Assembly (NCBI GenBank): GCA_046331345.1
Contig: JAXLRA010000006.1
Span: forward strand, 623,614-687,613
DNA from: Vicinamibacterales bacterium
Lineage (GTDB): Bacteria; Acidobacteriota; Vicinamibacteria; Vicinamibacterales; CAVVIG01
Length of the DNA: 64,000 bases
Reading direction: 5' to 3'
Part shown: piece by piece, positions 1-64,000 of the stretch
Numbering within the stretch: position 1 is the first letter of the stretch
How the letters are laid out: each line of letters opens with the position of its first letter
The notes under the pieces: generated by a model
Told to the model about the DNA's origin: nothing
Seen by the model: the letters and a program-made list of their open reading frames with translations, nothing else
Databases searched by the model: none
Position numbers and translations under genes: made by a program

Positions 1-163
1 CGCCCGCGTCGGTGCGCCCGGCGCCACTGACTACGACCGGTGCGCCTTCGAGCACCGCGAAGGCCGCCTCGAGCAGCCCCTGGACCGAGACGCCTGAAGC
101 CTGACGCTGCCATCCGACGAGCCCGGTGCCGTCGTAGGCGATCGTCAGCTTCAGGTGCCGCAC
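1..163 (-). CDS. truA: tRNA pseudouridine synthase TruA, N-terminal fragment (gene runs off the window start)
   Basis: Manual minus-strand translation from GTG at 163 gives VRHLKLTIAYDGTGLVGWQRQASGVSVQGLLEAAFAVLEGAPVVVSGAGRTDAGV. This is the typical TruA N-terminus with the GRTDAGVH catalytic-Asp motif. It is absent from the ORF track because it is truncated. Confidence 0.8.
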   Translation of the reverse strand, partial: MRHLKLTIAYDGTGLVGWQRQASGVSVQGLLEAAFAVLEGAPVVVSGAGRTDAG

Positions 164-164
164 G

Positions 165-746
165 TCAGGCACCCACGGGACGGGAGCCGGGCTTCACGAC
201 CGGAAGCCCCTGCGCGCAGAGCGGGCACGCATCGGGCTGGTAGGTCGGCAGGTCGACCGCCAGCAGCGCCTCGAACGGCACGTCGAAGGCGGCCTTGCCG
301 CCGCTCCGATCCACGATGGACGCGGCCCCCACCACGTGTCCGCCGGCCGCCGTCGCGACCTGCATCGTTTCCCGCGTGGAGCCGCCCGTGGTGCACACGT
401 CTTCCACGACGAGCACGCGGTCGGACTCGGACAGGACGAACCCGCGGCGCAGCGTCAGCACGCCGTCCTGCCGCTCCGCGAACAGGGCACGGACCCCGAG
501 GGCCCGGCCCACTTCGTGGCCGATGACCACCCCGCCGAGGGCCGGGGAGAGCACGACCGTGGCGCGCAGGTCGCGCACCCGCTCGGCGATCGCCCGCCCG
601 AGGTGCTCGGCCGATGCCGGGTGCTGGAGGACGAGGGCGCACTGCAGGTAACCGGTGCTGTGCAGTCCGGAACTCAGGCGGAAGTGTCCTTCGAGCAGGG
701 CGCCTGATTTCCGGAACAGATCGAGGAGTTCGTCTCGTGTGGCCAT
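165..746 (-). CDS. pyrE: orotate phosphoribosyltransferase
   Basis: ORF 165..848, start trimmed to ATG 746 (MATRDELLDLFRKSGALLEGHFRLSSGLHS). It has the PRPP-binding motif VLVVEDVCTTGGS and a C-terminal CPLC...KPGSR tail. Confidence 0.9.
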   Translation of the reverse strand: MATRDELLDLFRKSGALLEGHFRLSSGLHSTGYLQCALVLQHPASAEHLGRAIAERVRDLRATVVLSPALGGVVIGHEVGRALGVRALFAERQDGVLTLRRGFVLSESDRVLVVEDVCTTGGSTRETMQVATAAGGHVVGAASIVDRSGGKAAFDVPFEALLAVDLPTYQPDACPLCAQGLPVVKPGSRPVGA

Positions 747-846
747 GGGACTCGCTAGTATACAATCCGGGTTCGCTGAACCGATCGCCCCCGCCTTGCG
801 TCTACTAGTCGAGAACCCGATGTCTCGCCTGTTGGAGCTTCCGTCC

Positions 847-2433
847 ATGCGTCAATCGAAGAAGTGCGCCACCCTGGTGCTGGCCGCGGCCCTCGTCGCC
901 GGCCAGGTCCTTCCAGCCGCCGCCCAGGGGCAGGCCCAGCCCGTTCGCAAGCTCTCGGTCGACGAGGCCGTGAAGCTGGCGCTCGAGCAGAATCTCGGCA
1001 TCCAGATCGAGCGGATCAATCCGCAGATCGAGGACGTGGCCATCGCCCAGGCCCGCAGCTACTGGGTGCCCACGCTCTCCAGCACGCTGCAGAACAACTC
1101 GACGAACACCCCGTCGAGCAGCTTCCTGTCCGGCGGCGCCTCGAAGATCACGGACTCCCGATTCTCCACGCAGTTCGGCGTGAGCCAGCAGCTGCCCACC
1201 GGCGCGAACTACCAGTTCGCCTGGAACAGCGCCAGGGCGACCTCCACCAACCTGTTCACCAACTTCGACCCGCTGCTCAGCTCGAACGTGGCGTTCAGCA
1301 TCTCGCAGCCGCTGCTGCGCGGCCGCACCATCGACTCCTACCGGCAGCAGCTGCAGACCACCCGCAAGGATCGGGAAGCGGCTGACGTCTCGCTGCGCTC
1401 CACCATCGCGACCACAACGCGCAACGTGAAGAACGCCTACTGGGATCTCGCCTATGCACGCGAGAACCTCGGCGCCCAGCAGAAGTCGCTTGATCTCGCC
1501 AAGCGCGCACTGGCCGACAACGAGAAGCGGGTCCAGATCGGCACCATGGCCCCCATCGACATCGTCGAGGCTCAGAGCGAGGTCGCACGGAACGAGGAGG
1601 CGGTCATCGTCGCCGAGGCGGCGATCAAGCAGGCCGAGGACCGGCTGCGTGCGCTGATCCTGAATCCGTCGGCGCCCGACTTCTGGACCACGACCATCGA
1701 GCCGAGCGAGACGATGCCCTTTGCCCCGGTCAGCGTCGACGTGGACGGCGCGATCCGCAAGGCCATCAGCAGCCGCACCGACGTGCAGCTGGCCAAGAAC
1801 AGCCTCGAGAAAAGCGACATCAACCTGAAGTACTTCCGCTCGCAGATCCTGCCGGAGATCAACGCGAACCTGTCCTATCAGTCGAACGCGGTGGGCGGCT
1901 CGCAGCTGACGCCGGTGAACCTGACCGGCACCAACTCGGCGCGGTCGGTCATCGCACAGCGGGGCTACGGCTCGGTGCTGGGTGATGTGCTCACCAGCGC
2001 CTACCCCACCTGGACGTTCGGGGTCACGGTGGCCTATCCGCTCGGCGGCAACACGCAGGAAACCAACCTCGCCCGCGCCAAGCTGCAGTACTCGCAGGCG
2101 GAAACGCAGGTGAAGAACCTCGAGATGCAGATCGGCACGCAGGTCCGCGATGCTGCCCGCCAGGTGCAGACCAACGCCAAGCGCGTCGAGAGCGCCCGCG
2201 TCGCGCGCGATCTCGCCGAGCAGAAGCTGGCCGCCGAGGAGAAGAAGTTCGCCGCGGGCATCCAGATCAGCTTCTTCGTGTTCCAGGCGCAGCGCGACCT
2301 CGCGCAGGCCCGCACCAACGAGATCAAGGCGATTGCCGACTACAACAAGTCGGTGGTCGATTACGAAGCGGTCCAGGACACCTCACTGACCGGCAACGCC
2401 CAGATCACGTCGGCGGCGCAGGGCACACGGTAA
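847..2433 (+). CDS. TolC-family outer-membrane efflux protein
   Basis: ORF 655..2433. A signal peptide (MRQSKKCATLVLAAALVAGQVLPAAAQ) follows ATG 847; ATG 820 is also possible. The protein has long coiled-coil-rich OEP-like repeats. Confidence 0.85.
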   Translation: MRQSKKCATLVLAAALVAGQVLPAAAQGQAQPVRKLSVDEAVKLALEQNLGIQIERINPQIEDVAIAQARSYWVPTLSSTLQNNSTNTPSSSFLSGGASKITDSRFSTQFGVSQQLPTGANYQFAWNSARATSTNLFTNFDPLLSSNVAFSISQPLLRGRTIDSYRQQLQTTRKDREAADVSLRSTIATTTRNVKNAYWDLAYARENLGAQQKSLDLAKRALADNEKRVQIGTMAPIDIVEAQSEVARNEEAVIVAEAAIKQAEDRLRALILNPSAPDFWTTTIEPSETMPFAPVSVDVDGAIRKAISSRTDVQLAKNSLEKSDINLKYFRSQILPEINANLSYQSNAVGGSQLTPVNLTGTNSARSVIAQRGYGSVLGDVLTSAYPTWTFGVTVAYPLGGNTQETNLARAKLQYSQAETQVKNLEMQIGTQVRDAARQVQTNAKRVESARVARDLAEQKLAAEEKKFAAGIQISFFVFQAQRDLAQARTNEIKAIADYNKSVVDYEAVQDTSLTGNAQITSAAQGTR

Positions 2434-2439
2434 GCGCCT

Positions 2440-2636
2440 CTGAATTGCAGAATTCAGATTTCAGATTGCAGATTGGAATTCGGCACGTTGAGCGGTGGCC
2501 CCACCGGCACCGTGAACGAATTCCAAAATCCAATCTGCAATCTGAATTCTGCAATCTGCAATTCCCCAACCTCCAACCTCTGACCTCCGATCTCCCCGGT
2601 TCTGACTTCTAAGTTCTCCGTTCGAACTTCGGATAC
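2440..2636. repeat. heptad-phased AT-rich repeat element with inverted CAGATTN arms plus an in-phase extension
   Basis: Left arm 2441-2482 reads tgaattg cagaatt cagattt cagattg cagattg. Right arm 2518-2564 is its approximate reverse complement. Positions 2518-2636 parse into 17 consecutive 7-nt units in a single phase. Confidence 0.85.
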
Positions 2637-2645
2637 GATTTCGTC

Positions 2646-3428
2646 GTGCCGAAACTCTCGGTCACCATCATCACCAAGGACGAAGAGTCCGACATCGCCG
2701 GCGCGATCGAGTCCGTGGCATGGGCCGACGAGGTCGTGGTCGTCGATTCCCAGAGCAGCGATCGGACCGTTGAGATTGCGCGCGGCGCCTCGGCGCCGGT
2801 CGTGGTGATCGTGAAGGAGTGGCAGGGCTACATCGAGCAGAAGAACTTCGCGGCCGGACAGGCCTCGCACGACTGGATTCTCTCGCTCGACGCCGACGAA
2901 CGGGTCACGCCCGCGCTGGCCGAGCAGATCCGCCTCGTGCTGCAGGCGCCGGGGCACACGGCGTACGAGATGCCCCGCCTGACCTGGCACCTCGGTCAGT
3001 GGATCCGGGGCACGGACTGGTATCCCGACTACCAGACGCGGCTGTACAACCGGCGCAAGGCCCGCTGGACCGGACGCTACGTGCACGAGGCGGTGGCGGT
3101 GGACGGCACCCGCGGGCGGCTCACCGGAGAGCTGCAGCACTTCGCCTACCGCGACATTTCGGACCATCTCGAGACGATCGACCGCTACACCGCCCACGCG
3201 GCGCGGCAGATGTTCGAGTCGGGCCGCCGCGCCTCGCTCTTCGACCTCCTGCTCCACGGACCGCTGGCGTTCCTCAGGAACTACATTGCCAGGGGCGGCT
3301 TCCGGCTCGGACGCGTCGGCCTCATCGTCTCGACGATGAACGGGTATTACGTGTTCCTGAAGTTCGCGAAGCTGTGGGCGCTGCAGACCGCGCCCGAAGC
3401 GCGCCCCCGTGACGGGGCCGGCTCGTGA
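2646..3428 (+). CDS. family 2 glycosyltransferase
   Basis: GTG start. The N-terminus LSVTIITKDEESDIAGAIESVAWADEVVVVDSQSSDRT and a later LSLDADE motif are typical of the GT-A/GT2 fold. Confidence 0.85.
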   Translation: MPKLSVTIITKDEESDIAGAIESVAWADEVVVVDSQSSDRTVEIARGASAPVVVIVKEWQGYIEQKNFAAGQASHDWILSLDADERVTPALAEQIRLVLQAPGHTAYEMPRLTWHLGQWIRGTDWYPDYQTRLYNRRKARWTGRYVHEAVAVDGTRGRLTGELQHFAYRDISDHLETIDRYTAHAARQMFESGRRASLFDLLLHGPLAFLRNYIARGGFRLGRVGLIVSTMNGYYVFLKFAKLWALQTAPEARPRDGAGS

Positions 3429-3443
3429 CCGGGCGCTGACACC

Positions 3444-4577
3444 GTGTTCTCGCTGCACATCGACACCGCCCGCAGCTGGCGCGGCGGGCAGAACCAGGTG
3501 CTCCTGACCGTCAACGGCCTGCGGGCCGCCGGCCAGCGGGCGGCGCTGGTGGCCCATCCCGACGGCGAGCTGCTCAAGCGCGCCCAGGAGGGGCTCGACC
3601 TGATCCCCATCGCGGTGCGCACCGAGGCGGACCTGGCCGCGGGCTGGCGCCTCGCACGGGTGCTCGCCCGCCTGAAGCCGGATGTCATCCAGGCGCACGA
3701 CCCCCACGGCGTGGCGCTGGCGAGCACGGCACTCTCGCTGGGCGCCGCGTCACGGTGGCGGGCCGGGCAGCGGGCGCCGGCGCTCATCGCCACCAGGCGG
3801 GTCGACTTCCACCTGAAGGCGAACGCCTTCTCGCGCTGGAAGTACCGGCAGGTGGACTGCTTCATCGCGGCATCCGAGGCCATTCGCCAGATGCTCATCG
3901 GCGACGGCATCGCGCCCGAGCGGGTGGTCACCGTGCACGAAGGGGTCGACGTGGACCGCATCGACGCCGAGCCGCGCGTCAACGTCCACGAAGCGCTGTG
4001 GCTGCCGCACCAGGCGCCGCTCATCGGGAACGTCGCGGCCCTCGTCGCGCACAAGGGGCAGCGCTATTTCATCGAAGCGGCGCACCTGGTCGTGCAGAAG
4101 ATCCCCGACGCACGGTTCGTCATCCTCGGCGAAGGCGAGCTGCGCGAGCACCTCGAGCACCTGGTGCGCGAGTTCCACCTGGAGAAGCACGTCCTGCTGC
4201 CCGGCTTCCGCACGGACGTCATCGGCTGCATCAAGGGAGTCGACCTGTTCGTGATGAGTTCGATCACCGAAGGGCTTGGCACGTCGAGCCTCGACGCGAT
4301 GGCCTGCCGCAAGGCCGTGATCGGCACGAGCGCCGGTGGCATCCCCGAGGTTGTGGCCGATGGCAGGACCGGGATCATCGTGCCGCCCCGCGACGCGCAG
4401 GCGCTCGCGGACGCCATCATCAAGCTGGTGCGCGACGAGGCGCTGCGGGCGCGCATGGAAGACGCGGCCTACACCCGCGTGCGCGAGCGCTTCACGGTGG
4501 AGCGGATGGTCGCCGAAACGTCAGCGGTCTACGCCCGCCTTGCGGGCCGGCCGCACGTCGCGGACCTGCAGCGCTGA
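3444..4577 (+). CDS. family 4 (GT-B) glycosyltransferase
   Basis: 377 aa. The C-terminal half has the GT1/GT4 signature (FVMSSITEGLGTSSLDAMACRKAVIGTSAGGIPEVV). Confidence 0.85.
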   Translation: MFSLHIDTARSWRGGQNQVLLTVNGLRAAGQRAALVAHPDGELLKRAQEGLDLIPIAVRTEADLAAGWRLARVLARLKPDVIQAHDPHGVALASTALSLGAASRWRAGQRAPALIATRRVDFHLKANAFSRWKYRQVDCFIAASEAIRQMLIGDGIAPERVVTVHEGVDVDRIDAEPRVNVHEALWLPHQAPLIGNVAALVAHKGQRYFIEAAHLVVQKIPDARFVILGEGELREHLEHLVREFHLEKHVLLPGFRTDVIGCIKGVDLFVMSSITEGLGTSSLDAMACRKAVIGTSAGGIPEVVADGRTGIIVPPRDAQALADAIIKLVRDEALRARMEDAAYTRVRERFTVERMVAETSAVYARLAGRPHVADLQR

Positions 4578-4589
4578 TGCGCAGCGCGG

Positions 4590-4835
4590 AGGTCCGGCTG
4601 AAGCCGGACCCCACGAATGGGACGCTTGCTGCTGAACGAGGCATGAGCGGCTCCCAGATGCGGCTGAAGCCGGACGCCACCATCGGAAGCTTGCCGCGGA
4701 AGCCGGACCCCACGAATGGGACGCTTGCTGCGGAAGCCGGCTCCTACCAATGGGAACCTGGTTGCTGAAGCCGGAGCCCACGACGGCTAGCTTGCGGCTG
4801 AAGCCGGACCTCACCATGGGAAGTCTGCTGCCGGG
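4590..4835. repeat. tandem array of about 7 GC-rich units with a 33-34 nt period (core GAAGCCGGACCCCAC)
   Basis: The core GAAGCCGG starts at 4600, 4666, 4699, 4733, 4767 and 4800, giving spacings of 66, 33, 34, 34 and 33 nt. The first unit contains a perfect hairpin, GGTCCGGC-TGAA-GCCGGACC. Confidence 0.85.
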
Positions 4836-4846
4836 AGCACTCGTGG

Positions 4847-4866
4847 GGTCCACCTTCAGGTGGACC
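4847..4866. terminator. perfect 8-bp hairpin between convergent genes (candidate bidirectional terminator or REP)
   Basis: GGTCCACC-TTCA-GGTGGACC lies between the GT4 stop (4577) and the response-regulator stop (4874). There is no obvious U-tract. Confidence 0.5.
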
Positions 4867-4873
4867 TGGCCCG

Positions 4874-5554
4874 CTAGTCGTCGCGCAGCCAGCCCTGGAG
4901 CAGCCCGTACTGCACGACGTCGATGCGGCTGCGGAACCCCAGCTTCTTCATCGCGTTCCCCTTGTGCACCTCGACCGTCTTCACGCTGATGCCGAGTTCC
5001 GCGGCGATTTCCTTGTTGCTGTGCCCCTGGGCCACGAGCCGCAGCACCTGGTTCTCGCGGTCGCTGACCTGCGGGGTAGCCGATGGCCCGCGTGAGGGTG
5101 TGCGTCGGATGACGTTCGCCATCCTCGCGCCGAGCGCGTTGTCCACGTAGTCGCGCCCTGAGGCCGCAGCCCGCACTGCGGCCAGCAACTCCGACGAGGG
5201 GCTCCGCTTCAGCACGTATGCCGACGCACCCGCACTCAGCAGCTCGCGCACGTAGCCGTCGTCGTCGTGCCTGGTGAGGACGACCACCGAGGCGTCGAGA
5301 CCGGCCTGTTTCAGCTCGCGTGTGGCCACGAGCCCGTTGACGTCGGGCATCGACACGTCCATCACCACGACGCGCGGCTTGAGGGTTCGCACCCGCTCGA
5401 GGACCTCGCGCCCGCTCGGCACCACGCCGACGACATGCATGTCCGGCTGGCTGTCGATGAGCAGCGTCAATCCTTCTCGCACGGTCTCGTGATCTTCGGC
5501 GAGCAGGACATCGATACGCGGGACAGGCGACGAATCGGCGACGTCGGCAAACAT
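4874..5554 (-). CDS. NarL/FixJ-type response regulator (REC plus LuxR-type HTH)
   Basis: ORF 4874..5956 trimmed to ATG 5554 (MFADVADSSPVPRIDVLLAEDHETVREGL), which has a GGAG Shine-Dalgarno upstream. The C-terminus reads SDRENQVLRLVAQGHSNKEIAAELGISVKTVEVHK. Confidence 0.9.
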   Translation of the reverse strand: MFADVADSSPVPRIDVLLAEDHETVREGLTLLIDSQPDMHVVGVVPSGREVLERVRTLKPRVVVMDVSMPDVNGLVATRELKQAGLDASVVVLTRHDDDGYVRELLSAGASAYVLKRSPSSELLAAVRAAASGRDYVDNALGARMANVIRRTPSRGPSATPQVSDRENQVLRLVAQGHSNKEIAAELGISVKTVEVHKGNAMKKLGFRSRIDVVQYGLLQGWLRDD

Positions 5555-5610
5555 GGGCGCTCCTCGTGAGGAGTGAAGATTAACGCAGGAGCCCCGAAAA
5601 CGGTCAGCGA

Positions 5611-6525
5611 CTATCCGCGGCCAGCCTTCGCCGGCCGGCAGACGCCCTTGAGCGGGCACTGCGCGCTCCCGCGGGGCGTCCCGGATCCACAGGCGTTCAT
5701 CATGCCCAGATGGCAAACCGAGAAGTCGTACTTGATGGGATCCTCGGGATCCAGCGCACGGAGCGACCGGGTGATGTCCAGCGCCATGGGCCAGCCCGGA
5801 CTGGTGTAGCGGGTCAGCCGCAGGCAGCGCCCGACCCTGATGATGTGCGTATCGAGCGGCACGACCAGCCGTGACGGCGAGACGCGGCTCCAGATGCCCA
5901 GGTCGAGCGCGTCGCGGCGCACCATCCAGCGCATGAAGAGATTGAGGCGCTTGCACGCACTCCCGCCGGACGGACGCGGAAAGAAGTACCCGACGCCGGG
6001 CCTCGCAGGCACGCGCCCGTAGGCGGCCCGCAGATCGAGCGCCATGGCTCGCGCGGAGAAGCTGTCCAGCGCGTCACGGACATCCTCGCCGCCCGTGTCG
6101 CCTTCGAGGAAGAAGCCCTCGATCGAGCCGGATCGGTCCAGCATCTGGCGCAGCACCCAGAGGAGCGCGATCACGTCCACGCCGCGCGTCCAGCGGTGCA
6201 CGAAGTCGCGCAGCGGCCCGCCGTCGCGCGCGGGCTCGAACCGCCGGACGAACGCCGCCGGCCCGTCCCCCATCACGTCGGCGACCCGCCCGATCGACTG
6301 CATGACGCTGGTGACCCGGCCGAAGGCGAGTCCGGCCGCACAGAACGCCATCACCTCCTGATCGTCTGGCCGCGCATAGCGCCGCACGATCTGGATGGGG
6401 TCCGTCGCCGAGTCAGCCATGTTGAAGCTGTCGTACAACGCGTCCAGCGTTGGCTTCAGCACATCGGGTGTGCCCCTGCCGCTCCGTCGCACTTCCGTCT
6501 TTCGACCAGCCAATCCGCGATCCAA
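5611..6525 (-). CDS. TIGR02757 (DUF2400) family protein
   Basis: The motifs LNLFMRWMVRRDALDLGIW, VPLDTHIIRVG and DPIKYDFSVCHLG match my recollection of this family. The start is uncertain: TTG 6525, TTG 6513 or GTG 6492. Confidence 0.75.
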   Translation of the reverse strand: MDRGLAGRKTEVRRSGRGTPDVLKPTLDALYDSFNMADSATDPIQIVRRYARPDDQEVMAFCAAGLAFGRVTSVMQSIGRVADVMGDGPAAFVRRFEPARDGGPLRDFVHRWTRGVDVIALLWVLRQMLDRSGSIEGFFLEGDTGGEDVRDALDSFSARAMALDLRAAYGRVPARPGVGYFFPRPSGGSACKRLNLFMRWMVRRDALDLGIWSRVSPSRLVVPLDTHIIRVGRCLRLTRYTSPGWPMALDITRSLRALDPEDPIKYDFSVCHLGMMNACGSGTPRGSAQCPLKGVCRPAKAGRG

Positions 6526-6559
6526 TCTGAAATCAGCAATCTGAAATCTGCAATTCAGG
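6511..6559. repeat. heptad repeat tract (AATCTGA/AATCTGC type)
   Basis: caatccg cgatcca atctgaa atcagca atctgaa atctgca attcagg lies in the divergent region between the TIGR02757 gene and the acylase gene. Confidence 0.75.
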
Positions 6560-6581
6560 TCTGTGCCACTATGATTTTCGC

Positions 6582-9071
6582 ATGCGCCGCATCCTGGTCC
6601 GGCTCGTCCTGGCAGTCCTGCTGATCGTCCTGCTCGTCGCAGGCGGCGGCTACCTGTACCTGCGTCAGTCGCTGCCCGACTATGACACCGATGTCACTGT
6701 CAGCGGACTCACGCGCGACGTCGACATCGTGCGCGACGAGAATGCCGTGCCGCACATCTTTGCCTCGACGCGGCGTGATGGCCTGTTCGGCCTCGGTTAC
6801 GCGCATGCGCAGGATCGGCTCTGGCAGCTCGAGTTCCAGCGTCGCATCGGGCACGGCCGGCTCTCCGAGGTCTTTGGAACGGCAACCGTGGCGCAGGATC
6901 GGTTCCTTCGCACGGTGGGCTTCGGGCGCGCCGCGCAGCGTGCGTGGGACCGGCTCCCGCGGGAAACACAGGTCGACATCAACGCCTATGTCGCCGGCGT
7001 CAACGCATTCATCAACACCCATCACGGCCGGGCGCTGCCGCCCGAGTTCACCGTGCTCCGCTTCGAGCCCGAGCCGTTCACGGGCGTCGACGTGCTCGTG
7101 TGGGTGAAGATGATGGCCTGGGATCTCAGTGCGAACTACTCATCGGAGCTCGTGCGCCGCGATCTGCTTGCGAAGGTCGGCCCGGAGCGCCTGAACCAGC
7201 TGCTCCCGCCGTACCCGGTGGACGGCCTGAGCATCCTGAACGATCAGCCCAGCGTGCCGCCAGTGACCACCTCCCCGGTTCCACCGGCTCCGGGCATCAC
7301 CACCTCGTCGTCGGCCTGGCCGCTCTTCGAGCAGGGGCTGCGGAACGGCCATCCCCTGGTCGCCGACGCGCTGCTCGCCGGGGCGACGCGTGAGGCCATC
7401 GGTTCGAACAACTGGGTGGTGGACGGGACGCTGACCGCCACTGGTGCCCCGCTCCTCGCCAACGACCCGCACCTCGCGGCCAAGATCCCGTCCATCTGGT
7501 ATCTCGCGCATGTGTCGGCCGGCGACTTCGACATCATCGGCGCGACGCTGCCGGGCACTCCAGCGGTCGCACTCGGCCGCTCCAAGTACATGGCGTGGGG
7601 CGCCACCAATGTGGGCGCCGATGTCCAGGACCTCTACCGGGAGCGGCTCGACCCGACCGGGCGGCTGGCGGAATTCCGCGGGCAAATGGAGCCCATGACC
7701 ATCATCCCGGAAACCATCACCGTGAAAGGTGCGGCGCCCGTCGTGATGGACGTACGCATCACGCGGCACGGCCCCCTGGTGTCGGACGCCATCAACGCGA
7801 ACAACGCGGCGTCCAGGAACCCGCCACCGGGACCACCGCTCGAGCCGCTCGCCTTCCGCTGGACGGCACTGGACGACGAGGACCTGACGATAGCGGCCTA
7901 CATGCGCATGAACGAGGCGCGCAGCTGGGACGACGTCACGGAGGCCCTGAAGGATTACGTGGTCCCGTCGCAGAACTTCGTCTTCGCCACGACGGACGGG
8001 CACATCGGCTACTACGCGCCCGGTCGCATCCCGCTGCGCGCCTCGGGCGACGGGCTCCAGCCGGCGGACGGCTGGACGGGAGAGGCGGAGTGGACCGGAT
8101 TCGTCCCGTTCGATCGGCTGCCGCACGCCTACGATCCCCCCTCGCACATGATCGTCACGGCCAACAACCGCCCCTCGGGTGCGGCTGATGCGCCGATGCT
8201 CGGACTCGAGTACCCGAATCCCTACCGCGCCCAGCGCATCACCGACCTGCTGCGTGAGCTCACGGCAGCGAAGAAGCTCACACCGGACGACTTCGCCCGC
8301 ATCCAGGGCGATACGGTGTCCCTGCATGCGCGGAACCTGCTGCCGCGCCTCCTCGCGCACGTGCAGCCCACGACGGCGCTCGATCGCCAGGCGGTCGACA
8401 TGCTGCGGGCCTGGGACGACAACGCCTCTGGTGCATCGGCGGCCGCCGCGCTCTTCGAGGCCTGGTTCCTGCGCCTGGCGCCGTCGCTCGTGGGCGACGA
8501 ACTCGGCACCTCGACCACGGCGTACGAGAGCCGCTTCTCCGGCATCACGCGCTTCGTCGAGGCGAGCCTCGACGGCAACCCGGCCTGGTGCGACAACGTG
8601 ACGACGGGCATGCGCGAGACCTGCGACCAGGTGGTGACCACGGCACTGCACGCGGCCGTGGAGCAGCTGGCGGAGCGATTGGGACGCGAGCCCGAGCGCT
8701 GGCGGTGGGACGCCGTCCACACCGCGGTCTTTCCACACCAGGGGCTCGACGCAGTCGGTGCGCTGCGCCCGTTCCTGAGCCGGCGTCTGCCGTACCCAGG
8801 CGACTGGAGCACGGTGAACGTGGGGCCGGTCGCGGCCGACACGCCGTTCGAGCAGCGCTCGATCCCGAGCTACCGCGGGATCTTCGACCTCTCTCCCGCG
8901 CACGACGACCGCTACATCGAACCGGTCGGCGCGTCAGGCCACTTCCTGTCGCCGCACTACGACGACTTCATGCAGGACTGGAGTCAGGTGCGCTACCGCA
9001 AGGTGCGCATGGACAGGCTGGACATCGAGAAGAGCGCGCTCGGACGCATGCGATTACGAGCGTCCCGATGA
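6582..9071 (+). CDS. penicillin acylase family Ntn-hydrolase (possible acyl-homoserine-lactone or beta-lactam acylase)
   Basis: 829 aa with an N-terminal membrane/signal segment. It has VPHIFA...GLGYAHAQDRLWQLEF and the beta-subunit nucleophile context GSNNWVV. Confidence 0.9.
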   Translation: MRRILVRLVLAVLLIVLLVAGGGYLYLRQSLPDYDTDVTVSGLTRDVDIVRDENAVPHIFASTRRDGLFGLGYAHAQDRLWQLEFQRRIGHGRLSEVFGTATVAQDRFLRTVGFGRAAQRAWDRLPRETQVDINAYVAGVNAFINTHHGRALPPEFTVLRFEPEPFTGVDVLVWVKMMAWDLSANYSSELVRRDLLAKVGPERLNQLLPPYPVDGLSILNDQPSVPPVTTSPVPPAPGITTSSSAWPLFEQGLRNGHPLVADALLAGATREAIGSNNWVVDGTLTATGAPLLANDPHLAAKIPSIWYLAHVSAGDFDIIGATLPGTPAVALGRSKYMAWGATNVGADVQDLYRERLDPTGRLAEFRGQMEPMTIIPETITVKGAAPVVMDVRITRHGPLVSDAINANNAASRNPPPGPPLEPLAFRWTALDDEDLTIAAYMRMNEARSWDDVTEALKDYVVPSQNFVFATTDGHIGYYAPGRIPLRASGDGLQPADGWTGEAEWTGFVPFDRLPHAYDPPSHMIVTANNRPSGAADAPMLGLEYPNPYRAQRITDLLRELTAAKKLTPDDFARIQGDTVSLHARNLLPRLLAHVQPTTALDRQAVDMLRAWDDNASGASAAAALFEAWFLRLAPSLVGDELGTSTTAYESRFSGITRFVEASLDGNPAWCDNVTTGMRETCDQVVTTALHAAVEQLAERLGREPERWRWDAVHTAVFPHQGLDAVGALRPFLSRRLPYPGDWSTVNVGPVAADTPFEQRSIPSYRGIFDLSPAHDDRYIEPVGASGHFLSPHYDDFMQDWSQVRYRKVRMDRLDIEKSALGRMRLRASR

Positions 9072-9074
9072 CGC

Positions 9075-9190
9075 GGACTCCGGACTTCGGGCTTCAGGCT
9101 TCAGGGCTCGTCGACGTCAGGCCAGTCAGTCACTCGAGTCCGAAGCCGACCACGCGCAAAGCCCGGAGTCTGGCGCCCGAAGCCCCGGGC
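9075..9190. repeat. inverted heptad-type repeat between convergent genes (candidate bidirectional terminator)
   Basis: ggactcc ggacttc gggcttc aggcttc agggctc (9075-9109) is partly complementary to cgagtccgaagccgac...gcccggagtc...cccgaagccccggg (9134-9190). Confidence 0.55.
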
Positions 9191-9194
9191 GTGC

Positions 9195-9812
9195 TCAGAA
9201 ACGCGTAATCGGCACGCCGGCCTTGCACTGCGGGCACTCGGACGCCGTGTAGTTCGCGGGGGCCTTGAACTCGGCGAGCGTGATGTTCGGGACGCCGATG
9301 TCTACGATGGCTTCCAGGCGGTCGCAGATTTCGACCGTGGCAACCACGGTGCCGCCGGCGGCGGTGACGAGCTGCGCGCACTTCGCGAACGTCTCACCCG
9401 TATTGCGCACGTCGTCGGCGATGAGGACACGCTTCCCCCGCAGTTCGCGCTGGTAGTACGGGCGCAGCGAGTAGCCATATGTCCCCAGGTGGAACGGGGC
9501 GAACAGGCACGGCGGATGCGTGAGGCTGCGGCGGCTGTCGAGCAACCCGGCGATCGTGTGGGCCAGCAGCGCGCCGCCCGTGGCGGGGCCCGCCACCACC
9601 TCGACCTTCGACAGCAGGTCGCCCGGCATCAGGTCGAGCAGGTCCTGCGCAAGGCGCCAGATGGTCGATGGCTGCCGGAACAGCCCGTGCGGGTTCACGT
9701 ACGCCGCCCCGTGGTATCCGTTGCCGAAGTCGAAGTGCCCGTCTTCCATCAGCACTCCGGCGCTCCGCAGATCCTTCAGGGCCTTCTCGCGAATGTCAGC
9801 CTTCTTGTCCAT
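9195..9812 (-). CDS. type I phosphoribosyltransferase, OPRT-like paralog of unknown specificity
   Basis: It has the PRPP motif VLIADDVRNTGETF and a C-terminal CPQCKAGVPITRF knuckle resembling the pyrE tail. ATG 9812 (MDKKAD) is preferred over TTG 9827, which falls inside the GCCAATC repeat. Confidence 0.75.
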   Translation of the reverse strand: MDKKADIREKALKDLRSAGVLMEDGHFDFGNGYHGAAYVNPHGLFRQPSTIWRLAQDLLDLMPGDLLSKVEVVAGPATGGALLAHTIAGLLDSRRSLTHPPCLFAPFHLGTYGYSLRPYYQRELRGKRVLIADDVRNTGETFAKCAQLVTAAGGTVVATVEICDRLEAIVDIGVPNITLAEFKAPANYTASECPQCKAGVPITRF

Positions 9813-9817
9813 CAGGT

Positions 9818-9856
9818 GAATCGCCAATCGCTGGGTGCCAATCGCTACAGTGAACT
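9818..9856. repeat. heptad repeat tract (AATCGCC/AATCGCT type)
   Basis: gaatcgccaatcgctgggtgccaatcgctacagtgaactctagag lies between the pyrC stop and the PRTase start. Related GCCAATC/GATTGGC copies occur at 14822-14832 and 43851-43867. Confidence 0.6.
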
Positions 9857-11167
9857 CTAGAGGGCCACATCGACGGCGCTGTTCCGGTACACCACGCGTC
9901 CACCCACGATGGTGGCCGCTACACCGCCACGCAGTTCCCAGCCGTCGAACGGCGTGTTCTTCGACTTCGACTTCATCGACTTCGCGTCGACCTTCACCGG
10001 CATGTCCGGCGCAAGCACGGTGATGTCTGCCGGCGCCCCCTCATGGAGCGAGCCGCCCGGCACGCGCAGGATGCGCGCCGGGTTCACCGACAGCAGTTCC
10101 ACGAACCGCGCGAACGTGATGTGGCCCGGGTGCACCAGGCGGTCGAAGCAGAGCGAGACGCAGGTCTCGAGGCCGGTGATGCCGAACGGCGCGCGGTCGA
10201 ACTCGACGTGCTTCTCGTCGTAGTGATGCGGGGCGTGGTCGGTGGCGATCACGTCGACGCTGCCGTCGATGATCCCCTGCAGCATGGCGTCGCGATCCGC
10301 GGTCTCGCGGAGCGGCGGGTTCATCTTCGTGTTCGTGTCGTAGGGCACCGGCGACGCCACCGCATCGTCGGTGAGGATGAAGTGGTGCGGCGCCACCTCG
10401 CAGGTGACGTTCGCGCCGCGGGACTTGCCGTAGCGGACGGCGTCCAGCGTCTGGCGCGCGCTCATGTGAGCGATGTGGATGCGGCCCCCGGTGAGCTCGG
10501 CGAGCGCGATGTCGCGCTGCGCCATGATCGACTCGGCCTCGCCGGGAATGCCGCGCAGGCCGAGTTTCGACGCGACGAGCCCCTCGTGCGCCACGCCGTC
10601 GCCCTTGAGCGAGGGGTCTTCACAGTGCTCGATGACGAGCATGTCGAACATCTTCGTGTACTCGAGGGCGCGCCTCGCGAGCAGTGCCGTCCGGATCGGA
10701 TGCCCGTCGTCGGTGACGGCGACACAGCCCGCCTCCTTCAGCTCGCCGAGTTCCGCCATCTGCTCGCCCTTCTGCCCGACCGAGACCGCGCCGATCGGGT
10801 AGACGCGCGCCAGGTTGGCCTCAGCCGCCTTCTTGAGGACGTACTGCGTGACCCCGCCGTTGTCGTTCACCGGCGAGGTGTTCGGCATGCAGGCCACGGC
10901 GGTGAAGCCGCCGGTCACCGCCGACAGCGTGCCGGTGGCGACGGTCTCCTTGTGCTCCTGCCCGGGCTCGCGCAGGTGCACGTGCATGTCGATCAGTCCG
11001 GGCGTGAGCACCAGGTGCGCCGGGATCGGCACCACCTCGGTGCCGGCCTCCGCGGTCAGGTTGGTCCCGATGCGGGCGATGCGACCATCCTCGATGAGGA
11101 TGTCGAACACGCCATCACGTCCATTGGCCGGGTCGACGACCCGCCCGCCCTTAAGCAGCCGCTTCAT
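9857..11167 (-). CDS. pyrC: dihydroorotase
   Basis: ORF 9857..11284 trimmed to ATG 11167 ([16 protein letters not shown]...[18 protein letters not shown]). It has the HxH metal motif, and DHAPH later in the sequence. Confidence 0.92.
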
Positions 11168-12080
11168 GTTCAACTCCGCCGGCCAGGAGATAGAGCACCG
11201 CCATCCGGACGGCCACGCCGTTGGCGACCTGTTCGAGGATGACCGAGTACGGACCGTCGGCCACCTCGGAGGCAATCTCGACACCGCGATTCATCGGTCC
11301 CGGATGCATGATGATCACATCCGGTTTCGCGAGCGCGACCCGCGCCTCCGTCATTCCGAAGAGGTTGAAGTATTCGCGCAGCGAGGGGAAGAACGCCCCC
11401 TGCATCCGCTCCTGCTGGATGCGCAGCATCATCACCGCGTCGGCATCCCGCACCGCCTCGTCGACCGACGAGGTGACCGAGACACCGAGCTGGTCGATCC
11501 CGCGCGGCACCAGCGTCGGCGGGCCGCTCACCACGACGTGCGCGCCCAGCTTGGTCAGGAGCGCGATGTTCGAGCGCAGCACGCGGGAGTGCAGCAGGTC
11601 GCCGACGATGGCGACCTTGAGCCCCTCGATGCGCTGCTTGTGCTGGCGAATGGTGAACGCGTCGAGCAGCGCCTGCGTCGGGTGCTCGTGGAGGCCGTCG
11701 CCCGCGTTGATGATGCGGGACTTGCAGATGCGCGACAGCAGGTTGCAGGCGCCGGAGGAGGCATGCCGCAGGACGATCATGTCCGGCGACATCGCCTCGA
11801 TGTTCATCGCGGTGTCGGCGAGGGTCTCGCCCTTCAGCACGCTCGACGCCGCCACGGCGATGTTGAGCGTGTCCGCACTCAGCCGCTTCTCGGCGATCTC
11901 GAACGACGTCCGCGTGCGCGTGCTCGGCTCGTAGAACAGGTTCACGACCGTCTTGCCGCGGAGCGTCGGGACCTTCTTGATCGGACGCTCGCCGATCTCG
12001 CGCATGGCGATCGCCGTGTCGAGCACCCGGTAGATGTCGTCCGCGGTGAGGTCGTCGATGCTGAGCAGATCCTTCTTCAT
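11151..12080 (-). CDS. pyrB: aspartate carbamoyltransferase catalytic subunit
   Basis: It has the STRTR motif ([13 protein letters not shown]), HPTQ and the HPGPMNRG motif. It overlaps the pyrC start by 17 nt. Confidence 0.95.
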
Positions 12081-12607
12081 TCCTGGATCTCCACTTCGTC
12101 GGTCCCGTCCACTTCCGTGAGGCGCACCTGGACGCTCTGCGAGAGCGAGGTCGGCAGGTTCTTGCCCACGTAGTCCGCCTTGATCGGCAGTTCGCGGTGA
12201 CCGCGATCGACGAGCACCACCAGCTGGATGGACTTGGGCCGGCCGAATTCGAGCAGCGCGTCCAGCGCCGCCCGGATCGTCCGTCCCGTGTAGAGCACGT
12301 CGTCCACCAGGAGGATGCGCCTGTCGTCGATCGAGAACGTGATGTTGGTCTGGCCCACGACCGGCTGCGCGCCGATCGAGTGGCGCATCAGGTCGTCGCG
12401 GTAGAGCGTGATGTCGAGGGCGCCGACCGGCACCTCGTGCCCGGCGATCTCCCCGACCTGGTGCGCAAGGCGGCGGGCGAGCGGCACCCCGCGGCGCTGG
12501 ATGCCGACGAACGCCAGCTCCTCGACGCCGCGGCTGCGCTCCACGATTTCGTGGGCGATGCGCGTCAGCGTGCGGCCGATACGGTTGGCGTCGAGCACTA
12601 CAGCCAT
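12077..12607 (-). CDS. pyrR: bifunctional pyr operon regulator / uracil phosphoribosyltransferase PyrR
   Basis: ORF trimmed to ATG 12607 ([24 protein letters not shown]...). It has LDITLYRDD and the PRPP motif [13 protein letters not shown]. It overlaps the pyrB start by 4 nt. Confidence 0.92.
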
Positions 12608-12732
12608 GCGGAAGCCGGCCTTTCCGTCGACCGGTGCAGACGCACGGCCCACGACAGGTGGTGCAGGAACAGGGACGAGAGGTGCGGAGGCGTATGCGGC
12701 GGACGCCGCGTCTGGCGAGCAGGGTTCGTCAT
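12598..12732 (-). other. candidate 44-codon leader ORF overlapping the pyrR start (speculative)
   Basis: ATG 12732 is preceded by GAAGAGG. The peptide is [44 protein letters not shown]. Its TAG stop at 12598-12600 lies 10 nt inside pyrR. Confidence 0.25.
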
Positions 12733-12745
12733 GAGGACCTCTTCG

Positions 12746-12758
12746 CAGCCTCGCTGGG
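12746..12758 (-). promoter_or_regulatory. candidate PyrR-binding RNA box
   Basis: The minus-strand RNA reads GGCCCAGCGAGGCUGCGAAGAGGUCCUCAUG. Its core CCAGCGAGGCU resembles the remembered PyrR box UCCAGAGAGGCU. It sits directly 5' of the leader-ORF Shine-Dalgarno and ATG. Confidence 0.4.
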
Positions 12759-12789
12759 CCGCGTTAAAGAAGACAGGGATGAGTATACC

Positions 12790-12894
12790 GGAATTGCAGA
12801 TTGCAGAATTCAGATTGCAGATTCGATTGCAGAATTCCAATCCGACATCGGCGAATTCCAGTTCTGAAATCTGCAATCTGAAATCTGCAATTCC
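12790..12894. repeat. inverted heptad repeat (CAGATTG x5 / CAATCTG arms) in the pyrR/pyrK divergent region
   Basis: Left arm: ggaattg cagattg cagaatt cagattg cagattc. Right arm: gaattcc agttctg aaatctg caatctg aaatctg caattcc. Confidence 0.85.
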
Positions 12895-12915
12895 TGCGGT
12901 TGCTATACTGCCCTG

Positions 12916-13728
12916 ATGCCCCTCGACGTTGCTGCCGCGGTGATCGCGAATACGCGGCTGTCGCACGACTACAACGTGCTCGCGCTCCAGGCGCCGGAGA
13001 TTGCGGCGACGGCCGTGCCTGGACAGTTCGTCATGGTGAAGGCTGCGGCCGGCCATGACCCGCTCCTGCGGCGCCCGTTCTCCGTCTTCGAAATCCTGCG
13101 GGACCATGACGGCCGGGCCACGGGCCTCTCCATCCTGATCAAGCGCATCGGCCCGTCCACGCGCCTCCTCTACGATGCGAAGGTCGGCGACACAGTCGCC
13201 TGCCTCGGACCGCTCGGTCAGCCGTTCACGCTGGTCGATCCGCCCGAAGAGGGCTGGATGATCGCCGGCGGCGTGGGGCTCGCGCCGTTCTGGACGCTGG
13301 CCGAGGCGCTCGTCGCCAGGCACGTGAAGACCACGCTCTTCTATGGGGCGCGGAAGGGCGACGAACTCTTCTACCTGGACTTCTTCCGGAACCTCGGCGT
13401 CGACCTGGTGCTCACGACCGAAGACGGGAGCCTGGGCGAGAAGGGGCGCATCATCGCCCCGCTCGACCGAGCGCTCGCGTCGCGCCCGCAGGACGACGCC
13501 GTGACGCTGTATGCGTGCGGGCCGGAGGGCATGCTCGAGGCAACGGCACACACCGCCGCGAAGTACGGGCGGCGCTGCGAGGTGTCGGTGGAGCGAATCA
13601 TGGGCTGCGGCATGGGCGGCTGCTACAGCTGCATCGTGCCGATGAAGACCCCCTCGGGCGGCTTCCATCACGTGCGCTCGTGCATTGCGGGGCCGGTGCT
13701 CGACGCCGCCCAGATCGTGTGGGACTGA
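12916..13728 (+). CDS. pyrK: dihydroorotate dehydrogenase electron-transfer subunit
   Basis: It has an FAD/NAD-binding fold (RRPFSV, GGVGLAP) and a C-terminal 2Fe-2S Cys cluster (MGCGMGGCYSCIV...SCIAGP). Confidence 0.9.
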   Translation: MPLDVAAAVIANTRLSHDYNVLALQAPEIAATAVPGQFVMVKAAAGHDPLLRRPFSVFEILRDHDGRATGLSILIKRIGPSTRLLYDAKVGDTVACLGPLGQPFTLVDPPEEGWMIAGGVGLAPFWTLAEALVARHVKTTLFYGARKGDELFYLDFFRNLGVDLVLTTEDGSLGEKGRIIAPLDRALASRPQDDAVTLYACGPEGMLEATAHTAAKYGRRCEVSVERIMGCGMGGCYSCIVPMKTPSGGFHHVRSCIAGPVLDAAQIVWD

Positions 13729-13729
13729 C

Positions 13730-14704
13730 ATGAGCGCGCAGGAGGTTGGAGGTTCGAGGTTGGAGGTTGGGCAGACGGACACGGCCCCCATCGATCTTTC
13801 GGTGAAGATCGGCTCACTGACACTCGCGAATCCGGTGATGTCGGCGAGCGGGTGCTTCGGCTACGGCGTCGAGTATGCCGGCGTGGTCGACCTCGCGTCG
13901 CTCGGTGGCGTCGTCGTGAAGGGGCTGTTCCTCAAGGAACGCCAGGGTCATCCTGCGCCGCGCATCGTCGAGACGCCGGCCGGCATGATCAACGCGATCG
14001 GGCTGCAGGGGATCGGCGTCCACCGGTTCGTCAGCGAGAAGCTGCCGGAACTGCGGGAGCGCGGGGCCACCGTTGTGGTCAACGTGTGCGGCACCAGCGT
14101 TGATGAGTATGCGGAGGTCTCGCGCATCCTCTCGGATGCGGAAGGTGTCCACGCGCTCGAGCTCAACATCTCGTGCCCGAACATCAAGGAAGGCGGCATC
14201 CAGTTCGGCTGCAGCCTGGGAGGCACCCACGACGTGGTCAGCGCGGTGCGCAAGGTCACCCGGCTGCCGATCATCCCGAAGCTCACGCCGAACGTGACCG
14301 ACCCCGCCTCGTTCGCGCGGTCGGCCGAAGAGGCGGGTGCCGATGCGGTCTCGCTGGTGAACACCTTCCTCGCGCTGGCCATCGACGTGGAGACCCGGCG
14401 GCCCAAGATCTCGAACGGCATGGGCGGGCTGAGCGGCCCGGCCATCCGGCCCATCGCCGTGCGCATGGTCTACGAGTGCGCGCAGGCGGTGAAGATCCCG
14501 GTGATCGGCATGGGCGGCATCATGGACGCCCGCGATGCGCTGGAGTTCATGATTGCCGGCGCCACCGCGGTGCAGGTCGGCACGGCCAACTTCGTCGACC
14601 CGCTCATCTGGAACACGATCATCAACGGCATCACCGACTACATGCGCCGCCACAACATCAGCAAGGCCGCCGACCTGGTCGGCTCGGTGAACATGAAGCA
14701 CTGA
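13730..14704 (+). CDS. pyrD: dihydroorotate dehydrogenase (class 1B) catalytic subunit
   Basis: It reads LANPVMSASGCFGYG...NISCPNIKEGG...GGLSGPAIRPIA. ATG 13730 is coupled to the pyrK stop (TGAcATG). An alternative GTG at 13802 would give MKIGSLTLANPV. Confidence 0.9.
   Translation: MSAQEVGGSRLEVGQTDTAPIDLSVKIGSLTLANPVMSASGCFGYGVEYAGVVDLASLGGVVVKGLFLKERQGHPAPRIVETPAGMINAIGLQGIGVHRFVSEKLPELRERGATVVVNVCGTSVDEYAEVSRILSDAEGVHALELNISCPNIKEGGIQFGCSLGGTHDVVSAVRKVTRLPIIPKLTPNVTDPASFARSAEEAGADAVSLVNTFLALAIDVETRRPKISNGMGGLSGPAIRPIAVRMVYECAQAVKIPVIGMGGIMDARDALEFMIAGATAVQVGTANFVDPLIWNTIINGITDYMRRHNISKAADLVGSVNMKH
13741..13771. repeat. GGAGGTT heptad tract inside the annotated 5' end of pyrD
   Basis: ggaggtt ggaggtt cgaggtt ggaggtt ggg is the reverse complement of the CAACCTC units at 2567-2580. 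Confidence 0.7.
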
Positions 14705-14732
14705 TCTCACGCCACCGCCGAGGACGCTGAGG

Positions 14733-14767
14733 ACGCGGAGCACAATCCATCCAGAACGACTCCGCGT
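14733..14767 (+). promoter_or_regulatory. intercistronic hairpin with a PyrR-box-like loop (weak candidate)
   Basis: An 8-bp stem (ACGCGGAG / CTCCGCGT) encloses the loop cacaAUCCAUCCAGAAcga, between pyrD and pyrF. Confidence 0.25.
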
Positions 14768-14833
14768 TCTCCACGAGCTTCGTGGTGGTGAGTTGGCGCT
14801 TTGGCGCGCCTGAAGACTAGCGATTGGCAATCC

Positions 14834-15538
14834 ATGAACGAACTGCTCGTAGCCCTCGACGTCGACACCATCGACGAAGCACGTGCCCTCACCAACCAGC
14901 TCCGCGGCTGGGTTGGTGGATTCAAGATTGGCAGCCGCCTCTTCACCGCGAAGGGCCCGGCGTTCGTGGAGGAACTCGTGGCGCGCGGCGACCGCGTATT
15001 CCTCGACCTGAAGTTCCACGACATCCCGAACACCGTGGCCGGTGCCGTGGCGGCGGCCACGCGTCTGGGCGTGTGGATGGTGAACGTCCACGCCGGCGGC
15101 GGCCTCGACATGATGAAGGCGGCGCGGCAGGCCGCTGACGAGGAGGCGGTGAAGGCCTCCATGCAGCCGCCGATGGTCATCGCCGTCACGGTGCTCACCA
15201 GCTTCAGCCAGGACGGCATCGCTGCGACCGGCATCACATCGGCGATTCCCGACCAGGTGCGCCGTCTGGCCCTGCTCGCGCAGCAGGCAGGACTCGACGG
15301 TGTCGTGGCCTCCCCTCAGGAGATCGGCCTCATTCGCGAGGCCTGCGACCCGCGCTTCGCGATCGTCACCCCGGGCATCCGCGGCGCGTCCGATGCGAAG
15401 GGCGATCAGAACCGTACGGCGTCGGCCTCGGGCGCGCTCGCAGCGGGCGCCAGCTACCTCGTGGTCGGTCGGCCGATCATCGCCGCGCCGGATCCCCGCG
15501 CCGCCGCCCAGAAGATGGCGGAGGAGTGCGGCAAGTAG
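14834..15538 (+). CDS. pyrF: orotidine 5'-phosphate decarboxylase
   Basis: ORF trimmed to ATG 14834 (MNELLVALDVDT...FKIG...FLDLKFHDIPNTV), with the DxKxxD catalytic motif. Confidence 0.93.
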   Translation: MNELLVALDVDTIDEARALTNQLRGWVGGFKIGSRLFTAKGPAFVEELVARGDRVFLDLKFHDIPNTVAGAVAAATRLGVWMVNVHAGGGLDMMKAARQAADEEAVKASMQPPMVIAVTVLTSFSQDGIAATGITSAIPDQVRRLALLAQQAGLDGVVASPQEIGLIREACDPRFAIVTPGIRGASDAKGDQNRTASASGALAAGASYLVVGRPIIAAPDPRAAAQKMAEECGK

Positions 15539-15697
15539 GGCGGGCAAGGCTGGAAGGGCGGGTGGGGCTGCCCTGAAAGGCGGCCGGGCAGGCCGGACCG
15601 CGGGCAGAGACACGAAGGGCCGGGTTGGCCGGGGAAACACGCGGGAGGGACCTGAGTCCGACCCGCCGTGCCTGCCCTGCCCGCCCGGCCCTTTGCG

Positions 15698-16273
15698 TTA
15701 CTTCGCGGTGATGATGAAGTGGCCGCGACGGTTCTGCGACCAGCAGGACTCGTCTTCCGTCGTGCAGAAGGGCTGTTCCTTGCCCTTGCTGATGACGGTG
15801 ATACGCGACGCGTTCACGCCAAGGCCCACCAGGTAGTCCTTGACCGCGTTCGCGCGGCGCGTGCCCAGCGCCAGGTTGTATTCCGAGCTGCCGCGCGAGT
15901 CACAGTGGCCTTCCACCGTGATACCCGTGCTGGTCCAGCGCTTCAGCCAGTCCGCATTCTTCGAGAGCGACGCCTTGGCGTCGTCGCGAATCGCGGATTC
16001 GTCGAGATCGAAGAACACGTCGCCCAGCGGCTTCTCCGCGTTCAGCTGATCCAGTGACTTCTGCGCGAAGATCTCGTCCTCCGTCAGCTGCCGCGGAGGC
16101 GGCGGTGGCGGTGGGGGCGGCGGCGGTGGTGGCGGCGGCGGTGGTGCTGGCGCGGCCGGCGGGGGCGGCGGGGGCGGCGCAGGCGCCGGGGGCGGTACCT
16201 TCTTGGCGCACGCGCCCACGGTCATCACCGTGGTCAGCGCCAGTGCTGTCATCCAAACGTGCTTCCGGGTCAT
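15698..16273 (-). CDS. pal: peptidoglycan-associated lipoprotein (OmpA-like domain) with a long Pro/Ala linker
   Basis: ATG 16273 gives a lipobox (MTVGAC). A linker of about 45 residues rich in P/A includes a long poly-Pro run. The OmpA_C domain reads TVEGHCDSRGSSEYNLALGTRRANAVKDYL. Confidence 0.85.
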   Translation of the reverse strand: MTRKHVWMTALALTTVMTVGACAKKVPPPAPAPPPPPPPAAPAPPPPPPPPPPPPPPPPPRQLTEDEIFAQKSLDQLNAEKPLGDVFFDLDESAIRDDAKASLSKNADWLKRWTSTGITVEGHCDSRGSSEYNLALGTRRANAVKDYLVGLGVNASRITVISKGKEQPFCTTEDESCWSQNRRGHFIITAK

Positions 16274-16354
16274 CGTCACACTCCTGGTGGAGAGTCGCAG
16301 CTTACAAAGCGTACGCGCAGGTGTCAATTCTTCATAAGACTACAATGACGTGCG

Positions 16355-17104
16355 ATGGACCACCTGCTGCGCGCGACAGCCCTCGCCGAACAACGTCATT
16401 TCTGGTTTCGAGGCTTCCGTGCCTTTGTCTCTCCGCTGCTCGAACGGGCTGCGGCCGGACGCCAGGCGCTCCGTCTGCTCGATTGCGGCTGTGGAACCGG
16501 CAACAATCTCGCTTTGCTCGGACGCTACGGCCGGGCCTTCGGTTTCGACCTCACCGCCAGTGGCCTCGAGTTCGGCCGGCAATCCGGTCGCACGCGGCTC
16601 GCCCGCGCGTCGATCGGTGCCATTCCCTTCCAGGACGCCTCCTTCGATATCGTCACTTCGTTCGATGTTCTGTATTCCCTGCCCGACCCGGTCGAGCAGT
16701 CGGCCGCCCGTGAGATGTTCCGCGTCGCACGGCCGGGCGCCTGGCTGATTATCAACGTGGCGGCCATGGAAATGCTCCGGGGCGACCACTCGGTGCTGAG
16801 CCACGAACTCCGCCGCTACAGCCGCGAGAGCCTGTCGGCCCTGCTCACGGGCGCCGGATTCCGCATCGAACGTATCACGTATACGAACGCCGTGCTCTTC
16901 CCTCCGATGGCGCTCGCGCGCGCCGTCCAGCGTGTACGGGGCCTGTCCGCGGAGCAGGAGGCCGATCAGGAGATCAGCGTGCCCGCCGCTCCGGTCAATG
17001 CCGTATTGACAGCCGCCCTGATGCTGGAGGCCGCCTGGGTCCGCGCCGGGATCAACAATCCCGCCGGCAGTTCCCTCCTGTGCCTGGCGAGGAAGCCCGC
17101 CTGA
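16355..17104 (+). CDS. class I SAM-dependent methyltransferase
   Basis: It has the motif I sequence LLDCGCGTGNN and FDIVTSFDVLYSL. Confidence 0.8.
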   Translation: MDHLLRATALAEQRHFWFRGFRAFVSPLLERAAAGRQALRLLDCGCGTGNNLALLGRYGRAFGFDLTASGLEFGRQSGRTRLARASIGAIPFQDASFDIVTSFDVLYSLPDPVEQSAAREMFRVARPGAWLIINVAAMEMLRGDHSVLSHELRRYSRESLSALLTGAGFRIERITYTNAVLFPPMALARAVQRVRGLSAEQEADQEISVPAAPVNAVLTAALMLEAAWVRAGINNPAGSSLLCLARKPA

Positions 17105-17123
17105 CACCAGGAGCCTTCAGAAT

Positions 17124-19337
17124 TCAGGAAACAGGCGAGAGCGAGAGCTCGAGGATCTTGAGCCCCAGCTTGCGCCGGTCCTGCGAGCGCCACTCGGCCT
17201 CGGCCGGCACGTAGACGTGGCTGCTCTCGATCGTGAGATTCACCTCGGGCGCCGCCAGCAGCGACTGCGGAATCATCACGACGGTCGAGAATGCCTGATT
17301 GACGTCGAACTCGGTCGCCACGGTGTCGCCGACGCGGATCCTGACGTGCGACGTCTTTGCATGCTCGATCTCGCCGCGCAGCGTCAGCGCGAGGCCATGC
17401 CCCTCTGGACGGACGCGGAGCGTCGAGCTTCCGGAGGCCCACCGCCAGAGCACGCCGGTCCGCGGGTTGTATTCCTGCTCGTTCCATCCCTCGCCGTAGC
17501 CGAAGACGACCTGGCCGGCAGGGGCCGCATCGAACTGCTCAATCGCCAGTTCGGGACTGTTCGACGCGATGGTGACCTCGGCGTAGTCGCCGGGCACGTC
17601 GATGGGCGGCACCGGAATCATGCGCAGGAAGAATCCGGGCGCGATCGACTCAGCGAGCAGCTGACGCCCTGCCACTGACACGGTGAGCGTCGCGTCAGGG
17701 CCGGCATTGGCCAGGTTCCGGCCTCCGACCATCAGGACCGCAGGGGCGGGGTAGCGGCGGACCCAGCCGGAGATCGGCCCGTAGCCCGGTCCCTTGCGGT
17801 CCTCGCGCGCGGTCCCGGCCGTTTCCGGTGTCAGGGCCCAGCCTTCGCCCAGGTACCAGTCCGGCCGGTCGATCACGTGCCAGTCCATCTCGTTCGGACG
17901 TGCGCCGCCGAGCAGGATCGTCGTGGAGAACGGCCACCGGTAGGTCACCGGACGCTTCGCATACTTGAACAGCGCCAGATCGCTGCGCAGCGGATCGGCA
18001 ATGAACCAGATCGGCTCGCGGCCGCCGCCGTTCAGGTACTTCACCACTTCGAGCCACTCGTGCTTCGGCGGCGTCGTGAGCCGCTGCGCGAACGACGGGA
18101 GCCGATCGCCCACCCACTGAATCGGACGCCGGAAGTCGTAGTACTCCTTCCGGTGCATCGCCAGCACCGGCGTCATCGGCACCGCAGCCCCCTCTGGCGT
18201 GGCGGCCACATGCATGTCCTCGAGCAGGCGGAACGCCGGCGCGTCCATGCTGGCGAAGCCGGCCATGGCGCGATCGTTCACGTAGGCGCTGCCCGCCACC
18301 AGGGCCAGGCTCAGCACCGCCGGCAGCGACGCCGGCAGCAGGGATGCGCCCCGCACGGCAAGGTACCCCATGGGGATCACGAGCGGCAGCGCGTAGCGGG
18401 TGGTGATCGTTTCCTGGAAGAGCAGGTCGAACACGAGGTACGGACCGTACGCGACGAGCAGGGTGGTCAGCGCCGACCGCGTCCGCATGGCCATCACCAC
18501 GAACCCGGCCACGGCGAGCACGAGCACCGCGGCGGCGATCCACCACTCCCCCCACGGCCCGAGGAAGTGATACTGGAACGCGAGGATCGCCTGGCGCGGT
18601 GTCGGCGTGGTGGCCAGCATCGCGACACCGCTCAGGTCTTCGGCACCCTGGCTGTAGAACACCTTCAGGTACGCCGAGGGTCCTCCGGATACGAGCACCA
18701 GCGGGATGAACCACGCCAGGCCGCCGACCGCATACGCCACAAGGCCGCGGACCGCCCCGCGCATCCGCTCGGCCGCGGGCAAACGCAGGACCGCCAGCAC
18801 CAGCACCGGCAGCGTGAGCCACACGACCTGCGACCTGATGCCGGCGGCGAAGGCCGCGAGGAACGCCGCAGGCACGAGGGCTCCGGCCGTCCCCGCCGAC
18901 AGCAGCATCGCCTGGACCGCGATCGACGCCGCCAGCCCGGTCACGTCGCTCAGCGGGCGCGCTGCAGTGAACCAGAAGAGCGGACTCGTGCCCACGACGA
19001 GCACGGCCAGCCAGGTGTGGGAGCCGTCGCCGCGAACGCGATCGAGCTGCGCGAACAGCCACATCAGGGCGAGGAACGCGAGCCCGCCCGCGATGATGCC
19101 GAGGAGGCTCAGCGCGTGCACCTCCGAGAGCCCGACCGCGTGCAGGAGCTTCGCGGCTCCGATGTACAGCGGATACCCCGGCGGATGCGGCTGGTGCTGG
19201 GAGATGTCGTACTGCCGGATCCCGAGCGCGAAGTTGATCGAGTCCAGGTCCTCGAGGGTCGGCGGAAGGAACGGCAGGTGGAGGGCGATGAACAGCGCGC
19301 CCAGGACACCGCCCGTCAGTCGTTGGGTGCGCGTCAC
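17124..19337 (-). CDS. GT-C-type membrane glycosyltransferase (DUF2723/PMT-like) with a C-terminal soluble domain
   Basis: 737 aa with many transmembrane segments. The N-terminus reads LEDLDSINFALGIRQYDISQHQPHPPGYPLY (DUF2723-like D-x-...HPPGYPL). Its GTG start overlaps the larE stop (GTGA). Confidence 0.7.
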   Translation of the reverse strand: MTRTQRLTGGVLGALFIALHLPFLPPTLEDLDSINFALGIRQYDISQHQPHPPGYPLYIGAAKLLHAVGLSEVHALSLLGIIAGGLAFLALMWLFAQLDRVRGDGSHTWLAVLVVGTSPLFWFTAARPLSDVTGLAASIAVQAMLLSAGTAGALVPAAFLAAFAAGIRSQVVWLTLPVLVLAVLRLPAAERMRGAVRGLVAYAVGGLAWFIPLVLVSGGPSAYLKVFYSQGAEDLSGVAMLATTPTPRQAILAFQYHFLGPWGEWWIAAAVLVLAVAGFVVMAMRTRSALTTLLVAYGPYLVFDLLFQETITTRYALPLVIPMGYLAVRGASLLPASLPAVLSLALVAGSAYVNDRAMAGFASMDAPAFRLLEDMHVAATPEGAAVPMTPVLAMHRKEYYDFRRPIQWVGDRLPSFAQRLTTPPKHEWLEVVKYLNGGGREPIWFIADPLRSDLALFKYAKRPVTYRWPFSTTILLGGARPNEMDWHVIDRPDWYLGEGWALTPETAGTAREDRKGPGYGPISGWVRRYPAPAVLMVGGRNLANAGPDATLTVSVAGRQLLAESIAPGFFLRMIPVPPIDVPGDYAEVTIASNSPELAIEQFDAAPAGQVVFGYGEGWNEQEYNPRTGVLWRWASGSSTLRVRPEGHGLALTLRGEIEHAKTSHVRIRVGDTVATEFDVNQAFSTVVMIPQSLLAAPEVNLTIESSHVYVPAEAEWRSQDRRKLGLKILELSLSPVS

Positions 19338-20143
19338 GCCGGTCGGAGCAGCAGACCCTCGTTCAGGCTGCCGGTCCGGTAGCCCTGGAGGTCGATGGTG
19401 ACGTAGCGGTAGCCGATGGCCTTGAGCTCGCGGACGAGCGTGGCGCTCATCTCCGGTTCGAGCGCACGGCTGAGTTCAGCGCGTCCGAGTTCGATCCGCG
19501 CGAGATCGTCGTGATGCCTGACCCGGCACACACGGAACCCGTGTCCGCGCAGCACGGTCTCGGCGCGCTCGATCGTACGCAGCTTCTCGTCCGTCACTTC
19601 CGAGTGATACGGGATGCGGGACGAGAGGCACGCCGACGCCGGCTCGTCCCACACGGGCAGGCCGGCCGCCCGCGCGAGCTGGCGAATGTCGTCCTTCCCG
19701 AGGTTCGCCTCGTCGAGCGGACTGCGGACGCCGAACTCACGCGCGGCCTGCCGCCCCGGGCGGTAGTCGCCGCGGTCGTCCGCGTTGTTCCCGTCCACGA
19801 CGACAGCTCCCCGCTCCGCCGCGATGCGCGACAGGTGCGTGTAGAGCTCGTGCTTGCAGTAGTAGCAGCGGTTGGCCGGATTGGCCCGGTACTCGGGCCG
19901 CTCGAGTTCGCTGGTGTGGATGACTTCGTGACGCAGCCCGAACTGTACGGCAATCTGCGTGGCCATCTGCCGATGGCGCTCGGGATAGCTGGGGCTGTCA
20001 GCCGTGATGGCAACAGCGCGGTCGCCCAGGAGGTCGTTGGCCACCCAGGCCAGATATGCGCTGTCGACGCCGCCGCTGTAGGCGACGACGACGGAGCCCA
20101 GCGAGGAGAGCGTGTCCCGCAGGGCCCGTTCCTTCTCGGTCAT
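19334..20143 (-). CDS. larE: LarE-type ATP-dependent PP-loop sulfur transferase (TIGR00268 family)
   Basis: It has the PP-loop VAYSGGVDS and three conserved Cys (NRCYYCK and SACLSSRIPY). Confidence 0.8.
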   Translation of the reverse strand: MTEKERALRDTLSSLGSVVVAYSGGVDSAYLAWVANDLLGDRAVAITADSPSYPERHRQMATQIAVQFGLRHEVIHTSELERPEYRANPANRCYYCKHELYTHLSRIAAERGAVVVDGNNADDRGDYRPGRQAAREFGVRSPLDEANLGKDDIRQLARAAGLPVWDEPASACLSSRIPYHSEVTDEKLRTIERAETVLRGHGFRVCRVRHHDDLARIELGRAELSRALEPEMSATLVRELKAIGYRYVTIDLQGYRTGSLNEGLLLRPA

Positions 20144-20391
20144 TCCTCTTCCCAGTCCGCTCCGTCCTCGTCGTCCTCGTCCTCGTCTTCGTCGTCGAGG
20201 TCGTCGTCCTCGTCCTCGAGGTCGTCGTCTTCGTCCTCGTCGTCGTCATCGGGAGCGAAGTCGAGTTCCAGGGGATCCGTGTTGCTGACCACGAGCGTCT
20301 GCCCGCATTCGGGGCAGCTCACCTCGTCGCCGAGATCGCTATCGGTCTCGTCCACTTCGACTTCAGCATCACACTCTGGGCAGGTGGCCAT
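20140..20391 (-). CDS. LysW-like zinc-ribbon protein with an expanded poly-acidic C-terminal tail
   Basis: ORF 20140..20538 trimmed to ATG 20391. The sequence is MATCPECDAEVEVDETDSDLGDEVSCPECGQTLVVSNTDPLELDFAP followed by about 35 D/E residues and ending GADWEEE. Its stop overlaps the larE ATG (ATGA). Confidence 0.7.
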   Translation of the reverse strand: MATCPECDAEVEVDETDSDLGDEVSCPECGQTLVVSNTDPLELDFAPDDDDEDEDDDLEDEDDDLDDEDEDEDDEDGADWEEE

Positions 20392-20546
20392 ACAATTCCT
20401 CGTCAGGAGCGTCGACGTGCTGGCAATTCTCACAACGCCGTGCCAGAATCCGCCGGGCGCGCTCGCGATAAGAACGAAAGTATAGCGACTTCCCGCGCAT
20501 CGCTGCAATGCGCGGCACCGGCCTCCACCGCTCAGCATCTCCGCCG

Positions 20547-21266
20547 ATGACCAGCACTGCCGGCCACACCAAGACCGTCCTCGTCGCCGACGACACGGCG
20601 TTCGTGCGCGATCGTTTCAGGATCGCCCTCGAGCAGGCCGGCCACCACGTCGTCCTCGTCGCCACCGCCGACGAACTCCGCACCTGCATCGAGGATGACC
20701 CTGACGGCATCGACCTGCTGCTGCTCGACCTGCGCCTGTCCGACTCGACCGGGACGACGCTCGTCAGCGACATCCGCCGCCTCGAGGACCGGCGCCTGCC
20801 GATTCTCGTCTTCAGCGGCACGGTGCGCGGCGCGGACGACGTCAGGGCGCTCGCCAGGCTTGGGGTGTCGGGCTACATCAACGAATACAGCACCGCGCAG
20901 CACATCGTGCCGGCGGTGTCCCCGCACCTCTTTCCGGACAACTTCAACCGCCGCAGTGGTCCCCGCGTCACCGTCGGCATCCCCGTGCAATACCGCTTCG
21001 GGAACACGGTGGCCGCGGCCGTGACGCTGAACCTGAGTCATGGCGGCATCGCCATCCGCACGACGAGCCCGCTCGATGCCGGCACGCGCGTACGGGTGCG
21101 ATTCAAACTTCCGGGCACCGACACCGACACGGACGCCAACGGCCGGGTGGTGTGGAGCCTGCGGCGGCTCGGCATGGGCATCCAGTTCGAGTCGGTGGAC
21201 CTCCAGCAGCAGGCGCAGATCGACAGCTACGTCGACGCGCACGTCGCGACCGGCCGCAAGGGCTGA
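20547..21266 (+). CDS. response regulator with a C-terminal PilZ (c-di-GMP-binding) domain
   Basis: The REC domain reads VLVADD...LLLLDLRL...ILVFSG. The PilZ motifs are RRSGPR and NLSHGGIAIRT. Confidence 0.8.
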   Translation: MTSTAGHTKTVLVADDTAFVRDRFRIALEQAGHHVVLVATADELRTCIEDDPDGIDLLLLDLRLSDSTGTTLVSDIRRLEDRRLPILVFSGTVRGADDVRALARLGVSGYINEYSTAQHIVPAVSPHLFPDNFNRRSGPRVTVGIPVQYRFGNTVAAAVTLNLSHGGIAIRTTSPLDAGTRVRVRFKLPGTDTDTDANGRVVWSLRRLGMGIQFESVDLQQQAQIDSYVDAHVATGRKG

Positions 21267-21294
21267 ACGCGGCCAACCGACGCTCCGGCCTAGA

Positions 21295-22626
21295 ATGGCT
21301 GGCATGGAGCACACGCTCTCGGAAGTCCTCTGGCGCCTCGCGGCGGTCATGCTGCTCGTGTTCGCGAACGGATTCTTCGTCGCCGCCGAGTTCGCCATCG
21401 TGACGGTCCGGAAGACCCGCATCGACCAGCTGATCGCGGAAGGGCACACGGGTGCGAAGGCGGTACGTCGCGCGATCAGCGACCCCGACAGCTACATCGC
21501 CGCCACGCAGCTCGGCATTACCATGGCGAGCCTGGGCCTCGGCTGGATCGGCGAACCGGCGCTCGCCGGACTGGTCCACCCGGCGGTGACCTTCCTGCCG
21601 ACCGGCCTGGCTGAAGCAACCGCGCACAGCATTTCCGTGGCCGTGGCATTCGCCATCATGACAGCCCTGCACATCACGCTGGGCGAGCTCGCGCCGAAGA
21701 CCATTGCACTCGAGCGGTCCGAAGCCACGGCAATGGTGGTCGTGAAGCCGACGGAACTCTTCATGCGCGGGTTCCGGCCGTTCATCACCCTGCTGAACGG
21801 AGCGGGGCGGGCTGTCGTGCGGCTGATCGGGCTGCGTGGCGCCGAGGGGCACTCGATGGTGCACTCCGAAGAGGAGCTGAAGATGCTCGTCACCGCGAGC
21901 CAGGAGGCCGGCGTCCTCGAGGAGGGCGAGGAGCAGATGCTCCACCGTGTCTTCGACTTCGCGGACCTGACGGCCGGGCAGGTGATGGTGCCCCGGACCG
22001 AGGTGGTGGCCGTCGAGGCGGACACCGCCGGCGATGAACTCCTGGCGAAGATCGGCGGGGCGGGGCTCGCGACGATTCCGGTCTACCGGGACGACCTGGA
22101 CAACGTCGTCGGCATGCTGCACATGGTGGACGTGGTCAGGGCCATGGCCGGCGGGCGGACCGACTTCTCGGCGGGCTCCCTCGCGCGCGAGACGCTGAAC
22201 GTGCCCGAGACCATGGCGGCCGACGACCTGCTCGCCTCACTCCGCCAGAAGCGCGTGCGGGAAGCCATCGTGATCGACGAGTACGGCGGCACCGCCGGCC
22301 TGGTCACGTTCGAATGGCTGATGGAACGCATCGTCGGCGCCTCGGGCGCCGGAACGGTGGTCGTGCACCAGGACGGGTCGGCGGACGTGGACGGGCTCAC
22401 GCTGGTCACCGACGTGAACGAGCAGTTCGGCCTGAGCATCGACGAGAACACCTTCACGACGCTTGGCGGATTCGTGCTGGGCCGCGTCGGCCGCCGGGCG
22501 CGCCTCGGCGACACGTTCGAGGTCGAGGGGCGCCGCATGAAGGTCATCGGGCTCGATGGCCTGCGGGTCTCGAAGGTGTGGATATCACCCGCCTCGCCCG
22601 CGGGCTCGGCGGAACCGAGAAGTTAG
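21295..22626 (+). CDS. CNNM/TlyC-family hemolysin-like protein (DUF21, CBS pair, CorC_HlyC)
   Basis: ORF 21040..22626 trimmed to ATG 21295 (ATG 21304 is also possible). The sequence reads LLVFANGFFVAAEFAIVTVRKTRI...HSMVHSEEELKMLV...AIVIDEYGGTAGLVT. Confidence 0.88.
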   Translation: MAGMEHTLSEVLWRLAAVMLLVFANGFFVAAEFAIVTVRKTRIDQLIAEGHTGAKAVRRAISDPDSYIAATQLGITMASLGLGWIGEPALAGLVHPAVTFLPTGLAEATAHSISVAVAFAIMTALHITLGELAPKTIALERSEATAMVVVKPTELFMRGFRPFITLLNGAGRAVVRLIGLRGAEGHSMVHSEEELKMLVTASQEAGVLEEGEEQMLHRVFDFADLTAGQVMVPRTEVVAVEADTAGDELLAKIGGAGLATIPVYRDDLDNVVGMLHMVDVVRAMAGGRTDFSAGSLARETLNVPETMAADDLLASLRQKRVREAIVIDEYGGTAGLVTFEWLMERIVGASGAGTVVVHQDGSADVDGLTLVTDVNEQFGLSIDENTFTTLGGFVLGRVGRRARLGDTFEVEGRRMKVIGLDGLRVSKVWISPASPAGSAEPRS

Positions 22627-22690
22627 AACTCAGAATTCAGAAGTGAACTTCTGAACGGCCAGTTCTGATTTCTGACTTCAGAGTTCTAGG
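22621..22690. repeat. convergent pair of TAG-anchored heptad 3' elements (candidate bidirectional terminator)
   Basis: Plus strand: TAG AACTCAG AATTCAG AAGTGAA. Minus strand: TAG AACTCTG AAGTCAG AAATCAG. Each TAG is the stop codon of the flanking gene, and the arms match at 17/19 positions. Confidence 0.75.
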
Positions 22691-24824
22691 TTCTGCGCAG
22701 CAGCCGCAGCGCGTTCGCGACGACGATGACCGACGCGCCCGTGTCGGCGAGGACGGCCATCCAGAGCGTGGCGTAGCCGAACAGGGCGGCGACGACGAAG
22801 AGGAACTTCAGCCCGAGCGAGATGGCGAGGTTCGTCTTGATGTTGCTGACCGTCGCGCGGCTCAGCCGGAGCGCGAACGGCAGTTTCATCAGTTCATCCG
22901 CCATCAGGGCCACGTCCGCGGTTTCGAGGGCGGCTTCGCTGCCGGCCGCGCCCATGGCGATGCCGACGTCGGCCGAGGCGAGGGCCGGCGCGTCGTTGAT
23001 GCCGTCGCCCACCATCGCGACCACGCCGTACCGGCTTCGCAGGTTCCCGATCGCGGTGACCTTGTCCTCGGGCAGCAGGTCGGCGCAGTACTCGTCCACG
23101 CCGAGCGCCGCGGCGATCGTGCGCGCCGTGCCGTCGCTGTCCCCCGTCAGCATCGCGACCGACGCGATCTGCTGTTCCTTCAGCATGGCGACCGCGTCGC
23201 GGCTGGCCGGCCGCGGCTGATCGGCCACTTCGATCATGCCCACTGGAGTGCCGTTCTTCGCGACGAGCACCGCCGTGCGTCCGGTCGCGGCGATCGCCTC
23301 GATGCGCGCGTGCAGTGTGGGATGGCAGAGTCCGCGCTCCTCGAACAGGCGGTGATTACCGACGAGCACCGCCTCCCCGTCCACGTGCCCCTCGGCACCC
23401 TTTCCCGGGAGCGCGATCACGTCGCTGGCGTGCACGGGCGCCAGTCCGCGCGAACCAGCCTCGTGGACAATGGCGGCGGCGATGGGATGCTCGGATCGGC
23501 GTTCGACCGCGGCGGCGAGCGCGATGATGGCGTCGGGCGCCAGGCCGTCGAGCGCGGATACCTCGACGACATCCGGCTTGCCCCTCGTGAGGGTGCCGGT
23601 CTTGTCGAATGCGATGCAGCGGACCTCCGCGAGCCGTTCGAGGTGGGCGCCGCCCTTGATGAGCACACCCTGCCGCGCCGCGCCGGCCAGCGCCGACACG
23701 ATCGAGACCGGCGTCGAGATGACGAGTGCGCACGGGCACGCGACGACGAGCAGCACCAGCGACCGGTAGAACCACTCGTACGGCGTCCCGCCCATGAAGG
23801 CGGGTCCCATCACAGCCAGCCAGACGGCGAGGCCGATGACGACCGGGGTGTAGCCCTTCGAGAACTTCTCGATGAAGGCCTGGGACGGCGCACGCTGGGC
23901 CTGGGCCTGCTCGACCAGGTGGATGATGCGGGCGAGCCGCGTGTCCCGGCGCAGGCGCGTGATGCGCACCTCGAGCGCGCCGTAGCCGTTGATGCTGCCG
24001 GCGAACACTTCGTCGCCGGGGCCCTTGTCGGCCGGAAGCGATTCGCCGGTGACCGGCGCCTGGTTCAGTGCGCTTGTGCCGCTGACGATGAGGCCGTCGA
24101 CCGCGAGTTTCTCGCCGGGCTTCACGATGGCGAGGGAACCGGGCGCGGCCTGATCGACCGGTACCCGGCGCTCGTGCCCGCCGTCGCGGATCAGCACCTC
24201 GGTTGGGGCAAGGTCGATGAGCGCCCGGACAGCGGCCCGCGCGCGCTCGAGCGTGAAGGCTTCGAGCATCTGCGCCACCGCGAACAGGAACACCACGGCG
24301 GCGGCCTCGGCCCACTCGCCGAGCATGATCGCGCCGACCGTGGCGACGAGCATCAGCAGGTGGATGTCGAGCGACGCGTCCTTCAGCGAGTGCCAGGCCT
24401 TGCGCGCCGTGAGCACGAACGCCGACGCGAGCGACAGCGCGTAGCAGATCGTGACGTTGAGGGGGTCGGCCCCGGCGTACGCGAAGATGAGGGCGCCCAG
24501 GTACCACGCGGCAGACGCCGCGAGCCAGATGGCGCGCGTGCGGTTGGTCCGGTCTCCGGTCCGTACCGGTTCCTCGTGCTCGAGCCACGCGCGCATGCCG
24601 GCGTCGGCCACGGCGCCGGCAATGGCGGACGGCGTGAGCTTGGCGGCGTCGTACTTGACGTGGAGCTTCTGGCCCATGACGTCGGCGTGAAAGCCTTCCA
24701 GGCCGTGCATGTTCCGGAAGCGGCGCTCGAGCAGGGCCACTTCCTCGCGGCAGTCCATGCCTTCGATGCGGAACGTCGACTCGGCGTGGAGTTCGCAGAC
24801 CGTGCAGGTGCCCACGGTGGCCAT
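22686..24824 (-). CDS. heavy-metal-translocating P1B-type ATPase (Zn/Cd/Co-type)
   Basis: ORF trimmed to ATG 24824. It has an N-terminal HMA-like GMDCREEV, a transmembrane CPC motif (VVACPCALVISTP), DKTGTLT and GDGINDAP. Its start overlaps the arsR stop (ATGA). Confidence 0.92.
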   Translation of the reverse strand: MATVGTCTVCELHAESTFRIEGMDCREEVALLERRFRNMHGLEGFHADVMGQKLHVKYDAAKLTPSAIAGAVADAGMRAWLEHEEPVRTGDRTNRTRAIWLAASAAWYLGALIFAYAGADPLNVTICYALSLASAFVLTARKAWHSLKDASLDIHLLMLVATVGAIMLGEWAEAAAVVFLFAVAQMLEAFTLERARAAVRALIDLAPTEVLIRDGGHERRVPVDQAAPGSLAIVKPGEKLAVDGLIVSGTSALNQAPVTGESLPADKGPGDEVFAGSINGYGALEVRITRLRRDTRLARIIHLVEQAQAQRAPSQAFIEKFSKGYTPVVIGLAVWLAVMGPAFMGGTPYEWFYRSLVLLVVACPCALVISTPVSIVSALAGAARQGVLIKGGAHLERLAEVRCIAFDKTGTLTRGKPDVVEVSALDGLAPDAIIALAAAVERRSEHPIAAAIVHEAGSRGLAPVHASDVIALPGKGAEGHVDGEAVLVGNHRLFEERGLCHPTLHARIEAIAATGRTAVLVAKNGTPVGMIEVADQPRPASRDAVAMLKEQQIASVAMLTGDSDGTARTIAAALGVDEYCADLLPEDKVTAIGNLRSRYGVVAMVGDGINDAPALASADVGIAMGAAGSEAALETADVALMADELMKLPFALRLSRATVSNIKTNLAISLGLKFLFVVAALFGYATLWMAVLADTGASVIVVANALRLLRRT

Positions 24825-25162
24825 CAGCGCGCTCCCTTGCGTTCGAGGACGTGCTCGCGGGCCTGCTCGAACAGGCGGATGACGTGCTGGTCGTCGAGGG
24901 CGTAGAACACCTGCTGCCCCGCGCGCCGCTGGCGAACCAGCCGGGCTGTCCGCAGCAGCCTGAGCTGATGGGAGACGGCCGATTCGCTCACGCCGAGCAG
25001 GTCGGCCAGGTCGCCGACGCACCGCTCTTCGCGGGAGAGGACGTCCAGGATGCGCACGCGGGTGGCGTCGCCGAGGACCTTGAACGTGTCGGCCAGCTCG
25101 ACGACGAGGTCGGGCTCGAACAGCGCGGCCGGCCTCTCCTGAACATCTGAATAAGTGCTCAT
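24824..25162 (-). CDS. ArsR/SmtB-family metalloregulator with an alpha5-type site
   Basis: HTH region: LGDATRVRILDVLSREERCVGDLADLLGVSESAVSHQLRLL. The DQHVIRLFEQAREHVLE segment fits DxHx10Hx2E. Confidence 0.9.
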   Translation of the reverse strand: MSTYSDVQERPAALFEPDLVVELADTFKVLGDATRVRILDVLSREERCVGDLADLLGVSESAVSHQLRLLRTARLVRQRRAGQQVFYALDDQHVIRLFEQAREHVLERKGAR

Positions 25163-25169
25163 ATGTTCA
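25140..25169. promoter_or_regulatory. candidate ArsR/SmtB operator overlapping the arsR start codon
   Basis: TGAACATctgaataagtgctcatATGTTCA has 7-bp inverted TGAACAT arms. TGAACA half-sites are typical of SmtB/CzrA-type operators. Confidence 0.55.
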
Positions 25170-25186
25170 GAGTAGCACAGGTGAGG

Positions 25187-25232
25187 GCAGGCCCGCCTTC
25201 AGTTCTGACTTCTGACTTCTGAGTTCTAACGT
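25187..25232. repeat. TAG-anchored heptad 3' element after the peroxiredoxin gene
   Basis: The minus strand reads TAG AACTCAG AAGTCAG AAGTCAG AACTGAAGGCGGGCCTGCC. It matches the element after the ATPase stop at 27/29 positions. Confidence 0.75.
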
Positions 25233-25699
25233 CCCTGGAGCCCGGCCAACGTCGCGAAGACGGCGTCGTAACTCGGCTCGTTCCTCGCGTCCTCGAGCAC
25301 CTCGGCGTGCCGGACGATGCCCTGGGCGTCGATCACGAACACGGCGCGCTTCGAGATGCCGTGCAGGCCGATCATGTCCGGGTTGTAGCAGCCGTAGGCC
25401 TTGATGACCTCCTTGTTGAAGTCGCTCAGCAGGGAGAAGTTCAGCCCCTGGGCCGTACGGAACGCGTTGAGCGTGAAGAACGTGTCGACACTGATGCCGT
25501 ACACCGTCGCGTTCGCCGAGTTCAGCCGCGCCATCGAGTCGCGGAACGTGCAGAGCTCGGTGGTGCAGACCGACGAGAACGCCGCCGGGAAGAACGCGAG
25601 TACCACCGGATGCCCGGCCTGTGCGCTGAGCGTGACCGGCTGGCGATCCTGGTCGACGAGCGTGAAGTCCGGAGCCTTGGTTCCAACGTCTACAGACAT
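25226..25699 (-). CDS. peroxiredoxin (AhpC/TSA family)
   Basis: ORF trimmed to ATG 25699 with an AGGAGG Shine-Dalgarno. Active-site context: VVLAFFPAAFSSVCTTELC. Confidence 0.9.
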   Translation of the reverse strand: MSVDVGTKAPDFTLVDQDRQPVTLSAQAGHPVVLAFFPAAFSSVCTTELCTFRDSMARLNSANATVYGISVDTFFTLNAFRTAQGLNFSLLSDFNKEVIKAYGCYNPDMIGLHGISKRAVFVIDAQGIVRHAEVLEDARNEPSYDAVFATLAGLQGR

Positions 25700-25877
25700 G
25701 AATCCTCCTGCGCGCGTCCGGGGCACGCAGGCAACCACGAACGGCGAGTCGATGATGAATTTCCAAGCAGTCCTTTACGGCCGCCCGGCTACCCATTCTT
25801 CCACGCTTTCGGGTAGGATTTTCCGTTGGCGCGGCGCTCGCCTGCGCCTTCCTTCATCACATACCTAGGAGATAGTC

Positions 25878-26849
25878 GTGATCGAGGTTCAACACCTCAC
25901 GAAACGCTACGGGCGCTTCACCGCGGTGGAGGACGTGAGTTTCCGCGTCGAACGCGGGGAGATTCTCGGATTCCTCGGCCCGAACGGCGCCGGCAAGAGC
26001 ACGACGATGCGCATCCTCACGGGCTACATGCCCGCCACCGAGGGCAAGGCCATCGTCGCGGGCTACGACGTGTTCGAGAACCCGGTCGAGGCCAAGCGCC
26101 GGACCGGCTACCTTCCGGAGACGCCGCCGCTCTATCCCGACATGACGGTCGAGGACTACCTGACCTTCGTCTCGAAGATCAAAGGTGTCCCGTCGGGCGA
26201 CCGGAAGCAGCGCATCAAGTACGTCATGGAGCGGACCCGCGTGGCCGACATGGCCGGGCGCCTCTGCTCGCGCCTGTCGAAGGGCTACAAGCAGCGCGTG
26301 GGCCTGGCACAGGCGCTCATCCACAACCCGGACGTCCTCATCCTCGACGAGCCGACCGCAGGCCTCGACCCGAAGCAGATCATCGAGACGCGCCAGTTGA
26401 TCAAGGAACTGGCCGGCGACCACACCATCGTGCTGAGCACGCACATCCTCCCCGAGGTGTCGCAGACCTGCCAGCGTGTGGTCATCATCAGCAAGGGACA
26501 CGTCGTGGCCGAGGACACGCCGGACAACCTGACCGCGCGGCTGCGCGGGTCGGTGTCGATGTACGTGCAGGTAGACGCACAGGGTGCCGACGCCAGTGCG
26601 GTGCTGGCGCAGGTGCCGGGTGTCACCACGGTGTCCGAATCGGAGCGGCATGGCGGCTCGGTCGGGTACGAAGTGGCCAGCGAGCAGGGACGCGACATCC
26701 GTCGCGAACTGGCGCAGGCCGTCGTCGGCCGGGGCTGGGGGCTGCTCGAACTGAGGCCGATGCGCGTCAGCCTCGAAGAGATCTTCCTCTCGCTGACGAC
26801 CGAGGAACAGCAGGCGCAGGCCGCCTCGGAGGAACCCGTCAATGCGTAA
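25878..26849 (+). CDS. ABC transporter ATP-binding protein (ABC-2 / GldA-like)
   Basis: GTG start with an AGGAG Shine-Dalgarno. It has Walker A (GPNGAGKST), the signature LSKGYKQR and Walker B (LILDEP). Confidence 0.9.
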   Translation: MIEVQHLTKRYGRFTAVEDVSFRVERGEILGFLGPNGAGKSTTMRILTGYMPATEGKAIVAGYDVFENPVEAKRRTGYLPETPPLYPDMTVEDYLTFVSKIKGVPSGDRKQRIKYVMERTRVADMAGRLCSRLSKGYKQRVGLAQALIHNPDVLILDEPTAGLDPKQIIETRQLIKELAGDHTIVLSTHILPEVSQTCQRVVIISKGHVVAEDTPDNLTARLRGSVSMYVQVDAQGADASAVLAQVPGVTTVSESERHGGSVGYEVASEQGRDIRRELAQAVVGRGWGLLELRPMRVSLEEIFLSLTTEEQQAQAASEEPVNA

Positions 26850-27609
26850 CGTCCTTGCGATTGCCCACAAGGAGCTGAAGTCCTACTTCGCGTCGCCCAT
26901 CGCGTACGTCGTCATCGGGCTCTTCGCTCTGCTCTACGGCTACTTCTTCGCGGTCATGCTGCAGTACTTCGTCCGCGCGAGCCTGAACGTCAACCCGATG
27001 CAGGGACCACAGAGCCTGAACATCAACCAGGACCTGCTGCGGCCGGCCATCTCGAACGTGCTGATCCTGCTGCTCTTCGTGCTGCCGGCCATGACGATGC
27101 GGGCCTACGCCGAGGAGCGCCGCAGCGGCACGATCGAACTGCTGCTCACCTCGCCGATCACCGACCTCGAAATCGTGATGGGCAAGTTCCTCGGTGCCCT
27201 GGGGCTGTACGCGGTGATGCTGTCGGTGACGCTGCCGCACATCGGCATCCTGTTCGCCTACGGGCAGCCGGAGTGGAAGCCGATCGTCACGACCTACCTC
27301 GGCCTCCTGCTGCTGGGTGGCGGCTTCATCTCGATCGGCCTCTTCATCTCGACGCTGACGACCAACCAGATCGTGGCCTACATCGGCACATTCTCGGCGC
27401 TGCTGATCCTGTGGGTCATCAGCTGGATCGGCAGCTTCTCGACCGGGCTCTTCACCGACCTGACGGCGTACCTCTCGCTCATCGATCACTTCGACGACTT
27501 CGCGAAGGGGGTCGTCGACACGACGCACCTGATTTACTACCTGAGCCTCATCACGCTCGGCCTCTTCCTGACCGCCAAGTCGGTCGACACTGAACGGTGG
27601 CGCGGCTAA
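26842..27609 (+). CDS. ABC-2 transporter permease (GldF-like)
   Basis: 255 aa, multi-transmembrane (IAHKELKSYFASPIAYVVIG). It overlaps the ATPase gene by 8 nt. Confidence 0.85.
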   Translation: MRNVLAIAHKELKSYFASPIAYVVIGLFALLYGYFFAVMLQYFVRASLNVNPMQGPQSLNINQDLLRPAISNVLILLLFVLPAMTMRAYAEERRSGTIELLLTSPITDLEIVMGKFLGALGLYAVMLSVTLPHIGILFAYGQPEWKPIVTTYLGLLLLGGGFISIGLFISTLTTNQIVAYIGTFSALLILWVISWIGSFSTGLFTDLTAYLSLIDHFDDFAKGVVDTTHLIYYLSLITLGLFLTAKSVDTERWRG

Positions 27610-29204
27610 TGAATCGCATCTTCAACATCATCAGCTGGCTTGGTATCGCGCTCGTCCTGGCCGCCGTTGGCGTTCGTGCGGCCATCGGCGTCGGCTACAT
27701 GAACGTGGCGCAGTCGCAGTTCGCGGTGTACCTCGCCTGGGCAGGCCTCGCCTGCATCCTCCTCTACATCGTCAGCCAGTGGCGCGAGATCCTGGACTTC
27801 TTCGGGACGCGCTCCGGCCGCTACGGCACGCTGGCCGCGACGAGCACGCTCATCTTCCTGGGCATCCTCGTGGCGGTGAACTACATCGGCAAGAAGCAGA
27901 ACAAGCGGTGGGACCTCACGGCCAACGCACAGTTCAGCCTCGCGGAGCAGAGCCGCAACGTGGTGGCGAAGCTGGACAAGCCGCTCCAGATCCAGGTCTA
28001 CGACAAGGAGCAGGAGTTCCAGCGCTATCGCGATCGCCTCAAGGAGTACGAGTACTCGTCCAAGCAGATCACGACCGAGTACATCGACCCCGACAAGAAG
28101 CCCGCGGCGGCGCAGGCGGCGAAGATCCAGCAGTACGGCACGGTGGTCTTCAACTACGCCGGACGCTCCGAGCGGACGACGGGCAGCACCGAGCAGGACT
28201 ACACCAACACCATCATCAAGGTGGTGAGCGGCCAGGTGCGGAAGCTGTACTTCACGCAGGGGCACGGTGAACACGACCTGAGCTCGGGCGATCGCGACGG
28301 CTACCAGGCGATCAATACGGCGCTCACCGGGGAGAACTACGGCGTCGAGAAGCTCGCGCTCGCGCAGAGCCCGAAGGTGCCGGACGATGCCACGGCGGTG
28401 ATCGTGGCCGGTCCCAAGACCGACTTCTTCAAGCCGGAAGTGGACGCCCTGCGCACGTACCTGGAGAACAACGGCAAGCTGCTGCTGATGCTCGACCCGT
28501 CGGACGGCAGCGTGGCGCCGCTCCCCAACCTCGTGACGCTCGCGCACGAGTGGGGCATCGACGTCACCGACACGCTCGTGGTGGATGCGAGCGGCATCGG
28601 CAGGCAGCTGGGTGCCGGTCCCGAAATGCCGATCGCGGCCAATTACCCGTCCCACCCGATCACCGATCGGTTCCGTGTGGCCTCGGCCTATCCGATCGCG
28701 CGCGGCCTGACGGTGGTGTCCGGCGGCGTGAACGGCCGCACGGCGTCGCCCGTGGTCGAGTCGAGCCCGCAGAGCTGGGCCGAAACCGACATGAAGTCGC
28801 TGCAGAGCGGTGGCGAGGTCACGCTCGACGAGGCCAAGGGCGACAAGCCCGGCCCCATCACCCTCGCGGCCGCGGTGAACGTGTCGAAGCCGGATGCCGC
28901 GCCGCCCACGCCGGGCCAGCCGGATGCGCCGAAGCCAGAAGCGCGGGTCGTCGTGTTCGGCGATTCCGACTTCGCGTCGAACGTGGTGTTCGGGTTCTCG
29001 GGGAACAAGGACCTCTTCATGAACACGGTCGGCTGGCTCTCGCAGCAGGAGAACCTCATCTCCATCCGCCCGAAGGAAGCGGCGGACCGCCGCCTGAAGT
29101 CACTCAGCGCCACCGAGCAGATCGTGCTCACCTACGCCTCGTGGCTGCTCATGCCGCTGGTGGTGTTCGGCGCGGGCATCTTCAGCTGGATGCGGAGGCG
29201 CTAG
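27609..29204 (+). CDS. GldG-like ABC-associated auxiliary protein
   Basis: ATG 27609 overlaps the permease stop (TAATG). It has N- and C-terminal transmembrane anchors flanking a large extracytoplasmic domain. Confidence 0.75.
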   Translation: MNRIFNIISWLGIALVLAAVGVRAAIGVGYMNVAQSQFAVYLAWAGLACILLYIVSQWREILDFFGTRSGRYGTLAATSTLIFLGILVAVNYIGKKQNKRWDLTANAQFSLAEQSRNVVAKLDKPLQIQVYDKEQEFQRYRDRLKEYEYSSKQITTEYIDPDKKPAAAQAAKIQQYGTVVFNYAGRSERTTGSTEQDYTNTIIKVVSGQVRKLYFTQGHGEHDLSSGDRDGYQAINTALTGENYGVEKLALAQSPKVPDDATAVIVAGPKTDFFKPEVDALRTYLENNGKLLLMLDPSDGSVAPLPNLVTLAHEWGIDVTDTLVVDASGIGRQLGAGPEMPIAANYPSHPITDRFRVASAYPIARGLTVVSGGVNGRTASPVVESSPQSWAETDMKSLQSGGEVTLDEAKGDKPGPITLAAAVNVSKPDAAPPTPGQPDAPKPEARVVVFGDSDFASNVVFGFSGNKDLFMNTVGWLSQQENLISIRPKEAADRRLKSLSATEQIVLTYASWLLMPLVVFGAGIFSWMRRR

Positions 29205-29208
29205 GGTC

Positions 29209-30552
29209 ATGCGCGGCATGAAGTCGACGCTCGCCCTGCTGGTGGTCCTCATCGGCCTCGGCGCGTACGCGTACTTCTACGCGTCGAAAGCCGAGGACAC
29301 CGGCCCGACGAACGAGAAGCTGTTCCCGGCGATCGCCTCGGACAACATCGAGGAGCTGACGGTCAAGAACGAGGGCGGCGAGACCACGACCCTCAAGAAG
29401 ATCGACGGCAAGTGGATGATCACGGCACCGGCGCAGGTGCGCGGGTCGGACATGGACGCGTCCGGCATCGCGAACGGCCTGGCCGGGCTCGAGATCACCC
29501 GCGTGGTGGACGAGAACCCGACCGACGTGAAGGACTACGGCCTCGAGGCGCCGACCACGGTGGTGACCTTCACGTCGAACGGCGGCAAGCCCGGCGGGAA
29601 GCTGATCATCGGCGGCAAGACCGCCACCGGCGGCAGCCTCTACGCCCGCAAGGACGACGAGAAGCGCGTGGTGCTGATCGGCGAGTACAACAGCAGCACG
29701 TTCAACAAGTCCACGTTCGACCTCCGCGACAAGGCCATCGTCTCCTTCGACCGGTCGAAGGTGGACGGGCTCGACGTCGTGATGGAGAAGGACGGGTTCG
29801 AGCTGACGAAGAAGGACGGCCAGTGGGCGATGGCGAAGCCGCTCGTCGCACGTGCCGATGCCTCGGCCGCCGACGGCCTGGTGACCGCTGTCGAGTCGCT
29901 GCAGATGAAGTCGGTCGTTGGTCCGTCCGCAACCGCGGAGGAGCTGAAGACGTACGGCCTCGACAAGCCGTCGGCGGTCGTCAACCTGCACCTCGGGACC
30001 GACCGCACGTCGGTGCTCGTCGGCGGACCGGCGGGTGAGGATACGGTCTACGCGAAGGACGCGGCCAGGCCGGACATCTACACGATCCAGAAGGCGGCGG
30101 CCGACGATCTGCGCAAGGTCGCGGAGGACTATCGCCGCAAGGATCTCTTCGACATGCGCGCCTTCACGGCGACGCACATCGAGATCACCCGCAACGGCAC
30201 GACCTACGGGTTCGACCGCATCAAGGGCAAGGACGAGACGGTGGCCGACACCTGGAAGCGGGTCACGCCAACGGCCGCCGAGCCGGACAAGGACAAGTTC
30301 CAGGCGTTCGTCGCCGCGCTGGCCGACATCCGCGCCGTCAGCTATGCGGATGCGAAGACGAAGACCGGCCTCGACGCGCCGGTCGCGACCATCGTGGTGA
30401 AGTTCGAAGACGGCAAGAAGGAAGAGAAGGTCCTGCTCGGCAAGAACGGCACGGACGCGTTCGCCTCCAGGCCGGACGACCCGGGCATCGCCCGGATCGA
30501 CACGACCAAGCTCGACGACGCCCTGAAGTCGATCGACGAGTTCGCCAAGTGA
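29209..30552 (+). CDS. DUF4340-like secreted or anchored protein
   Basis: It has an N-terminal anchor (MKSTLALLVVLIGLGAYAYFY) and repeated beta-rich modules. Its position after a GldG-like gene is typical. Confidence 0.65.
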   Translation: MRGMKSTLALLVVLIGLGAYAYFYASKAEDTGPTNEKLFPAIASDNIEELTVKNEGGETTTLKKIDGKWMITAPAQVRGSDMDASGIANGLAGLEITRVVDENPTDVKDYGLEAPTTVVTFTSNGGKPGGKLIIGGKTATGGSLYARKDDEKRVVLIGEYNSSTFNKSTFDLRDKAIVSFDRSKVDGLDVVMEKDGFELTKKDGQWAMAKPLVARADASAADGLVTAVESLQMKSVVGPSATAEELKTYGLDKPSAVVNLHLGTDRTSVLVGGPAGEDTVYAKDAARPDIYTIQKAAADDLRKVAEDYRRKDLFDMRAFTATHIEITRNGTTYGFDRIKGKDETVADTWKRVTPTAAEPDKDKFQAFVAALADIRAVSYADAKTKTGLDAPVATIVVKFEDGKKEEKVLLGKNGTDAFASRPDDPGIARIDTTKLDDALKSIDEFAK

Positions 30553-32072
30553 CAGGGCGGCTCCCTGCAGCCGTCCTCGCCCTCGGCCTGACGCTGGCGT
30601 GCAGCCGCACGCCGGCGCCGGCCCTCCCCTCCCCGCCGCCCTCACCGCCTGCCCAGGCCGCCGCGACATCAGGGGCCCCGCTCGAGGCCCTGCGGGCGCG
30701 CGTGGGCGCGATTCTCGCCGACCCGGCGGTGTCCGCGGGCACGTGGGGCGTCGCGGTGCGCTCGCTCACCACCCACGAGCCGCTGGTGGAAATCAACGCG
30801 CATCGGCTGCTCACGCCGGCTTCGACGCTGAAGATTGTCACGCTGGCCATCACGGCCGACCAGCTCGGCTGGGACTACACGTTCGACACGCGGGTGGCGA
30901 TGACCGGCCGTGTGAAGGACGGCGTCCTGGACGGCGACCTCGTCGTGGTCGGCTCCGGCGACCCGAGCTTCGACGACTGGGACGGCGCGGGCAGCACGGT
31001 GTTCGCCTCGTGGGCCGCCCGGCTGAAGGAACTCGGCATCACCACCATCGGCGGCCGCATCATCGGCAACGACGACGTGTTCACCGACGAGGGATACGGG
31101 TCGGGCTGGATGTGGGACGACATGGCCGAAGACTACTCGGCCCCGGCCAGCGGCCTGCAGTTCAACCAGGGAACCGCGCAGATCCTCGTCACCCCGGGTC
31201 CGGCAGGTGAGCCCGCCGTGCTCGCGCTCACGCCGAGCCACACGCGCTTCCCGATGATCAACCGGACGACCACGGTCGCGGCGGGCGGCCCGACGCGCCT
31301 GTCGCACAAGGCGCTGCCGCTCACGCCAGGCGCCGTGGTGTCCGGCACGATTGCGGCAGACGCGCCGAAGCAGGTTCGCAACGTCGCCATCGGCAACCCG
31401 ACGCTGTACTTCGCCAACGCGCTGCGCACGGGGCTGATCGCGAACGGCATCGACGTCCTGGGCGGCGCCGTGGACATGGACGATCTCGTGGACGCCCCTG
31501 TCGTGGATGCCGCCTCGGCCACGCTCACGCACCGCTCGCCCACGCTGCCGTCACTGGCCGACACGCTGATGAAGCTGAGCCAGAACCTCTATGCCGAGAC
31601 GTTCCTTCGCACCCTCGGCCGCGTGAAGGGCGCAGGCGGACACGCAGAGGCAGGCATCGATGTCGTGAAGGGCGTGCTTGCCTCGTGGGGCGCCCCCGTC
31701 AACGAACTCGTGCTCGCGGATGGCTCCGGCCTCTCGCGCTACAACCTGGTCTCTCCAGCGCTCATCGTGTCGGTGCTCGAGCACGTGCATGCCGACGATC
31801 GCCTGCGCGGGCCGTTCATCGCATCGCTGCCGGTGGCCGGCAAGGCCGGCACGCTCTCGAACCGGATGAAGGGCACCATCGCCGAGGGCAAGGTGCAGGC
31901 GAAGACCGGCTCGTTCACCAACGCGAGATCGATGGCGGGGTTCGTGGACAGCGCGGACGGCGAGCCGCTGGTGTTCGACATCATGACCAACAACTATGCG
32001 GCGCCGACGGCCCAGGTCGATCGGGTCAGCGACGCGATCGTCGCCGCGCTGGCGGAGTTCCGGCGGCAGTAG
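30549..32072 (+). CDS. dacB: D-alanyl-D-alanine carboxypeptidase/endopeptidase (PBP4, peptidase S13)
   Basis: It has a lipoprotein-like signal (LTLAC), SxxK (ASTLK), SxN (SQNLYAE), KTG (KTGSF) and VVVGSGDPSF. Confidence 0.88.
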   Translation: MTGRLPAAVLALGLTLACSRTPAPALPSPPPSPPAQAAATSGAPLEALRARVGAILADPAVSAGTWGVAVRSLTTHEPLVEINAHRLLTPASTLKIVTLAITADQLGWDYTFDTRVAMTGRVKDGVLDGDLVVVGSGDPSFDDWDGAGSTVFASWAARLKELGITTIGGRIIGNDDVFTDEGYGSGWMWDDMAEDYSAPASGLQFNQGTAQILVTPGPAGEPAVLALTPSHTRFPMINRTTTVAAGGPTRLSHKALPLTPGAVVSGTIAADAPKQVRNVAIGNPTLYFANALRTGLIANGIDVLGGAVDMDDLVDAPVVDAASATLTHRSPTLPSLADTLMKLSQNLYAETFLRTLGRVKGAGGHAEAGIDVVKGVLASWGAPVNELVLADGSGLSRYNLVSPALIVSVLEHVHADDRLRGPFIASLPVAGKAGTLSNRMKGTIAEGKVQAKTGSFTNARSMAGFVDSADGEPLVFDIMTNNYAAPTAQVDRVSDAIVAALAEFRRQ

Positions 32073-32119
32073 CGGGCGCCGTGCACGGCGTACGCGCGTC
32101 CGTCGCGAGAGCAGATCCG

Positions 32120-33919
32120 ATGATCGTCTTTGGCCTGAATCTGAGTCACGATGACTCGTGTGCGGCAGTGGTCGACGGCGAGGTCCGTGTCGCCATCGAG
32201 AACGAGCGCCTGAGCCGCATCAAGCACAACGAAGGGCGCAATGAGTTCGGCAAGATGGTGCCGTTCGCGTCCATCCACTACTGCTGCGAGACGCTCGGTA
32301 TCACGCCCGCGGACGTCGACCTCTGGGTCGTCAACTCCGTGCACCGGTCGGCCGTGGACATCATGCGGGCACAGGCGCTCGGCATCCCGGCGAAGAAGAT
32401 CATCGGGCTCGGGATCCCCGGCCACCACCTGGCGCACGCCTACTCCGCGTATTACTGCTCGCCCTTCGAGGACGCCGCCGTGATCGTGGTGGACACCAAC
32501 GGAGGCTACGCATACCGCGCCGGGACGCGGGAGCGGACGGGTCACTACCCATTCCCTCCCCTGCAGGACACGCGCGCCAGGCAGGAGAACTACTCCATCT
32601 ACGCCGGCCGGCAGGGACACCTGCGCGAAGTGGCCAAGGACTGGCTGCGCCAGGGCGAGATCGGCATCGGGCAGCTGTACATGCTCTACTCGGCGATGCT
32701 GCAGCTCACACCCCGTCCCTCCGGCTACTACGGGAAAGACGATGCCCTGGCGGCCGGGGGCAAGCTGATGGGGTACGCCGCCTACGACCTCGAACGCACG
32801 ACGCCGCCCCACGTCTGGCCGGCCCGCGGGGGACATCTCGCGATGGCCATGGCCGACTTCGTGGCGATGTTCCGGAAGCGTGGGTTCATTACCGCCGTGA
32901 AGCCCGGCGCAGACTGGAACCGCACGTGGTCGCACCAGCTGCAGCGGGTCGCCACGTTCAAGCCGCGCGAGTGCGATCTGCACGATCCCGCCTACGTGTC
33001 GCTCGGCGGCGAGGCGCAGCGGCTGATGGAAGAGGCCTTCCTCCGGATCGGCGAACTCGCCGCGAGGCGCACCGGCCTCACGAAGGTCTGCTTCGCGGGC
33101 GGCAACGCGCTCAACATCACGGCGCTGGCGCTCGAGATGGACCAGGGCCGCTTCACCGACATCTTCGTGCAGCCCGCCGCAAACGACGCCGGCAACGCCA
33201 TCGGCGCGGCGTTCTACGGCTATGTCTCGAAGGGCGGACGGAAGCGCCCCTACCTCTCGAAGCCGTACACGAGCTTCCTCGGGCGCACCTACTCGAGCCG
33301 CGATGTCGCGGAGGCGCTCCGCGCGATGCCCACCCCGCTCACCTTCACCCACGTGCGGCAGCCGCGTCGGGAGCAGATCGCGAGCGCACTGAAGCACCTG
33401 CTGGCGCAGCGGGTCATCGCCATCTGCCGGGGCGGGTCGGAATTCGGGCCTCGCGCGCTCGGACACCGGAGCCTGCTCGCCAGCCCCAGGCGCGCCGCGA
33501 TGACGACGACGCTCAACCGGATCAAGGGACGTGAGTGGTACCGTCCGGTCGCCCCGATGGTCTGCGAGGAGGACTTCGAGCGCTACTTCGAGGGGCCCGT
33601 GACACGCATGCCGTTCATGACCCTGTCGGCACGCGTCAGCCCCACGGGCCGGAAGTGGATCCCGGCGGCGTGCCATGTCGACGGCTCTGCGCGCGTGCAG
33701 ACGGTGTCCCGGCAGAGCGACCCGTTCATGCACGCGCTGCTCAAGGCGCACGAAGCCGAGTCGGGCGTACCGGTCCTGATCAACACGTCCTTCAACTTCG
33801 GCGGTGAGCCCATCGTGGAGACACCGGCCGACGCCATCGCCAGCTTCGCGAGGACGAAGGGCGTGGCCTGCCTGCTCGTGGAAGACTACTGCCTCGAGAA
33901 GCGCAGCCTCGGAGCCTGA
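32120..33919 (+). CDS. carbamoyltransferase (NodU/CmcH family)
   Basis: ORF 31685..33919 trimmed to ATG 32120 (MIVFGLNLSHDDSCAAVVDGEVRVAIENERLSRIKH). The C-terminal domain reads GPRALGHRSLLA...NTSFNFGGEPIV. Confidence 0.88.
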   Translation: MIVFGLNLSHDDSCAAVVDGEVRVAIENERLSRIKHNEGRNEFGKMVPFASIHYCCETLGITPADVDLWVVNSVHRSAVDIMRAQALGIPAKKIIGLGIPGHHLAHAYSAYYCSPFEDAAVIVVDTNGGYAYRAGTRERTGHYPFPPLQDTRARQENYSIYAGRQGHLREVAKDWLRQGEIGIGQLYMLYSAMLQLTPRPSGYYGKDDALAAGGKLMGYAAYDLERTTPPHVWPARGGHLAMAMADFVAMFRKRGFITAVKPGADWNRTWSHQLQRVATFKPRECDLHDPAYVSLGGEAQRLMEEAFLRIGELAARRTGLTKVCFAGGNALNITALALEMDQGRFTDIFVQPAANDAGNAIGAAFYGYVSKGGRKRPYLSKPYTSFLGRTYSSRDVAEALRAMPTPLTFTHVRQPRREQIASALKHLLAQRVIAICRGGSEFGPRALGHRSLLASPRRAAMTTTLNRIKGREWYRPVAPMVCEEDFERYFEGPVTRMPFMTLSARVSPTGRKWIPAACHVDGSARVQTVSRQSDPFMHALLKAHEAESGVPVLINTSFNFGGEPIVETPADAIASFARTKGVACLLVEDYCLEKRSLGA

Positions 33920-33922
33920 CCG

Positions 33923-34870
33923 ATGTCAGCCGGTCGCCCAAACGGCACCGTGTCCGGAGCCACGGGTTACCTGCACCCGGGGTACGCCGCCTCGTTCACC
34001 GGGGACGGAACAACGGCGCGGAGCCTCCCGAACTGCGGCGGCTGGCTCGTCGAGCGTCCCATTCCGGACTCTCACGCCCGCGACGGCATGGGCTGCTACC
34101 CGATGTTCGCGTGCCGTGACTGGTCCGCGCTCGGCCACGACCTCGAATACATCGGCCCTGATCTCGTCAGCGTCACGCTCGTCACCGATCCGTTCGGCGC
34201 CTGCGACGAGGCGGCGCTGGCCGCGGTCTTCGACCGTGTGGTGCCCTACAAGCAGCACTACGTCGCCGACCTCACGCGGCCGCGCCGGGATGTGATGACG
34301 GCGGACCGCGAGCGGTGTGCGGCCCTGGCTCGCAAGCGGGGCGTCACGGTCGAGGAGGTGGCCCACCCACCAGACCTGATCGACGAGTGGGCCGCGCTCT
34401 ACAGCCGTGCGATGCAGCGGCTCGATGCCCGGGGGCCGGTCCTCTCGCGCGAGACGGTGCTCGCACAGTTGCACCTGCCCGGCATCGTCATGCTGCGGGC
34501 GGCCTGCCGCGAGGCAACGGTCGGCCTGGGCCTGTTCGCCATTCATGACGACGTCGCGTATGCGCACCTCGTGGCGATGGCCGACAGCGCACACGAACTC
34601 CGGGTCTCGTGCGCCCTGTACTACGACGCGATCGAGCGCCTCTCGGGCCGCGTCCGGTGGATCGATTGGGGTGGAGTGGCCGGGCCCGCCGACAATCCCG
34701 ACGATGGGCTCGCCCGCTTCAAGCGGGGCTGGTCGTCCGGGCAGCGCACGGCCTTCCTCTGCATGCGCATCCTGGACCGGGAGCAGTACGCGGCACTCAC
34801 CGAGGCACGCCGCCGAACCGGCTCGGCATACCTGCCCGCGTATCGGGCGCCGGCGCCCGACCCGGACTGA
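33923..34870 (+). CDS. FemAB-like / Acetyltransf_6 GNAT-family protein
   Basis: The C-terminal half reads LYSRAMQRL...HLVAMADSAHELRVSCALYYDAIE...IDWGGVAG...GLARFKRGW, as in BioF2-like/FemAB-like acyltransferases. Confidence 0.6.
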   Translation: MSAGRPNGTVSGATGYLHPGYAASFTGDGTTARSLPNCGGWLVERPIPDSHARDGMGCYPMFACRDWSALGHDLEYIGPDLVSVTLVTDPFGACDEAALAAVFDRVVPYKQHYVADLTRPRRDVMTADRERCAALARKRGVTVEEVAHPPDLIDEWAALYSRAMQRLDARGPVLSRETVLAQLHLPGIVMLRAACREATVGLGLFAIHDDVAYAHLVAMADSAHELRVSCALYYDAIERLSGRVRWIDWGGVAGPADNPDDGLARFKRGWSSGQRTAFLCMRILDREQYAALTEARRRTGSAYLPAYRAPAPDPD

Positions 34871-34878
34871 CAGGCGCC

Positions 34879-35631
34879 TTACCGGCCAGGCGGCGTGAGC
34901 GAGACCGCGTAGGAGCCGTCTTCCTCCGCCAGCAGCCGCACCTGCCACCCTGCGGATTCGGCGAGTGTCCTGAACACCTCGAGGTTTATGAGGAGGTGCG
35001 TGAGCAGCGGACTCTCGACGCTGCCGTAGCGAACGACCAATTGCCGCTGCTGGAGCGGCGGTGGCACGCCGTCCTCACTCGACGGACTCGAGAAGTCACC
35101 AACGAGGTGTCCGCCCGGGGCGAGCGCCGGGGCGATGTCGGCGAGCATCGCGCGCAGTCCGTCGGGATCGCCGGCCAGCCCGAGGCCGTTGCCGAACAGC
35201 ATGATCGTGTCGAACGTGTCCGGAAACTGGCGGGCCACGTCACGCCAGTCGGCACACATGACGCGGTGCACGCCCCTGGCCCGCATCACCTCGACCGCAC
35301 CGGGCGAGACATCCACCGCGAGCGGAGCAAGGCCACGCTCCTGGAGGACCAGGCTCGCGCGTCCGGCACCGCCTCCGATGTCCAGTACGGCGCCGCGGCA
35401 CGCGTCGAGCACGGCGGCCTCGATCGCGGTAGTGGGCGGCACGTCGAAGAATGCCGCGGTGGGCTGGGGCGGCCCTTCTTCCCCCTGTTCGACCAGCACG
35501 TAGTACTGGTCACCGGGGCACCGCTGGTACTCGAGCAGCGCCAGACCAATCGCGTCGGAACTCGACGGCAGCCCGGAATCCTGCGCCTGCACCGCCGAAT
35601 TATAGCTGCCGGAGGGATCCGCCGAAATCAT
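34879..35631 (-). CDS. class I SAM-dependent methyltransferase
   Basis: It has motif I (VLDIGGGAGRASL) and FDTIMLFGNGLG. The start is uncertain: ATG 35631 leaves only a few nt to the divergent DegT gene. Confidence 0.7.
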   Translation of the reverse strand: MISADPSGSYNSAVQAQDSGLPSSSDAIGLALLEYQRCPGDQYYVLVEQGEEGPPQPTAAFFDVPPTTAIEAAVLDACRGAVLDIGGGAGRASLVLQERGLAPLAVDVSPGAVEVMRARGVHRVMCADWRDVARQFPDTFDTIMLFGNGLGLAGDPDGLRAMLADIAPALAPGGHLVGDFSSPSSEDGVPPPLQQRQLVVRYGSVESPLLTHLLINLEVFRTLAESAGWQVRLLAEEDGSYAVSLTPPGR

Positions 35632-35648
35632 GGACGATGGGTGGAACC

Positions 35649-36872
35649 ATGCCTCAGTCGCACAGGCCGCGGGTGAAGGGCTCACTGGAGGATCTGGCCC
35701 ACTTCGGCGGGCCACCGCTTTTCACGTCGCCACTCCATGTTGGCCGCCCGCACGTCGGCACGCATGCGCACTTCCAGGCACGGATGGACCGCGCCTGGGC
35801 GAGCCGCTGGCTGACCAACGACGGTCCGCTCGTCCAGGAACTCGAGTCCAGGCTGGCCGGCTTTCTCGGCGTTCCCCACTGCGTGGCCATGTGCAATGCC
35901 ACCGCCGCGCTTCAACTGCTCCTGCGCGCCTCAGGCGTGACGGGTGAAGTGATCGTGCCGTCGTTCACGTTCGTGGCGACCGCCCATGCCGTGGCGTGGC
36001 AGGGCCTCGTCCCCGTGTTCGCGGACATCGACCCGAACACCCACAATCTCGACCCGGCGGATGTGGCGCGGCGGATCACCAGCCAGACGAGCGCCATCAT
36101 CGGCGTCCACGTGTGGGGCCGTCCGGCGCCGGTCGAGGCGCTCGGCGCGCTGGCCCGCACGCACGGACTGCGCCTCTTCTTCGACGCCGCCCACGCCTTC
36201 GGCTGCTCCATCGGTGGGCGCCGCATCGGCGGGTTCGGCGACGCCGAGGTCTTCAGTTTCCACGCGACCAAGGTCTTCAACACGTTCGAGGGCGGCGCGG
36301 TGACGACCGCCGACCCCCACCTGGCGGCCACGCTGCGCTCCCTCCGGAACTTCGGGTTCTCGGACTTCGACCGCACGGACATGCTCGGCACGAACGCGAA
36401 GATGAGCGAGGCATCCGCCGCGATGGGCCTGACCTCGCTCGAGTCGTTCCCGGCCTTCGTGGCCGAGAACCGCCGGCACTACGACGCCTGGGCCAGGGGG
36501 CTCGCGGGCATCCCCGGCATCAGCCTCATCCCGTTCGATCCCGCGCACGACAACAACTATCACTACGCGGTCGCGGTCCTCTCCCCGGAGTTCGCGCTCC
36601 ATCGCGACACCCTGTGGAACCTGATGCTCGCCGAGGGGATCCTCGCACGCCGCTACTTCTGGCCGGGGTGTCACAGGATGGCGCCCTACAACGCCGCACC
36701 GCAGACGCTGCCGCACACCGAACAGCTGTCGGCGCGGGTGCTGTGCCTGCCCTCGGGCGGCGACCTGCCGGATGAGAGCATCGATGCCGTGTGTGCACTG
36801 ATCGCGTTTGCGCAGGCACACGCCCCGGCGATCGACGAGCGGTTGCTGACGCTGACCAGCGCGTCTCGCTAG
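35649..36872 (+). CDS. DegT/DnrJ/EryC1/StrS-family sugar aminotransferase
   Basis: ORF 35451..36872 trimmed to ATG 35649 (35637 is also possible). The sequence reads LHVGRPHVG...WLTNDGPLVQELE...NATAAL...FSFHATKVF, with the PLP Lys context. Confidence 0.88.
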   Translation: MPQSHRPRVKGSLEDLAHFGGPPLFTSPLHVGRPHVGTHAHFQARMDRAWASRWLTNDGPLVQELESRLAGFLGVPHCVAMCNATAALQLLLRASGVTGEVIVPSFTFVATAHAVAWQGLVPVFADIDPNTHNLDPADVARRITSQTSAIIGVHVWGRPAPVEALGALARTHGLRLFFDAAHAFGCSIGGRRIGGFGDAEVFSFHATKVFNTFEGGAVTTADPHLAATLRSLRNFGFSDFDRTDMLGTNAKMSEASAAMGLTSLESFPAFVAENRRHYDAWARGLAGIPGISLIPFDPAHDNNYHYAVAVLSPEFALHRDTLWNLMLAEGILARRYFWPGCHRMAPYNAAPQTLPHTEQLSARVLCLPSGGDLPDESIDAVCALIAFAQAHAPAIDERLLTLTSASR

Positions 36873-36890
36873 CCGGCCCGTCGAGCGGCC

Positions 36891-37832
36891 TCAGTCGCGC
36901 TGCGGCCGCAGCAGCGGTCGCGCCAGCCGCCAGCGCCAGAACGCGAACGGTTCTGCCGCGAGCAGGCCCTGCGCCGCGCGCAGCCTTACGGCGGCGGGCG
37001 TGCCTCGCGTCGCCAGTTCGTCGAGCCGGGACTGCAGTTCGCTCATCATGTGCGCGCGTTCACGGCCGGTGAGCCAGGGGATCAGGTCGGCAATGCTCCG
37101 CACGTCGATCAGGCATCGCTGCTGTTCGCTGAGCGCCGACCACGCGCCACCGGCATGGAGCCGGTACACCCCGACGATGCGGTCGACGAAACAGACCGGC
37201 GCGAGGCCGGTCTGCGCGAGGATCCACAGGGTGCTCGTCCAGTCACCACTGAGGTGCGGTGGAACCCGCGTGAGCATGTCGCGCCTGATCATCTTCGTGC
37301 AGGTCCGCAGCCACCACTGCCCCTCGAACATGCCACGGGCCCCGGAGGCCATCAACGTCTCGAGCGGATCCGATGGCTGGATCTCGGATGGCGCGTCGTC
37401 GCCGTCACGCCAGACGTAAGCGCGGGCACCACAGAGCGCGGCCTCGGGCTGCGCCATCAGCGCGTCGACCTGCGACTGCAGTTTCGCGGTGTCGGTCCAG
37501 TAGTCGTCCCCTTCCAGCTGCGCGACGTACGTGCCCCGGCTGCAGCCGAGCACTGCGCGCACGTTGGCGGCAGCGCCCCGGTTGCGGTTCTGCAGCACGA
37601 CACGAATGAGGTGCGGGTACCGCCGCTGCCAGTCGAGCACGATGCCCCGCGTGCCGTCCGTGGAGCAGTCCTCGCCGATGACGAGTTCGATGGGGAACGA
37701 CGTCTCCTGCTTCACGACGCCTTCGATGGCCTGCCCGATGAAGCGCTCGTGGTTGTAGGTCACCATCACGACGCTGACGACCGGGCTGCGCGGAATCCCG
37801 GCGGAGGAGACCTCGGTGAAGTCGGCACTCAT
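36891..37832 (-). CDS. family 2 glycosyltransferase
   Basis: It reads VSVVMVTYNHERFIGQAIEGVVKQ...IGEDCSTDGT...LEGDDYW. Its start overlaps the upstream stop (ATGA). Confidence 0.88.
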   Translation of the reverse strand: MSADFTEVSSAGIPRSPVVSVVMVTYNHERFIGQAIEGVVKQETSFPIELVIGEDCSTDGTRGIVLDWQRRYPHLIRVVLQNRNRGAAANVRAVLGCSRGTYVAQLEGDDYWTDTAKLQSQVDALMAQPEAALCGARAYVWRDGDDAPSEIQPSDPLETLMASGARGMFEGQWWLRTCTKMIRRDMLTRVPPHLSGDWTSTLWILAQTGLAPVCFVDRIVGVYRLHAGGAWSALSEQQRCLIDVRSIADLIPWLTGRERAHMMSELQSRLDELATRGTPAAVRLRAAQGLLAAEPFAFWRWRLARPLLRPQRD

Positions 37833-39511
37833 GGCTGGAGCATGTCCGCGAAGTCCTTGTCGATCCGCGTCACGATGGCGGCGTCCACGGTGCGCGGGTC
37901 GCCCTTGTCCGGTTCCTTCGCCGAGTACAGCACCAGCTTCACCGAGCCGCAGCCTGCGCGGAGTGCACCGGGCGCGAACACATAGAGCCCTTCCCTGAAG
38001 GTTTGTGTGTCGGAGACCGGGGTGTCGATGACGAGCGCGTGAATCGGCGTCACTTCATCGGGGCCACAGTACGCCTGCATGCGCGAGAACTCCGCCTTCG
38101 CGCTCTTCATGGGAGGCAGCTGGATGCCCTGGGTCATCGCGGCCCCTCGCACGAGGCCGCGCCAGAACCCCTCGGCCATCTTCGGAGTGACCCGTACGAG
38201 GAGCACCGGCGGGACCTCGGCCACATAGTCGGACCAGGCCCCGAACTCCATCTGCCTCGACGTCCGGACCTCCTCGTCGAGCGAGCGATGCGTGTCCCGG
38301 CTCGTCGTGCGCCTGTCAGCCGGCGGGTGCTGTGCGGCGTAGGTCATCACCGGCGTGATGAAGGCCAGATCGAAGTCCGACGAGGAGATCTGGTAGGCGT
38401 TCAGGTCGCCGCCGCGTTTCGCGACCGCGGGCGCCAGCGCGTCCAGCGACGTCGGCCGCAGCGGGTCGACCGGCAGGTGGGCGGGAGAAGGCCGCTTTCC
38501 TGCTGTCAGCGCAGCCTCGGCGCGAGGCAGCAGGGCGCACAGGCTGTCCAGCGCCACCACCGGAAAGAGCCGGCGCCGGGTGTCGTCGCCGGCTGGCGGC
38601 AGCGCTGACAGCCCGACAAGCTCCGATGCCTCGGAGAAGACCGGTCCGCCCGCGCCGCCAGCGGGGATCCGCAGGTCGGCCTCCACCCGCGGCCCATCGG
38701 CACGCTTGACCTCGCCCGCCGACAGCGTGTCCTGGAGCGCACGCAGCGGCACGCCGAGCGCGAACAGTTCGTCTCCCTCGACAGGCGGCTTCGGCGCAGC
38801 GGGGCACGTGACGCTCAGGGGCCGGATTCCCGCCGCCGAGTCGGCCCCGATGCGCACCACGGCCACGTTCGCCGCCGCGTCGGCGGCGACGACGGCACCG
38901 GTCACTTTCAGCGTCGGCGAGAGCTGTACCGCGACGGACGTCTGGCCACCGATTGCGCCGGCGCTCGTGGCCACGAGTCCACGCGGGTCGACCAGGAATC
39001 CCGAGGCGCGGCTCGTCGGTGTCCACAGCGCGAACACGGCCGGCTTCCACGCCTGCAGCGCGATCGATGGGCTGGACGCACGCGAGGCCGGCGCGTTCGG
39101 CGCTGCCGGTCCCGCGTCGCCGACCGCGGCATTCGACGCGTTCAGCACCAGCGTGGCCTCGACGCCGGCACGCACATCGACATCAATCGTCCACTCGTAC
39201 GCCTTGCCGTCGAAGGCCACAGGCTCCTCCGACTCCACGGTGTAGTTGCCCGGACGAAGACGGACATCCACCTTTCCGTCGGCGCCAGTCACAACGCGCC
39301 GGGGAGCGGCCGTCGCGGGGTTGTCGCTGATCAGCAGCGAGTGCCTCGGTACCGGCACGGGCTGCCGGGCCGCATCGAGCAGCGACACGGTGAGACGCAG
39401 CGTGCCCTGCACCTGTGCAAGGGCTGTAGCCGTCATGACAACGCCGAGGAGCAACGCAATGGCGAGCTGCGTGGCGAGCCGGACCCGACGCACGGCTGAC
39501 ACCTTGTTCAT
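37829..39511 (-). CDS. secreted trypsin-fold protein lacking an obvious catalytic triad (candidate pseudo-protease) with an N-terminal CarboxypepD_reg-like domain
   Basis: ORF 37829..40123 trimmed to ATG 39511, which gives a signal peptide (...ATALAQ). The triad contexts read GFLVDPRGLVATSAGAI (no His), NVAVVRI (Asn at the Asp position) and GGAGGPVF (Ala at the Ser position). Confidence 0.6.
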   Translation of the reverse strand: MNKVSAVRRVRLATQLAIALLLGVVMTATALAQVQGTLRLTVSLLDAARQPVPVPRHSLLISDNPATAAPRRVVTGADGKVDVRLRPGNYTVESEEPVAFDGKAYEWTIDVDVRAGVEATLVLNASNAAVGDAGPAAPNAPASRASSPSIALQAWKPAVFALWTPTSRASGFLVDPRGLVATSAGAIGGQTSVAVQLSPTLKVTGAVVAADAAANVAVVRIGADSAAGIRPLSVTCPAAPKPPVEGDELFALGVPLRALQDTLSAGEVKRADGPRVEADLRIPAGGAGGPVFSEASELVGLSALPPAGDDTRRRLFPVVALDSLCALLPRAEAALTAGKRPSPAHLPVDPLRPTSLDALAPAVAKRGGDLNAYQISSSDFDLAFITPVMTYAAQHPPADRRTTSRDTHRSLDEEVRTSRQMEFGAWSDYVAEVPPVLLVRVTPKMAEGFWRGLVRGAAMTQGIQLPPMKSAKAEFSRMQAYCGPDEVTPIHALVIDTPVSDTQTFREGLYVFAPGALRAGCGSVKLVLYSAKEPDKGDPRTVDAAIVTRIDKDFADMLQP

Positions 39512-40707
39512 GGCACGCGCGTCGACAGCCACTCGCGAGCGGCGGCCAGAACCTGTTCGCTGGAGGCCTGCAGCCCGCCGCACTGCGCGAGGTCCGGCTT
39601 GCCTCCACCGCGGCCGGAGAAGGCCTTCGCCAGGCTGCCGATCAGCTCCTGGCACGGCACAGCCAGGTCGGCGGCGCGGGCGGCAACGGCGAGCACTGGA
39701 GTCGAGGTCGACACCAGGACGGCCAGGACGCCTGGCGTCGTCGCCACGGCCGACGCGAGCGCCTTCAGGCGCACGGCATCGCCGTCGATCGCCTGAAGCA
39801 CCACGCGGCCAATCGGTGATGCGGCCGACTCCGCCGCGAGCGCCGTCGCCTCGTACTTCGCCAGTTCGAGCTGCGCCGCCATGATGGTCCGCCGCTGCTC
39901 CTTGAGGTCGGCCTGGAGCCGCTCGACGGCGGCCGGGAGTTCGGACGGCAGCACGGAGAGCAGGCGAATTGTGGCTGCCGTGGTGTCCCGCAGCACCTGG
40001 AAGCGCGTCAAGGTGCGTCGACCGCAGAGGAACTCCAGCCGCTGCCCGCCCTTGAAGCGCTCCCACGAGGCGATCGACACCTGGCCGATCGCGCCGGTCC
40101 GGGCCACGTGCGTGCCGCCGCACGCGGAGAGGTCGTGTCCCTCGATCTCGACGATCCGCAGGGTGCCCGTGCGGACCGGCTCCTTCCGCAGCGGAAGCGC
40201 CCGGGCTTCATCGTCCGTCGCGTACCGGACCGTGACGGGGCAGTCCGCCCACACCGCGTCGTTCGCGAGCACTTCGGCCCGCTCGATCTGTGCCGGCGTC
40301 AGTTCGCGGTCGATGTCGATCGTGCTGGCGTCGGTCCCGAGGTGGAAGCTGACCGTGCGTGCGCCAAACGCGTGCTCGATCACGGCAGACAGCAGGTGCT
40401 GCCCCGTGTGCTGTTGCATGTGGTCGAACCGGCGTGGCCAGTCCACGACGCCGTGAACGGGCGTCCCGGGCTCGGGTCCGCTCCCGCTCACCAGGTGGAC
40501 GATGTCGCCGTCCTCGTCGTCCAGCACGTCGATCAGCGGCAGACCGGCGAGCGTGCCGAGGTCGTGGGGCTGGCCGCCGGATGTCGGATAGAACGCCGTG
40601 CGATCGAGCCAGACCGCGGTGTGTTCGCCGCGGGCCTCGCTCCGCGTGACGGTGGCGTCAAATTCGCGTGTGGTCGAGCCGTCGTAGTAGATCCGTGTCG
40701 TGGCCAT
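39508..40707 (-). CDS. alanyl-tRNA editing protein (AlaX-L type, with a DHHA1-like C-terminus)
   Basis: It has FYPTSGGQPHD and the zinc motifs HTGQHLLS and CGGTHV. Confidence 0.85.
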   Translation of the reverse strand: MATTRIYYDGSTTREFDATVTRSEARGEHTAVWLDRTAFYPTSGGQPHDLGTLAGLPLIDVLDDEDGDIVHLVSGSGPEPGTPVHGVVDWPRRFDHMQQHTGQHLLSAVIEHAFGARTVSFHLGTDASTIDIDRELTPAQIERAEVLANDAVWADCPVTVRYATDDEARALPLRKEPVRTGTLRIVEIEGHDLSACGGTHVARTGAIGQVSIASWERFKGGQRLEFLCGRRTLTRFQVLRDTTAATIRLLSVLPSELPAAVERLQADLKEQRRTIMAAQLELAKYEATALAAESAASPIGRVVLQAIDGDAVRLKALASAVATTPGVLAVLVSTSTPVLAVAARAADLAVPCQELIGSLAKAFSGRGGGKPDLAQCGGLQASSEQVLAAAREWLSTRVP

Positions 40708-42505
40708 GCCCGTCCGCCATCATAGCGGGAAGATCGAAATAGAACGTCGCACCGCCCGCGTCGTTGCGGAAGTAGCCGATGGTGCCCTCGAACGACCGGA
40801 CGATCCCGTAGCTGATGGCGAGGCCGAGACCGGTCCCCTCTCCCACGGTGCGGGTGGTGAAGAACGGCTGGAAGAGGCGAGCCTCATCCTCCGTGCGGAC
40901 GCCGGGACCGTTGTCGGCGACTTCGCACCGCACGCGCAGCCCGGCATCGAGCAGCCGCACCCTGATCCGCGGCGACGGCTTCCCGGATGACAGGAGCGCC
41001 TGCTCGGCGTTGATCACCAGGCTGAGCAGCACCTGTGTCAGGTCGGCAAAGCCCGCGTGCACGACGCGGGTGGTGTCGTACACCGTCTCGAGAGCGATTC
41101 CCTCTTCGTCGAGTTCGCGTGCGCGGAGCTGCTGCACCTCGGCGACGACGTCGCGGAGATCGACCGGCTCGGGTGTCGTGAGCTGCGGGTCGCTGAAACG
41201 GGAGAGGCTGCGGACGATCTCGCGCATGCGGATGGCTTGCGCCTGCACGAACGCGCCTTCCGCCCGGGCCTCGGCCGAGGCGTCCGGGTGTCGCTGCAGG
41301 ATCTCCGCGCTGCCGAGAATGGCCTGGAGCGGATTGTTGATCTCGTGGGCCACGCCGGAGACGAGCTGCCCGACGGCCGCGAGCCGCTCCTGCCTGAGCA
41401 TCTGCCGCTGCAGGGACTGGAGCAGCTGGTTCATCTGGCGCTCATGGCGCACCTGCCGCTGCTGCGTGTCACGGGCCTCGCGGAGGCGGCGGGCCATGGC
41501 GTCGAACGCTTCCTGCAGCTGCGAGAGCTCCAGGTTCGGCATGGCGTCACCGGCAGGGGCGTCGAGATTGCCGTCGGCGATGCGGCGCGCCAGGGTTCGC
41601 AGCGCACGCAACCCGCCCGATGTGTAGTTGGCGCCAGCGAGCGTCACGGCAAACGCCACGCTCAGCCAAACCACGAGGAGCAGGACGTTCCTCAACCAGT
41701 TGGCCCGAACGCGCGCCTGCACCGACGAGAGCGGGGCGGCGACGACCACCCGCCAGTCGGCACGCTCGAGGGGAACCCGGGCACCGATGCGCTCCACGCC
41801 GTCGAGATCGCGCAGCGCCAGTCCGTCCTGTGTCAGCAGGGACGCGGCGTTGGTGCCGTAATAGCGGGTCGCATCGACGTTCCGGGCCAGCACCAGCCCG
41901 GCGCCGTCCACCACCGTCACCACGGCCCCGGCGGGCAGGGGCGCCTCGCTGAACACGCGCGGGAGCTGGTCGAGATCCAGCGCCAGCCCGAGGGCACCCG
42001 CCACACTCCCGGACGCCGACCGCACGGGGACGGCCACCACCGCGTTCCAGCGACCGGAGGCGGGCGCCTTGAACACCCCGCTGACCACCAGCTCGCCTGT
42101 CTGGAGTACCCGCGCGAGCACGGGCTGCTGGGTCGATGGCGAGGAGGAGGCCGGCTTCGCGGACGCGACGACGAGCCCAGCGGCATCGACGAGCACGATG
42201 TTGCGCAGGAGCGGGGCCTGGGCAAAGACCGTCTCGAGCACGGGCGCGGCGGCCGCGCGGTCGAGCGCCCGCACGGCTGGATGCTGCCCGAGCGCGGTGC
42301 CGATCGCCTGCAGGTCTGCCACCTGGTGATCGAGCGAGGCCGCCACGGTCGCCGCCAGCGACGTCGTGGTGTCGCGGACCTCAGCGCGGCGCTCGTCCCA
42401 GGTCCGGTAGCCGGCCCAGACGATGAGCGCGGACAGGAGCACGACCAGCAGACCGGCTGCTGCGAGAATCTGACGCCGGAGGGGCTGGCGGCTGAGGAGC
42501 GTCAC
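40658..42505 (-). CDS. sensor histidine kinase (Cache-like periplasmic domain, HAMP, HisKA, HATPase)
   Basis: GTG start with two transmembrane segments. It has the H-box GVAHEINNPL and the G-boxes DNGPGV and GTGLGLAISY. Its 3' end overlaps alaX by 50 nt. Confidence 0.88.
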   Translation of the reverse strand: MTLLSRQPLRRQILAAAGLLVVLLSALIVWAGYRTWDERRAEVRDTTTSLAATVAASLDHQVADLQAIGTALGQHPAVRALDRAAAAPVLETVFAQAPLLRNIVLVDAAGLVVASAKPASSSPSTQQPVLARVLQTGELVVSGVFKAPASGRWNAVVAVPVRSASGSVAGALGLALDLDQLPRVFSEAPLPAGAVVTVVDGAGLVLARNVDATRYYGTNAASLLTQDGLALRDLDGVERIGARVPLERADWRVVVAAPLSSVQARVRANWLRNVLLLVVWLSVAFAVTLAGANYTSGGLRALRTLARRIADGNLDAPAGDAMPNLELSQLQEAFDAMARRLREARDTQQRQVRHERQMNQLLQSLQRQMLRQERLAAVGQLVSGVAHEINNPLQAILGSAEILQRHPDASAEARAEGAFVQAQAIRMREIVRSLSRFSDPQLTTPEPVDLRDVVAEVQQLRARELDEEGIALETVYDTTRVVHAGFADLTQVLLSLVINAEQALLSSGKPSPRIRVRLLDAGLRVRCEVADNGPGVRTEDEARLFQPFFTTRTVGEGTGLGLAISYGIVRSFEGTIGYFRNDAGGATFYFDLPAMMADGHGHDTDLLRRLDHTRI

Positions 42506-42517
42506 ACCGCGGGAACT

Positions 42518-43192
42518 CTACCTGATGAGCGCCGGATCCGGTACACCAACCTCGGCGAACCCCCTGGCCCGGAGGACACAGCTGTCACACCGGCCGCAGG
42601 CCCTGCCTTCGGTGTCGGGGTTGTAGCAGCTGTGCGTCAGGCCGTAGTCGAGACCCAGGGCGAGCCCCCGCCTGATGATGTCGGCCTTCGAGAGCGCGAT
42701 GAGGGGGGTGTGGATCCGGAAGCGCGCCCCTTCGACGCCCGCCCGCGTGGCCAGGTTGGCCAGTTGCTCGAACGCGGCGACGAACTCCGGCCGGCAGTCC
42801 GGATAGCCGGAATAGTCGAGCGCGTTCACGCCGATGATGATGTCCGTCGCGCCGAGCACCTCGGCCCAGCCGAGCGCAAGCGACAGGAACACCGTGTTGC
42901 GGGCCGGGACATAGGTGGAAGGAATGTCCGTGGCGCCCAGGTCGCGATCCTCGGGCACGGGCAGGTCGGTCGTAAGCGATGACCCGCCGATGGCGCGCAG
43001 GTCGAGTGGCAGCTCGAGGTGCCGCTCCACGCCCAGGGCCGCCGCCACGCGCCTGGCCGCCTGCAGTTCGTGCGCGTGCCGCTGACCATAGAGGATGGAC
43101 AGCGCGTCGAGCGTGAAGCCGTCCGCGCGGGCAATGGCGGCCGCCGTGTACGAGTCCAGACCGCCGCTGAGAAGGACGACCGCGCGCGGCAT
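42518..43192 (-). CDS. queC: 7-cyano-7-deazaguanine synthase
   Basis: ORF trimmed to ATG 43192 ([16 protein letters not shown]). The C-terminal zinc Cys cluster is SCY...CGRCDSC. Its start overlaps the queE stop (ATGA). Confidence 0.93.
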
Positions 43193-43842
43193 CAGACGCC
43201 CCGTGTCTCCGGCGACCAGATGAACTTGTGCAGCTGCAGCTGCACCCGTACCTTCAGCCGATCGGCCAGCACCCACTCCGACAGCTGTCGCGTATCCTGC
43301 ACGCCGTGCACCGGGGAGAACAGCACGGCCCCCACTTTTCCGATGAGTCCGTACTGCGCCACCACGTCACGGGCGTATTCGTAGTCCGCCCGATCCTTGA
43401 TGACGAACTTCACTTCGTCGCCGGGCCCGACGAGCGCCAGGTTCTCCCAGTGGTTGCGGTGGGACTCCCCGCTGCCGGGACACTTCACGTCCACGATCTT
43501 CAGGACCGCTGCGGGCACCCGGGCGATGGACCGATGGCCACCCGTCTCGATCATCACGGTGTGGCCGCGCTCCAGCAGCCGCTCCATGAGCGGATAGACA
43601 TCGTCCTGCAGCAGCGGTTCCCCGCCGGTGACTTCGACGAGCGGACACCCGTACCCCTCCACCTCGGCGACTACATCGTCAACGCTGCGCTTGCGTCCTT
43701 CGTGGAACGCGTACGGCGTATCGCACCAGGAGCAGCGCAGATCGCACGCCGTGAGGCGCACGAACACGCACGGCTCGCCCGCGCGGCGGGACTCGCCCTG
43801 GATGGAGTGGAAGATCTCGTTGATGGTGAGCATCTGGAACAA
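43192..43842 (-). CDS. queE: 7-carboxy-7-deazaguanine synthase (radical SAM)
   Basis: It reads [39 protein letters not shown] 43833 is an alternative start. Confidence 0.92.
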
Positions 43843-43913
43843 TTGCCAAGGCTAATCGCCAATCGCTGAATTGAACTTCCAATCAGAAATCAGCATGCAG
43901 CAATTGGCGATGT
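43840..43913. repeat. heptad repeat tract (AATCGCC / AATCAGA types) in the queE/DUF72 divergent region
   Basis: caattgc caaggct aatcgcc aatcgct gaattga acttcca atcagaa atcagca tgcagca attggcg. Confidence 0.65.
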
Positions 43914-43928
43914 CTTATTGTACGTGTC

Positions 43929-44915
43929 GTGGGTGAGTTGCGGATCGGCACATCGGGCTGGAATTACCCCTCGGGCAAGGGCACCTGGAACGGCGTGTTC
44001 TATCCGCCGGCCAAGGGGCGCCCGAAGACGTTCGACGAACTCGCCTTCTACGCGGAACACTTCGACACGGTCGAGGTGAACTCGACGTTCTACGGGCAGC
44101 CGCGCGCAGCGGTGTCCAGGAACTGGGCGGAGCGGACACCGGCCGGCTTCGAGTTCTCGGTCAAGCTGTACCAGAAGTTCACGCACCCGAAGATGTTCGA
44201 GACCGCGGTGCGCACGTCGATCCGGACGCCAGAGGGGCACGACGACGCAGTGAGGGAACTCGTGAAACCCACGCAGGCCGATCTCGACGCGTTCAGGCGC
44301 GGCATCGACCCGCTGGCGTCCGCCGGGAAGCTCGGCGCCGTGCTCGCGCAGTTTCCCCCGAGCTTCAAGTCGGGCCCGACCGAGCGGGAGTACCTGATCA
44401 GCCTGCTCCGCGCCCTGTCCGGCTACACGGTGGCGGTCGAAGTGCGCCACAGCAGCTGGAGCGATGCGTTCAGCGAGACGCTGGACCTGCTCAACGACGC
44501 CGGGGCGGCCTGGGTGCAGATCGACGAGCCCAAGTTCCGCTTCTCGATCAGGCAGAACCGGTTGCCGAACGTCAAGGGGTTCTACTACATGCGGCTCCAC
44601 GGGCGGAACGCCGCCCAGTGGTGGACCCACGGCGCCTCGGAAGACCGCTACAACTACCTCTACTCGGCGGACGAACTGCGCGAGTTCAGCGACACCGCGG
44701 GCGCGGCACGGCAGCTCGTGAAGAAGGCCTACCTCTACACGAACAACCACTTCTCGGCGAAGGCGGTCGCCAACGCCACGACGATCAAGCAGCAGTTGGG
44801 GGAGCCGATCACCGGCGAGTACACGTCGGAGTTCATCGCCCAGTTCCCGGATCTGGCGAACGTCGTCCGGGTGCACGCCCCAGGCTTCGCACTGCAGCCG
44901 TCCCCGAAGCGGTGA
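43929..44915 (+). CDS. DUF72 family protein
   Basis: GTG start. It reads LRIGTSGWNYPSGKGTWNGVFYP...FDTVEVNSTFY. Confidence 0.85.
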   Translation: MGELRIGTSGWNYPSGKGTWNGVFYPPAKGRPKTFDELAFYAEHFDTVEVNSTFYGQPRAAVSRNWAERTPAGFEFSVKLYQKFTHPKMFETAVRTSIRTPEGHDDAVRELVKPTQADLDAFRRGIDPLASAGKLGAVLAQFPPSFKSGPTEREYLISLLRALSGYTVAVEVRHSSWSDAFSETLDLLNDAGAAWVQIDEPKFRFSIRQNRLPNVKGFYYMRLHGRNAAQWWTHGASEDRYNYLYSADELREFSDTAGAARQLVKKAYLYTNNHFSAKAVANATTIKQQLGEPITGEYTSEFIAQFPDLANVVRVHAPGFALQPSPKR

Positions 44916-45021
44916 AAACGCTCACGGCCGTCATTACGAACCGGCGACTGCCAATGTGAAGGCGGTCCTCCGAGATCCGTAATGTCCCGCGTCGCCCGTG
45001 TCAGAATCCATATAGCTGAGC

Positions 45022-46200
45022 ATGCGGGCGTTTCGACGGTTTTCTGACTGGTGGTTCGAGGTCTGGCGCGGCGATCCGTTCGCGTCCGACCTTCCGATGC
45101 AGGGCGAGCACAGCGTCGCCCGTGCCCGCTTCCTCGTCATCGGCTGCCTGACGCTGATCAACGTGATGATCACCGCGTTCACGCCCGGCAATACGGACTT
45201 CGACGGGTCGCTCCCGCTCAACCTGGCCGCGTGGGCAGGCGCGGCCGTGGTGCTCATTGCGACGAGGCGCGGCAACAAGCCTGGCTGGCTCGCGGTCTGC
45301 ACGGTGGTCGGAGATGTCTCCGCCGTCTCCCTCCTGATGGCGGCCGACCTCCTCAAGGGCCTGCCGTCGGTGGTCCTGAACAGCCGGGTCACGTTCTGCA
45401 CGTACTTCCTGGCCATGGTCGGCACCTGCGTCCGGTTCAGTCCGGGCCTCGCGGTGCTGAGCGGTGTTGTCGCAGGCGTGCAGTACGCCGGGCTCGCGTA
45501 CTGGGGCATCAGCATCTGGCCGGACACGCCGACGCTGGACGTCATCCAGCACGGCCAGGTCACGGCCGGCGTCCAGATCGAACGCATTGCGACGCTCATG
45601 GTCTTCGGCGGCCTGTGCGCGTCCATCGCGAACTGGGCGAAGACCCTCCGATCGACCGCCACGCACGATCCGCTCACGGGCCTGCTCAATCGGCGCACGT
45701 TCGACGAGCAACTGCACGGGGAACTCCTGCGCGCCGAGCGCAACGGCGACCCGTTTGCCGTGGCCATGATTGACGTGGATCACTTCAAGCGCGTGAACGA
45801 TCATTACGGGCACTACGCCGGCGACGAGGCGCTGAAGTCCGTCGCGATGGTCATGCGTGAAACGCTGCGCCAGACCGACCTCGTTGGCCGCTGGGGCGGC
45901 GAGGAGTTCGCACTGGCCTTTCCGTCCGAGCGCACGGCCTCAAGCAGCGTCATGCTGGAGCGCCTCCGCTCGGCGCTCGAGTCGCGCATCACCGAACTGC
46001 CGAACGGCACGAAGATCAGGCTGACGATTTCAGCTGGTGTCGCATTCGCGCCTGAGGACGGTCGCGACGCCACGACGCTGCTCGCCGTGGCCGACACCAG
46101 GCTGATGGAGGCGAAGCGCCGCGGCCGCAACCGCGTGGTCGGCGACGAGACCCCGGTGCAGGTGGACCTGATCGAGCCCGCGTTCGAGCAGGAGCAGTGA
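45022..46200 (+). CDS. membrane-anchored diguanylate cyclase (GGDEF)
   Basis: An N-terminal multi-transmembrane region is followed by DPLTGLLNRR...DVDHFKRVNDHYGHYAGD...RWGGEEFAL. Confidence 0.9.
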   Translation: MRAFRRFSDWWFEVWRGDPFASDLPMQGEHSVARARFLVIGCLTLINVMITAFTPGNTDFDGSLPLNLAAWAGAAVVLIATRRGNKPGWLAVCTVVGDVSAVSLLMAADLLKGLPSVVLNSRVTFCTYFLAMVGTCVRFSPGLAVLSGVVAGVQYAGLAYWGISIWPDTPTLDVIQHGQVTAGVQIERIATLMVFGGLCASIANWAKTLRSTATHDPLTGLLNRRTFDEQLHGELLRAERNGDPFAVAMIDVDHFKRVNDHYGHYAGDEALKSVAMVMRETLRQTDLVGRWGGEEFALAFPSERTASSSVMLERLRSALESRITELPNGTKIRLTISAGVAFAPEDGRDATTLLAVADTRLMEAKRRGRNRVVGDETPVQVDLIEPAFEQEQ

Positions 46201-46237
46201 GGACGGACGCCGGGAGACTCAGGAGGATGGGACGCGG

Positions 46238-46843
46238 CTATTCGCGCACGGACACGCGCGTGATCATGTCGCCGACCACCAGCTTCGCGGGCACATCGAA
46301 CCCTTCGATCACGCGGCCGATGACCGCGTACTGGCCGTCGAGTTCGGGCTTGTCATCGAGCACGACGTAGAGCTGGCTGTCGGCTTTCGCCGGCTCGCCC
46401 GCATGCGCCAGGCCCACCGCCATGGCGACATTCTTCCGCTTCAGTGAGACCTCGGCGACACCGATCGGTTTGCCGCTGGACGCCTCGACACCTCGCCCCC
46501 ACCACTGCTGCTTCTCGAGATCGCGCGTCTGCGGATCGCCGAACTGGACCACGAAGTGCGGCAGCGCGCGGTGCACGCGCTGGCCGTCGTAGAAGCGATC
46601 CTTCGCGAGCCCCACGACGTGCGCGACAGAGATCGGGGCGTCGTGCGGATACAGCTCGATGGCGAAGGTGCCCTGCGACGTCTCGACGACAAGGACCGGC
46701 GCGCTGCCCTGTGCCACGAGGCGCGGCCCGACGACGAGGTAGGCGCCAGCTGCGAGGAGGATACCGGCCACCACAAGCATGACGGCCCGGCCGCGACGCG
46801 TCAGCGACTGCAACTCGGTGAGGCGGGTGCGGGTGTTGGTCAT
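46238..46843 (-). CDS. cyclophilin-type peptidyl-prolyl isomerase (membrane-anchored or exported)
   Basis: ORF trimmed to ATG 46843. It has a transmembrane anchor followed by FAIELYPHDAPISVAHVVGL...FHRALPHFVVQFGDP. Its start overlaps the nth stop (ATGA). Confidence 0.88.
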   Translation of the reverse strand: MTNTRTRLTELQSLTRRGRAVMLVVAGILLAAGAYLVVGPRLVAQGSAPVLVVETSQGTFAIELYPHDAPISVAHVVGLAKDRFYDGQRVHRALPHFVVQFGDPQTRDLEKQQWWGRGVEASSGKPIGVAEVSLKRKNVAMAVGLAHAGEPAKADSQLYVVLDDKPELDGQYAVIGRVIEGFDVPAKLVVGDMITRVSVRE

Positions 46844-47547
46844 GACGCGAGGCGCTCCGGCGCCGGATGTTTCGACACCGCGCTCACCCCGCGCTTCGGG
46901 CAGTCCGGCTCGATTACGCAGCCGTTGCAGCGCGGGTAATTGGGCCGGCAGACGTTCTGCCCCCAAGTGACGAGGTAGAGGTTGATGTGCGGCCACCACT
47001 CTCGGTCGGTGGCGGCGTAGAGCGCCTGCTCGGTCTCTTCCGGTGTGCGGGTCTTCACCCAGCCGAGCCGGTTCGAGATGCGGTGGACGTGCGTGTCCAC
47101 ACAGATGTTCTGCTGGCTGCGGAACGACAGGATCAGCACGAGATTGGCGGTCTTGCGGCCGACACCCGGGAACAGGAGCAGTTCCTCCATCGTGCCCGGC
47201 ACGACGCCGCCGAACCGCTCGAGCAGCAACTGGCAGGTCGCCTTCACGTGCTTCGCCTTGGTGTAGAAGAAGCTCACCGGCTTGATCAGCTTCTCGATCT
47301 GCTTCACCGAGAGCTTCACCATGACGTCGGGAGTCGGCGCGACCTTGAACAGCCGCGTCGATGCCGCGAGCGTCGTGGCGTCCTGCGTCCGCGCGGAGAG
47401 GAGCGTCGCGATGAGGACCTGGAACGGATCCTCTTGCTGGGACTCGGAGATCTTCTCGATGGCCGGCAGCTCGAGCCCGGTGATGGCGCGGGAGAGCTTG
47501 CGCATCACGGCCTCCACGTTCTGCGGGCGCTTCGGCTTACGGCTCAT
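46840..47547 (-). CDS. nth: endonuclease III
   Basis: ORF trimmed to ATG 47547. It has an HhH-GPD region (LLLFPGVGRKTANLVL...VDTHVHRISNRLG) and the 4Fe-4S cluster CRPNYPRCNGCVIEPDC. Confidence 0.92.
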   Translation of the reverse strand: MSRKPKRPQNVEAVMRKLSRAITGLELPAIEKISESQQEDPFQVLIATLLSARTQDATTLAASTRLFKVAPTPDVMVKLSVKQIEKLIKPVSFFYTKAKHVKATCQLLLERFGGVVPGTMEELLLFPGVGRKTANLVLILSFRSQQNICVDTHVHRISNRLGWVKTRTPEETEQALYAATDREWWPHINLYLVTWGQNVCRPNYPRCNGCVIEPDCPKRGVSAVSKHPAPERLAS

Positions 47548-47564
47548 AAGATGAGAGCGATGCT

Positions 47565-47597
47565 TGCGTTTCAGAACCAGCTGTAGTGTGAAACGCA
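47565..47597. other. 9-bp stem hairpin between the 2-hydroxyacid dehydrogenase gene and nth
   Basis: TGCGTTTCA, a 15-nt loop, then TGAAACGCA. There is no U-tract on either strand. Confidence 0.5.
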
Positions 47598-47615
47598 GCC
47601 TCCGCGGTTGGCAAT

Positions 47616-48554
47616 CTACGGAATGGGAGTCACGGGCGGCCGTCCGCTCAGGACGGCGATCACATTCGCAGCGGCGAGGTCTGCCATCGCGGTACGCGTT
47701 TCGGTGGTCCCGCTGCCCAGGTGCGGCACGAGCAGCACGTTCTCCAGCTCGAACAGGTCCGGGTGGATCGTCGGCTCCTCTTCGTACACGTCGAGTGCGG
47801 CACCGGCGATGAGGCGCTGCTTGAGCGCCCACGCAAGCGCACCTTCATCAACCACCGGCCCGCGGGCCGTGTTGATCAGGTATGCGGACCGTTTCATCCG
47901 CGCGAGCGCCTTCTGGTCGATCAGGTGCTTCGTCTCCGGGGTCAGCGGGACGTGCAGCGAGACGATGTCCGAGGTATTGAGCAGCTGGTCGAGCGGCATC
48001 CGTTCGGCGCCGGCCAGCCCCTTGTCGCTCCGCGACGAATAGGCCACCTTCACCCCGAACACCGCGGCGCGGGCGGCCACGGCTGCGGCAATGCGCCCCA
48101 GCCCGACGAGCCCGAGCTGCTTGCCGCGCAGCTCCGTCCCCAGCATGTAGTCGAAGGCCCAGCCCTTCCACTCGTGCCGGCGCACGACGCGCTCGCCTTC
48201 CGAAATGCGGCGGGTGATGCCGAGAATGAGCGCCCATGTGAAATCGGCCACCGACTCGGTCAGCACGTCCGGCGTATTCGTGCAGATGACGTTGTGCGCC
48301 CGGCACGCGGCCACGTCGATGTTGTTGTAGCCCACCGCGACGTTGGCCACCACCTTCAGGTCTGTCCCCGCATCGAGGAGGGCATCGTCCACGCGCTCGG
48401 TCAGCATCGTGATCAGGGCGTGCTTCCCGACCACGGCCGCACGGAGCTGTTCCGGCGTAATCGTGCCCTCGCCGGCAAACACCTCGACGTTGCCGACAGC
48501 TTCGAGCTTCGTAATAACGGAGGACGGGAGCTTGCGGGTAACGAAGATGTTCAT
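47616..48554 (-). CDS. D-isomer-specific 2-hydroxyacid dehydrogenase (glyoxylate/hydroxypyruvate reductase-like)
   Basis: ORF trimmed to ATG 48554. It has the NAD motif GLVGLGRIAAAVA and a catalytic region (NTARGPVVDE...EPT...LVPHLGSGT). Confidence 0.88.
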   Translation of the reverse strand: MNIFVTRKLPSSVITKLEAVGNVEVFAGEGTITPEQLRAAVVGKHALITMLTERVDDALLDAGTDLKVVANVAVGYNNIDVAACRAHNVICTNTPDVLTESVADFTWALILGITRRISEGERVVRRHEWKGWAFDYMLGTELRGKQLGLVGLGRIAAAVAARAAVFGVKVAYSSRSDKGLAGAERMPLDQLLNTSDIVSLHVPLTPETKHLIDQKALARMKRSAYLINTARGPVVDEGALAWALKQRLIAGAALDVYEEEPTIHPDLFELENVLLVPHLGSGTTETRTAMADLAAANVIAVLSGRPPVTPIP

Positions 48555-48564
48555 TTCGGTCCGT

Positions 48565-48624
48565 GTAGTGTCCACCTTCAGGTGGACCACTCTGCTGACA
48601 GGCCCGCCTGAAGGCAGGCACTAC
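48565..48624. repeat. GC-rich REP-like composite hairpin (CTGAAGG core)
   Basis: The outer stem is GTAGTG...CACTAC. Inside it are GTCCACC-TTCA-GGTGGAC and GCCTG-AAGG-CAGGC. The first inner hairpin has the same sequence as 4847-4866. Confidence 0.75.
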
Positions 48625-48634
48625 ATGAGGCGTG

Positions 48635-48889
48635 TCAGTGCCCCAGAGACTTGCAGTAGCCGCAGTGGTCGCAACGATGGTTCGGTTCGATGATGCACTC
48701 GCCGTCCGGAGTGCCAGCCACGACGAACAGGCTGTGGCTTGCGTGAATCTGGATGCCTGCGGGTGCCGGCGACGGCGCAGCCGGCTGCGGGTGTTCCGCC
48801 TGCGGCTCGCGCGACACCCCGGGAGCCCCGGCATGCCTCGCGATGGCCTCGCGAATCATCGCGCGCAGATCCTGTTCAGAGAGCGCCAT
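48635..48889 (-). CDS. 84-aa hypothetical protein with an N-terminal encapsulation-peptide-like helix, a Pro-rich linker and a C-terminal Cys/His cluster
   Basis: ATG 48889 has an AGGTGG Shine-Dalgarno and lies 14 nt inside the upstream BMC-P gene. The sequence is MALSEQDLRAMIREAIARHAG - APGVSREPQAEHPQPAAPSPAPAG - ...GECIIEPNHRCDHCGYCKSLGH. Confidence 0.6.
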   Translation of the reverse strand: MALSEQDLRAMIREAIARHAGAPGVSREPQAEHPQPAAPSPAPAGIQIHASHSLFVVAGTPDGECIIEPNHRCDHCGYCKSLGH

Positions 48890-49154
48890 CGATGTCCACC
48901 TGATCGATGATCCCAATGACCGCCGCATCTACGGGCGCGCCCTTCTGCCCGAGCGCCTCGTTGGCAGCCCGCCCCTCGACCACGACCAGCACCTTCTCGT
49001 GCACGCCCGCACCAACACCGTCCACAGCCAGGAGCGGCGTGCCGCGCGGCGTGTCGTCGAGGTTGAGCGGCTGCACCATGAGCAGCTTGGCCCCCTCGAA
49101 CTTCCGGTGTTTCTGCGTCGAGACCACGGTCCCGATCACGCGGGCGATCTGCAT
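48876..49154 (-). CDS. BMC vertex pentamer protein (EutN/CcmL family), copy 3
   Basis: ORF trimmed to ATG 49154. The sequence is MQIARVIGTVVSTQKHRKFEGAKLLMVQPL...AVDGVGAGVHEKVLVVVEG...VDAAVIGIIDQV. Confidence 0.88.
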   Translation of the reverse strand: MQIARVIGTVVSTQKHRKFEGAKLLMVQPLNLDDTPRGTPLLAVDGVGAGVHEKVLVVVEGRAANEALGQKGAPVDAAVIGIIDQVDIDGAL

Positions 49155-49157
49155 CTC

Positions 49158-49232
49158 AGTTGGCGATGGGCGCTGGGCTATGGGCGCCGGGCCTGCTGGA
49201 GGCCTGCCGCCCATGACCTATCGCCCATGGCC
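49158..49232. repeat. inverted heptad repeat (TGGGCNN / GCCCATG) between BMC-P copies 2 and 3
   Basis: ttggcga tgggcgc tgggcta tgggcgc cgggcct gctggag gcctgcc gcccatg acctatc gcccatg. Confidence 0.7.
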
Positions 49233-49233
49233 G

Positions 49234-49500
49234 TTACTCCGTATTCCAATGGTCGACGATGCCGACGATGCCGGCGTCGACGGGGGCTTCGACCGGATAG
49301 AACGGAAAGCTGGCTTCCTTGCCGCGAACGAAGAACACCTCTTCGCCGACGCCCGCGCCGACGGCGTCGACCGCGACGAGCGGGCGTCCGGCCGGTTCCC
49401 GTTCCGGCGTGAGCGGCTGCACCAAGAGCAGCTTGATGCCGGTGAGGTTCTCGTCCTTGCGGGTCGAGACCACCGTGCCGATCACGCGGGCAATCTGCAT
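49234..49500 (-). CDS. BMC vertex pentamer protein (EutN/CcmL family), copy 2
   Basis: MQIARVIGTVVSTRKDENLTGIKLLLVQPL...AVDAVGAGVGEEVFFVRG...VDAGIVGIVDHW. Confidence 0.88.
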   Translation of the reverse strand: MQIARVIGTVVSTRKDENLTGIKLLLVQPLTPEREPAGRPLVAVDAVGAGVGEEVFFVRGKEASFPFYPVEAPVDAGIVGIVDHWNTE

Positions 49501-49501
49501 G

Positions 49502-49771
49502 TCAGGACGAGACTTCGATGGTGTCGATGATGCCGACGATGGCGGCGTCGACCGGGCAGTCCTTCATGCCCGACGCCATGCGCGCCGAGCTGCCCGAGAC
49601 GATGAGCACGGTTTCGCCGACGCCGGCGTCGACCGTGTCCACCGCCACGAGATAGCTGCCCTCGGCCTTGCCCTTCGGATCGACCGGCCTGACGATCAGC
49701 AGCTTGTTGCTGACCAGCCGGGGGTCCTTCCTGGTGGCGACGACCGTGCCTACGATCTTTGCGAGGAGCAC
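49502..49771 (-). CDS. BMC vertex pentamer protein (EutN/CcmL family), copy 1
   Basis: GTG start at 49771, 7 nt after the BMC-H stop. The sequence is (M)LLAKIVGTVVATRKDPRLVSNKLLIVRPV...AVDTVDAGVGETVLIVSGSSAR...VDAAIVGIIDTI. Confidence 0.85.
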   Translation of the reverse strand: MLLAKIVGTVVATRKDPRLVSNKLLIVRPVDPKGKAEGSYLVAVDTVDAGVGETVLIVSGSSARMASGMKDCPVDAAIVGIIDTIEVSS

Positions 49772-49778
49772 CCGACTA

Positions 49779-50069
49779 CTAGGCCTTCGCGTTCGCCTTG
49801 CCGATCGGCAGCACGTCCTCGAGGTTCGCGTGCGGACGCGGGATGACGTGCACGGAGACCAGCTCGCCGACGCGGCGCGCCGCCGCGGCACCGGCATCGG
49901 TCGCCGCCTTCACCGCCGCCACGTCGCCGCGCACAATGGCCGTCACGTAGCCGGCGCCGATCTTCTCCCAGCCGACGAGGCTGACCTTCGCCGCCTTCAC
50001 CATGGCGTCGGCGGCCTCGATCATCGCGACCAGGCCCTTCGTTTCGACCATCCCAAGTGCCTCACCCAT
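49779..50069 (-). CDS. BMC-H hexameric shell protein (PduA/EutM/CcmK-type single BMC domain)
   Basis: [60 protein letters not shown]...VHVIPRPH, with a GGAGA Shine-Dalgarno 8 nt upstream. Confidence 0.93.
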
Positions 50070-50083
50070 CGAGCGTCTCCAGC

Positions 50084-50186
50084 TGAATCTCGAATTTCAG
50101 ATTTCGGATTTCAGAATTCAGATTGGAAATGCGGGACCACAGATTGGTTTCAACCTGAAATCTGCATTCTGAAACCTGCAAGTGCC
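50084..50186. repeat. inverted heptad repeat (TCAGATT / ACCTGAA arms) between the aldolase and BMC-H genes
   Basis: Left arm: ctgaatc tcgaatt tcagatt tcggatt tcagaat tcagatt. Right arm: acagatt ggtttca acctgaa atctgca ttctgaa acctgca. Confidence 0.85.
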
Positions 50187-50198
50187 CTGTCCCTGCCC

Positions 50199-51089
50199 TC
50201 ATTTCAGGCTGCGGATCGCATCCTCGATGAGCGCAGACAGTTCGCGGTATGTTAACCGAATTTCCTCGTCCCCTGCCGGCTCCGCCGCCGTGGCGTTCGG
50301 GAGGGGCGCACCCGGGACAATCGGATCCGGCACCAGCCGGCTCCGGCCGTCGCCCTCGGGCGCCTGCACGACCTGACAGGTCACAGGCTCAGGCCCGGAC
50401 AACAGATCGCCCACAACGGACGGATCCGGACAGATCGGGGCCGGGGCCTTGATCCCGTAATTGTTCCGGAGCCCCTGGAGGCGGTCCACTTCGTCGCGCG
50501 CAATCAGGTTCTCGCGACCGAGCATGCGCGCCACGAGGCTGATCTTGGCGAAGTGCTCGATGGTTTCGAGCTTGTAGTAGGCCGCGAAGAGATCGGCGCC
50601 CAGGGTCAGCGCGCCGTGGTTCGCCAGCAGCATGCCGTCGTGCGCCTTCACGTACTTCCGCACCGCCGCAGGCAGTTCGGACGTCGAGGGCGTCGCGTAT
50701 TCCGCAATCGGAATGCTGCCGAGCGTGGTCAGCACCTCGGCGAGCACGGCCCGGTCGAGCGGAATGCCCGCGACGGCAAACCCCGTGGCAATGGGCGGAT
50801 GCGCGTGGCAGACCGCCCTGGCATCAGGGCGCTGGCGATACACCTCGAGGTGCATCAGCATCTCGGACGAGGGGTCGCGATCCCCCTGGATCTTCTTCCC
50901 GTCCATGTCCGTGATGCACATCATGTCCGGCGTCATGAACCCCTTGCAGACGCTGCGGGGGGTCATGAGCAGGCGGTCCTCGCCGAGGCGGACGCTGATG
51001 TTCCCGTCGTTCGACGCGGTGTAGCCGCGTGAGTACATCCGGCGGCCGACCTCGACGATGTCGGCGCGCAGCTGCGATTCGACGGTCAT
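50199..51089 (-). CDS. class II aldolase/adducin-family enzyme with a Pro-rich linker and a C-terminal encapsulation-peptide-like helix
   Basis: ORF trimmed to ATG 51089. The core reads ASNDGNISVR...PSSEMLMHLEVYRQRPDARAVCHAHPP...LLANHGALTLG. The tail reads ...PDPIVPGAPLPNATAAEPAGDEEIRLTYRELSALIEDAIRSLK. Confidence 0.88.
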   Translation of the reverse strand: MTVESQLRADIVEVGRRMYSRGYTASNDGNISVRLGEDRLLMTPRSVCKGFMTPDMMCITDMDGKKIQGDRDPSSEMLMHLEVYRQRPDARAVCHAHPPIATGFAVAGIPLDRAVLAEVLTTLGSIPIAEYATPSTSELPAAVRKYVKAHDGMLLANHGALTLGADLFAAYYKLETIEHFAKISLVARMLGRENLIARDEVDRLQGLRNNYGIKAPAPICPDPSVVGDLLSGPEPVTCQVVQAPEGDGRSRLVPDPIVPGAPLPNATAAEPAGDEEIRLTYRELSALIEDAIRSLK

Positions 51090-51397
51090 GCGGTGCGGCC
51101 CTGCGTGGCCATCCGCCCGGCGTGCTGGCCCGCGACGAACTGGTCGCGACACCCGGTCGAGCAGAAATAGACGCGATCGCCGTTCGTGCCCGAGAGGGTC
51201 ACGGCCCTGTCAGGAACGACAAAGGTGCCGCAGATCGGGTCGCGCGACATCTGGACGCTGCGCTGGGGTGAGCGCGAACCCGGGCGCGGAGCCGCCGTGC
51301 TCCCATCCTGCATCCCGCGGATGATGCCGGCCCAGAGGCGCGACACCGCCCGGACGACGATCGTCAGCAGGATCGACAGGAGGATGAACCGAAGCAT
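51086..51397 (-). CDS. small membrane protein with a YHS/TRASH-type metal-binding domain
   Basis: ATG 51397 gives the transmembrane helix MLRFILLSILLTIVVRAV, followed by RDPICGTFVVPDRAVTLSGTNGDRVYFCSTGCRDQF. It has ATGA overlaps with both neighbouring genes. Confidence 0.7.
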   Translation of the reverse strand: MLRFILLSILLTIVVRAVSRLWAGIIRGMQDGSTAAPRPGSRSPQRSVQMSRDPICGTFVVPDRAVTLSGTNGDRVYFCSTGCRDQFVAGQHAGRMATQGRTA

Positions 51398-52020
51398 CAG
51401 GCTCCCGGCTTGGCGGCCGTCGTCGTGTTGCCGCCCGGGTGAGCCGACTTCAGGCTGTCCAGGGCGCGCTTCGCGGCCTGCCCTTCGGGACCGTTGGGGT
51501 CGATCTGAATGACCTGCTGCCAGGCCTGTTCGGCCCCCGCCAGGTCCTGCTTGCCGAAGGCCCGGACAATCCCCTGATTCAGGAGTGTCTTGGTGTGCTT
51601 CGGATCGATCTTCAGCGACTCCTCGAACTGGGCCAGCGCCTGATCGGGCTGGTTGGTGTAGTAGTAGCTCACGCCAAGGTCGGTGCTGACGTTGACGTCC
51701 TTCGGGTTCAGCTTGAAGGCTTCGCCGTACCACTTGATGGCGTCGGCGTAGCGCTCTGAGTCGAAGTAGAGGTTCCCCAGGTCGATGCGGGGCTGCGGGT
51801 TCGTGGGCTGTTGCTGGGCCACCGAACTCAGCGCGTTGACCTTGTTCTGGTCCAGCACCGGCGCCGTGGGCGCGGCCGCTGCCGGCGCCGAGGCCGGGGC
51901 TGATGCAGCAACAGGCGCTGCGCCCCCGCGCATGACCGCCTGCTGGCTCCCAATCACCCAGCCGGACAGCAGCCCGAAGACCACACCGGCAATACCTACA
52001 GCAATCGCGTCAGGTCTCAT
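51397..52020 (-). CDS. membrane-anchored tetratricopeptide-repeat (TPR) protein
   Basis: An N-terminal transmembrane segment and an Ala/Pro linker are followed by TPR-like repeats (LGNLYFDSERYADAIKWYGEAFKLNPKDVN...). Confidence 0.75.
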   Translation of the reverse strand: MRPDAIAVGIAGVVFGLLSGWVIGSQQAVMRGGAAPVAASAPASAPAAAAPTAPVLDQNKVNALSSVAQQQPTNPQPRIDLGNLYFDSERYADAIKWYGEAFKLNPKDVNVSTDLGVSYYYTNQPDQALAQFEESLKIDPKHTKTLLNQGIVRAFGKQDLAGAEQAWQQVIQIDPNGPEGQAAKRALDSLKSAHPGGNTTTAAKPGA

Positions 52021-52071
52021 GGATATCGTGTCCGATCATACCGGGATCGGCCCGAATCGGTACCCCTGCGC

Positions 52072-53124
52072 CTACCGCACCCGGTACACCGACTCCTTCG
52101 GGAAGTTCGTGCCGGAGATGTACTGGCGCATGTCGGCGGCCAGCTGCTTCCCTTTCGCGAGCATCACCCAGTGGTCGTCGTCGGGGTAGAGCTTCACGCT
52201 GAGGTTCGGCACCAGCTTGTCGAGACCGCTGAGGTGACCGGGCAGGATGGCCGTGTCCTTCAGGCCCCAGATGACCAACGTCGGTGTCTGGATGATCTGC
52301 GCCTTGGCCCCCTTCGTCATCGCCGCCGCGGACCAGGAAGAGGGGATGGTGGACGCAGGATGCAGGTCGTTGAAGGGCGGATTCCGGTGGTTCGCACGGT
52401 AGTAGCTGAGTCCGGCGGTGGTGGACCCGGGCTGCGACCAGGCATCGACCCACATCTGCCGGTCGGCTTCCGTGTAGCGCCCGGCCTTCACCTCGGCGTC
52501 GACGAACCCGGTGTGCGCCCGGCGCGTGCCGCTCTCGACCGTGTCCACCTCGTCCACCGGCTTCTCCCCCGGAGCGAGGAACTTGTTGAAGACGAAGAAG
52601 TAGTTGCTGGCGTAGCGCTGCGCCGGGTTCTCGCGCAGCTCGCGTTCGGAGAGCACCGGATGCGCGCCGTTCACGATGATCAGCTTCTCCAGCAGTTCCG
52701 GGTGGTACATGGCGAACACCCAGGCCACGTTGGCGCCCCAGTCGTGGCCGACGAGAATGAACTTCCTGCCAGGGTTGATCTTCTCGACGAACGCACGGAC
52801 GTCCTCGATGAGGTGCGGCATCTCGTACGGTTCGAGCCCGGTCGGACGGGACGAGAGGTTGTAGCCGCGCATGTCCAGGCCGACCGCGTGATGGTCCTTG
52901 CCCATCTCGAGCATCTGGTCCTTCCACTGGTACCAGAACGACGGGTAGCCGTGAAGGAACAGCACGAGCGGCCCCTGGCCCACACTCGCGTAATGCAGAC
53001 GCTGGCCGTTCACGTCGGCGTAGTGATCCTCGAAGGGGGCGGGCGCCGGAGCGCTGAAGGCGGGCGTCGCCGCGGTCAGGAGGGCCGCGGCACCGCAGAG
53101 GGCCAGGAAGCAGAGTCGTCTCAT
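52072..53124 (-). CDS. secreted alpha/beta hydrolase (epoxide-hydrolase-like)
   Basis: It has a signal peptide, then LFLHGYPSFWYQW and the nucleophile elbow LVGHDWGA. Confidence 0.85.
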   Translation of the reverse strand: MRRLCFLALCGAAALLTAATPAFSAPAPAPFEDHYADVNGQRLHYASVGQGPLVLFLHGYPSFWYQWKDQMLEMGKDHHAVGLDMRGYNLSSRPTGLEPYEMPHLIEDVRAFVEKINPGRKFILVGHDWGANVAWVFAMYHPELLEKLIIVNGAHPVLSERELRENPAQRYASNYFFVFNKFLAPGEKPVDEVDTVESGTRRAHTGFVDAEVKAGRYTEADRQMWVDAWSQPGSTTAGLSYYRANHRNPPFNDLHPASTIPSSWSAAAMTKGAKAQIIQTPTLVIWGLKDTAILPGHLSGLDKLVPNLSVKLYPDDDHWVMLAKGKQLAADMRQYISGTNFPKESVYRVR

Positions 53125-53136
53125 CGTGATGTTGTC

Positions 53137-54486
53137 CTAGACCGCTTTCACGGCGGTCGCAATGTTGTCGAGCGCCTTCCTCAGCATGGCGCGGCTGGTT
53201 GCGCAGTTCATGCGCATGCGTTCCTCACCGCCGGTGCCGAATGGCGCCCCGGCATTCAGCTGCACGCGCGCGTGGTCGATGAACCACTGCTGCATGATGT
53301 TGGACGGCTTGAGGGGAGCCAGCGCGGCATCGCGCGTCCTGTTCTGTTCCGCCGCTGTCCGCCGCGCCCCGACCTTCTCGACCAGCCCGCTCACGTCCAG
53401 CCAGGCCAGGTAGGTGCCCTGCGGCTTCACCATCGTCACGAGCGGCGGGACGTTCTTCCGCATGTACTCGTCGACGAACGTCAGGTTGGCATCGATGTAG
53501 GTGCGCAGCTGATCGAGCCACGCGTCGCCCTCGGTGTACGCCGTTCGGTGGGCCACCATGCCGAGCGTCGAGATCTCATCCCGATGCCACTTCAGCACGC
53601 GCGCCTTGTAGTCCGGGTTCGTCGTGAAGAAGTACGCGCACTTGGTCCCGATCAGGTTGAACGACTTGCTGGCGGACTTGAAGGTGATGCTGTTGCGGAC
53701 GACCGCCTCGTTCGGCAGGCTGGCGAACGGCGTGTAGGTGCTGCCCGCGTGGACGAAGTCGCAGTGGATCTCGTCGGCCAGCACGACGACCCGGTGCTTC
53801 AGGCAGATCTCCCCGAGTGTCAGGAGGTCCTGCTTCGACCACACGTTGCCCGTCGGGTTCTGCGGATTGCACAGGATGAGCGTGTTCGTATCGTGCGCGA
53901 TGGTCCGCTCGAGCGCCTCGAAGTCCATCGAATAGCGGCCGTCCCTCAGGGTGAACGGCACGTCCGCCGGCGTGCAGCCGACGACGCGGATGTCGCTGTA
54001 GAACCCGCTGTACGACGGGCTCGGCATCAGCACGCGCGTGCCTGCCGGCGAGAAGGCGCGCAGCGCGGCGATGATGGCCGGATGCGCCGCCGGCGAGTGG
54101 ACGACGGTCTTCGGGTCGATGTCGAGTCCGTACCGCCGCTTGTTCCACGCGACGATCGCCTCGGTATGCGACTGGGGCGTCGTCATGTAGCCCATGTTGT
54201 CCCGCTGGATGCGGTCCACGAGCGCCTTCGTGATGAACGGCGCCAGGGCAAAGTCCATGTCGGCGATCCCCATGCCGACATCCATGTGCTCCTTGCCATA
54301 CACGCGGATCTGTTCGTCCCACTTCGTCGAGTCGATGCCGACCCGGCTGGGCAGCGTGTCGAAGTCGTACGTGGTCGCGTCAGGAGCGCCACCGGCCGCG
54401 AAGGCCGACGCGGGCAGTGCGGGCGCGAGCGCGGAACCTAGGGTCAGGCCGGCGTTGCGAAGAAAGGTCCTGCGATCCTGTGACAT
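53137..54486 (-). CDS. PLP-dependent class I/II aminotransferase-fold C-S lyase (MalY/PatB-like) with a Tat-type signal
   Basis: ORF trimmed to ATG 54486. The sequence is MSQDRRTFLRNAGLTLGSALAPALPASAFAA, with the PLP Lys context FKSASKSFNLIG. Confidence 0.8.
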   Translation of the reverse strand: MSQDRRTFLRNAGLTLGSALAPALPASAFAAGGAPDATTYDFDTLPSRVGIDSTKWDEQIRVYGKEHMDVGMGIADMDFALAPFITKALVDRIQRDNMGYMTTPQSHTEAIVAWNKRRYGLDIDPKTVVHSPAAHPAIIAALRAFSPAGTRVLMPSPSYSGFYSDIRVVGCTPADVPFTLRDGRYSMDFEALERTIAHDTNTLILCNPQNPTGNVWSKQDLLTLGEICLKHRVVVLADEIHCDFVHAGSTYTPFASLPNEAVVRNSITFKSASKSFNLIGTKCAYFFTTNPDYKARVLKWHRDEISTLGMVAHRTAYTEGDAWLDQLRTYIDANLTFVDEYMRKNVPPLVTMVKPQGTYLAWLDVSGLVEKVGARRTAAEQNRTRDAALAPLKPSNIMQQWFIDHARVQLNAGAPFGTGGEERMRMNCATSRAMLRKALDNIATAVKAV

Positions 54487-54641
54487 GGCTGCTCCCCCAC
54501 CAGGCTGGTGAAAGCGGTTGCAATCGCGCAATCCTAAACCCAATCCGGCCGTCCTGGCGGGAAGTTTGTTCCACGCCCGCGCCGCCCGGACCGCGCGACG
54601 GGCACCGGGTGATCCGTTTGACAGCCGGACGCCGCAGGGCA

Positions 54642-56048
54642 ATGATGCGCGCCATGACGCCCCACGGACGCGCTTGTGCCCGCAGCGTGGTCGCCGCCCT
54701 CCTGGCTTCCGTCTCGCTCCTCGCCCAGAATCCGCGCGACGTGCATCATCCCGGCCCCGAACCCTTCACCATGCGGGTGCTCGCCAGCGGACTCGGCAAT
54801 CCGTGGGAGATGACCTGGGGCCCGGACGGCTTCCTGTGGGTCACCGAGCGCACCCGGTTCACGGTCATCCGCATCAACCCGGCCGACGGCAGCCGCGAGG
54901 TGGCCCTGACGATCGACGATGCGTATCAGGAGGTCGACCAGGACGGCGTGCTCGGCCTGGCGCTCCACCCCGATCTGCTCCAGGGACGCGGCCACGACTG
55001 GGTGTATGTCGCGTACGTCTACGACGGGAACCCGGGGCCGGCGGTCGAGCGGCACCTTCGCGTCCGGCGCTGGACGTGGGACGCCACGCGGAAGACGCTC
55101 GGCGCCTCGCAGACCGTGCTCGAGAACCTGCCCGCGCACAACGACCACGGCGGCGGACGCCTGGTGTTCGGTCCCGACGGCATGCTCTATCTGTCGCGCG
55201 GCGACCAGGGAAGCAACTTCCTCGCGAACTTCTGCAATCCGAACCGTGCCCAGGATCTGCCCTCGGCGAGCGACGTGGCTGCCCGGAACTGGGCCACGTA
55301 CCAGGGCAAGATCCTGCGCCTGAACCCGGACGGGTCCATTCCGCCGGACAATCCGGTCCTGAACGGGGTGCGCAGCCACATCTTCACCGTCGGCCATCGC
55401 AATCCGCAGGGGCTCGTCTTCTCGCGCGACGGGCGGCTGTACGAAGCGGAGCACGGCCCGAGTTCGGACGACGAGGTGAACCTGATCGAGAGCGGGCGGA
55501 ACTACGGCTGGCCGGAGGTGGCGGGGTTCAGGGATGATCGCGGCTACGTCTATGCCAACTGGTCGGCATCCTCTCCGACGCCCTGCGCGGAGCTGCGGTT
55601 CAACAACCTGAACCCGCCCGCGTCGGTGCCACAGCAGAAGGAGTCGGCCTGGAACGAGCCGCGGTTCATGCCGCCGCTGGCCACGTTCTTCACCGTGCCG
55701 CCCGGCTACGACTTCGCGAAGAACAGCACGGCCACGATTGGCCCGGGCGGGATCGATCTGTACACGTCCCCCGCGATCCCGGGCTGGGACCGATCCCTGC
55801 TCATCGCGGCCATGCGGGCCGGCGCGGTCTACCGAGTGAAACTGGCGGCCGATGGCCGGAGCGTCACCGGCGACCCGGTTGAGTACTTCAAGTCCAACAA
55901 CCGCTATCGTGACCTGGCCATCAGCCCGGACGGGAGGCGCATCTTCGTCAGTACCGACGATCACGGCACGACGCAGACGGCCGAGGCGACGCGGACCAGC
56001 ACGCTCACGAACCCCGGGGCCATCCTCGAGTTCACGTATACGCCGTAG
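54642..56048 (+). CDS. PQQ-dependent soluble sugar dehydrogenase (glucose/sorbosone dehydrogenase family)
   Basis: ORF trimmed to ATG 54642, which gives a signal peptide. It reads GLGNPWEMTWGPDG...GLALHPD...HNDHGGGRLVFGPDGMLYLSRGD...VGHRNPQGL. Confidence 0.85.
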   Translation: MMRAMTPHGRACARSVVAALLASVSLLAQNPRDVHHPGPEPFTMRVLASGLGNPWEMTWGPDGFLWVTERTRFTVIRINPADGSREVALTIDDAYQEVDQDGVLGLALHPDLLQGRGHDWVYVAYVYDGNPGPAVERHLRVRRWTWDATRKTLGASQTVLENLPAHNDHGGGRLVFGPDGMLYLSRGDQGSNFLANFCNPNRAQDLPSASDVAARNWATYQGKILRLNPDGSIPPDNPVLNGVRSHIFTVGHRNPQGLVFSRDGRLYEAEHGPSSDDEVNLIESGRNYGWPEVAGFRDDRGYVYANWSASSPTPCAELRFNNLNPPASVPQQKESAWNEPRFMPPLATFFTVPPGYDFAKNSTATIGPGGIDLYTSPAIPGWDRSLLIAAMRAGAVYRVKLAADGRSVTGDPVEYFKSNNRYRDLAISPDGRRIFVSTDDHGTTQTAEATRTSTLTNPGAILEFTYTP

Positions 56049-56112
56049 GTGCCTCGGACGCCCCACGGCCGACGAGGCTCCGGAATCCGCTGAATCGAAA
56101 GCGAGCAGACAG

Positions 56113-57171
56113 ATGTCAGTACGGTCGATGCACCGGCGTTCGTTCCTCACCGCAACGCTCGGCACAATTGCTGGAGCGGCAACGCTCAGGGCACAGGCGC
56201 AGGTGGCGCAGCAACCGTCGCCGCAGGCCACACCGCGCGACTGGTCCGGCCAGAACCCGGTCCAGTATCCCGACCCGGACATCGTTGCGCTCGATCCCCG
56301 CTTCAACCGCTACATCATCCGCAACACGCCGATCAGGCGGCTGCACACGGGCACGCTGTGGGCGGAGGGGCCGGCGTGGAACGGCGTGGGCCGGTATCTC
56401 GTGTGGAGCGACATCCCGAACAACGTGCAGATGCGCTATCTCGAGGAAGACGGCCATGTGAGCGTCGTCCGCTCTCCCTCGGGTTACAGCAACGGCAACA
56501 CGTTCGACTTCCAGGGCCGCCAGCTCTCGAGTGAGCACGGTGGCCGCCGTGTCGTGCGCTACGAGCCCAACGGCACCACGACCGTGATTGCCGACCGGTT
56601 CGAGGGCAAGCGGCTCAACTCGCCGAACGATGTCGTCGTGCACCCCGATGGGTCCGTCTGGTTCACCGATCCGATGTACGGCATCAACGGCAACTACGAG
56701 GGGTTCAAGGCCGAGTCCGAACTGCCGGTGGCCGTGTACCGCGTCGACCCGCAGAACGCCCAGGTGGTGAAGGTGACCGACGAGTTCGGCGGGCCCAATG
56801 GCCTGTGCTTCTCGCCGGACTACAAGCTGCTCTACATCGCGGACACGGGAGGCCCGCGCGAGATCAAGGTGTTCGACGTCGAGGGTCGCGCCCTGCGGCG
56901 AGGACGGACGTTTGCCAGGCTCGATTCCCAGGCGTTCGGCCCGGCCGCCGGCGACGGCATCCGGTGCGATGCCGACGGCAACATCTGGGCGGGCGCCCGC
57001 CCGGGCGTCCAGGTGGTGGCGCCCTCAGGGGAGCGCATCGGCGTGATTCGCCTGCCCGAGAACTGCGCGAACGTCTGCTTTGGCGGGACGAAGCGCAATC
57101 GCCTGTTCATGACGGCCAGCCAGTCGCTCTACGCGGTCTACGTGAACGTCACGGGCGCGCATATCGCGTAA
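56113..57171 (+). CDS. SMP-30/gluconolactonase/LRE-family protein with a Tat-type signal
   Basis: ORF trimmed to ATG 56113 (MSVRSMHRRSFLTATLG). It reads EGPAWNG...LVWSDIPNN...NSPNDVVVHPDGSVWFTDP...PNGLCFSPD. Confidence 0.88.
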   Translation: MSVRSMHRRSFLTATLGTIAGAATLRAQAQVAQQPSPQATPRDWSGQNPVQYPDPDIVALDPRFNRYIIRNTPIRRLHTGTLWAEGPAWNGVGRYLVWSDIPNNVQMRYLEEDGHVSVVRSPSGYSNGNTFDFQGRQLSSEHGGRRVVRYEPNGTTTVIADRFEGKRLNSPNDVVVHPDGSVWFTDPMYGINGNYEGFKAESELPVAVYRVDPQNAQVVKVTDEFGGPNGLCFSPDYKLLYIADTGGPREIKVFDVEGRALRRGRTFARLDSQAFGPAAGDGIRCDADGNIWAGARPGVQVVAPSGERIGVIRLPENCANVCFGGTKRNRLFMTASQSLYAVYVNVTGAHIA

Positions 57172-57223
57172 AGCAAGCCATCGCTCTCCCTAAATCCAGT
57201 GATATCGCGAACCAGCGAGCTGG

Positions 57224-59576
57224 GTGAGAATCGGCGCCGTGATCCCGACTCGCGCCCGATGGCTGACTCCCCTGCTGTGTCTGGCCGTGCTGACGGCGGC
57301 ACCGCCTTCCGCGGGCGCGCAGACGGCGAGGCCGGCCGGCCCCGCCGGGACCGATGCCGACCCTCCAGTGCCGGTCGCTCCCCAGTCCATTTCGCGCGCG
57401 GGGACAACGGCCGCGTGGTGGTGCGCGCGATCCGGCTGACACAGCCGCTGCGCGTGGACGGCCGCCTCGATGACAGTGTGTACGCCGAGAACGAGCCCGC
57501 CGGCGGCTTCATCCAGGCGACCCCGGCGAACGGCCAGCCGGCCAGCGAGCGCACCGAGGCCTGGGTGATGTTCGACGACCGGTTCATCTACATCACCGGC
57601 AAGTGCTACGACTCGGCGCCGCCGGACAAGTGGACCGCCAACGAGCTGCGGCGCGACACCAACCAGCTTCGACAGAACGACATGTTCGGCGTGCTGATCG
57701 ACACGTTCCACGATCGGCGGAACGGCTACAACTTCTACGCGAACCCGCTCGGCGGGTTCACCGACCAGGCGGTGACGGACGAGGGCAACCCGAACCCGGA
57801 CTGGAACCCGGTGTGGGAAGTGCGGACCGGCCGGTTCGACGGAGGCTGGATCGTCGAAATGGCCATCCCCTTCAAGTCGATCCGCTACAACGCCGGCACC
57901 AACCAGACGTGGGGGCTCCAGCTGCGGCGGGCGATCCGGCGCAAGAACGAGTGGACCCACCTCACCGCGCTGCCAGCGGCCAATGCCGGCTCGTCCAGCG
58001 TCTTCCGCGTGTCGCGCGCCGCATCCCTGGTGGGACTGGACCTGCCGGCGGTCAGCCGGAACGTGGAATTGAAACCATATGGCATCTCCAGGCTGACGAC
58101 CGACCACGTCCGGACCCCGGCGGTATCGAACGATCCGGAGGGCACGGCCGGACTCGATGCCAAGTACGGCGTGACCGCGAACCTGACGGCGGACCTCACG
58201 GTGAACACCGACTTCGCCCAGGTGGAGGTCGACGAGCAGCAGGTGAACCTGACGCGCTTCAGCCTGCAGTTCCCGGAGAAGCGCGACTTCTTCCTCGAGG
58301 GACGGGGGATCTTCGACTTCGGACGCTCGGGAGCGGGCTCGGGCGGTTCAGCGGCGCTCGGCAACTCCAGCCCCAACAACGCAGCCCCGACGCTGTTCTA
58401 CAGCCGGCGGATCGGGCTGAATGCCGGCCGGGTCGTGCCGATCGACGTGGGCGGACGCCTGACCGGCAAAGCCGGCAAGTACACCATCGGCGCCCTGAAC
58501 CTGCAGGCGGGTGATGAAGCCGTCTCCGGCACGCCCTCCACGAACTTCACCGCGGTGCGCGTGAAGCGACGTGCCGCGGCGGAGCAGCACGGCGTCCTCG
58601 GCGACATCGCGCTCCCGCATCGGCGGTTCCGGGCGCCTCCAACCAGGCCGTCGGCGTGGACGGCGCGTTCTCGTTCTTCCAGGATCCCTACGCGGGCGGC
58701 TATTTCGCGCGGTCGATCACGCAGGGCCGCAACCAGGACAACGACAGCTACCAGGGCCGGGTCGACTACAACGCCGATCGCTACGGCATGAAGGTGGACT
58801 ACCTGGAAGGTCGGCGACAACTTCAACCCTGAAGTCGGCTTCGACGAGGCGCGACAACTTCAAGCGCTCATTCGCGTCGGCCGCTTCAGCCCGCGGCCGA
58901 AGGGACGCTCGCGGGTCCGCAAGTGGGCACTCGAAGGCACACTGGAATACCTGACCAACGGCGCGAGCCAGCTCGAGACACGCCAGCGCGGGCCAGGGCG
59001 GCGGTCGAGTTCCAGAACAGCGACATGTTCACCCTCGAGGCGAACAACAACTACGAACTGCTCCTCCGCCCATTCACGCGGTCGCCACAGGCGTGGCGGT
59101 GCCCGTCGGGGCTACCACTACAGCGACACCACCGTCTCGTACGCCTTCGGCCAGCAGCGGCGGATCTCCGGCACCGCCTCACCCAGGCCGGGCACTTCTA
59201 CAACGGCGACATCACCGCGGTGGGTTACAGCGGGGGCGCGTCGCGATCCTGAAGCAGTGGTCACTCGAGCCAAGCCTGTCGGTGAACCACATCACCCTGC
59301 CAGCCGGCGCCTTCACGACGACGGTGGTGCGCGCGCGCACCGATTACGGCTTCTCGCCGCGCATGTTCGCGAGCGCGCTCGTCCAGTACGCCTCGAGCGA
59401 CCACATCTTCAGCAGCAATCTCCGGTTCCGCTGGGAGTACCGGCCGGTAGCGAGTTCTTCGTGGTGTACACCGACGAACACACACCGTGCAGCACGGCTA
59501 CCTCGGCCTGCGCAATCGCGCGTTCGTCCTGAAAGTGAATCGGCTGCTGCGGTTCTGGATGGACGCGGCTGCGTGA
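57224..59576 (+). pseudogene. DUF5916 / carbohydrate-binding-family-9-like outer-membrane protein, heavily frameshifted in this sequence
   Basis: The signal peptide is in frame 57224 and the main body in frame 57199, up to about 58568. The family-like sequence then continues only by hopping frames about a dozen times, until TGA at 59574-59576 (...[12 protein letters not shown]...). Confidence 0.7.
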
Positions 59577-59593
59577 GCGTGGGAGGCCGGGGG

Positions 59594-60321
59594 CTAGTCA
59601 GCCAGGACGCGCAGGTACTCGCGGACGACGGCGTCGGCCCGACGAACAGCGCGCGGGAGATGAGCGCATGGCCGATCGACACCTCGTCGAGGTGCGGCAG
59701 GCTGCGGAAGAGCACCAGGTTGGCCAGGTCGAGATCGTGTCCGGCGTCTACGCCAAGCCCGCCTCGTGAGCCAGCGTGGCCGCAACCGAGTACTCCTCGA
59801 ACGAGGTCACCGCGGCTTCAGCCCCTTCGCAGTACGGGCGAACGGCATGCCTGGTGTAGAGCCGACGCGATCGGCACCGACCTGCCGCGCCAGCGCGATG
59901 GCGTCCGACACGGATATCGAAGAAGCTGACGCGGATGCCGGCCGCCTTCATGCCGGCGATGACCTCGGGCAACTGCTGTGCGCCAGCGACACGGGTCCAT
60001 CCGGCCTGGCTGGTGATCTCGCCGGGCACCACCGGCACGAGCGTGCACTGCTCGGGGCGGACGGCGTGCACCAGCTCGATGAAATCCGGCCGCGGGTCGG
60101 CTTCCATGTTGAGCTCGACACGCGGGCGCACGCCCTTCAGGTGCTCGGCGATGTCCAGCACGTCCCGCCGCGTGATGTGACGCCGTCCGCGCGGGAGCAC
60201 CGTGATCCCCGACGCCCGCCGCCAGGCAGACGTCGACGGCGTCCAGCACGCGCGGTTCGCGCCCACCCCGCGAGTTCCGCAGGGTCGCCACCTTGTTCAC
60301 GTTGACAGAGAGTCTTGCCAT
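59594..60321 (-). pseudogene. pdxJ: pyridoxine 5'-phosphate synthase, frameshifted in this sequence
   Basis: ATG 60321 gives [20 protein letters not shown]. The sequence continues in other frames as [19 protein letters not shown]..., ...[31 protein letters not shown] and ...[12 protein letters not shown]. At least 5 frame switches were traced by eye. Confidence 0.75.
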
Positions 60322-60375
60322 ATCGGGAGATGCTAAACCTGATTGCTCATCGTGCAACGAGCGCCCGACGACCGG

Positions 60376-61740
60376 CTACCCCAGCTCCGCCTTGACGACG
60401 TCGATGATCGACTGGGCCCAGGCGCGAATCTCGCCCTGGTCCTTCCCCTCGAGCATGACGCGCAGGAGCGGCTCGGTGCCCGAATAGCGGACGAGCAGGC
60501 GGCCCTGCCCGGCCACCCGCTGCTCGACGTGTTCGCGATGACCGCCGCCACGGCCGGCACTGACGCGAGGTCCACTTTCTCGCGCACGCGCACGTTGAGC
60601 AGCACCTGCGGGTAGTTCGTCAGGTCGTCGGCCAGTTCGGCCAGCGACCGGCCGGTCGCCTGCACGGTGCGAAGGACGTTCAGGGCGGTACACAGGCCGT
60701 CGCCGGTGAACAGATAGTCGGAGAAGATCACGTCCCGACTGCTCACCACCGAGCGCGATCCCGCGCTTCAGCATCTCCTCCATCACGTACTTGTCGCCAA
60801 CCGACGTGCGGATCATCTCGATCCCGGACCTGCGCAGCGCCAGTTCGAGTCCGATGTTGCTCATCACGGTGGCGACGATGGCATTGCCGGGCAGGCGCCC
60901 CTCGCGCTGGAGCTGCCGCGCGCACATCAGCAGCACCGCATCGCCGTTGACGACGCGGCCGAGATGGTCGACGAAGATCGCCCGGTCGCCGTCGCCGTCG
61001 AAGGCCACGCCCATCTGCGCGCCGGACTTCACGACGAGTGCGGAGAGCCCCTCGGGATGTGTGGACCCGCACAGCAAGTTGATGTTGCGGCCGTCCGGCT
61101 CGGCGCCCGTCACCACGGTCTCGAAGCCGAGGCCACGGAACAGCCCGGGAGCGACCGGGGTCGTGGCGCCGTTCGCGCAGTCGATTGCCAGCGTGAAGCC
61201 GCTGAAGAGCGAGGGGTCCGGCAGCACGACGCGCAGGTGCTCCAGGTACGAATCGACCAGCACCGCGCCGGGCACCTCTTCGGGGGCTCCGTCGCGGACG
61301 TCCCACGATGTGTCGGCGACGATGCCCTCGATCTCGCGCTCCACCGCCTCGGTGAACTTCTCCCCGCGTCCGGAGAACACCTTGATGCCGTTGTCCTCGA
61401 ACGGGTTGTGTGAGGCGGAGATGACCACGCCCGCGTCGTACTGCGCGAAGGCGCGGGTGAGGTAGGCCACGGCTGGCGTCGGCACGACACCGACGCTGGT
61501 CACCTCGGCGCCTTCGCCGCCGGCGCCGTGCGCGAGTTCGGCCTCGATCCAGCCGCCGGATTCACGCGTGTCGCGCCCGACCAGCAGGTGTGGTGATTCG
61601 GTGCCGTGCGGCAGCGCCCGGACCAGGGCGGCCCCGAGACGGCGAACGGTTGCATGGTCGAGCGGAAACACGCCGGCCTTGCCGCGTACACCGTCGGTTC
61701 CGAAGAGGCGCACGGGTTCGCGCGAGTCAGTTTTTGCCAC
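60376..61740 (-). CDS. glmM: phosphoglucosamine mutase, with two compensating frameshifts near 60.75 and 60.53 kb
   Basis: It reads LFGTDGVRG...SASHNPFEDNGIK...FDGDGDR...GGEQSG. The expected (H)VIFSDYLFTGDGLCTALNVL...NYPQVLLNVRV lies in the frame of ORF 60333..60749. The main frame resumes at GRLLVRYSGTEPLLRVMLEG. The start is GTG 61740 or GTG 61713. Confidence 0.85.
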   Translation of the reverse strand: MAKTDSREPVRLFGTDGVRGKAGVFPLDHATVRRLGAALVRALPHGTESPHLLVGRDTRESGGWIEAELAHGAGGEGAEVTSVGVVPTPAVAYLTRAFAQYDAGVVISASHNPFEDNGIKVFSGRGEKFTEAVEREIEGIVADTSWDVRDGAPEEVPGAVLVDSYLEHLRVVLPDPSLFSGFTLAIDCANGATTPVAPGLFRGLGFETVVTGAEPDGRNINLLCGSTHPEGLSALVVKSGAQMGVAFDGDGDRAIFVDHLGRVVNGDAVLLMCARQLQREGRLPGNAIVATVMSNIGLELALRRSGIEMIRTSVGDKYVMEEMLKRGIALGGEQSGRDLLRLSVHRRRPVYRPERPSHRAGDRPVAGRTGRRPDELPAGAAQRARARESGPRVSAGRGGGHREHVEQRVAGQGRLLVRYSGTEPLLRVMLEGKDQGEIRAWAQSIIDVVKAELG

Positions 61741-62653
61741 TGGAGATCTGCACCTGGATGGTTGCGGGAAGGATGCGGGCGACGCCCGCGCGCGCCGGGT
61801 TCTCGACATGCACGGGCAGGGTGTACGTGCCGGGATCGAGACCGGCCAGGTCGACCCGCGCGACGACCTCGTCGCTGTCCACGCGGTTCAGGCCGTCACG
61901 GCTGCCACGCAGCACGATGTCGACGGCGTGCGGAACGGGCCTGGCAATCAGGCCTTCGCGCAGGTGCTCGATGTGAACGGGGCGTTCGCGCAGCGTGCGC
62001 TCCACCGGACCTGGAATCACGTCGACCGTCACGCGCGCCTGCCGCGGCGTCTTCATCCTGAGCGCGGGGTCCTGGAACCCCACCGTCACCCCGTCCGCCA
62101 CGGCCGCACTCGCTCCGCCGACGTTCACGGGTTCGGTCAACGCCTCGGTCACCCGGTCGATCGCGCTCTGCGGACCGATCACTTCGATGGTCGGCGGCTC
62201 GACGGACACCTTGCCGACCACGAACCCCGGCGCGGGATCGCCTTCGACGGCAGGCACCACCGGGACGATCTTCGCCTGCGACGCCTCGAAGGCCAGCGCC
62301 ACCGTCGTCGGCGAGACCTGCACCACCTGCACGCCGTACGGCACGCGGACCTGCTCGGGCGTGAGCTGATACAGCCGTCGCCCTGGCCTGGCCGACTTGA
62401 GGTCGAGCTGCGCCACGATGTCTCCGGGACCGATGAGGGACAGCGCGCTCGACGCGCCGCGCACCCGCACGTCGACGAGCGACGGCGCTTCACCCATCAT
62501 CTCGAGGCCCCCCGGAAACTGCTGGAACTCGAGCGGCACGCGAAGGCCACGCTCGACCACCTCGTCGCCCGAGACGAACAGCCACAGGATCGCCGCGATG
62601 GCCACGGAGACGGTCTTCAGGCCCAGGTGCCTGAACGGCCACGGCGCCTTCAT
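61727..62653 (-). CDS. cdaR: YbbR-domain protein (CdaR-like regulator of diadenylate cyclase)
   Basis: It has an N-terminal transmembrane segment followed by repeated YbbR-like beta modules. It lies between cdaA and glmM. Confidence 0.75.
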   Translation of the reverse strand: MKAPWPFRHLGLKTVSVAIAAILWLFVSGDEVVERGLRVPLEFQQFPGGLEMMGEAPSLVDVRVRGASSALSLIGPGDIVAQLDLKSARPGRRLYQLTPEQVRVPYGVQVVQVSPTTVALAFEASQAKIVPVVPAVEGDPAPGFVVGKVSVEPPTIEVIGPQSAIDRVTEALTEPVNVGGASAAVADGVTVGFQDPALRMKTPRQARVTVDVIPGPVERTLRERPVHIEHLREGLIARPVPHAVDIVLRGSRDGLNRVDSDEVVARVDLAGLDPGTYTLPVHVENPARAGVARILPATIQVQISSGKN

Positions 62654-63465
62654 GCGACCTGCACCTCACGCTGCCGCCGCCTGGTCGACTTGTTGATGAC
62701 CAGCGAGCGGAGCCGCGTCCGCAGGGCGTCGGCCGTGAGTCCGCGCTCGATCTGGCCGTCGACGACGATGGAAATCTTGCCGGACTCCTCGGACACCACG
62801 ATGGCGATGGAGTCGTTCTCTTCCGTCAGGCCGATCGCCGCCCTGTGCCGGGAGCCCAGTTCCTTGCTCAGGCGTGGATTCACGGTGAGCGGCAGGAAGC
62901 ACGCCGCTGCCGCCACACGGTCTTCCCGGACGATCACCGCGCCGTCATGCAGCGGCGACTTCAGCTGGAAGATCGAGACGATGAGGTCGTACGTCAACAC
63001 CGCGTCGAGCGGGATGCCGCCCTCGATGTAGTTCCTCAGGCCGATCTGCCGCTCGATCGCGATGATCGCGCCCACACGCTGGGTGGACAGCATGCCGGCC
63101 GCCACCACGATCTCCTCGATCGATTCCTCGGCCGATTCGGTTTTCGCGAGGTACCTGAAGAACGGCGCGCGGCCGAAGTGCGCCAGTGCTCGGCGGATGT
63201 CCGACTGGAACAGGACGATGATGCCGAACACCACGTAGCCGAACATGTTGCGCACGAGCCAGTTAAGCGTGTCGAGGTGCCAGGAGCGCGAGCCGTAGAA
63301 CAGGAGGGCGAGCAGGCCGGCCCCAACCGCCATCTGCACGGCGCGGGTGCCGCGGATCAGCTTGAGGACCTCGTAGATCAGGATCGACACCACGAGGATG
63401 TCGGCCAGATCCCACAGGCCGATCGGCGGTCGCTTCAGCAGCGCTTCGATCCAGGTCAGGTTCAC
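62650..63465 (-). CDS. cdaA: membrane diadenylate cyclase (DisA_N/DAC domain)
   Basis: Three N-terminal transmembrane segments are followed by PLHDGAVIVRED and GSRHRAAIGLTE. Confidence 0.9.
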   Translation of the reverse strand: MNLTWIEALLKRPPIGLWDLADILVVSILIYEVLKLIRGTRAVQMAVGAGLLALLFYGSRSWHLDTLNWLVRNMFGYVVFGIIVLFQSDIRRALAHFGRAPFFRYLAKTESAEESIEEIVVAAGMLSTQRVGAIIAIERQIGLRNYIEGGIPLDAVLTYDLIVSIFQLKSPLHDGAVIVREDRVAAAACFLPLTVNPRLSKELGSRHRAAIGLTEENDSIAIVVSEESGKISIVVDGQIERGLTADALRTRLRSLVINKSTRRRQREVQVA

Positions 63466-64000
63466 GACGGGCTCAACCCACTCTCAGCGATCCGGCCGTA
63501 TCGCCGGGTATCCTCGGCCACACGGACCACCTGCACCATTTCCGCGACTGCGTGCACGCGAACGATGTGCGCACCGGCCAGCACGGCTGCCGCAACCGCT
63601 GCCGCCGTTCCCCAGTCGCGCTCGACCGGAGGGCGGGCGCCGAGGGCCTCACGCATGAACGACTTGCGGCTCGGCCCTGCAAGCACGGGCCGGCCGATAC
63701 GGCCGGCAAGTTCGTCGATCCGCGCCAGCAAACCATAACTGTGCGCTGGACGTTTGGCAAACCCGATCCCCGGGTCCACAATCACCCGCTCGAGGCTCAC
63801 GCCTGCGGCAAGCGCAACATCGAGTCCCGCGCGCAACTCGGCCGCGACCTCCTCCACGACGTCGTCGTACACCGCCTGCGCGTACATGTCCGACGACCGC
63901 CCGCGCGTGTGCATGAGGACGAGCGCTGCCGACGTGCGGCCCACCGTTGCCGCCATCCCGGCATCGTAGGTCAGGCCGCTGATGTCGTTCACCAGCGACG
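63462..64000 (-). CDS. folP: dihydropteroate synthase, C-terminal part (gene runs off the window end)
   Basis: It reads (I)NDISG...LMHTRG...VIVDPGIGFAK...GPSRKSF...GAHIVRVH. The reading frame is open to position 64000. Confidence 0.88.
   Translation of the reverse strand, partial: SLVNDISGLTYDAGMAATVGRTSAALVLMHTRGRSSDMYAQAVYDDVVEEVAAELRAGLDVALAAGVSLERVIVDPGIGFAKRPAHSYGLLARIDELAGRIGRPVLAGPSRKSFMREALGARPPVERDWGTAAAVAAAVLAGAHIVRVHAVAEMVQVVRVAEDTRRYGRIAESGLSPS

Follow-up and report, generated by a model that had tools for sequence, protein, structure and literature searches.

Heptanucleotide repeat arrays between the genes of a Vicinamibacterales genome: a new lineage example of a known bacterial repeat type

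In most bacterial genomes, no type of long simple-sequence repeat is more abundant than the heptanucleotides, according to the survey of Mrazek (2007) as it is summarized in PMC4679880 and PMC4692102. The repeats outlined in those summaries consist of tandem 7-nt units, with seven as the dominant unit length, a bias toward intergenic DNA and an attribution to polymerase slippage, and they share these features with the arrays described here for a Vicinamibacterales genome. The arrays in this genome differ from them in their density, being present in more than half of the true intergenic gaps, and in often forming paired inverted arms. In the window, by which we mean the whole 64,000-nt stretch of DNA analyzed, and in its relatives, the arrays are longer than expected by chance, prefer a length of 7 and change copy number by whole units; exclusion from coding sequence, expected since 7 is not a multiple of 3, is seen for the strong arrays of the window.

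Among the cyanobacterial STRR arrays, the repeated units are CCCCAGT, TTGGTCA and CAACAGT. These 7-bp arrays form hairpins between genes, for example between hupS and hupL (PMC2670836), and they resemble the present arrays in their tandem 7-bp units, several unit families per genome, intergenic location and capacity to form hairpins (PMC2670836). The present arrays belong, however, to another phylum, none of those three units is found in tandem in the window, and the window genome is GC-rich whereas its arrays are mostly AT-rich. The host is not a cyanobacterium, as proposed previously from gene content, but a soil acidobacterium of the Vicinamibacterales; the closest pyrD homologues (96 to 97% identical) lie on metagenome contigs, and the named homologues come from Vicinamibacterales metagenome-assembled genomes (MAGs).

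Heptamers in Xanthomonas occupy intergenic positions that are kept in related species while their length and sequence vary, and some are inverted (PMC4692102). The GGGAATC and GGGGATT repeats of Xanthomonas and Nostoc (Rehm et al. 2015, PMC4692102) form one G-quadruplex-prone, G-rich family. In contrast, the window arrays comprise many families, most of which are not G4-prone, although GGGATTC-type arrays occur in some relatives (L158). Direct TAACTGA repeats have been described in Beggiatoaceae, cyanobacteria and Bacteroidetes (MacGregor 2015, PMC4679880). Here the likeness lies in an A/T-rich heptamer with a CTGA core, placed in sense orientation immediately before start codons (PMC4679880), and many AATCTGA arrays in other phyla look like these repeats. 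Such placement has many striking examples in the other phyla, but the orientation bias is weak overall (29 versus 18 among direct-only arrays), and several window arrays end instead at a -10 box. The TAACTGA sets, however, number 169 direct and 1 inverted (PMC4679880), whereas about half of the arrays found here are direct-only and about half are inverted pairs, and TAACTGA itself has zero occurrences on either strand of the window.

Other systems are more distant. The copy number of promoter-adjacent heptads can act as a rheostat, as for ATCTTTC at H. influenzae hmw and TTTTGAT at V. cholerae ctx, but in those pathogens each is a single contingency locus whose effect has been demonstrated, whereas the present arrays are genome-wide and any effect of theirs is putative. 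Satellites of the form (GATAGRA)n are found in Chloroflexus aurantiacus. REP, BIME and REPIN elements are likewise intergenic, palindromic, present in high copy number and sometimes terminator-like, but REPs are fixed units of 20 to 40 nt without an internal 7-nt period. No tandem copies of the published units (STRR1-3, TAACTGA, GGGAATC, GGGGATT, GATAGRA, ATCTTTC and TTTTGAT) were found in the window.

An earlier note on this DNA had suggested a distinct, possibly undescribed repeat class. The first part of that suggestion is not supported, since heptanucleotide repeats are already known from STRR arrays, from Xanthomonas and from the survey of Mrazek (2007) as relayed in PMC4679880 and PMC4692102. 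The second part stands at the level of the lineage and not of the class, as no description of such repeats in Acidobacteria was found in the searchable literature. Thus, the Vicinamibacterales arrays are a new lineage example of known, poorly understood bacterial heptanucleotide repeats. Why bacteria prefer 7-nt units, and whether the arrays have any role, has been asked since STRR sequences were reported in 1990 and since the survey of 2007. The present lineage is a dense and tractable case in which to address it, with arrays in more than half of the intergenic gaps, clean 7-nt turnover and adjoining promoters of putatively leaderless genes. Consequently, copy-number effects on termination or promoter output should be directly measurable.

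The array upstream of the glycosyltransferase gene

The region from 2440 to 2636 separates a TolC-like outer-membrane gene (655-2433) from a family-2 glycosyltransferase gene that starts with GTG at 2646. Its G-rich 5' arm of CAGATTN heptads (2441-2483) lies 8 nt past the TolC-like stop codon (2431-2433) and leads into a central loop with a small GC-rich hairpin (2484-2516), which is followed by a 3' arm of AATCTGN heptads (2517-2565) complementary to 2441-2483. Two further blocks are read on the plus strand, the first made of AACCTCC-type heptads without an inverted partner (2566-2595), in phase with the preceding block, and the second a degenerate TTCTGAC-type block (2596-2630). The region closes with a layout in which the -10-like box TACGAT (2634-2639) and a 6-nt spacer precede the GTG at 2646 (plus strand, 2634-2648).

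Both structural claims made previously for this region hold. The 119-nt tract 2518-2636 had been read as keeping one phase; its lag-7 identity is 63% and its blocks start 35 nt (5 x 7) apart, which fits a single unbroken phase. The arms had been described as inverted, and over 42 nt (2442-2483 and 2523-2564) they are 88% complementary, giving a predicted hairpin of -78 kcal/mol (z = -7.5). In L123 and L124, the closest relatives, the block order of the window is retained, including the AACCTCC-type heptads, with different copy numbers and an unrelated loop; that of L124 is wholly different. In L127, L129 and L179, the same gap holds GTCAGAA/TTCTGAC hairpins, the 3' arm of which is homologous to the window block 2596-2630.

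Period seven across the window

Arrays were called by a self-match of at least 80% across three units, with the same rule for every period, and compared with shuffles keeping local composition. The 64-kb window held 9 strong period-7 arrays, against a mean of 0.12 and a maximum of 2 in the shuffles. Neighboring periods under the same criterion gave 0 arrays (periods 8 and 10 to 14), 1 array (period 9) and 4 arrays (period 6). Tandem Repeats Finder placed period-7 calls at 2444-2475, 2531-2562, 2566-2588, 6524-6554, 9081-9108, 12793-12833, 12863-12891, 13741-13770, 25203-25227, 49162-49186 and 50094-50124. At the 11 loci listed in the earlier note, lag 7 was the top lag (of lags 4 to 11) in all 11, and the shuffle test gave P <= 0.0005 in 10; the locus 9818-9856 was weak (P = 0.02).

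The location of the heptads outside genes was also borne out, as every strong array falls in a gap, though about 90% of the window is coding. Only 13741-13771 is ambiguous, being placed by gene callers in an N-terminal extension of pyrD. Roughly 20 true intergenic gaps exist in the window, of which about 12, mainly those of low GC, carry heptads; with the dominance of period 7 in relatives, this supports the pervasiveness proposed for the family. The description of the arrays as AT-rich islands applies to most of them (41 to 55% GC versus 68% overall) but not to the GC-rich loci 9075-9110 and 49158-49232; the GC content of 13741-13771 is intermediate.

The remaining loci differ in gap type and unit. 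A direct AATCTGA/AATCAGC array (plus strand, 6511-6559) in a divergent gap ends 10 nt before a TATGAT box (6570-6575) located 6 nt upstream of the penicillin-amidase ATG (6582). GC-rich GGCTTCA-type heptads (9075-9110) and a complementary arm (9162-9185) share a convergent gap, spanning 9075-9185. The weak GCCAATC/GCGATTG array (minus strand, 9818-9856) closely precedes a start codon in the gap between two minus-strand genes. A direct TTCTGAC array (25198-25232) separates the AhpC stop codon from a P-type ATPase gene, with both genes encoded on the minus strand. An inverted TCAGAAN/TTCTGAN pair (22621-22690) occupies a convergent gap. Mixed GCCAATC and AATCAGA heptads, partly inverted (43840-43913), lie in a divergent gap beside a TATTGT box 7 nt before the GTG at 43929. 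Between pairs of minus-strand genes are found a GC-rich inverted pair, GGCGATG/GGGCGCT versus CGCCCAT (49158-49232), and an inverted CAGATTT/AATCTGN pair (50084-50186), the latter upstream of a GGAGA Shine-Dalgarno sequence and an ATG at 50069. Inverted arm pairs similar to that of the glycosyltransferase upstream gap lie at 12790/12863, 22618/22670, 50102/50159 and 9082/9162; arms are complementary within each locus, while units differ from locus to locus.

The pyr genes are flanked by several of these features. An inverted CAGATTG/AATCTGN pair (12790-12894) lies between the divergent pyrR-like and pyrK genes and is itself flanked by outward-facing TATACT boxes, at 12782-12787 on the minus strand and at 12904-12909 on the plus strand, the latter 6 nt before the pyrK ATG (12916). 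Four GGAGGTT units (plus strand, 13741-13771) stand between the pyrK stop codon and the conserved part of pyrD. This array is identical in L001 (10001-10044), a syntenic contig from activated sludge, and absent in L002, a MAG contig. Upstream of the pyrR-like gene, a conserved stretch GGCCCAGCGAGGCUGC (minus strand, 12735-12775) is also present in L001 and L002; by eye it resembles a PyrR-binding loop, and Rfam 15 at gathering score gave zero matches in the whole window, including this stretch. The similar GC-rich hairpins 14705-14800 and 15538-15707 have a period of 9, not 7; the second, with period-9 arms and no heptads, is downstream of pyrF, and in L002 the same arrangement surrounds a canonical terminator.

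A separate repeat family is found at 4597-4873, with about seven tandem 33-nt units (GCTGAAGCCGGACCCCACGAATGGGA...) and a terminal GGTCCACCTTCAGGTGGACC hairpin. The GGTCCACCTTCAGGTGGACC hairpin returns at 48564-48625, paired with GCCTGAAGGC and flanked by GTAG...CTAC, where it looks like a REP or REPIN element. Hairpins with a CCTGAAGG loop, similar to this family, are found inside the heptad-hairpin loops of L138 and L195.

A few units are reused within the window (AATCTGN at 5 loci, TTCTGAC at 3, AATCGCC at 2 and AACCTCC/GGAGGTT at 2). Furthermore, an identical 34-mer, AATCTGCAATCTGAATTCTGCAATCTGCAATTCC, is found at 2532-2565 (plus) and 12790-12823 (minus), 10 kb apart, and is absent from all 402 other loci examined; an arm of about 32 nt ending in CTGCAATTC is common to four loci. 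The 34-mer could have arisen by ectopic gene conversion or mobility. Together with the shared arm and the inverted termini, it speaks for a dispersed MITE- or REP-like mobile element with heptad-built arms, moved in trans by a transposase, an explanation to which we give only a small chance. We estimate that an identical five-unit order would arise by chance in a few per cent of cases, given about four unit variants and 21 arm pairs. The copies share no internal sequence, show no target-site duplications and have loops that are unrelated both between copies and between orthologues; in addition, no transposase is linked to the arrays, and one orthologous site varies by whole units rather than by the presence or absence of a discrete element. 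An identification as MITEs was not supported, as copies share arms alone, without target duplications.

Turnover of units among relatives

To place the arrays in a wider context, 80 orthologous loci (57 to 92% identity) were obtained by a glycosyltransferase protein scan and thus chosen regardless of repeats. In these 339 kb, period 7 gave 65 arrays, against 12 for period 8, 10 for period 9 and 4 for period 6. The heptads are therefore not confined to the window, as the earlier note had anticipated, and period 7 is dominant in loci chosen by protein. Inverted heptad arrays are present in L001 and L002 at the gaps where the window has them, but with different units. The pyrR/pyrK gap contains CAGATTG units in the window, whereas those of L001 are GCTGATT/GCGATTG and those of L002 are AATCTGC/AATCAGA; pyrD of L001 is 96% identical to that of the window, yet the unit of this gap differs.

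The gap upstream of the glycosyltransferase gene contains unrelated units in dozens of relatives, among them TTCTGAC, AACCTCC, GAGCCAC, GGGATTC/GAATCCC, GCTGGTG/CCAGCCAC, GGGGACT/AGTCCCC and GGGAATT. No array is found there in L165, L168, L172, L201 and L188, and in some array-less relatives the upstream stop codon adjoins the promoter box. At one orthologous site with conserved flanks, GAGCCAC is present in at least 11 copies in L178, 7 in L174, 4 in L169, about 3.5 in L185 and 3 in L184, a pattern characteristic of slippage by whole units and of fast turnover.

Two side observations concern further relatives. A GTTAGAA/TTCTAAC heptad hairpin is shared by L129 (about 4160-4250) and L179 (about 2730-2750), and the loop of L129 is about 75 nt longer, with two extra GC-rich hairpins; the additional sequence looks like a small element inserted or deleted. 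Small dispersed repeats have been reported inside cyanobacterial heptamer arrays, and the L129 loop recalls these. Past the glycosyltransferase gene, on its downstream side, L155 (917-1048), L160 (863-900) and L177 (1271-1386) have long inverted arrays of GGGTTCA (telomere-like TGAACCC), where the corresponding genes of the window are nearly adjacent (3428/3444).

The comparison of relatives shows that arrays are made and remodeled one 7-nt unit at a time in noncoding DNA. Once a unit has acquired a point change, the change is propagated in phase, which gives a drifting motif in a constant register, and at the same intergenic position arrays appear, switch unit and vanish among relatives. We favor, with a confidence somewhat above even, the explanation that the arrays are heptanucleotide long simple-sequence repeats generated by slippage, of the same kind as the cyanobacterial STRR arrays. 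The one-unit step would be replication slippage, with a possible preference of the replisome for 7-nt loops. The arrays lie between the upstream stop codon and the -10-like box (or Shine-Dalgarno sequence) of the next gene, and they may fill dispensable DNA between those limits. Among the three functional ideas proposed previously (untranslated-region elements, protein-binding arrays and slippage-prone spacers), the last fits best, given the 7-nt steps, the turnover of units and the array-less relatives. Slippage is also supported by the strong excess of period 7, by the lack of a special motif and by the lack of a gap-context preference of the arrays, as judged with crude gene calls; for the same phenomenon elsewhere, polymerase slippage has already been proposed.

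Slippage alone is countered by the reuse of few units at many loci of one genome and by the identical 34-mer at 2532-2565 and 12790-12823. Thus, some copying between loci or selection on sequence is needed as well. Moreover, the slippage model provides no mechanism for a preference of exactly 7 nt.

A reused vocabulary could instead point to sequence recognition. Searched in one genome per species, CAGATTN repeated three times gave at least 120 stretches; among the matches listed, the hosts belong to Acidobacteriota, Chloroflexota, Planctomycetota, Bacteroidota, Gemmatimonadota, Verrucomicrobiota, Cyanobacteria and some Proteobacteria. In other phyla, many AATCTGN arrays reach as far as the start codon. 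That the arrays are sequence-specific sites for a periodic RNA- or DNA-binding protein (S1, cold-shock or nucleoid), in a network like that of TAACTGA, would account for the presence of CAGATTN/AATCTGN in many phyla among the matches listed, for the many arrays abutting start codons in AATCTGN sense orientation and for the small unit vocabulary of the window. This appears improbable to us in view of the controls. In viral contigs, CAGATTN repeated three times gave 67 stretches and three heptads of the same composition gave 31, 19 and 83, and a specially conserved cross-phylum motif was rejected on these counts. Since control heptads are about as common, the spread across phyla reflects a general propensity to form heptads and not a conserved motif. 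Likewise, the 893 kb around the CAGATTN stretches, a set seeded by that one heptad, contained 293 period-7 arrays with 113 distinct units, against 21 of period 8. The diversity of this set (more than 100 units), unrelated units or none in orthologous gaps, GC-rich and AT-rich units side by side, and a weak orientation bias of direct-only AATCTGN arrays relative to the downstream gene (29 versus 18) all stand against a sequence-specific protein.

The wide occurrence of AATCTGN, the uniform arm order and the location of arrays next to start codons or -10 boxes in four phyla (Acidobacteriota, Chloroflexota, Planctomycetota and Bacteroidota), together with the genome-specific unit vocabulary and the identical arms at distant loci, raise a further idea, that of an actively made or spread element class common to many phyla with a conserved trans-acting factor. 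That factor would be a periodic nucleic-acid-binding protein or an enzyme generating or copying 7-nt repeats at hairpins. We lend this idea little credence.

Hairpins, promoter-like boxes and gene annotation

Each inverted pair is an intergenic hairpin whose two arms have expanded and remained complementary. Under slippage, this complementarity may be kept because the hairpin is selected as a transcript-end or insulator structure or, alternatively, through template-switch copying between arms. The pairs have a polarity, with a G/purine-rich 5' arm and a C/pyrimidine-rich 3' arm, in 12 versus 2 of the independent heptad hairpins (protein-seeded loci, window, L001 and L002; p = 0.013). Non-heptad inverted repeats at the same loci share it (G>C in 21 versus 8, A>T in 24 versus 8), which ruled out a heptad-specific G-rich-first order. 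Heptad hairpins therefore behave like ordinary intergenic hairpins, and arm polarity characterizes the intergenic hairpins of these genomes in general, as it does A-tract/U-tract bidirectional terminators.

Alternatively, the inverted pairs could be selected RNA structures, acting as terminators or 3'-end stabilizers without a U-tract, with the repeats as the way in which long stems are built. We regard this as unlikely, if with more to recommend it than a mobile element or a protein-binding site. The predicted stems are very stable and begin a few nucleotides past stop codons, their arm polarity is that of other intergenic hairpins, and the 3 repeat-carrying convergent gaps of the window all hold inverted pairs. 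Transcript stabilization or termination has been proposed for STRR hairpins, and arrays adjoin canonical terminators in L040 and L073. Additionally, a scan of positions 1-20000 for canonical hairpin-plus-U terminators found 7 sites against 7.1 expected, none of them at an array; as canonical terminators do not exceed chance in these 20 kb, another kind of terminator is needed. The array stems of the window are AT-rich, lack a T-run and do not qualify as intrinsic terminators.

The distribution of the pairs argues against such structures as a general explanation. Assigned with crude gene calls, inverted pairs fell in 33 co-directional, 8 divergent and 5 convergent gaps, against a background of 314, 93 and 95, and all arrays together were spread over the three gap types roughly in proportion to the background. 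The calls are crude in that they place about 30 of some 190 arrays within the cores of ORFs that are probably spurious. With that proviso, a concentration of inverted pairs in convergent and co-directional gaps, as terminators should show, was rejected. Roughly half of the arrays are direct-only, and several relatives have no hairpin at all in the glycosyltransferase upstream gap. Furthermore, the pair 12790-12894, being placed between outward-facing TATACT boxes, may not be transcribed at all; with inverted pairs in divergent gaps between outward-facing -10 boxes perhaps untranscribed, a terminator role is not general.

A conserved TAnnnT box, mostly TACACT or TAGACT, precedes the GTG start by 6 to 9 nt in 73 of 77 glycosyltransferase orthologues, where the chance frequency is 1.2%. 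The same layout recurs in the window as TACGAT-6-GTG (2634-2648), TATGAT-6-ATG (6570-6584), TATACT-6-ATG (12904-12918) and TATTGT-7-GTG (43929). These -10-like layouts (TAnACT/TAnnnT, 6 to 9 nt to the start codon; window and L123-L202) lack a Shine-Dalgarno sequence. With the box only 6 to 9 nt from the start codon, the genes downstream of the arrays are probably leaderless, which suggests widespread leaderless mRNAs in Vicinamibacteria. If so, the arrays lie upstream of the -10 element and not in the 5' untranslated region (UTR), and a role as 5' UTR elements, as once proposed, is unlikely for several loci at which the array ends at a -10-like box 6 to 7 nt before the start. Canonical sigma-70 promoters showed no excess over chance in a scan of 1-20000. 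Heptads as a -35 box were also rejected, because unrelated units fill the -35 region in different relatives and no TTGACA-like word was seen 17 nt from the box in the cases read by eye.

Returning to arrays formed by slippage, their functional effect is likely modest. They may serve as spacers, their long stems could stop or protect upstream transcripts, and they would provide a copy-number-tunable context directly upstream of the promoters of leaderless genes.

The arrays also have practical consequences. They will confound the assembly and binning of soil acidobacterial genomes, and gene callers read through them, leaving pyrD and pyrK homologues 16 to about 50 residues too long and inflating N-termini in public protein sets. 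In the window, pyrD is called from an ATG overlapping the pyrK stop codon, so that the heptads are translated; its homologues have 325 aa. Each GGAGGTT unit there (13730-13775) contains a Shine-Dalgarno-like GGAGG, and an alternative pyrD start is an in-frame TTG inside the array, 7 nt after a GGAGG. Over-extended calls include the L001 genes 9187-9999 and 10001-10978 and the L002 gene 1064-2017, the last being pyrK, called from 1064 although arrays reach about 1200.

Follow-up and report, generated by a model that had tools for sequence, protein, structure and literature searches.

Bacterial microcompartment (BMC) loci of the PDU, EUT and GRM types have a lyase or a dehydratase as their signature enzyme, and their core consists of an acylating aldehyde dehydrogenase, PduL/Pta and an Fe-alcohol dehydrogenase. 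In the PVM type of Planctomycetes and Verrucomicrobia (L-fucose/L-rhamnose), the aldehyde-generating enzyme is a PF00596 aldolase, and an aldehyde dehydrogenase, a phosphotransacylase and further enzymes are encoded beside the shell genes. A type found in Acidobacteria only, ACI, was defined from 125 loci by Sutter, Melnicki, Schulz, Woyke & Kerfeld 2021 (Nat Commun 12:3809; PMC8217296), with hosts mainly in subdivisions 4 and 6. According to the text and Supplementary Data 2 of this catalogue, the ACI set comprises a PF00596 aldolase tagged at its C-terminus by an encapsulation peptide (EP), a BMC-P triplet, one BMC-H and a protein of about 80 aa that carries an EP at its N-terminus and conserved Cys in its C-terminal domain; the main locus also contains a PF00389/PF02826 hydroxyacid dehydrogenase (PMC8217296). 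The ACI aldehyde dehydrogenase is EP-tagged and 'consistently' placed on a satellite locus, which is present 'in most genomes' (PMC8217296). The catalogue sets the ACI aldolase apart from the PVM aldolases and finds it most similar to those of the HO (Haliangium ochraceum) and MIC3 (metabolosome with incomplete core 3) types, and it reports MIC3 as the sole type with a relative of the ACI aldehyde dehydrogenase; the PVM aldehyde dehydrogenase is listed in its HMM table as PvmJ (PMC8217296).

The locus described here lies on the minus strand of a 64-kb stretch of DNA (hereafter the window) and is very probably the main locus of an ACI-type BMC in a Vicinamibacterales genome (Acidobacteriota), because its gene content, order, tags and taxon match the catalogued type. 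We take Vicinamibacterales to be the catalogue's 'subdivision 6'. The taxon and all ACI components listed for the main locus are matched, and nothing of substance differs there. The gene set had already been catalogued in 2021 and is not a new BMC type. Prior assignment to a described type had been named in the first-pass annotation as a refuting outcome, and such an assignment exists, although ACI is not known to have an assigned substrate.

Organisation and conservation of the locus

Domains were assigned with Pfam and NCBIfam models, scored against the model cutoffs. The string (52020–48635) encodes, in order, a TPR protein, a YHS-like protein, a class II aldolase, a BMC-H, three BMC-P and an 84-aa Cys/His protein; open reading frames, sequence and Pfam agree on this gene list and order, as first-pass annotation had given them. 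Its spacings were also recovered from the sequence, with BMC-H and BMC-P1 separated by 7 nt, BMC-P1 and BMC-P2 by 1 nt, and the genes of BMC-P3 and the small protein overlapping by 14 nt. The first three genes had been described as tied by ATGA overlaps, which is correct for the YHS/aldolase junction but not for the TPR/YHS junction, where the sequence is TGATG with a 1-nt overlap. The extent of the locus had been drawn too short: about 80 nt downstream, the string runs on into a gene for a D-isomer-specific 2-hydroxyacid dehydrogenase (47616–48554, minus strand; 312 aa from the ATG at 48554) with PF02826 (E=7e-58) and PF00389 (E=4e-27) domains. The closest NCBIfam model of this enzyme is glyoxylate reductase (327 bits, under the cutoff of 455), and no EP-like extension was seen in its N-terminal alignment. 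The gene lies directly downstream in 60 of 68 related loci, and in the catalogued ACI type it closes the main locus.

Conservation of gene order in relatives, which had been proposed as a check on the locus, is borne out. The locus is carried by 75 other genomes, almost all of them from records labelled Acidobacteriota or Vicinamibacterales, and the order TPR-YHS-aldolase-H-P1-P2-P3-small is collinear in 66 of these 75 loci. Counted over the related loci with enough flank, each of the eight genes is present in 97–100%. In a second lineage, the locus is barer still and consists of a permease, an aldolase, H, P, P and P.

The first gene of the conserved string (51397–52020, minus strand; 207 aa) encodes a membrane-anchored TPR protein (Pfam TPR_2, E=1e-18), with an N-terminal hydrophobic helix (aa ~6–25, read by eye from the sequence as a membrane helix), a linker rich in Ala and Pro, and roughly three TPR repeats; it is found upstream in 67 of 67 related loci with enough flank. 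The second gene (51086–51397, minus strand; 103 aa; 66 of 68 loci) encodes a small membrane-anchored, YHS/TRASH-like, putative metal-binding protein. Its match to Pfam YHS is weak (21 bits, under the cutoff of 30.3), and its motifs R-D-P-x-C-G-T, F-C-S and C show conservation of 97% or more among 44 orthologues. To the catalogued ACI type, the present analysis adds these two genes as constant, translationally coupled members in the order Vicinamibacterales.

The aldolase and the 84-aa protein

The signature enzyme (50199–51089, minus strand; 296 aa) is a predicted metal-dependent class II aldolase of the FucA family (PF00596 Aldolase_II, E=4e-49), and its gene is found in 68 of 68 related loci. 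The catalytic domain (aa 10–184) is followed by an extension with two conserved Cys (C220 and C238), which are a further addition to the ACI description, and by a variable linker. The C-terminal EP (aa 275–296, EEIRLTYRELSALIEDAIRSLK; 50202–50267, minus strand) was recognised from a conserved motif, eIRLTY..L..LI.DA...L, which follows the linker in 61 orthologues, and from the helical hydrophobic moment, which reaches its maximum for the protein here (0.71; mean 0.25, sd 0.13). The proposal that an EP-tagged class II aldolase is the signature enzyme of the locus is upheld.

The PF00596 enzyme falls short of the cutoffs of all NCBIfam equivalog models, and its best match is a decarboxylase model. 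It could be that the shell is of ACI type and the enzyme is instead an OtnC-like decarboxylase, an epimerase or a dehydratase, in which case the compartment would be no aldehyde trap; this alternative bears on the chemistry alone and leaves ACI membership untouched. The top model is 3-oxo-tetronate 4-phosphate decarboxylase (OtnC; 137 bits, E=7e-40), which outscores the FucA models (best 119 bits, against a cutoff of 264), and the Cys-bearing extension and a co-encoded, tagged Cys4/His4 protein point the same way. However, the OtnC score is far under its cutoff of 250, L-fuculose-phosphate aldolases are the nearest relatives of known structure (E about 1e-24), and an aldehyde dehydrogenase partner is attributed to the ACI type (PMC8217296). 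The FucA-type residues are retained (E76 in PSSE, H95/H97 in HAHP and H158 in ANHG), but the Glu and the three His are common to the whole family and do not discriminate. A non-aldolase enzyme is considered unlikely, and aldol cleavage to DHAP and an aldehyde, followed by oxidation, is given an even chance.

The aldolase had been regarded as the only product with a targeting helix; the 84-aa mini-protein (48635–48889, minus strand), a putative cargo, also bears an EP-like helix, at its N-terminus (aa 5–20, about 48830–48877). A Pro/Ala linker connects this helix to a C-terminal Cys4/His4 domain (aa 49–84) that ends in GH. AlphaFold2 predicted the helix at aa 5–20 with pLDDT of 84–90 and the remainder with low confidence. 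The residues C65, C73, C76, C79, H49, H52, H75 and H84 are invariant among 28 homologues, giving four Cys and four His where the catalogue reports three Cys. The protein is 100% identical to 'hypothetical protein U0Q55_11195 [Vicinamibacterales bacterium]', from a Vicinamibacterales MAG. It showed no credible Pfam family (one below-cutoff match) and no NCBIfam family. A profile search with the mini-protein returned 260 clusters at 50% identity, and the best 150 of these are almost all small proteins of 60–135 aa; exceptions among the best 150 are a 224-aa read-through and one protein of 183 aa in which the domain is C-terminal.

The shell and the missing core enzymes

The shell set consists of one BMC-H and three BMC-P, as first reported, with one PF00936 gene and three adjacent PF03319 genes in Pfam. 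The BMC-H hexamer shell protein (49779–50069, minus strand; 96 aa; PF00936, E=5e-30) scores above the NCBIfam EutM cutoff (146.5 bits against 133), shares 77% identity with E. coli EutM, shows the standard K25 and IPRPH motifs, and is 91–100% identical among 70 loci. The BMC-P paralogues (PF03319 EutN_CcmL) are encoded, all on the minus strand, at 49502–49771 (P1, 89 aa, GTG start, E=9e-33), 49234–49500 (P2, 88 aa, E=3e-30) and 48876–49154 (P3, 92 aa, E=5e-30). They share 45–53% mutual identity (45–51% for P1 with P2 and P3) and 40–45% identity with EutN, and positional orthologues are present in 70/70, 72/72 and 74/74 loci, respectively. The original reading of the string as a BMC locus was correct.

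The spacer between the aldolase and BMC-H genes (50070–50198) carries a dispersed inverted repeat of 7-nt units, AATCTG[A/C]. Four sites in the window carry this element (18 matches against 0.06 expected), which is not specific to the BMC locus. The spacer is just 4–30 nt long in many other ACI loci, and its predicted RNA fold is not unusual (z=-0.2).

The window was searched by tblastn and by phmmer/hmmsearch on 769 six-frame ORFs of at least 40 aa, with E. coli EutE, EutG, EutD, EutL, EutS, EutK, EutM and EutN, a PduL sequence, and profiles built from the shell proteins encoded here as queries. Nothing was matched in the 64 kb beyond 48.6–50.1 kb, in agreement with the earlier statement that core enzymes and BMC-T are lacking: no aldehyde dehydrogenase, phosphotransacylase, PduL, Fe-alcohol dehydrogenase or BMC-T was found in the window, and the single BMC-domain gene is not accompanied by any tandem-domain protein. 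The same enzymes and BMC-T were not found in the 75 related loci, whose sequence was taken to a distance of up to 10 kb either side of the marker gene. Since the catalogue places the aldehyde dehydrogenase on a satellite, a neighbourhood without this enzyme is the expected ACI pattern and therefore no evidence of its absence from the genome.

The locus shares with the PDU, EUT and GRM types homologous shell proteins and EP-targeted cargo; in contrast, it lacks their core enzymes, and its signature enzyme is an aldolase. The likeness to PVM that had been suggested holds at the level of the enzyme family, with the same presumed logic of ketose-1-phosphate to DHAP and aldehyde, and does not extend beyond it. 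Assignment to PVM was rejected, as the PVM aldehyde dehydrogenase, phosphotransacylase and associated enzymes were not found in the window and the phylum here is Acidobacteriota. The BMC-P triplet is shared with HO and MIC3. HO differs in having its own aldehyde dehydrogenase and BMC-T(dp) shell proteins and in occurring mainly in Myxococcota; the HO type was also rejected, as the window has a single BMC-domain gene and showed neither a tandem-domain protein nor an aldehyde dehydrogenase.

The reading preferred in the first-pass annotation, a truly minimal or new BMC type working without aldehyde dehydrogenase, phosphotransacylase or alcohol dehydrogenase, would account for the lack of core enzymes and BMC-T in the window and in the flanks of the 75 loci, and the barer locus of the second lineage would also suit it. 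It is nevertheless very improbable, given that the same gene set makes up the 125-member ACI type and that an EP-tagged aldehyde dehydrogenase is assigned to the ACI satellite (PMC8217296). That the string is itself a satellite of a canonical PDU, EUT, GRM or PVM locus elsewhere in the genome, as the missing core enzymes might suggest, is hardly credible, because a locus with BMC-H and BMC-P, here together with the signature enzyme, is a main locus by the catalogue's definition (PMC8217296), the string stays together in 66 genomes, and the satellite part of ACI is the aldehyde dehydrogenase.

Working model of the ACI compartment

For this ACI main locus, we propose a shell in which the single BMC-H would form the facets and the three BMC-P paralogues the vertex pentamers. 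Amphipathic EPs would draw two products into the lumen, the aldolase by its C-terminal tag and the Cys4/His4 mini-protein by its N-terminal tag; the latter would probably bind a metal or an Fe-S cluster. The TPR and YHS-like membrane-anchored proteins would be accessories that are co-transcribed in the order Vicinamibacterales, with a possible role in localisation or in supplying metal. The metal-dependent FucA-family aldolase would cleave a ketose-1-phosphate to DHAP and a reactive aldehyde, for which lactaldehyde, glycolaldehyde and acetaldehyde are candidates. The aldehyde would be trapped and then oxidised by the EP-tagged aldehyde dehydrogenase, which is satellite-encoded according to the catalogue (PMC8217296), and the untagged D-2-hydroxyacid dehydrogenase would most likely remain outside the shell and act on a product or in cofactor balance.

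Gene organization of the locus

The minus strand between positions 52020 and 48635 encodes eight tightly spaced genes: a TPR protein (207 aa; TPR repeats and a hydrophobic helix at the N-terminus), a YHS-like protein (103 aa; N-terminally hydrophobic, weak similarity to YHS), a class II aldolase (296 aa), a single BMC-H, three BMC-P (P1, P2 and P3) and a Cys/His-rich mini-protein of 84 aa. All of these assignments were upheld by Pfam and NCBIfam except the mini-protein, for which one below-cutoff Pfam match and no NCBIfam match were obtained, and which has no credible family. The eight-gene extent reported in the first-pass annotation stands, but the string runs on past 48635 into a D-isomer-specific 2-hydroxyacid dehydrogenase gene (48554–47616), about 80 nt further along the same strand. 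The reported spacings are also correct, except for one of the ATGA overlaps described as linking the first three genes: the TPR/YHS junction is TGATG, with a 1-nt overlap, and the YHS/aldolase junction is a true ATGA overlap. Behind its single hydrophobic helix, the YHS-like protein retains the pattern RDPxCGT...FCS..C, as is typical of metal-binding domains of the YHS/TRASH kind.

In the alignment, the dehydrogenase is not extended at its N-terminus and carries no obvious terminal tag. The spacer between its gene and that of the mini-protein (48555–48634) contains nested GC-rich hairpins, CCTGCCTTCAGGCGGG and TCCACCTGAAGGTGGA, with flanks GTAGTG...CACTAC. These hairpins overlap an upstream GTG at 48590 that serves as the start codon in one metagenome gene call; of the two starts, the ATG at 48554 fits the alignment of orthologues better. 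A promoter and terminator scan gave no signal exceeding shuffled background.

Tandem 7-nt units, AATCTG[A/C], occur in inverted arms at 2448–2558, 6524–6550, 12797–12887 and 50098–50171 (18 matches in the window, compared with 0.06 expected), and form a dispersed, intergenic, REP- or MITE-like repeat. A copy occupies the aldolase/BMC-H spacer in the window and in its closest relatives (loci L004, L005, L006, L008 and L078); in many other loci of the same type this spacer is merely 4–30 nt. The AT-richer spacer was considered as a regulatory RNA and rejected, since it is a dispersed genomic repeat, its fold is not unusual and it has no Rfam match.

Assignment to the ACI type and conservation in relatives

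The locus is very probably a bacterial microcompartment (BMC) of the ACI type. This type was defined in a 2021 catalogue (Sutter et al., PMC8217296), whose text describes 125 loci, from Acidobacteria only and mostly from subdivisions 4 and 6. [quoted passage not shown] The window's locus agrees item for item with this description. The possibility of a minimal or novel BMC type, raised in the first-pass annotation, is thereby withdrawn, as a described type with this gene set already exists; the accompanying caveat that an equivalent class might already have been catalogued was well placed. Within this known and functionally uncharacterised BMC type, the locus is an ordinary representative; a literature search found the type described or characterised nowhere besides the catalogue (PMC8217296).

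The mini-protein is 100% identical to GenBank 'hypothetical protein U0Q55_11195 [Vicinamibacterales bacterium]', and a lineage lookup places Vicinamibacterales within Acidobacteriota. Relatives were collected by scanning a mini-protein profile against one genome per species and then mapping all window proteins onto the matches. The resulting 75 loci come nearly all from Vicinamibacterales, Vicinamibacteria or Acidobacteriota records. Synteny between the aldolase and the shell genes in close relatives, singled out earlier as a point to check, is kept: the TPR, YHS-like, aldolase, BMC-H, P1, P2, P3 and mini-protein genes are fully collinear in 66 of the 75 loci. The other nine are mostly interrupted by contig ends, and two have no detectable YHS-like match. 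Each gene occurs in 97–100% of the loci with sufficient flanking sequence, and the dehydrogenase lies directly downstream in 60 of 68. P1, P2 and P3 each match their own positional counterpart across loci, with a mutual identity of just 45–53%; therefore, they represent three old orthologous groups, as expected of a 'triplet'. In the related loci mapped, the conserved neighbours include neither a sugar kinase nor an isomerase.

An endonuclease III-like gene (46840–47550, minus strand) is found downstream within ~2.6 kb in 52 of 66 genomes, even in loci without the dehydrogenase (L010, L016, L017, L020 and L031), and is probably a conserved neighbour outside the BMC. Complete ACI loci of ~70% GC were also seen in MAG records titled Bifidobacterium, Bifidobacteriaceae and Acidimicrobiia (L009, L010, L054, L057 and L078). 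These records are almost certainly mislabelled or mis-binned, rather than exceptions to the restriction of ACI to Acidobacteria.

One of the BMC-H matches, P0132, pointed to a second lineage, of 56% GC, with an aldolase-H-P-P-P arrangement (L080–L083, e.g. L080:6748–10617) and the order 144-aa protein, amino-acid permease, aldolase, BMC-H, three BMC-P and then ruvA/ruvB. Its aldolase (254 aa) carries a C-terminal EP and is 44% identical to that of the window. The locus DNA contains no mini-protein, dehydrogenase, TPR, YHS-like or aldehyde dehydrogenase gene, and may represent a subdivision-4 form of ACI.

Two products with encapsulation peptides

The conserved operon encodes a complete minimal shell set (one type of hexamer and three of pentamer), together with two products that carry an EP. 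The first, the aldolase, has L-fuculose-phosphate aldolase as its closest solved relative (E about 1e-24) and keeps the acid/base glutamate E76 (PSSE) and the metal-binding histidines H95, H97 and H158 of that enzyme. Every NCBIfam equivalog score is under cutoff, the top model being a decarboxylase of the same fold. Three parts follow the catalytic domain: a conserved two-Cys segment, a linker that varies, and a terminal helix (EIRLTY..L..LI.DA...L) that is again conserved and has the highest amphipathic moment within the protein. The Cys pair (residues 220–238, window 50376–50432; motifs APAPxC and xCQ) lies after the catalytic domain and ahead of the EP. C220 does not vary among 61 aldolase orthologues, and C238 is kept in at least 90% of them; no mention of the pair was noticed in the catalogue text consulted (PMC8217296).

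The second, the mini-protein, begins with a helix, LSEQDLRAMIREAIARH, that is similar to the aldolase EP and is modelled by AlphaFold2 with a pLDDT of 84–90; outside the EP the model is poor (mean pLDDT 61). Its C-terminal domain contains four invariant cysteines (C-x7-C-x2-C-x2-C) and four invariant histidines, the last of which is the final residue. A search of 1.84 billion representative proteins with the mini-protein profile returned 260 clusters, and the best 150 of these are nearly all small proteins. The ten longest relatives examined among the best 150 mostly have the same EP-linker-Cys/His architecture, the exceptions being one with a different N-terminal region and one read-through into the dehydrogenase. 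A RiPP precursor, with a conserved leader and a Cys-rich core, was rejected because none of the loci encodes a modifying enzyme and the supposed leader is similar to the EP of the aldolase.

Core enzymes and possible function of the compartment

The window was searched by tblastn, and by phmmer/hmmsearch over 769 six-frame ORFs of at least 40 aa, with E. coli EutE, EutG, EutD, EutL, EutS, EutK, EutM and EutN (MG1655 eut operon), a PduL sequence and profiles built from the shell proteins of the locus itself. No Eut, PduL or shell query matched the 64-kb window outside 48.6–50.1 kb, the PduL check being weak. The two approaches thus agree with the first-pass annotation that the 64 kb lack an aldehyde dehydrogenase, a phosphotransacylase, an alcohol dehydrogenase and a BMC-T, again with a weak check for PduL. 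This exclusion rests on tblastn and phmmer/hmmsearch because the whole-window Pfam scan covers the best 25 of 82 families. Moreover, EutE-, EutG-, EutD- and PduL-like genes and BMC-T are found in none of the 75 related loci, within the DNA covered, which extends at most 10 kb to either side of the marker gene (that of the mini-protein). The absence of core enzymes near the locus is a defining trait of the ACI type, not an anomaly.

The ACI aldehyde dehydrogenase is reported to carry a ~50-aa tail (PMC8217296). When homology between this tail and the mini-protein was tested, the best 150 of the 260 mini-protein clusters included no protein of aldehyde dehydrogenase size. A metagenome search for BMC-H homologues yielded 7,938 protein clusters with E ≤ 1e-20, the best 120 of which are all at least 86% identical and are main-locus copies. 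Scanning the metagenome collection with a GC-biased DNA pattern encoding GAGNPPV returned 120 stretches, 34 of them from true EutE/PduP-like enzymes. Intact C-termini among these 34 end in the usual EutE/PduP manner, the divergent members examined in full have N-terminal tags, and none of the 34 has an ACI-type C-terminal EP with an extra domain. GAGNPPV also occurs within a conserved FLPFN.G..GAGNPPV motif in long ORFs, often of about 1,000 aa, on ~20 soil contigs among the metagenome loci L084–L203; our guess is that these are restriction-enzyme-like proteins.

From family chemistry and the catalogue description, the aldolase would cleave a ketose-1-phosphate within the shell to DHAP and a reactive aldehyde, which would be consumed by an EP-tagged aldehyde dehydrogenase encoded elsewhere. 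The untagged D-2-hydroxyacid dehydrogenase would be cytosolic, with a product as its substrate or a role in redox balance, and the mini-protein may carry a metal or an Fe-S cluster. We consider the chances of such aldehyde-trap chemistry to be roughly even. An improbable alternative is that the ACI compartment is a metal- or redox-dependent organelle rather than a plain aldehyde-trapping metabolosome. The tagged Cys4/His4 mini-protein would then be a putative carrier of an Fe-S or metal cofactor in the lumen, and the Cys pair of the aldolase extension would join in metal or redox chemistry. The membrane-anchored TPR and YHS-like proteins, whose genes are translationally coupled, would supply metal or tether the compartment to the membrane.

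What is new from this copy is one more ACI member and descriptive details, namely the constant TPR and YHS-like partners, the Cys4/His4 pattern of the mini-protein and the paired cysteines of the aldolase tail. Relatives of this BMC-H are very common in metagenomes, and ACI occurs in Acidobacteria alone, a group that ranks with the most abundant bacteria of soil. Taken as a whole, the ACI type is a reasonable target for experiments.

Follow-up and report, generated by a model that had tools for sequence, protein, structure and literature searches.

The locus examined here raises the question of whether two unrelated proteins, a class II aldolase and an 84-aa protein, carry the same kind of encapsulation peptide (EP) at opposite termini and are packaged inside one microcompartment (BMC) shell. 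The window, a stretch of 64,000 nucleotides from a Vicinamibacterales bacterium of soil, encodes at positions 48830-48889 on the minus strand the sequence MALSEQDLRAMIREAIARHA, the N-terminus (residues 1-20) of the 84-aa protein, and the aldolase, four genes upstream of the small protein, ends in LTYRELSALIEDAIRSLK. Our answer is that both helices are EPs binding the same lumenal shell surface and co-packaging the aldolase and the Cys4-containing small protein, a reading to which we assign a probability of about 0.8. It draws on the two sequences and their conservation, the register that the helices share, the operon context, and a predicted free helix and linker, and from these we infer shell binding and a lumenal location for both proteins. 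Because the helix pair is already present in the catalog of Sutter et al. 2021, the finding confirms rather than discovers, and since the supported reading agrees with the annotation of ACI loci given there, the interpretation was already known. The leads that carry some novelty are the Cys4 module of the small protein and a constraint at the nucleotide level, not the helix pair.

The microcompartment operon

The Pfam scan of the window's ORFs, which covered ~39.5 to 54.6 kb, gave matches along the operon to PF00596 (aldolase), PF00936 (BMC-H), PF03319 (BMC-P, three times), and PF02826/PF00389 (2-hydroxyacid dehydrogenase). Shown below are the genes with their coordinates in the window, their strand, and the basis of each assignment.

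51397-52020, minus strand: TPR protein gene, with an ATGA overlap with the next gene (YHS-like protein).
51086-51400, minus strand: gene for a ~104-aa protein with a hydrophobic N-terminus, probably membrane-spanning, and a YHS/TRASH-like Cys motif (weak PF04945 match, E = 1e-3).
50199-51089, minus strand: class II aldolase gene (PF00596), 296 aa from the ATG at 51089.
49779-50069, minus strand: BMC-H shell hexamer gene (PF00936, E = 5e-30; EutM-like match in NCBIfam).
49502-49771, minus strand: BMC-P shell pentamer gene 1, GTG start (PF03319; CcmL/EutN-like match in NCBIfam).
49234-49500, minus strand: BMC-P shell pentamer gene 2 (PF03319).
48876-49154, minus strand: BMC-P shell pentamer gene 3 (PF03319), with a 14-nt overlap with the small-protein gene.
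48635-48889, minus strand: 84-aa small-protein gene, last of the shell block (ORF and translation, homologs).
47616-48554, minus strand: D-2-hydroxyacid dehydrogenase gene, no EP (PF02826 and PF00389; no match to the combined EP profile described below).

For comparison, 80 species-level genome loci were retrieved via the small protein, drawn from 140 confirmed stretches. The YHS/TRASH-like gene, which is joined to the aldolase gene by an ATGA overlap, lies directly upstream of the aldolase in 67 of these 80 loci. The same overlap supports 51089 as the most likely aldolase start within the ORF at 50199-51152, which terminates in ...PDPIVPGAPLPNATAAEPAGDEEIRLTYRELSALIEDAIRSLK. The junction between the aldolase and BMC-H genes is a 129-nt repeat-rich spacer, and two hairpins lie between the small-protein gene and the 2-hydroxyacid dehydrogenase gene. 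At the end of the shell block, the stop codon of BMC-P 3 lies within the start of the small-protein gene; in many other inspected loci this overlap is ATGA, and the start position of the small protein is conserved. Judged from this arrangement of reading frames, translation of the small protein is coupled to that of the third pentamer. From the aldolase through to the dehydrogenase, gene order was kept in ~70 of the 80 species-level acidobacterial genomes. Nearly all related loci are labeled Acidobacteriota or Vicinamibacterales, and an identical small protein is on record in a Vicinamibacterales MAG. Those conserved flanking genes that we checked have housekeeping functions: QueC, radical-SAM (QueE-like), DUF72, cyclophilin, and endonuclease III-like genes were confirmed by Pfam, and pdxJ-, glmM-, ybbR-, cdaA-, and folP-like genes were recognized from their translations only.

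Both the gene set and the phylum fit the ACI-type BMC of Acidobacteria as defined by Sutter et al. 2021 (Nat Commun 12:3809, PMC8217296, Supplementary Data 2), to which we assigned the locus. [quoted passage not shown] It is a member of the ACI type, with nothing essential different. Two points go beyond the entry. First, the entry gives three conserved Cys, whereas here four are invariant and lie at a fixed distance from the C-terminus. Second, the catalog includes no comparison of the two EPs and no nucleotide-level conservation. In the literature we found no experimental work on any ACI microcompartment and nothing usable on the EP of the Haliangium aldolase.

The small protein and the aldolase tail

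Translation of the ORF at 48635-48889 reproduced the 84-aa protein on which the original prediction was built. The protein consists of an EP helix of ~17 residues, a disordered, Pro/Ala-rich linker that spans 15-47 residues in the family, and a 38-residue C-terminal domain with four invariant Cys. Its parts, and those of the aldolase C-terminus, are as follows.

48833-48883, minus strand: N-terminal EP helix of the small protein, residues 3-19, LSEQDLRAMIREAIARH (AF2 helix 5-20, conservation).
48752-48832, minus strand: linker of the small protein, variable and rich in Pro/Ala, residues 20-46 (poorly conserved, indels).
48638-48751, minus strand: Cys/His mini-domain at the C-terminus of the small protein, residues 47-84 (HxSH...DGxC-[VLI]-IEP-x3-C-x-H-C-G-[YF]-C-x-S-x-G-H-COOH).
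50325-50453, minus strand: conserved segment of the aldolase extension, YGIxAPAPxCxDP ... CQV[LV][EQ]AP ... RLVPD (66 orthologs).
50271-50330, minus strand: variable aldolase linker, PDPIVPGAPLPNATAAEPAG, residues 254-273 (unconserved and of varying length among 66 orthologs).
50202-50255, minus strand: C-terminal EP helix of the aldolase, LTYRELSALIEDAIRSLK, residues 279-296 (conservation, amphipathicity, AF2).

Homologs of the small protein included 35 close ones and, in an exhaustive profile search, 257 representatives at 50% identity. Almost all of the best 150 of these 257 were stand-alone proteins of 60-135 aa that share one layout beginning at residue 1, and no non-BMC homologs were present among the matches listed. 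The helix was conserved across 66-68 genomes, with R9 at 100% and R13 at 99%, and its codons varied freely at synonymous sites. The distance from the helix to the HxSH motif ranged from 15 to 47 residues, with a median of 22. The arrangement C-x7-C-x2-C-x2-C-x5-COOH with a terminal Gly-His (C65, C73, C76, and C79) was found in 175 of 182 family members; His49, His52, and His75 were common but not universal. By these sequence criteria, the small protein is a real, conserved family. Searches of Pfam, NCBIfam, and PDB sequences matched it to no family or fold. In the AF2 model, residues 5-20 formed a free-standing helix (pLDDT of 83-87) beside a linker with pLDDT of ~50 or below over most of its length. 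The Cys/His domain was modeled with pLDDT of 50-60, too low to justify a fold search.

Two identities for the small protein were considered and not upheld. A ferredoxin-type [4Fe-4S] domain would carry CxxCxxCxxxCP, whereas the motif here is C-x7-C-x2-C-x2-C followed by xSxGH-COOH, with no CP; a Fer4_2 match appeared in Pfam for 1 of the 35 members, at E = 0.61. A detached tail of the ACI aldehyde dehydrogenase (an EP plus a ~50-aa domain) was not supported, since no dehydrogenase fusions were found among the best 150 of the 257 representatives.

More than 7,900 aldolase homologs were found; the best 120 range from 265 to 355 aa in length, and most have 288-305 aa. Its best NCBIfam matches were all below the cutoff, with 3-oxo-tetronate 4-phosphate decarboxylase first and FucA next. 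PF00596 spans only residues 31-205 of the ORF and stops ~90 residues short of the helix, and the C-terminus reads ...DEEIRLTYRELSALIEDAIRSLK. Within the helix, IRLTY, L, L, and A were invariant across orthologs. Upstream of it, C220, C238, and RLVPD were conserved at ~90% or better in the 66 orthologs, and variability in the tail was confined to the stretch between RLVPD and GEIRLTY. AF2 placed a helix at residues 281-294 of 296, preceded by a coil with pLDDT of ~30. Given a mean pLDDT of 52 and a shallow alignment, with at least 79% identity to the query, this model is only weakly informative. The independence of the aldolase helix therefore rests mainly on the variability of its linker. Both linkers quoted in the original prediction were found in the sequences, and the idea of a linker joining each helix to its domain held for the small protein, where this stretch is unconserved and 15-47 residues long. 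For the aldolase it held in the variable stretch between RLVPD and the helix; the earlier part of its "linker" includes conserved Cys-bearing segments, which are a point against the EP reading.

Three features, namely, the small size of the 84-aa protein, the coupling of its gene to that of the third pentamer, and the aldolase tail with its conserved Cys, suggested a variant of the EP reading in which the small protein would act in assembly as an adaptor, by analogy with CcmN, and not as passive cargo. In such a scheme, the EP end would bind the shell or the aldolase EPs and the Cys4 end, possibly in a metal-dependent manner, would bind a second partner, e.g., a pentamer or the aldolase extension, such that the small protein would tether or size the cargo core. 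Several observations would fit. First, the small gene always lies directly after the BMC-P triplet and is apparently coupled in translation to the third member. Second, one EP and a 38-residue domain are too small for an enzyme. Third, the two conserved Cys and RLVPD in the aldolase extension could form a docking site. Finally, the EPs of metabolosomes were reported in a 2025 study (PMC12339742) to drive cargo condensation besides binding the shell. CcmN of the beta-carboxysome is likewise nonenzymatic, and its EP links the cargo core to the shell, making it a possible functional analogue. In sequence, however, the small protein is unrelated to CcmN, which has hexapeptide repeats instead of a Cys4 module as its second domain and a C-terminal EP that reportedly does not drive condensation (PMC12339742), and the Cys4 domain is equally compatible with a redox or metal cofactor site. 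We therefore consider an adaptor role possible but rather unlikely.

Comparison of the two terminal helices

The targeting reading, in which both helices are EPs for one shell, depends on how alike the helices are, and they had been described originally as nearly the same. Over 16 aligned residues, the aldolase and small-protein helices share the 6 identities first noted, with a BLOSUM62 score of 27. Among the 95,728 six-frame 16-mers of the window, the small-protein N-terminus tied as the best non-self match to the aldolase helix, and in the reciprocal search the aldolase helix was the second-best match to the small-protein helix; by shuffling, the match had a p of 3e-4. The same ranking was made in 65 loci with both genes (~15,900 16-mers per locus), where the small N-terminus was the best non-self match to the aldolase helix of its own genome in 42 and among the top two in 54. 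When the helices were slid along each other in 66 genome pairs, the mean score was positive at register 0 only (+19); all other shifts gave -4 to -19. The columns common to both helices, with positions in brackets, are a hydrophobic residue (1), Thr (2), an acidic residue (5), Leu (6), Ala (8), Leu/Met (9), Ile/Val (10), Asp/Glu (12), Ala (13), and Ile/Val (14). Each helix also has invariant residues of its own: the aldolase keeps Tyr3, and the small protein keeps Arg7, Arg11, and Arg16.

Profiles gave a more restrained picture. In the six-frame translation of the window, a profile HMM of the aldolase helix did not retrieve the small protein, nor did an HMM of the small-protein helix (24 sequences) retrieve the aldolase. 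Given this failure to cross-detect, we treat the likeness of the two helices as a shared motif rather than as common descent. A single profile built from both helices and run against 893 kb of six-frame translation matched only 72 aldolases, 77 small proteins, and 4 extra sequences, the last being small-protein ORFs that lack the Cys motif through frameshift, truncation, or divergence. The dehydrogenase and the neighboring proteins thus carry no such helix, and no EP-bearing ORF besides the aldolase and the small protein was found with this profile in the window or in the 6-kb flanks of the 80 loci.

The motif can be set against what is known of EPs, which are defined as terminal helices of ~15-20 aa joined by a poorly conserved linker, on proteins that are encoded with shell genes and whose non-BMC homologs lack the helix (Kinney et al.; Aussignargues et al. 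2015, PMC4594438). Class II aldolases of the PVM, PVM-like, and GRM5 microcompartments have C-terminal EPs (PMC4594438) and resemble the ACI aldolase in enzyme family, terminus, a helix of ~17 residues, and a long linker (23-81 residues there), whereas the ACI aldolase belongs to a distinct clade and has an extension with conserved Cys and RLVPD. A closer comparison was possible with three targeting tags that have been used experimentally (PMC5405515), PduP MNTSELETLIRTILSEQL, PduD MEINEKLLRQIIEDVLRDMK, and EutC MDQKQIEEIVRSVMASMGQ. Both ACI helices align without gaps and in the same register to PduP(1-18), PduD(1-20), and EutC(1-19). The ungapped scores were 33 for aldolase-PduD, 25 for small-protein consensus-PduP, and 26 for PduP-EutC, compared to 23-33 for the ACI pair. 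Like the small protein, these tags of the Salmonella PDU and EUT systems occupy ~18 residues at the extreme N-terminus and are followed by a linker, and like both ACI helices they have the hydrophobic register 6, 9/10, 13/14 and mixed charges one turn apart. They differ in microcompartment type and cargo, and the invariant R7, R11, and R16 (small protein) and Y3 (aldolase) are particular to ACI. Since the scores of the ACI pair equal those among validated EPs, "nearly the same" was an overstatement; the two helices are no closer to each other than are validated EPs of unrelated systems, and what they share is the same generic EP motif.

Other properties of the helices bear on a second alternative, that they are oligomerization or intramolecular elements, e.g., coiled-coil contacts within the aldolase oligomer or packing of a helix against the Cys domain, and that their likeness reflects only a helix-forming composition. 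The hydrophobic moment of the aldolase helix was 0.55, in the top 2% of shuffles, whereas that of the small-protein helix (Eisenberg scale) was 0.18, no better than shuffles and similar to the 0.23 of the validated PduP; by this measure the aldolase helix is strongly amphipathic and the small-protein helix is not. A hydrophobic stripe at 6, 9/10, and 13/14 is present in both. Co-variation of the two helices in orthologous pairs, another expectation of the original prediction, was weak: the within-genome score was 24.4, barely above the 23.8 +/- 0.28 of permuted partners and confounded by phylogeny, and is not convincing. The low moment, the lack of cross-detection by the HMMs, and an aldolase AF2 model too weak to exclude packing would all suit a nontargeting role, and together with the marginal co-variation they are points against the EP reading. 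However, mere composition would hardly yield one register across 66 genomes or first rank in 42 of the 65 loci, and linkers that vary from 15 to 47 residues are hard to square with a helix that packs on its own protein. In addition, AF2 sets the small-protein helix apart from the rest of the chain, the Pfam aldolase domain stops well before the helix, and both helices match validated EPs in register. A nontargeting role is therefore improbable. A spurious 84-aa ORF, or a chance likeness in a GC-rich genome, might be suspected from the many long spurious ORFs in the window and the lack of a Pfam or NCBIfam family, but it is effectively refuted by the conservation data, i.e., the 257 representatives, the invariant C-terminal motif, the in-frame linker indels, the conserved start that overlaps the upstream stop codon, and the synonymous variation over a conserved protein sequence, and the likeness by the rank and shuffle tests.

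The proposal that both proteins are cargo of the same shell is, as far as sequence can tell, supported by the operon, the terminal helices, which were conserved in orthologs from 66 genomes, and the linkers, and it matches the published annotation. Under this targeting reading, both helices would dock on one lumenal surface of the shell with the same N-to-C polarity, whichever terminus tethers them. The two helices may also associate with each other, as do metabolosome EPs that condense cargo. The aldolase is probably an oligomer with several EPs, by analogy with characterized class II aldolases. As the shell assembles, it would then be packaged together with the small Cys4 protein.

A nucleotide-level constraint and the probable packaged set

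The start of the aldolase EP is also constrained at the level of nucleotides.

50247-50264, minus strand: 18-nt element GAAATTCGGTTAACATAC, which encodes E-I-R-L-T-Y where the aldolase EP begins (synonymous-site conservation).

Its codons, GAA ATT CGG YTA ACA TAC, were fixed at synonymous sites in 66-71 genomes, with ATT at 100%, ACA at 100%, and Leu encoded solely by CTA or TTA. In the rest of the aldolase gene, the median codon entropy was 1.06 bits over 159 columns of conserved residues. All remaining aldolase codons that reach 90% fixation have G or C in the third position; the conserved Ile codons among them are 97-98% ATC. The small-protein helix has no such constraint. Matches to the 18-mer in metagenomes encoded EIRLTY at the same position and in the same context in 120 of 120 cases. 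A promoter scan of 47.4-52.2 kb found nothing, an Rfam search on the element returned only subthreshold microRNA noise, and no conserved complementary partner was present within 330 nt. Recurrent matches of 7-9 nt from this last search sit on conserved BMC-H codons at three different positions. A frameshift at the element into the TAA of the +1 frame was not supported by any conserved slippery site.

Beyond the catalog, we tentatively propose two readings that we hold to be rather unlikely. In the first, the small protein would be a metal or iron-sulfur module of the lumen, or else an adaptor that depends on metal; in the second, the 18-nt element would be a control point at the nucleic acid level. 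The metal reading may fit the gene content of the locus, where a YHS/TRASH-like metal-binding protein is encoded along with an aldolase that is probably metal-dependent and has two conserved Cys in its tail. For the element, candidate roles are that of an internal promoter or a processing site serving the shell genes, or that of a programmed pause ahead of EP translation. If these readings were true, the EP of the small protein would bring a Cys4 site into the compartment, and the control point would tune the amount of EP-bearing aldolase relative to the shell.

To the published description, the analysis adds the four invariant Cys, the coupling to the third pentamer gene, and the unexplained nucleotide constraint inside the aldolase EP. 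It also points to two natural putative targeting tags for one shell, one per terminus. ACI microcompartments are abundant in soil Acidobacteria, and a list of the packaged proteins narrows the chemistry that they may carry out. That packaged set would comprise the aldolase and the tiny Cys4 protein, apparently without the adjacent dehydrogenase.

Conserved elements in the aldolase gene

Two features were found toward the 3′ end of the class II aldolase gene.

50247-50264, minus strand: 18-nt element GAAATTCGGYTAACATAC, codons E-I-R-L-T-Y, inside the aldolase gene where the encapsulation peptide begins
50325-50453, minus strand: conserved segment of the aldolase C-terminal extension

Among 66 to 71 species-level genomes, the 18-nt element was conserved at synonymous sites and used codons ending in A or T: ATT and ACA were each used 100% of the time, and leucine was encoded only by CTA or TTA. 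This is the opposite of the rest of the genome, where the codons otherwise fixed are G/C ending. All of the metagenome matches (120 out of 120) lay in the same context. The element contains a −10-like TAACAT and, in the +1 frame, a TAA. A promoter scan of 47.4 to 52.2 kb found no promoter, no Rfam family matched, no conserved complement was found within 330 nt as a pairing partner, and no slippery site was found.

The enzyme-proximal part of the aldolase "linker" is also conserved, with the motifs YGIxAPAPxCxDP, CQV[LV][EQ]AP, and RLVPD, and the two cysteines in these motifs are each ∼90% conserved or better. This segment could be a second functional element, for example a putative metal- or partner-binding site.

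Organization of the operon and its flanks

Intergenic arrays of 7-nt-period repeats were detected.

50094-50181: repeat array
2444-2562: repeat array
6522-6554: repeat array
12793-12891: repeat array
22661-22686: repeat array

The repeat units are GAAATCT, GCAATCT, and similar sequences, often arranged in inverted blocks, and such intergenic repeats gave 25 matches, where chance alone would give 0.8. The 129-nt spacer that separates the aldolase gene from the BMC-H gene is filled by one of these arrays, whose fold energy was no better than that of shuffled sequences (z = −0.2).

The third BMC-P gene runs 14 nt into the small-protein gene, past the start codon of the latter (48876-48889), and at the equivalent junction many of the other loci inspected, out of the 80 species-level ones, have an ATGA overlap. 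Similarly, ATGA overlaps connect the TPR gene to the YHS-like gene (51397-51400) and the YHS-like gene to the aldolase gene (51086-51089). These start/stop overlaps between successive genes suggest that the operon genes are translationally coupled.

Farther along lies another group of ORFs.

59748-61809, minus strand: pdxJ-like and glmM-like ORFs

They seem to be split across frames, 59748-60266 pairing with 59818-60357 and 60333-60749 with 60376-61809, which suggests frameshifts that reflect either assembly errors or pseudogenes. The pdxJ/glmM-like genes of other genomes lie no more than 6 kb from the microcompartment operon; here, the two are separated by ∼7.7 kb (52.0 to 59.7 kb) in which a hydrolase and an aminotransferase are encoded.

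Enzymes and cysteine motifs

For the aldolase (50202-51089, minus strand), the top NCBIfam match was 3-oxo-tetronate 4-phosphate decarboxylase, followed by FucA, and for the dehydrogenase (47619-48554, minus strand), it was glyoxylate reductase. All of these matches were below the curated cutoffs.

Cysteine motifs or hydrophobic N termini mark three other proteins.

48638-48700, minus strand: small-protein C terminus with Cys motif
51086-51400, minus strand: YHS-like protein, ∼104 aa (weak PF04945 match, E = 1e-3)
51397-52020, minus strand: TPR protein with a hydrophobic N terminus, upstream neighbor of the YHS-like gene

The small protein has four invariant cysteines spaced C-x7-C-x2-C-x2-C, whereas the catalog mentions three conserved cysteines for the ACI small protein (PMC8217296). 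The motif is always followed by exactly five residues, Gly-His being the last (175 of 182 family members). Its sequence suggests a candidate Cys4 site for a metal or an iron-sulfur cluster. Searches of Pfam, NCBIfam, and PDB turned up no relative.

A match to the TPR protein was found in 71 of the 80 loci, and in 67 of the 80 the YHS-like gene directly precedes the aldolase gene. The YHS-like protein combines a hydrophobic N terminus, which is probably membrane spanning, with a YHS/TRASH-like Cys motif, and its presence adds to the putative metal-binding theme of the locus.
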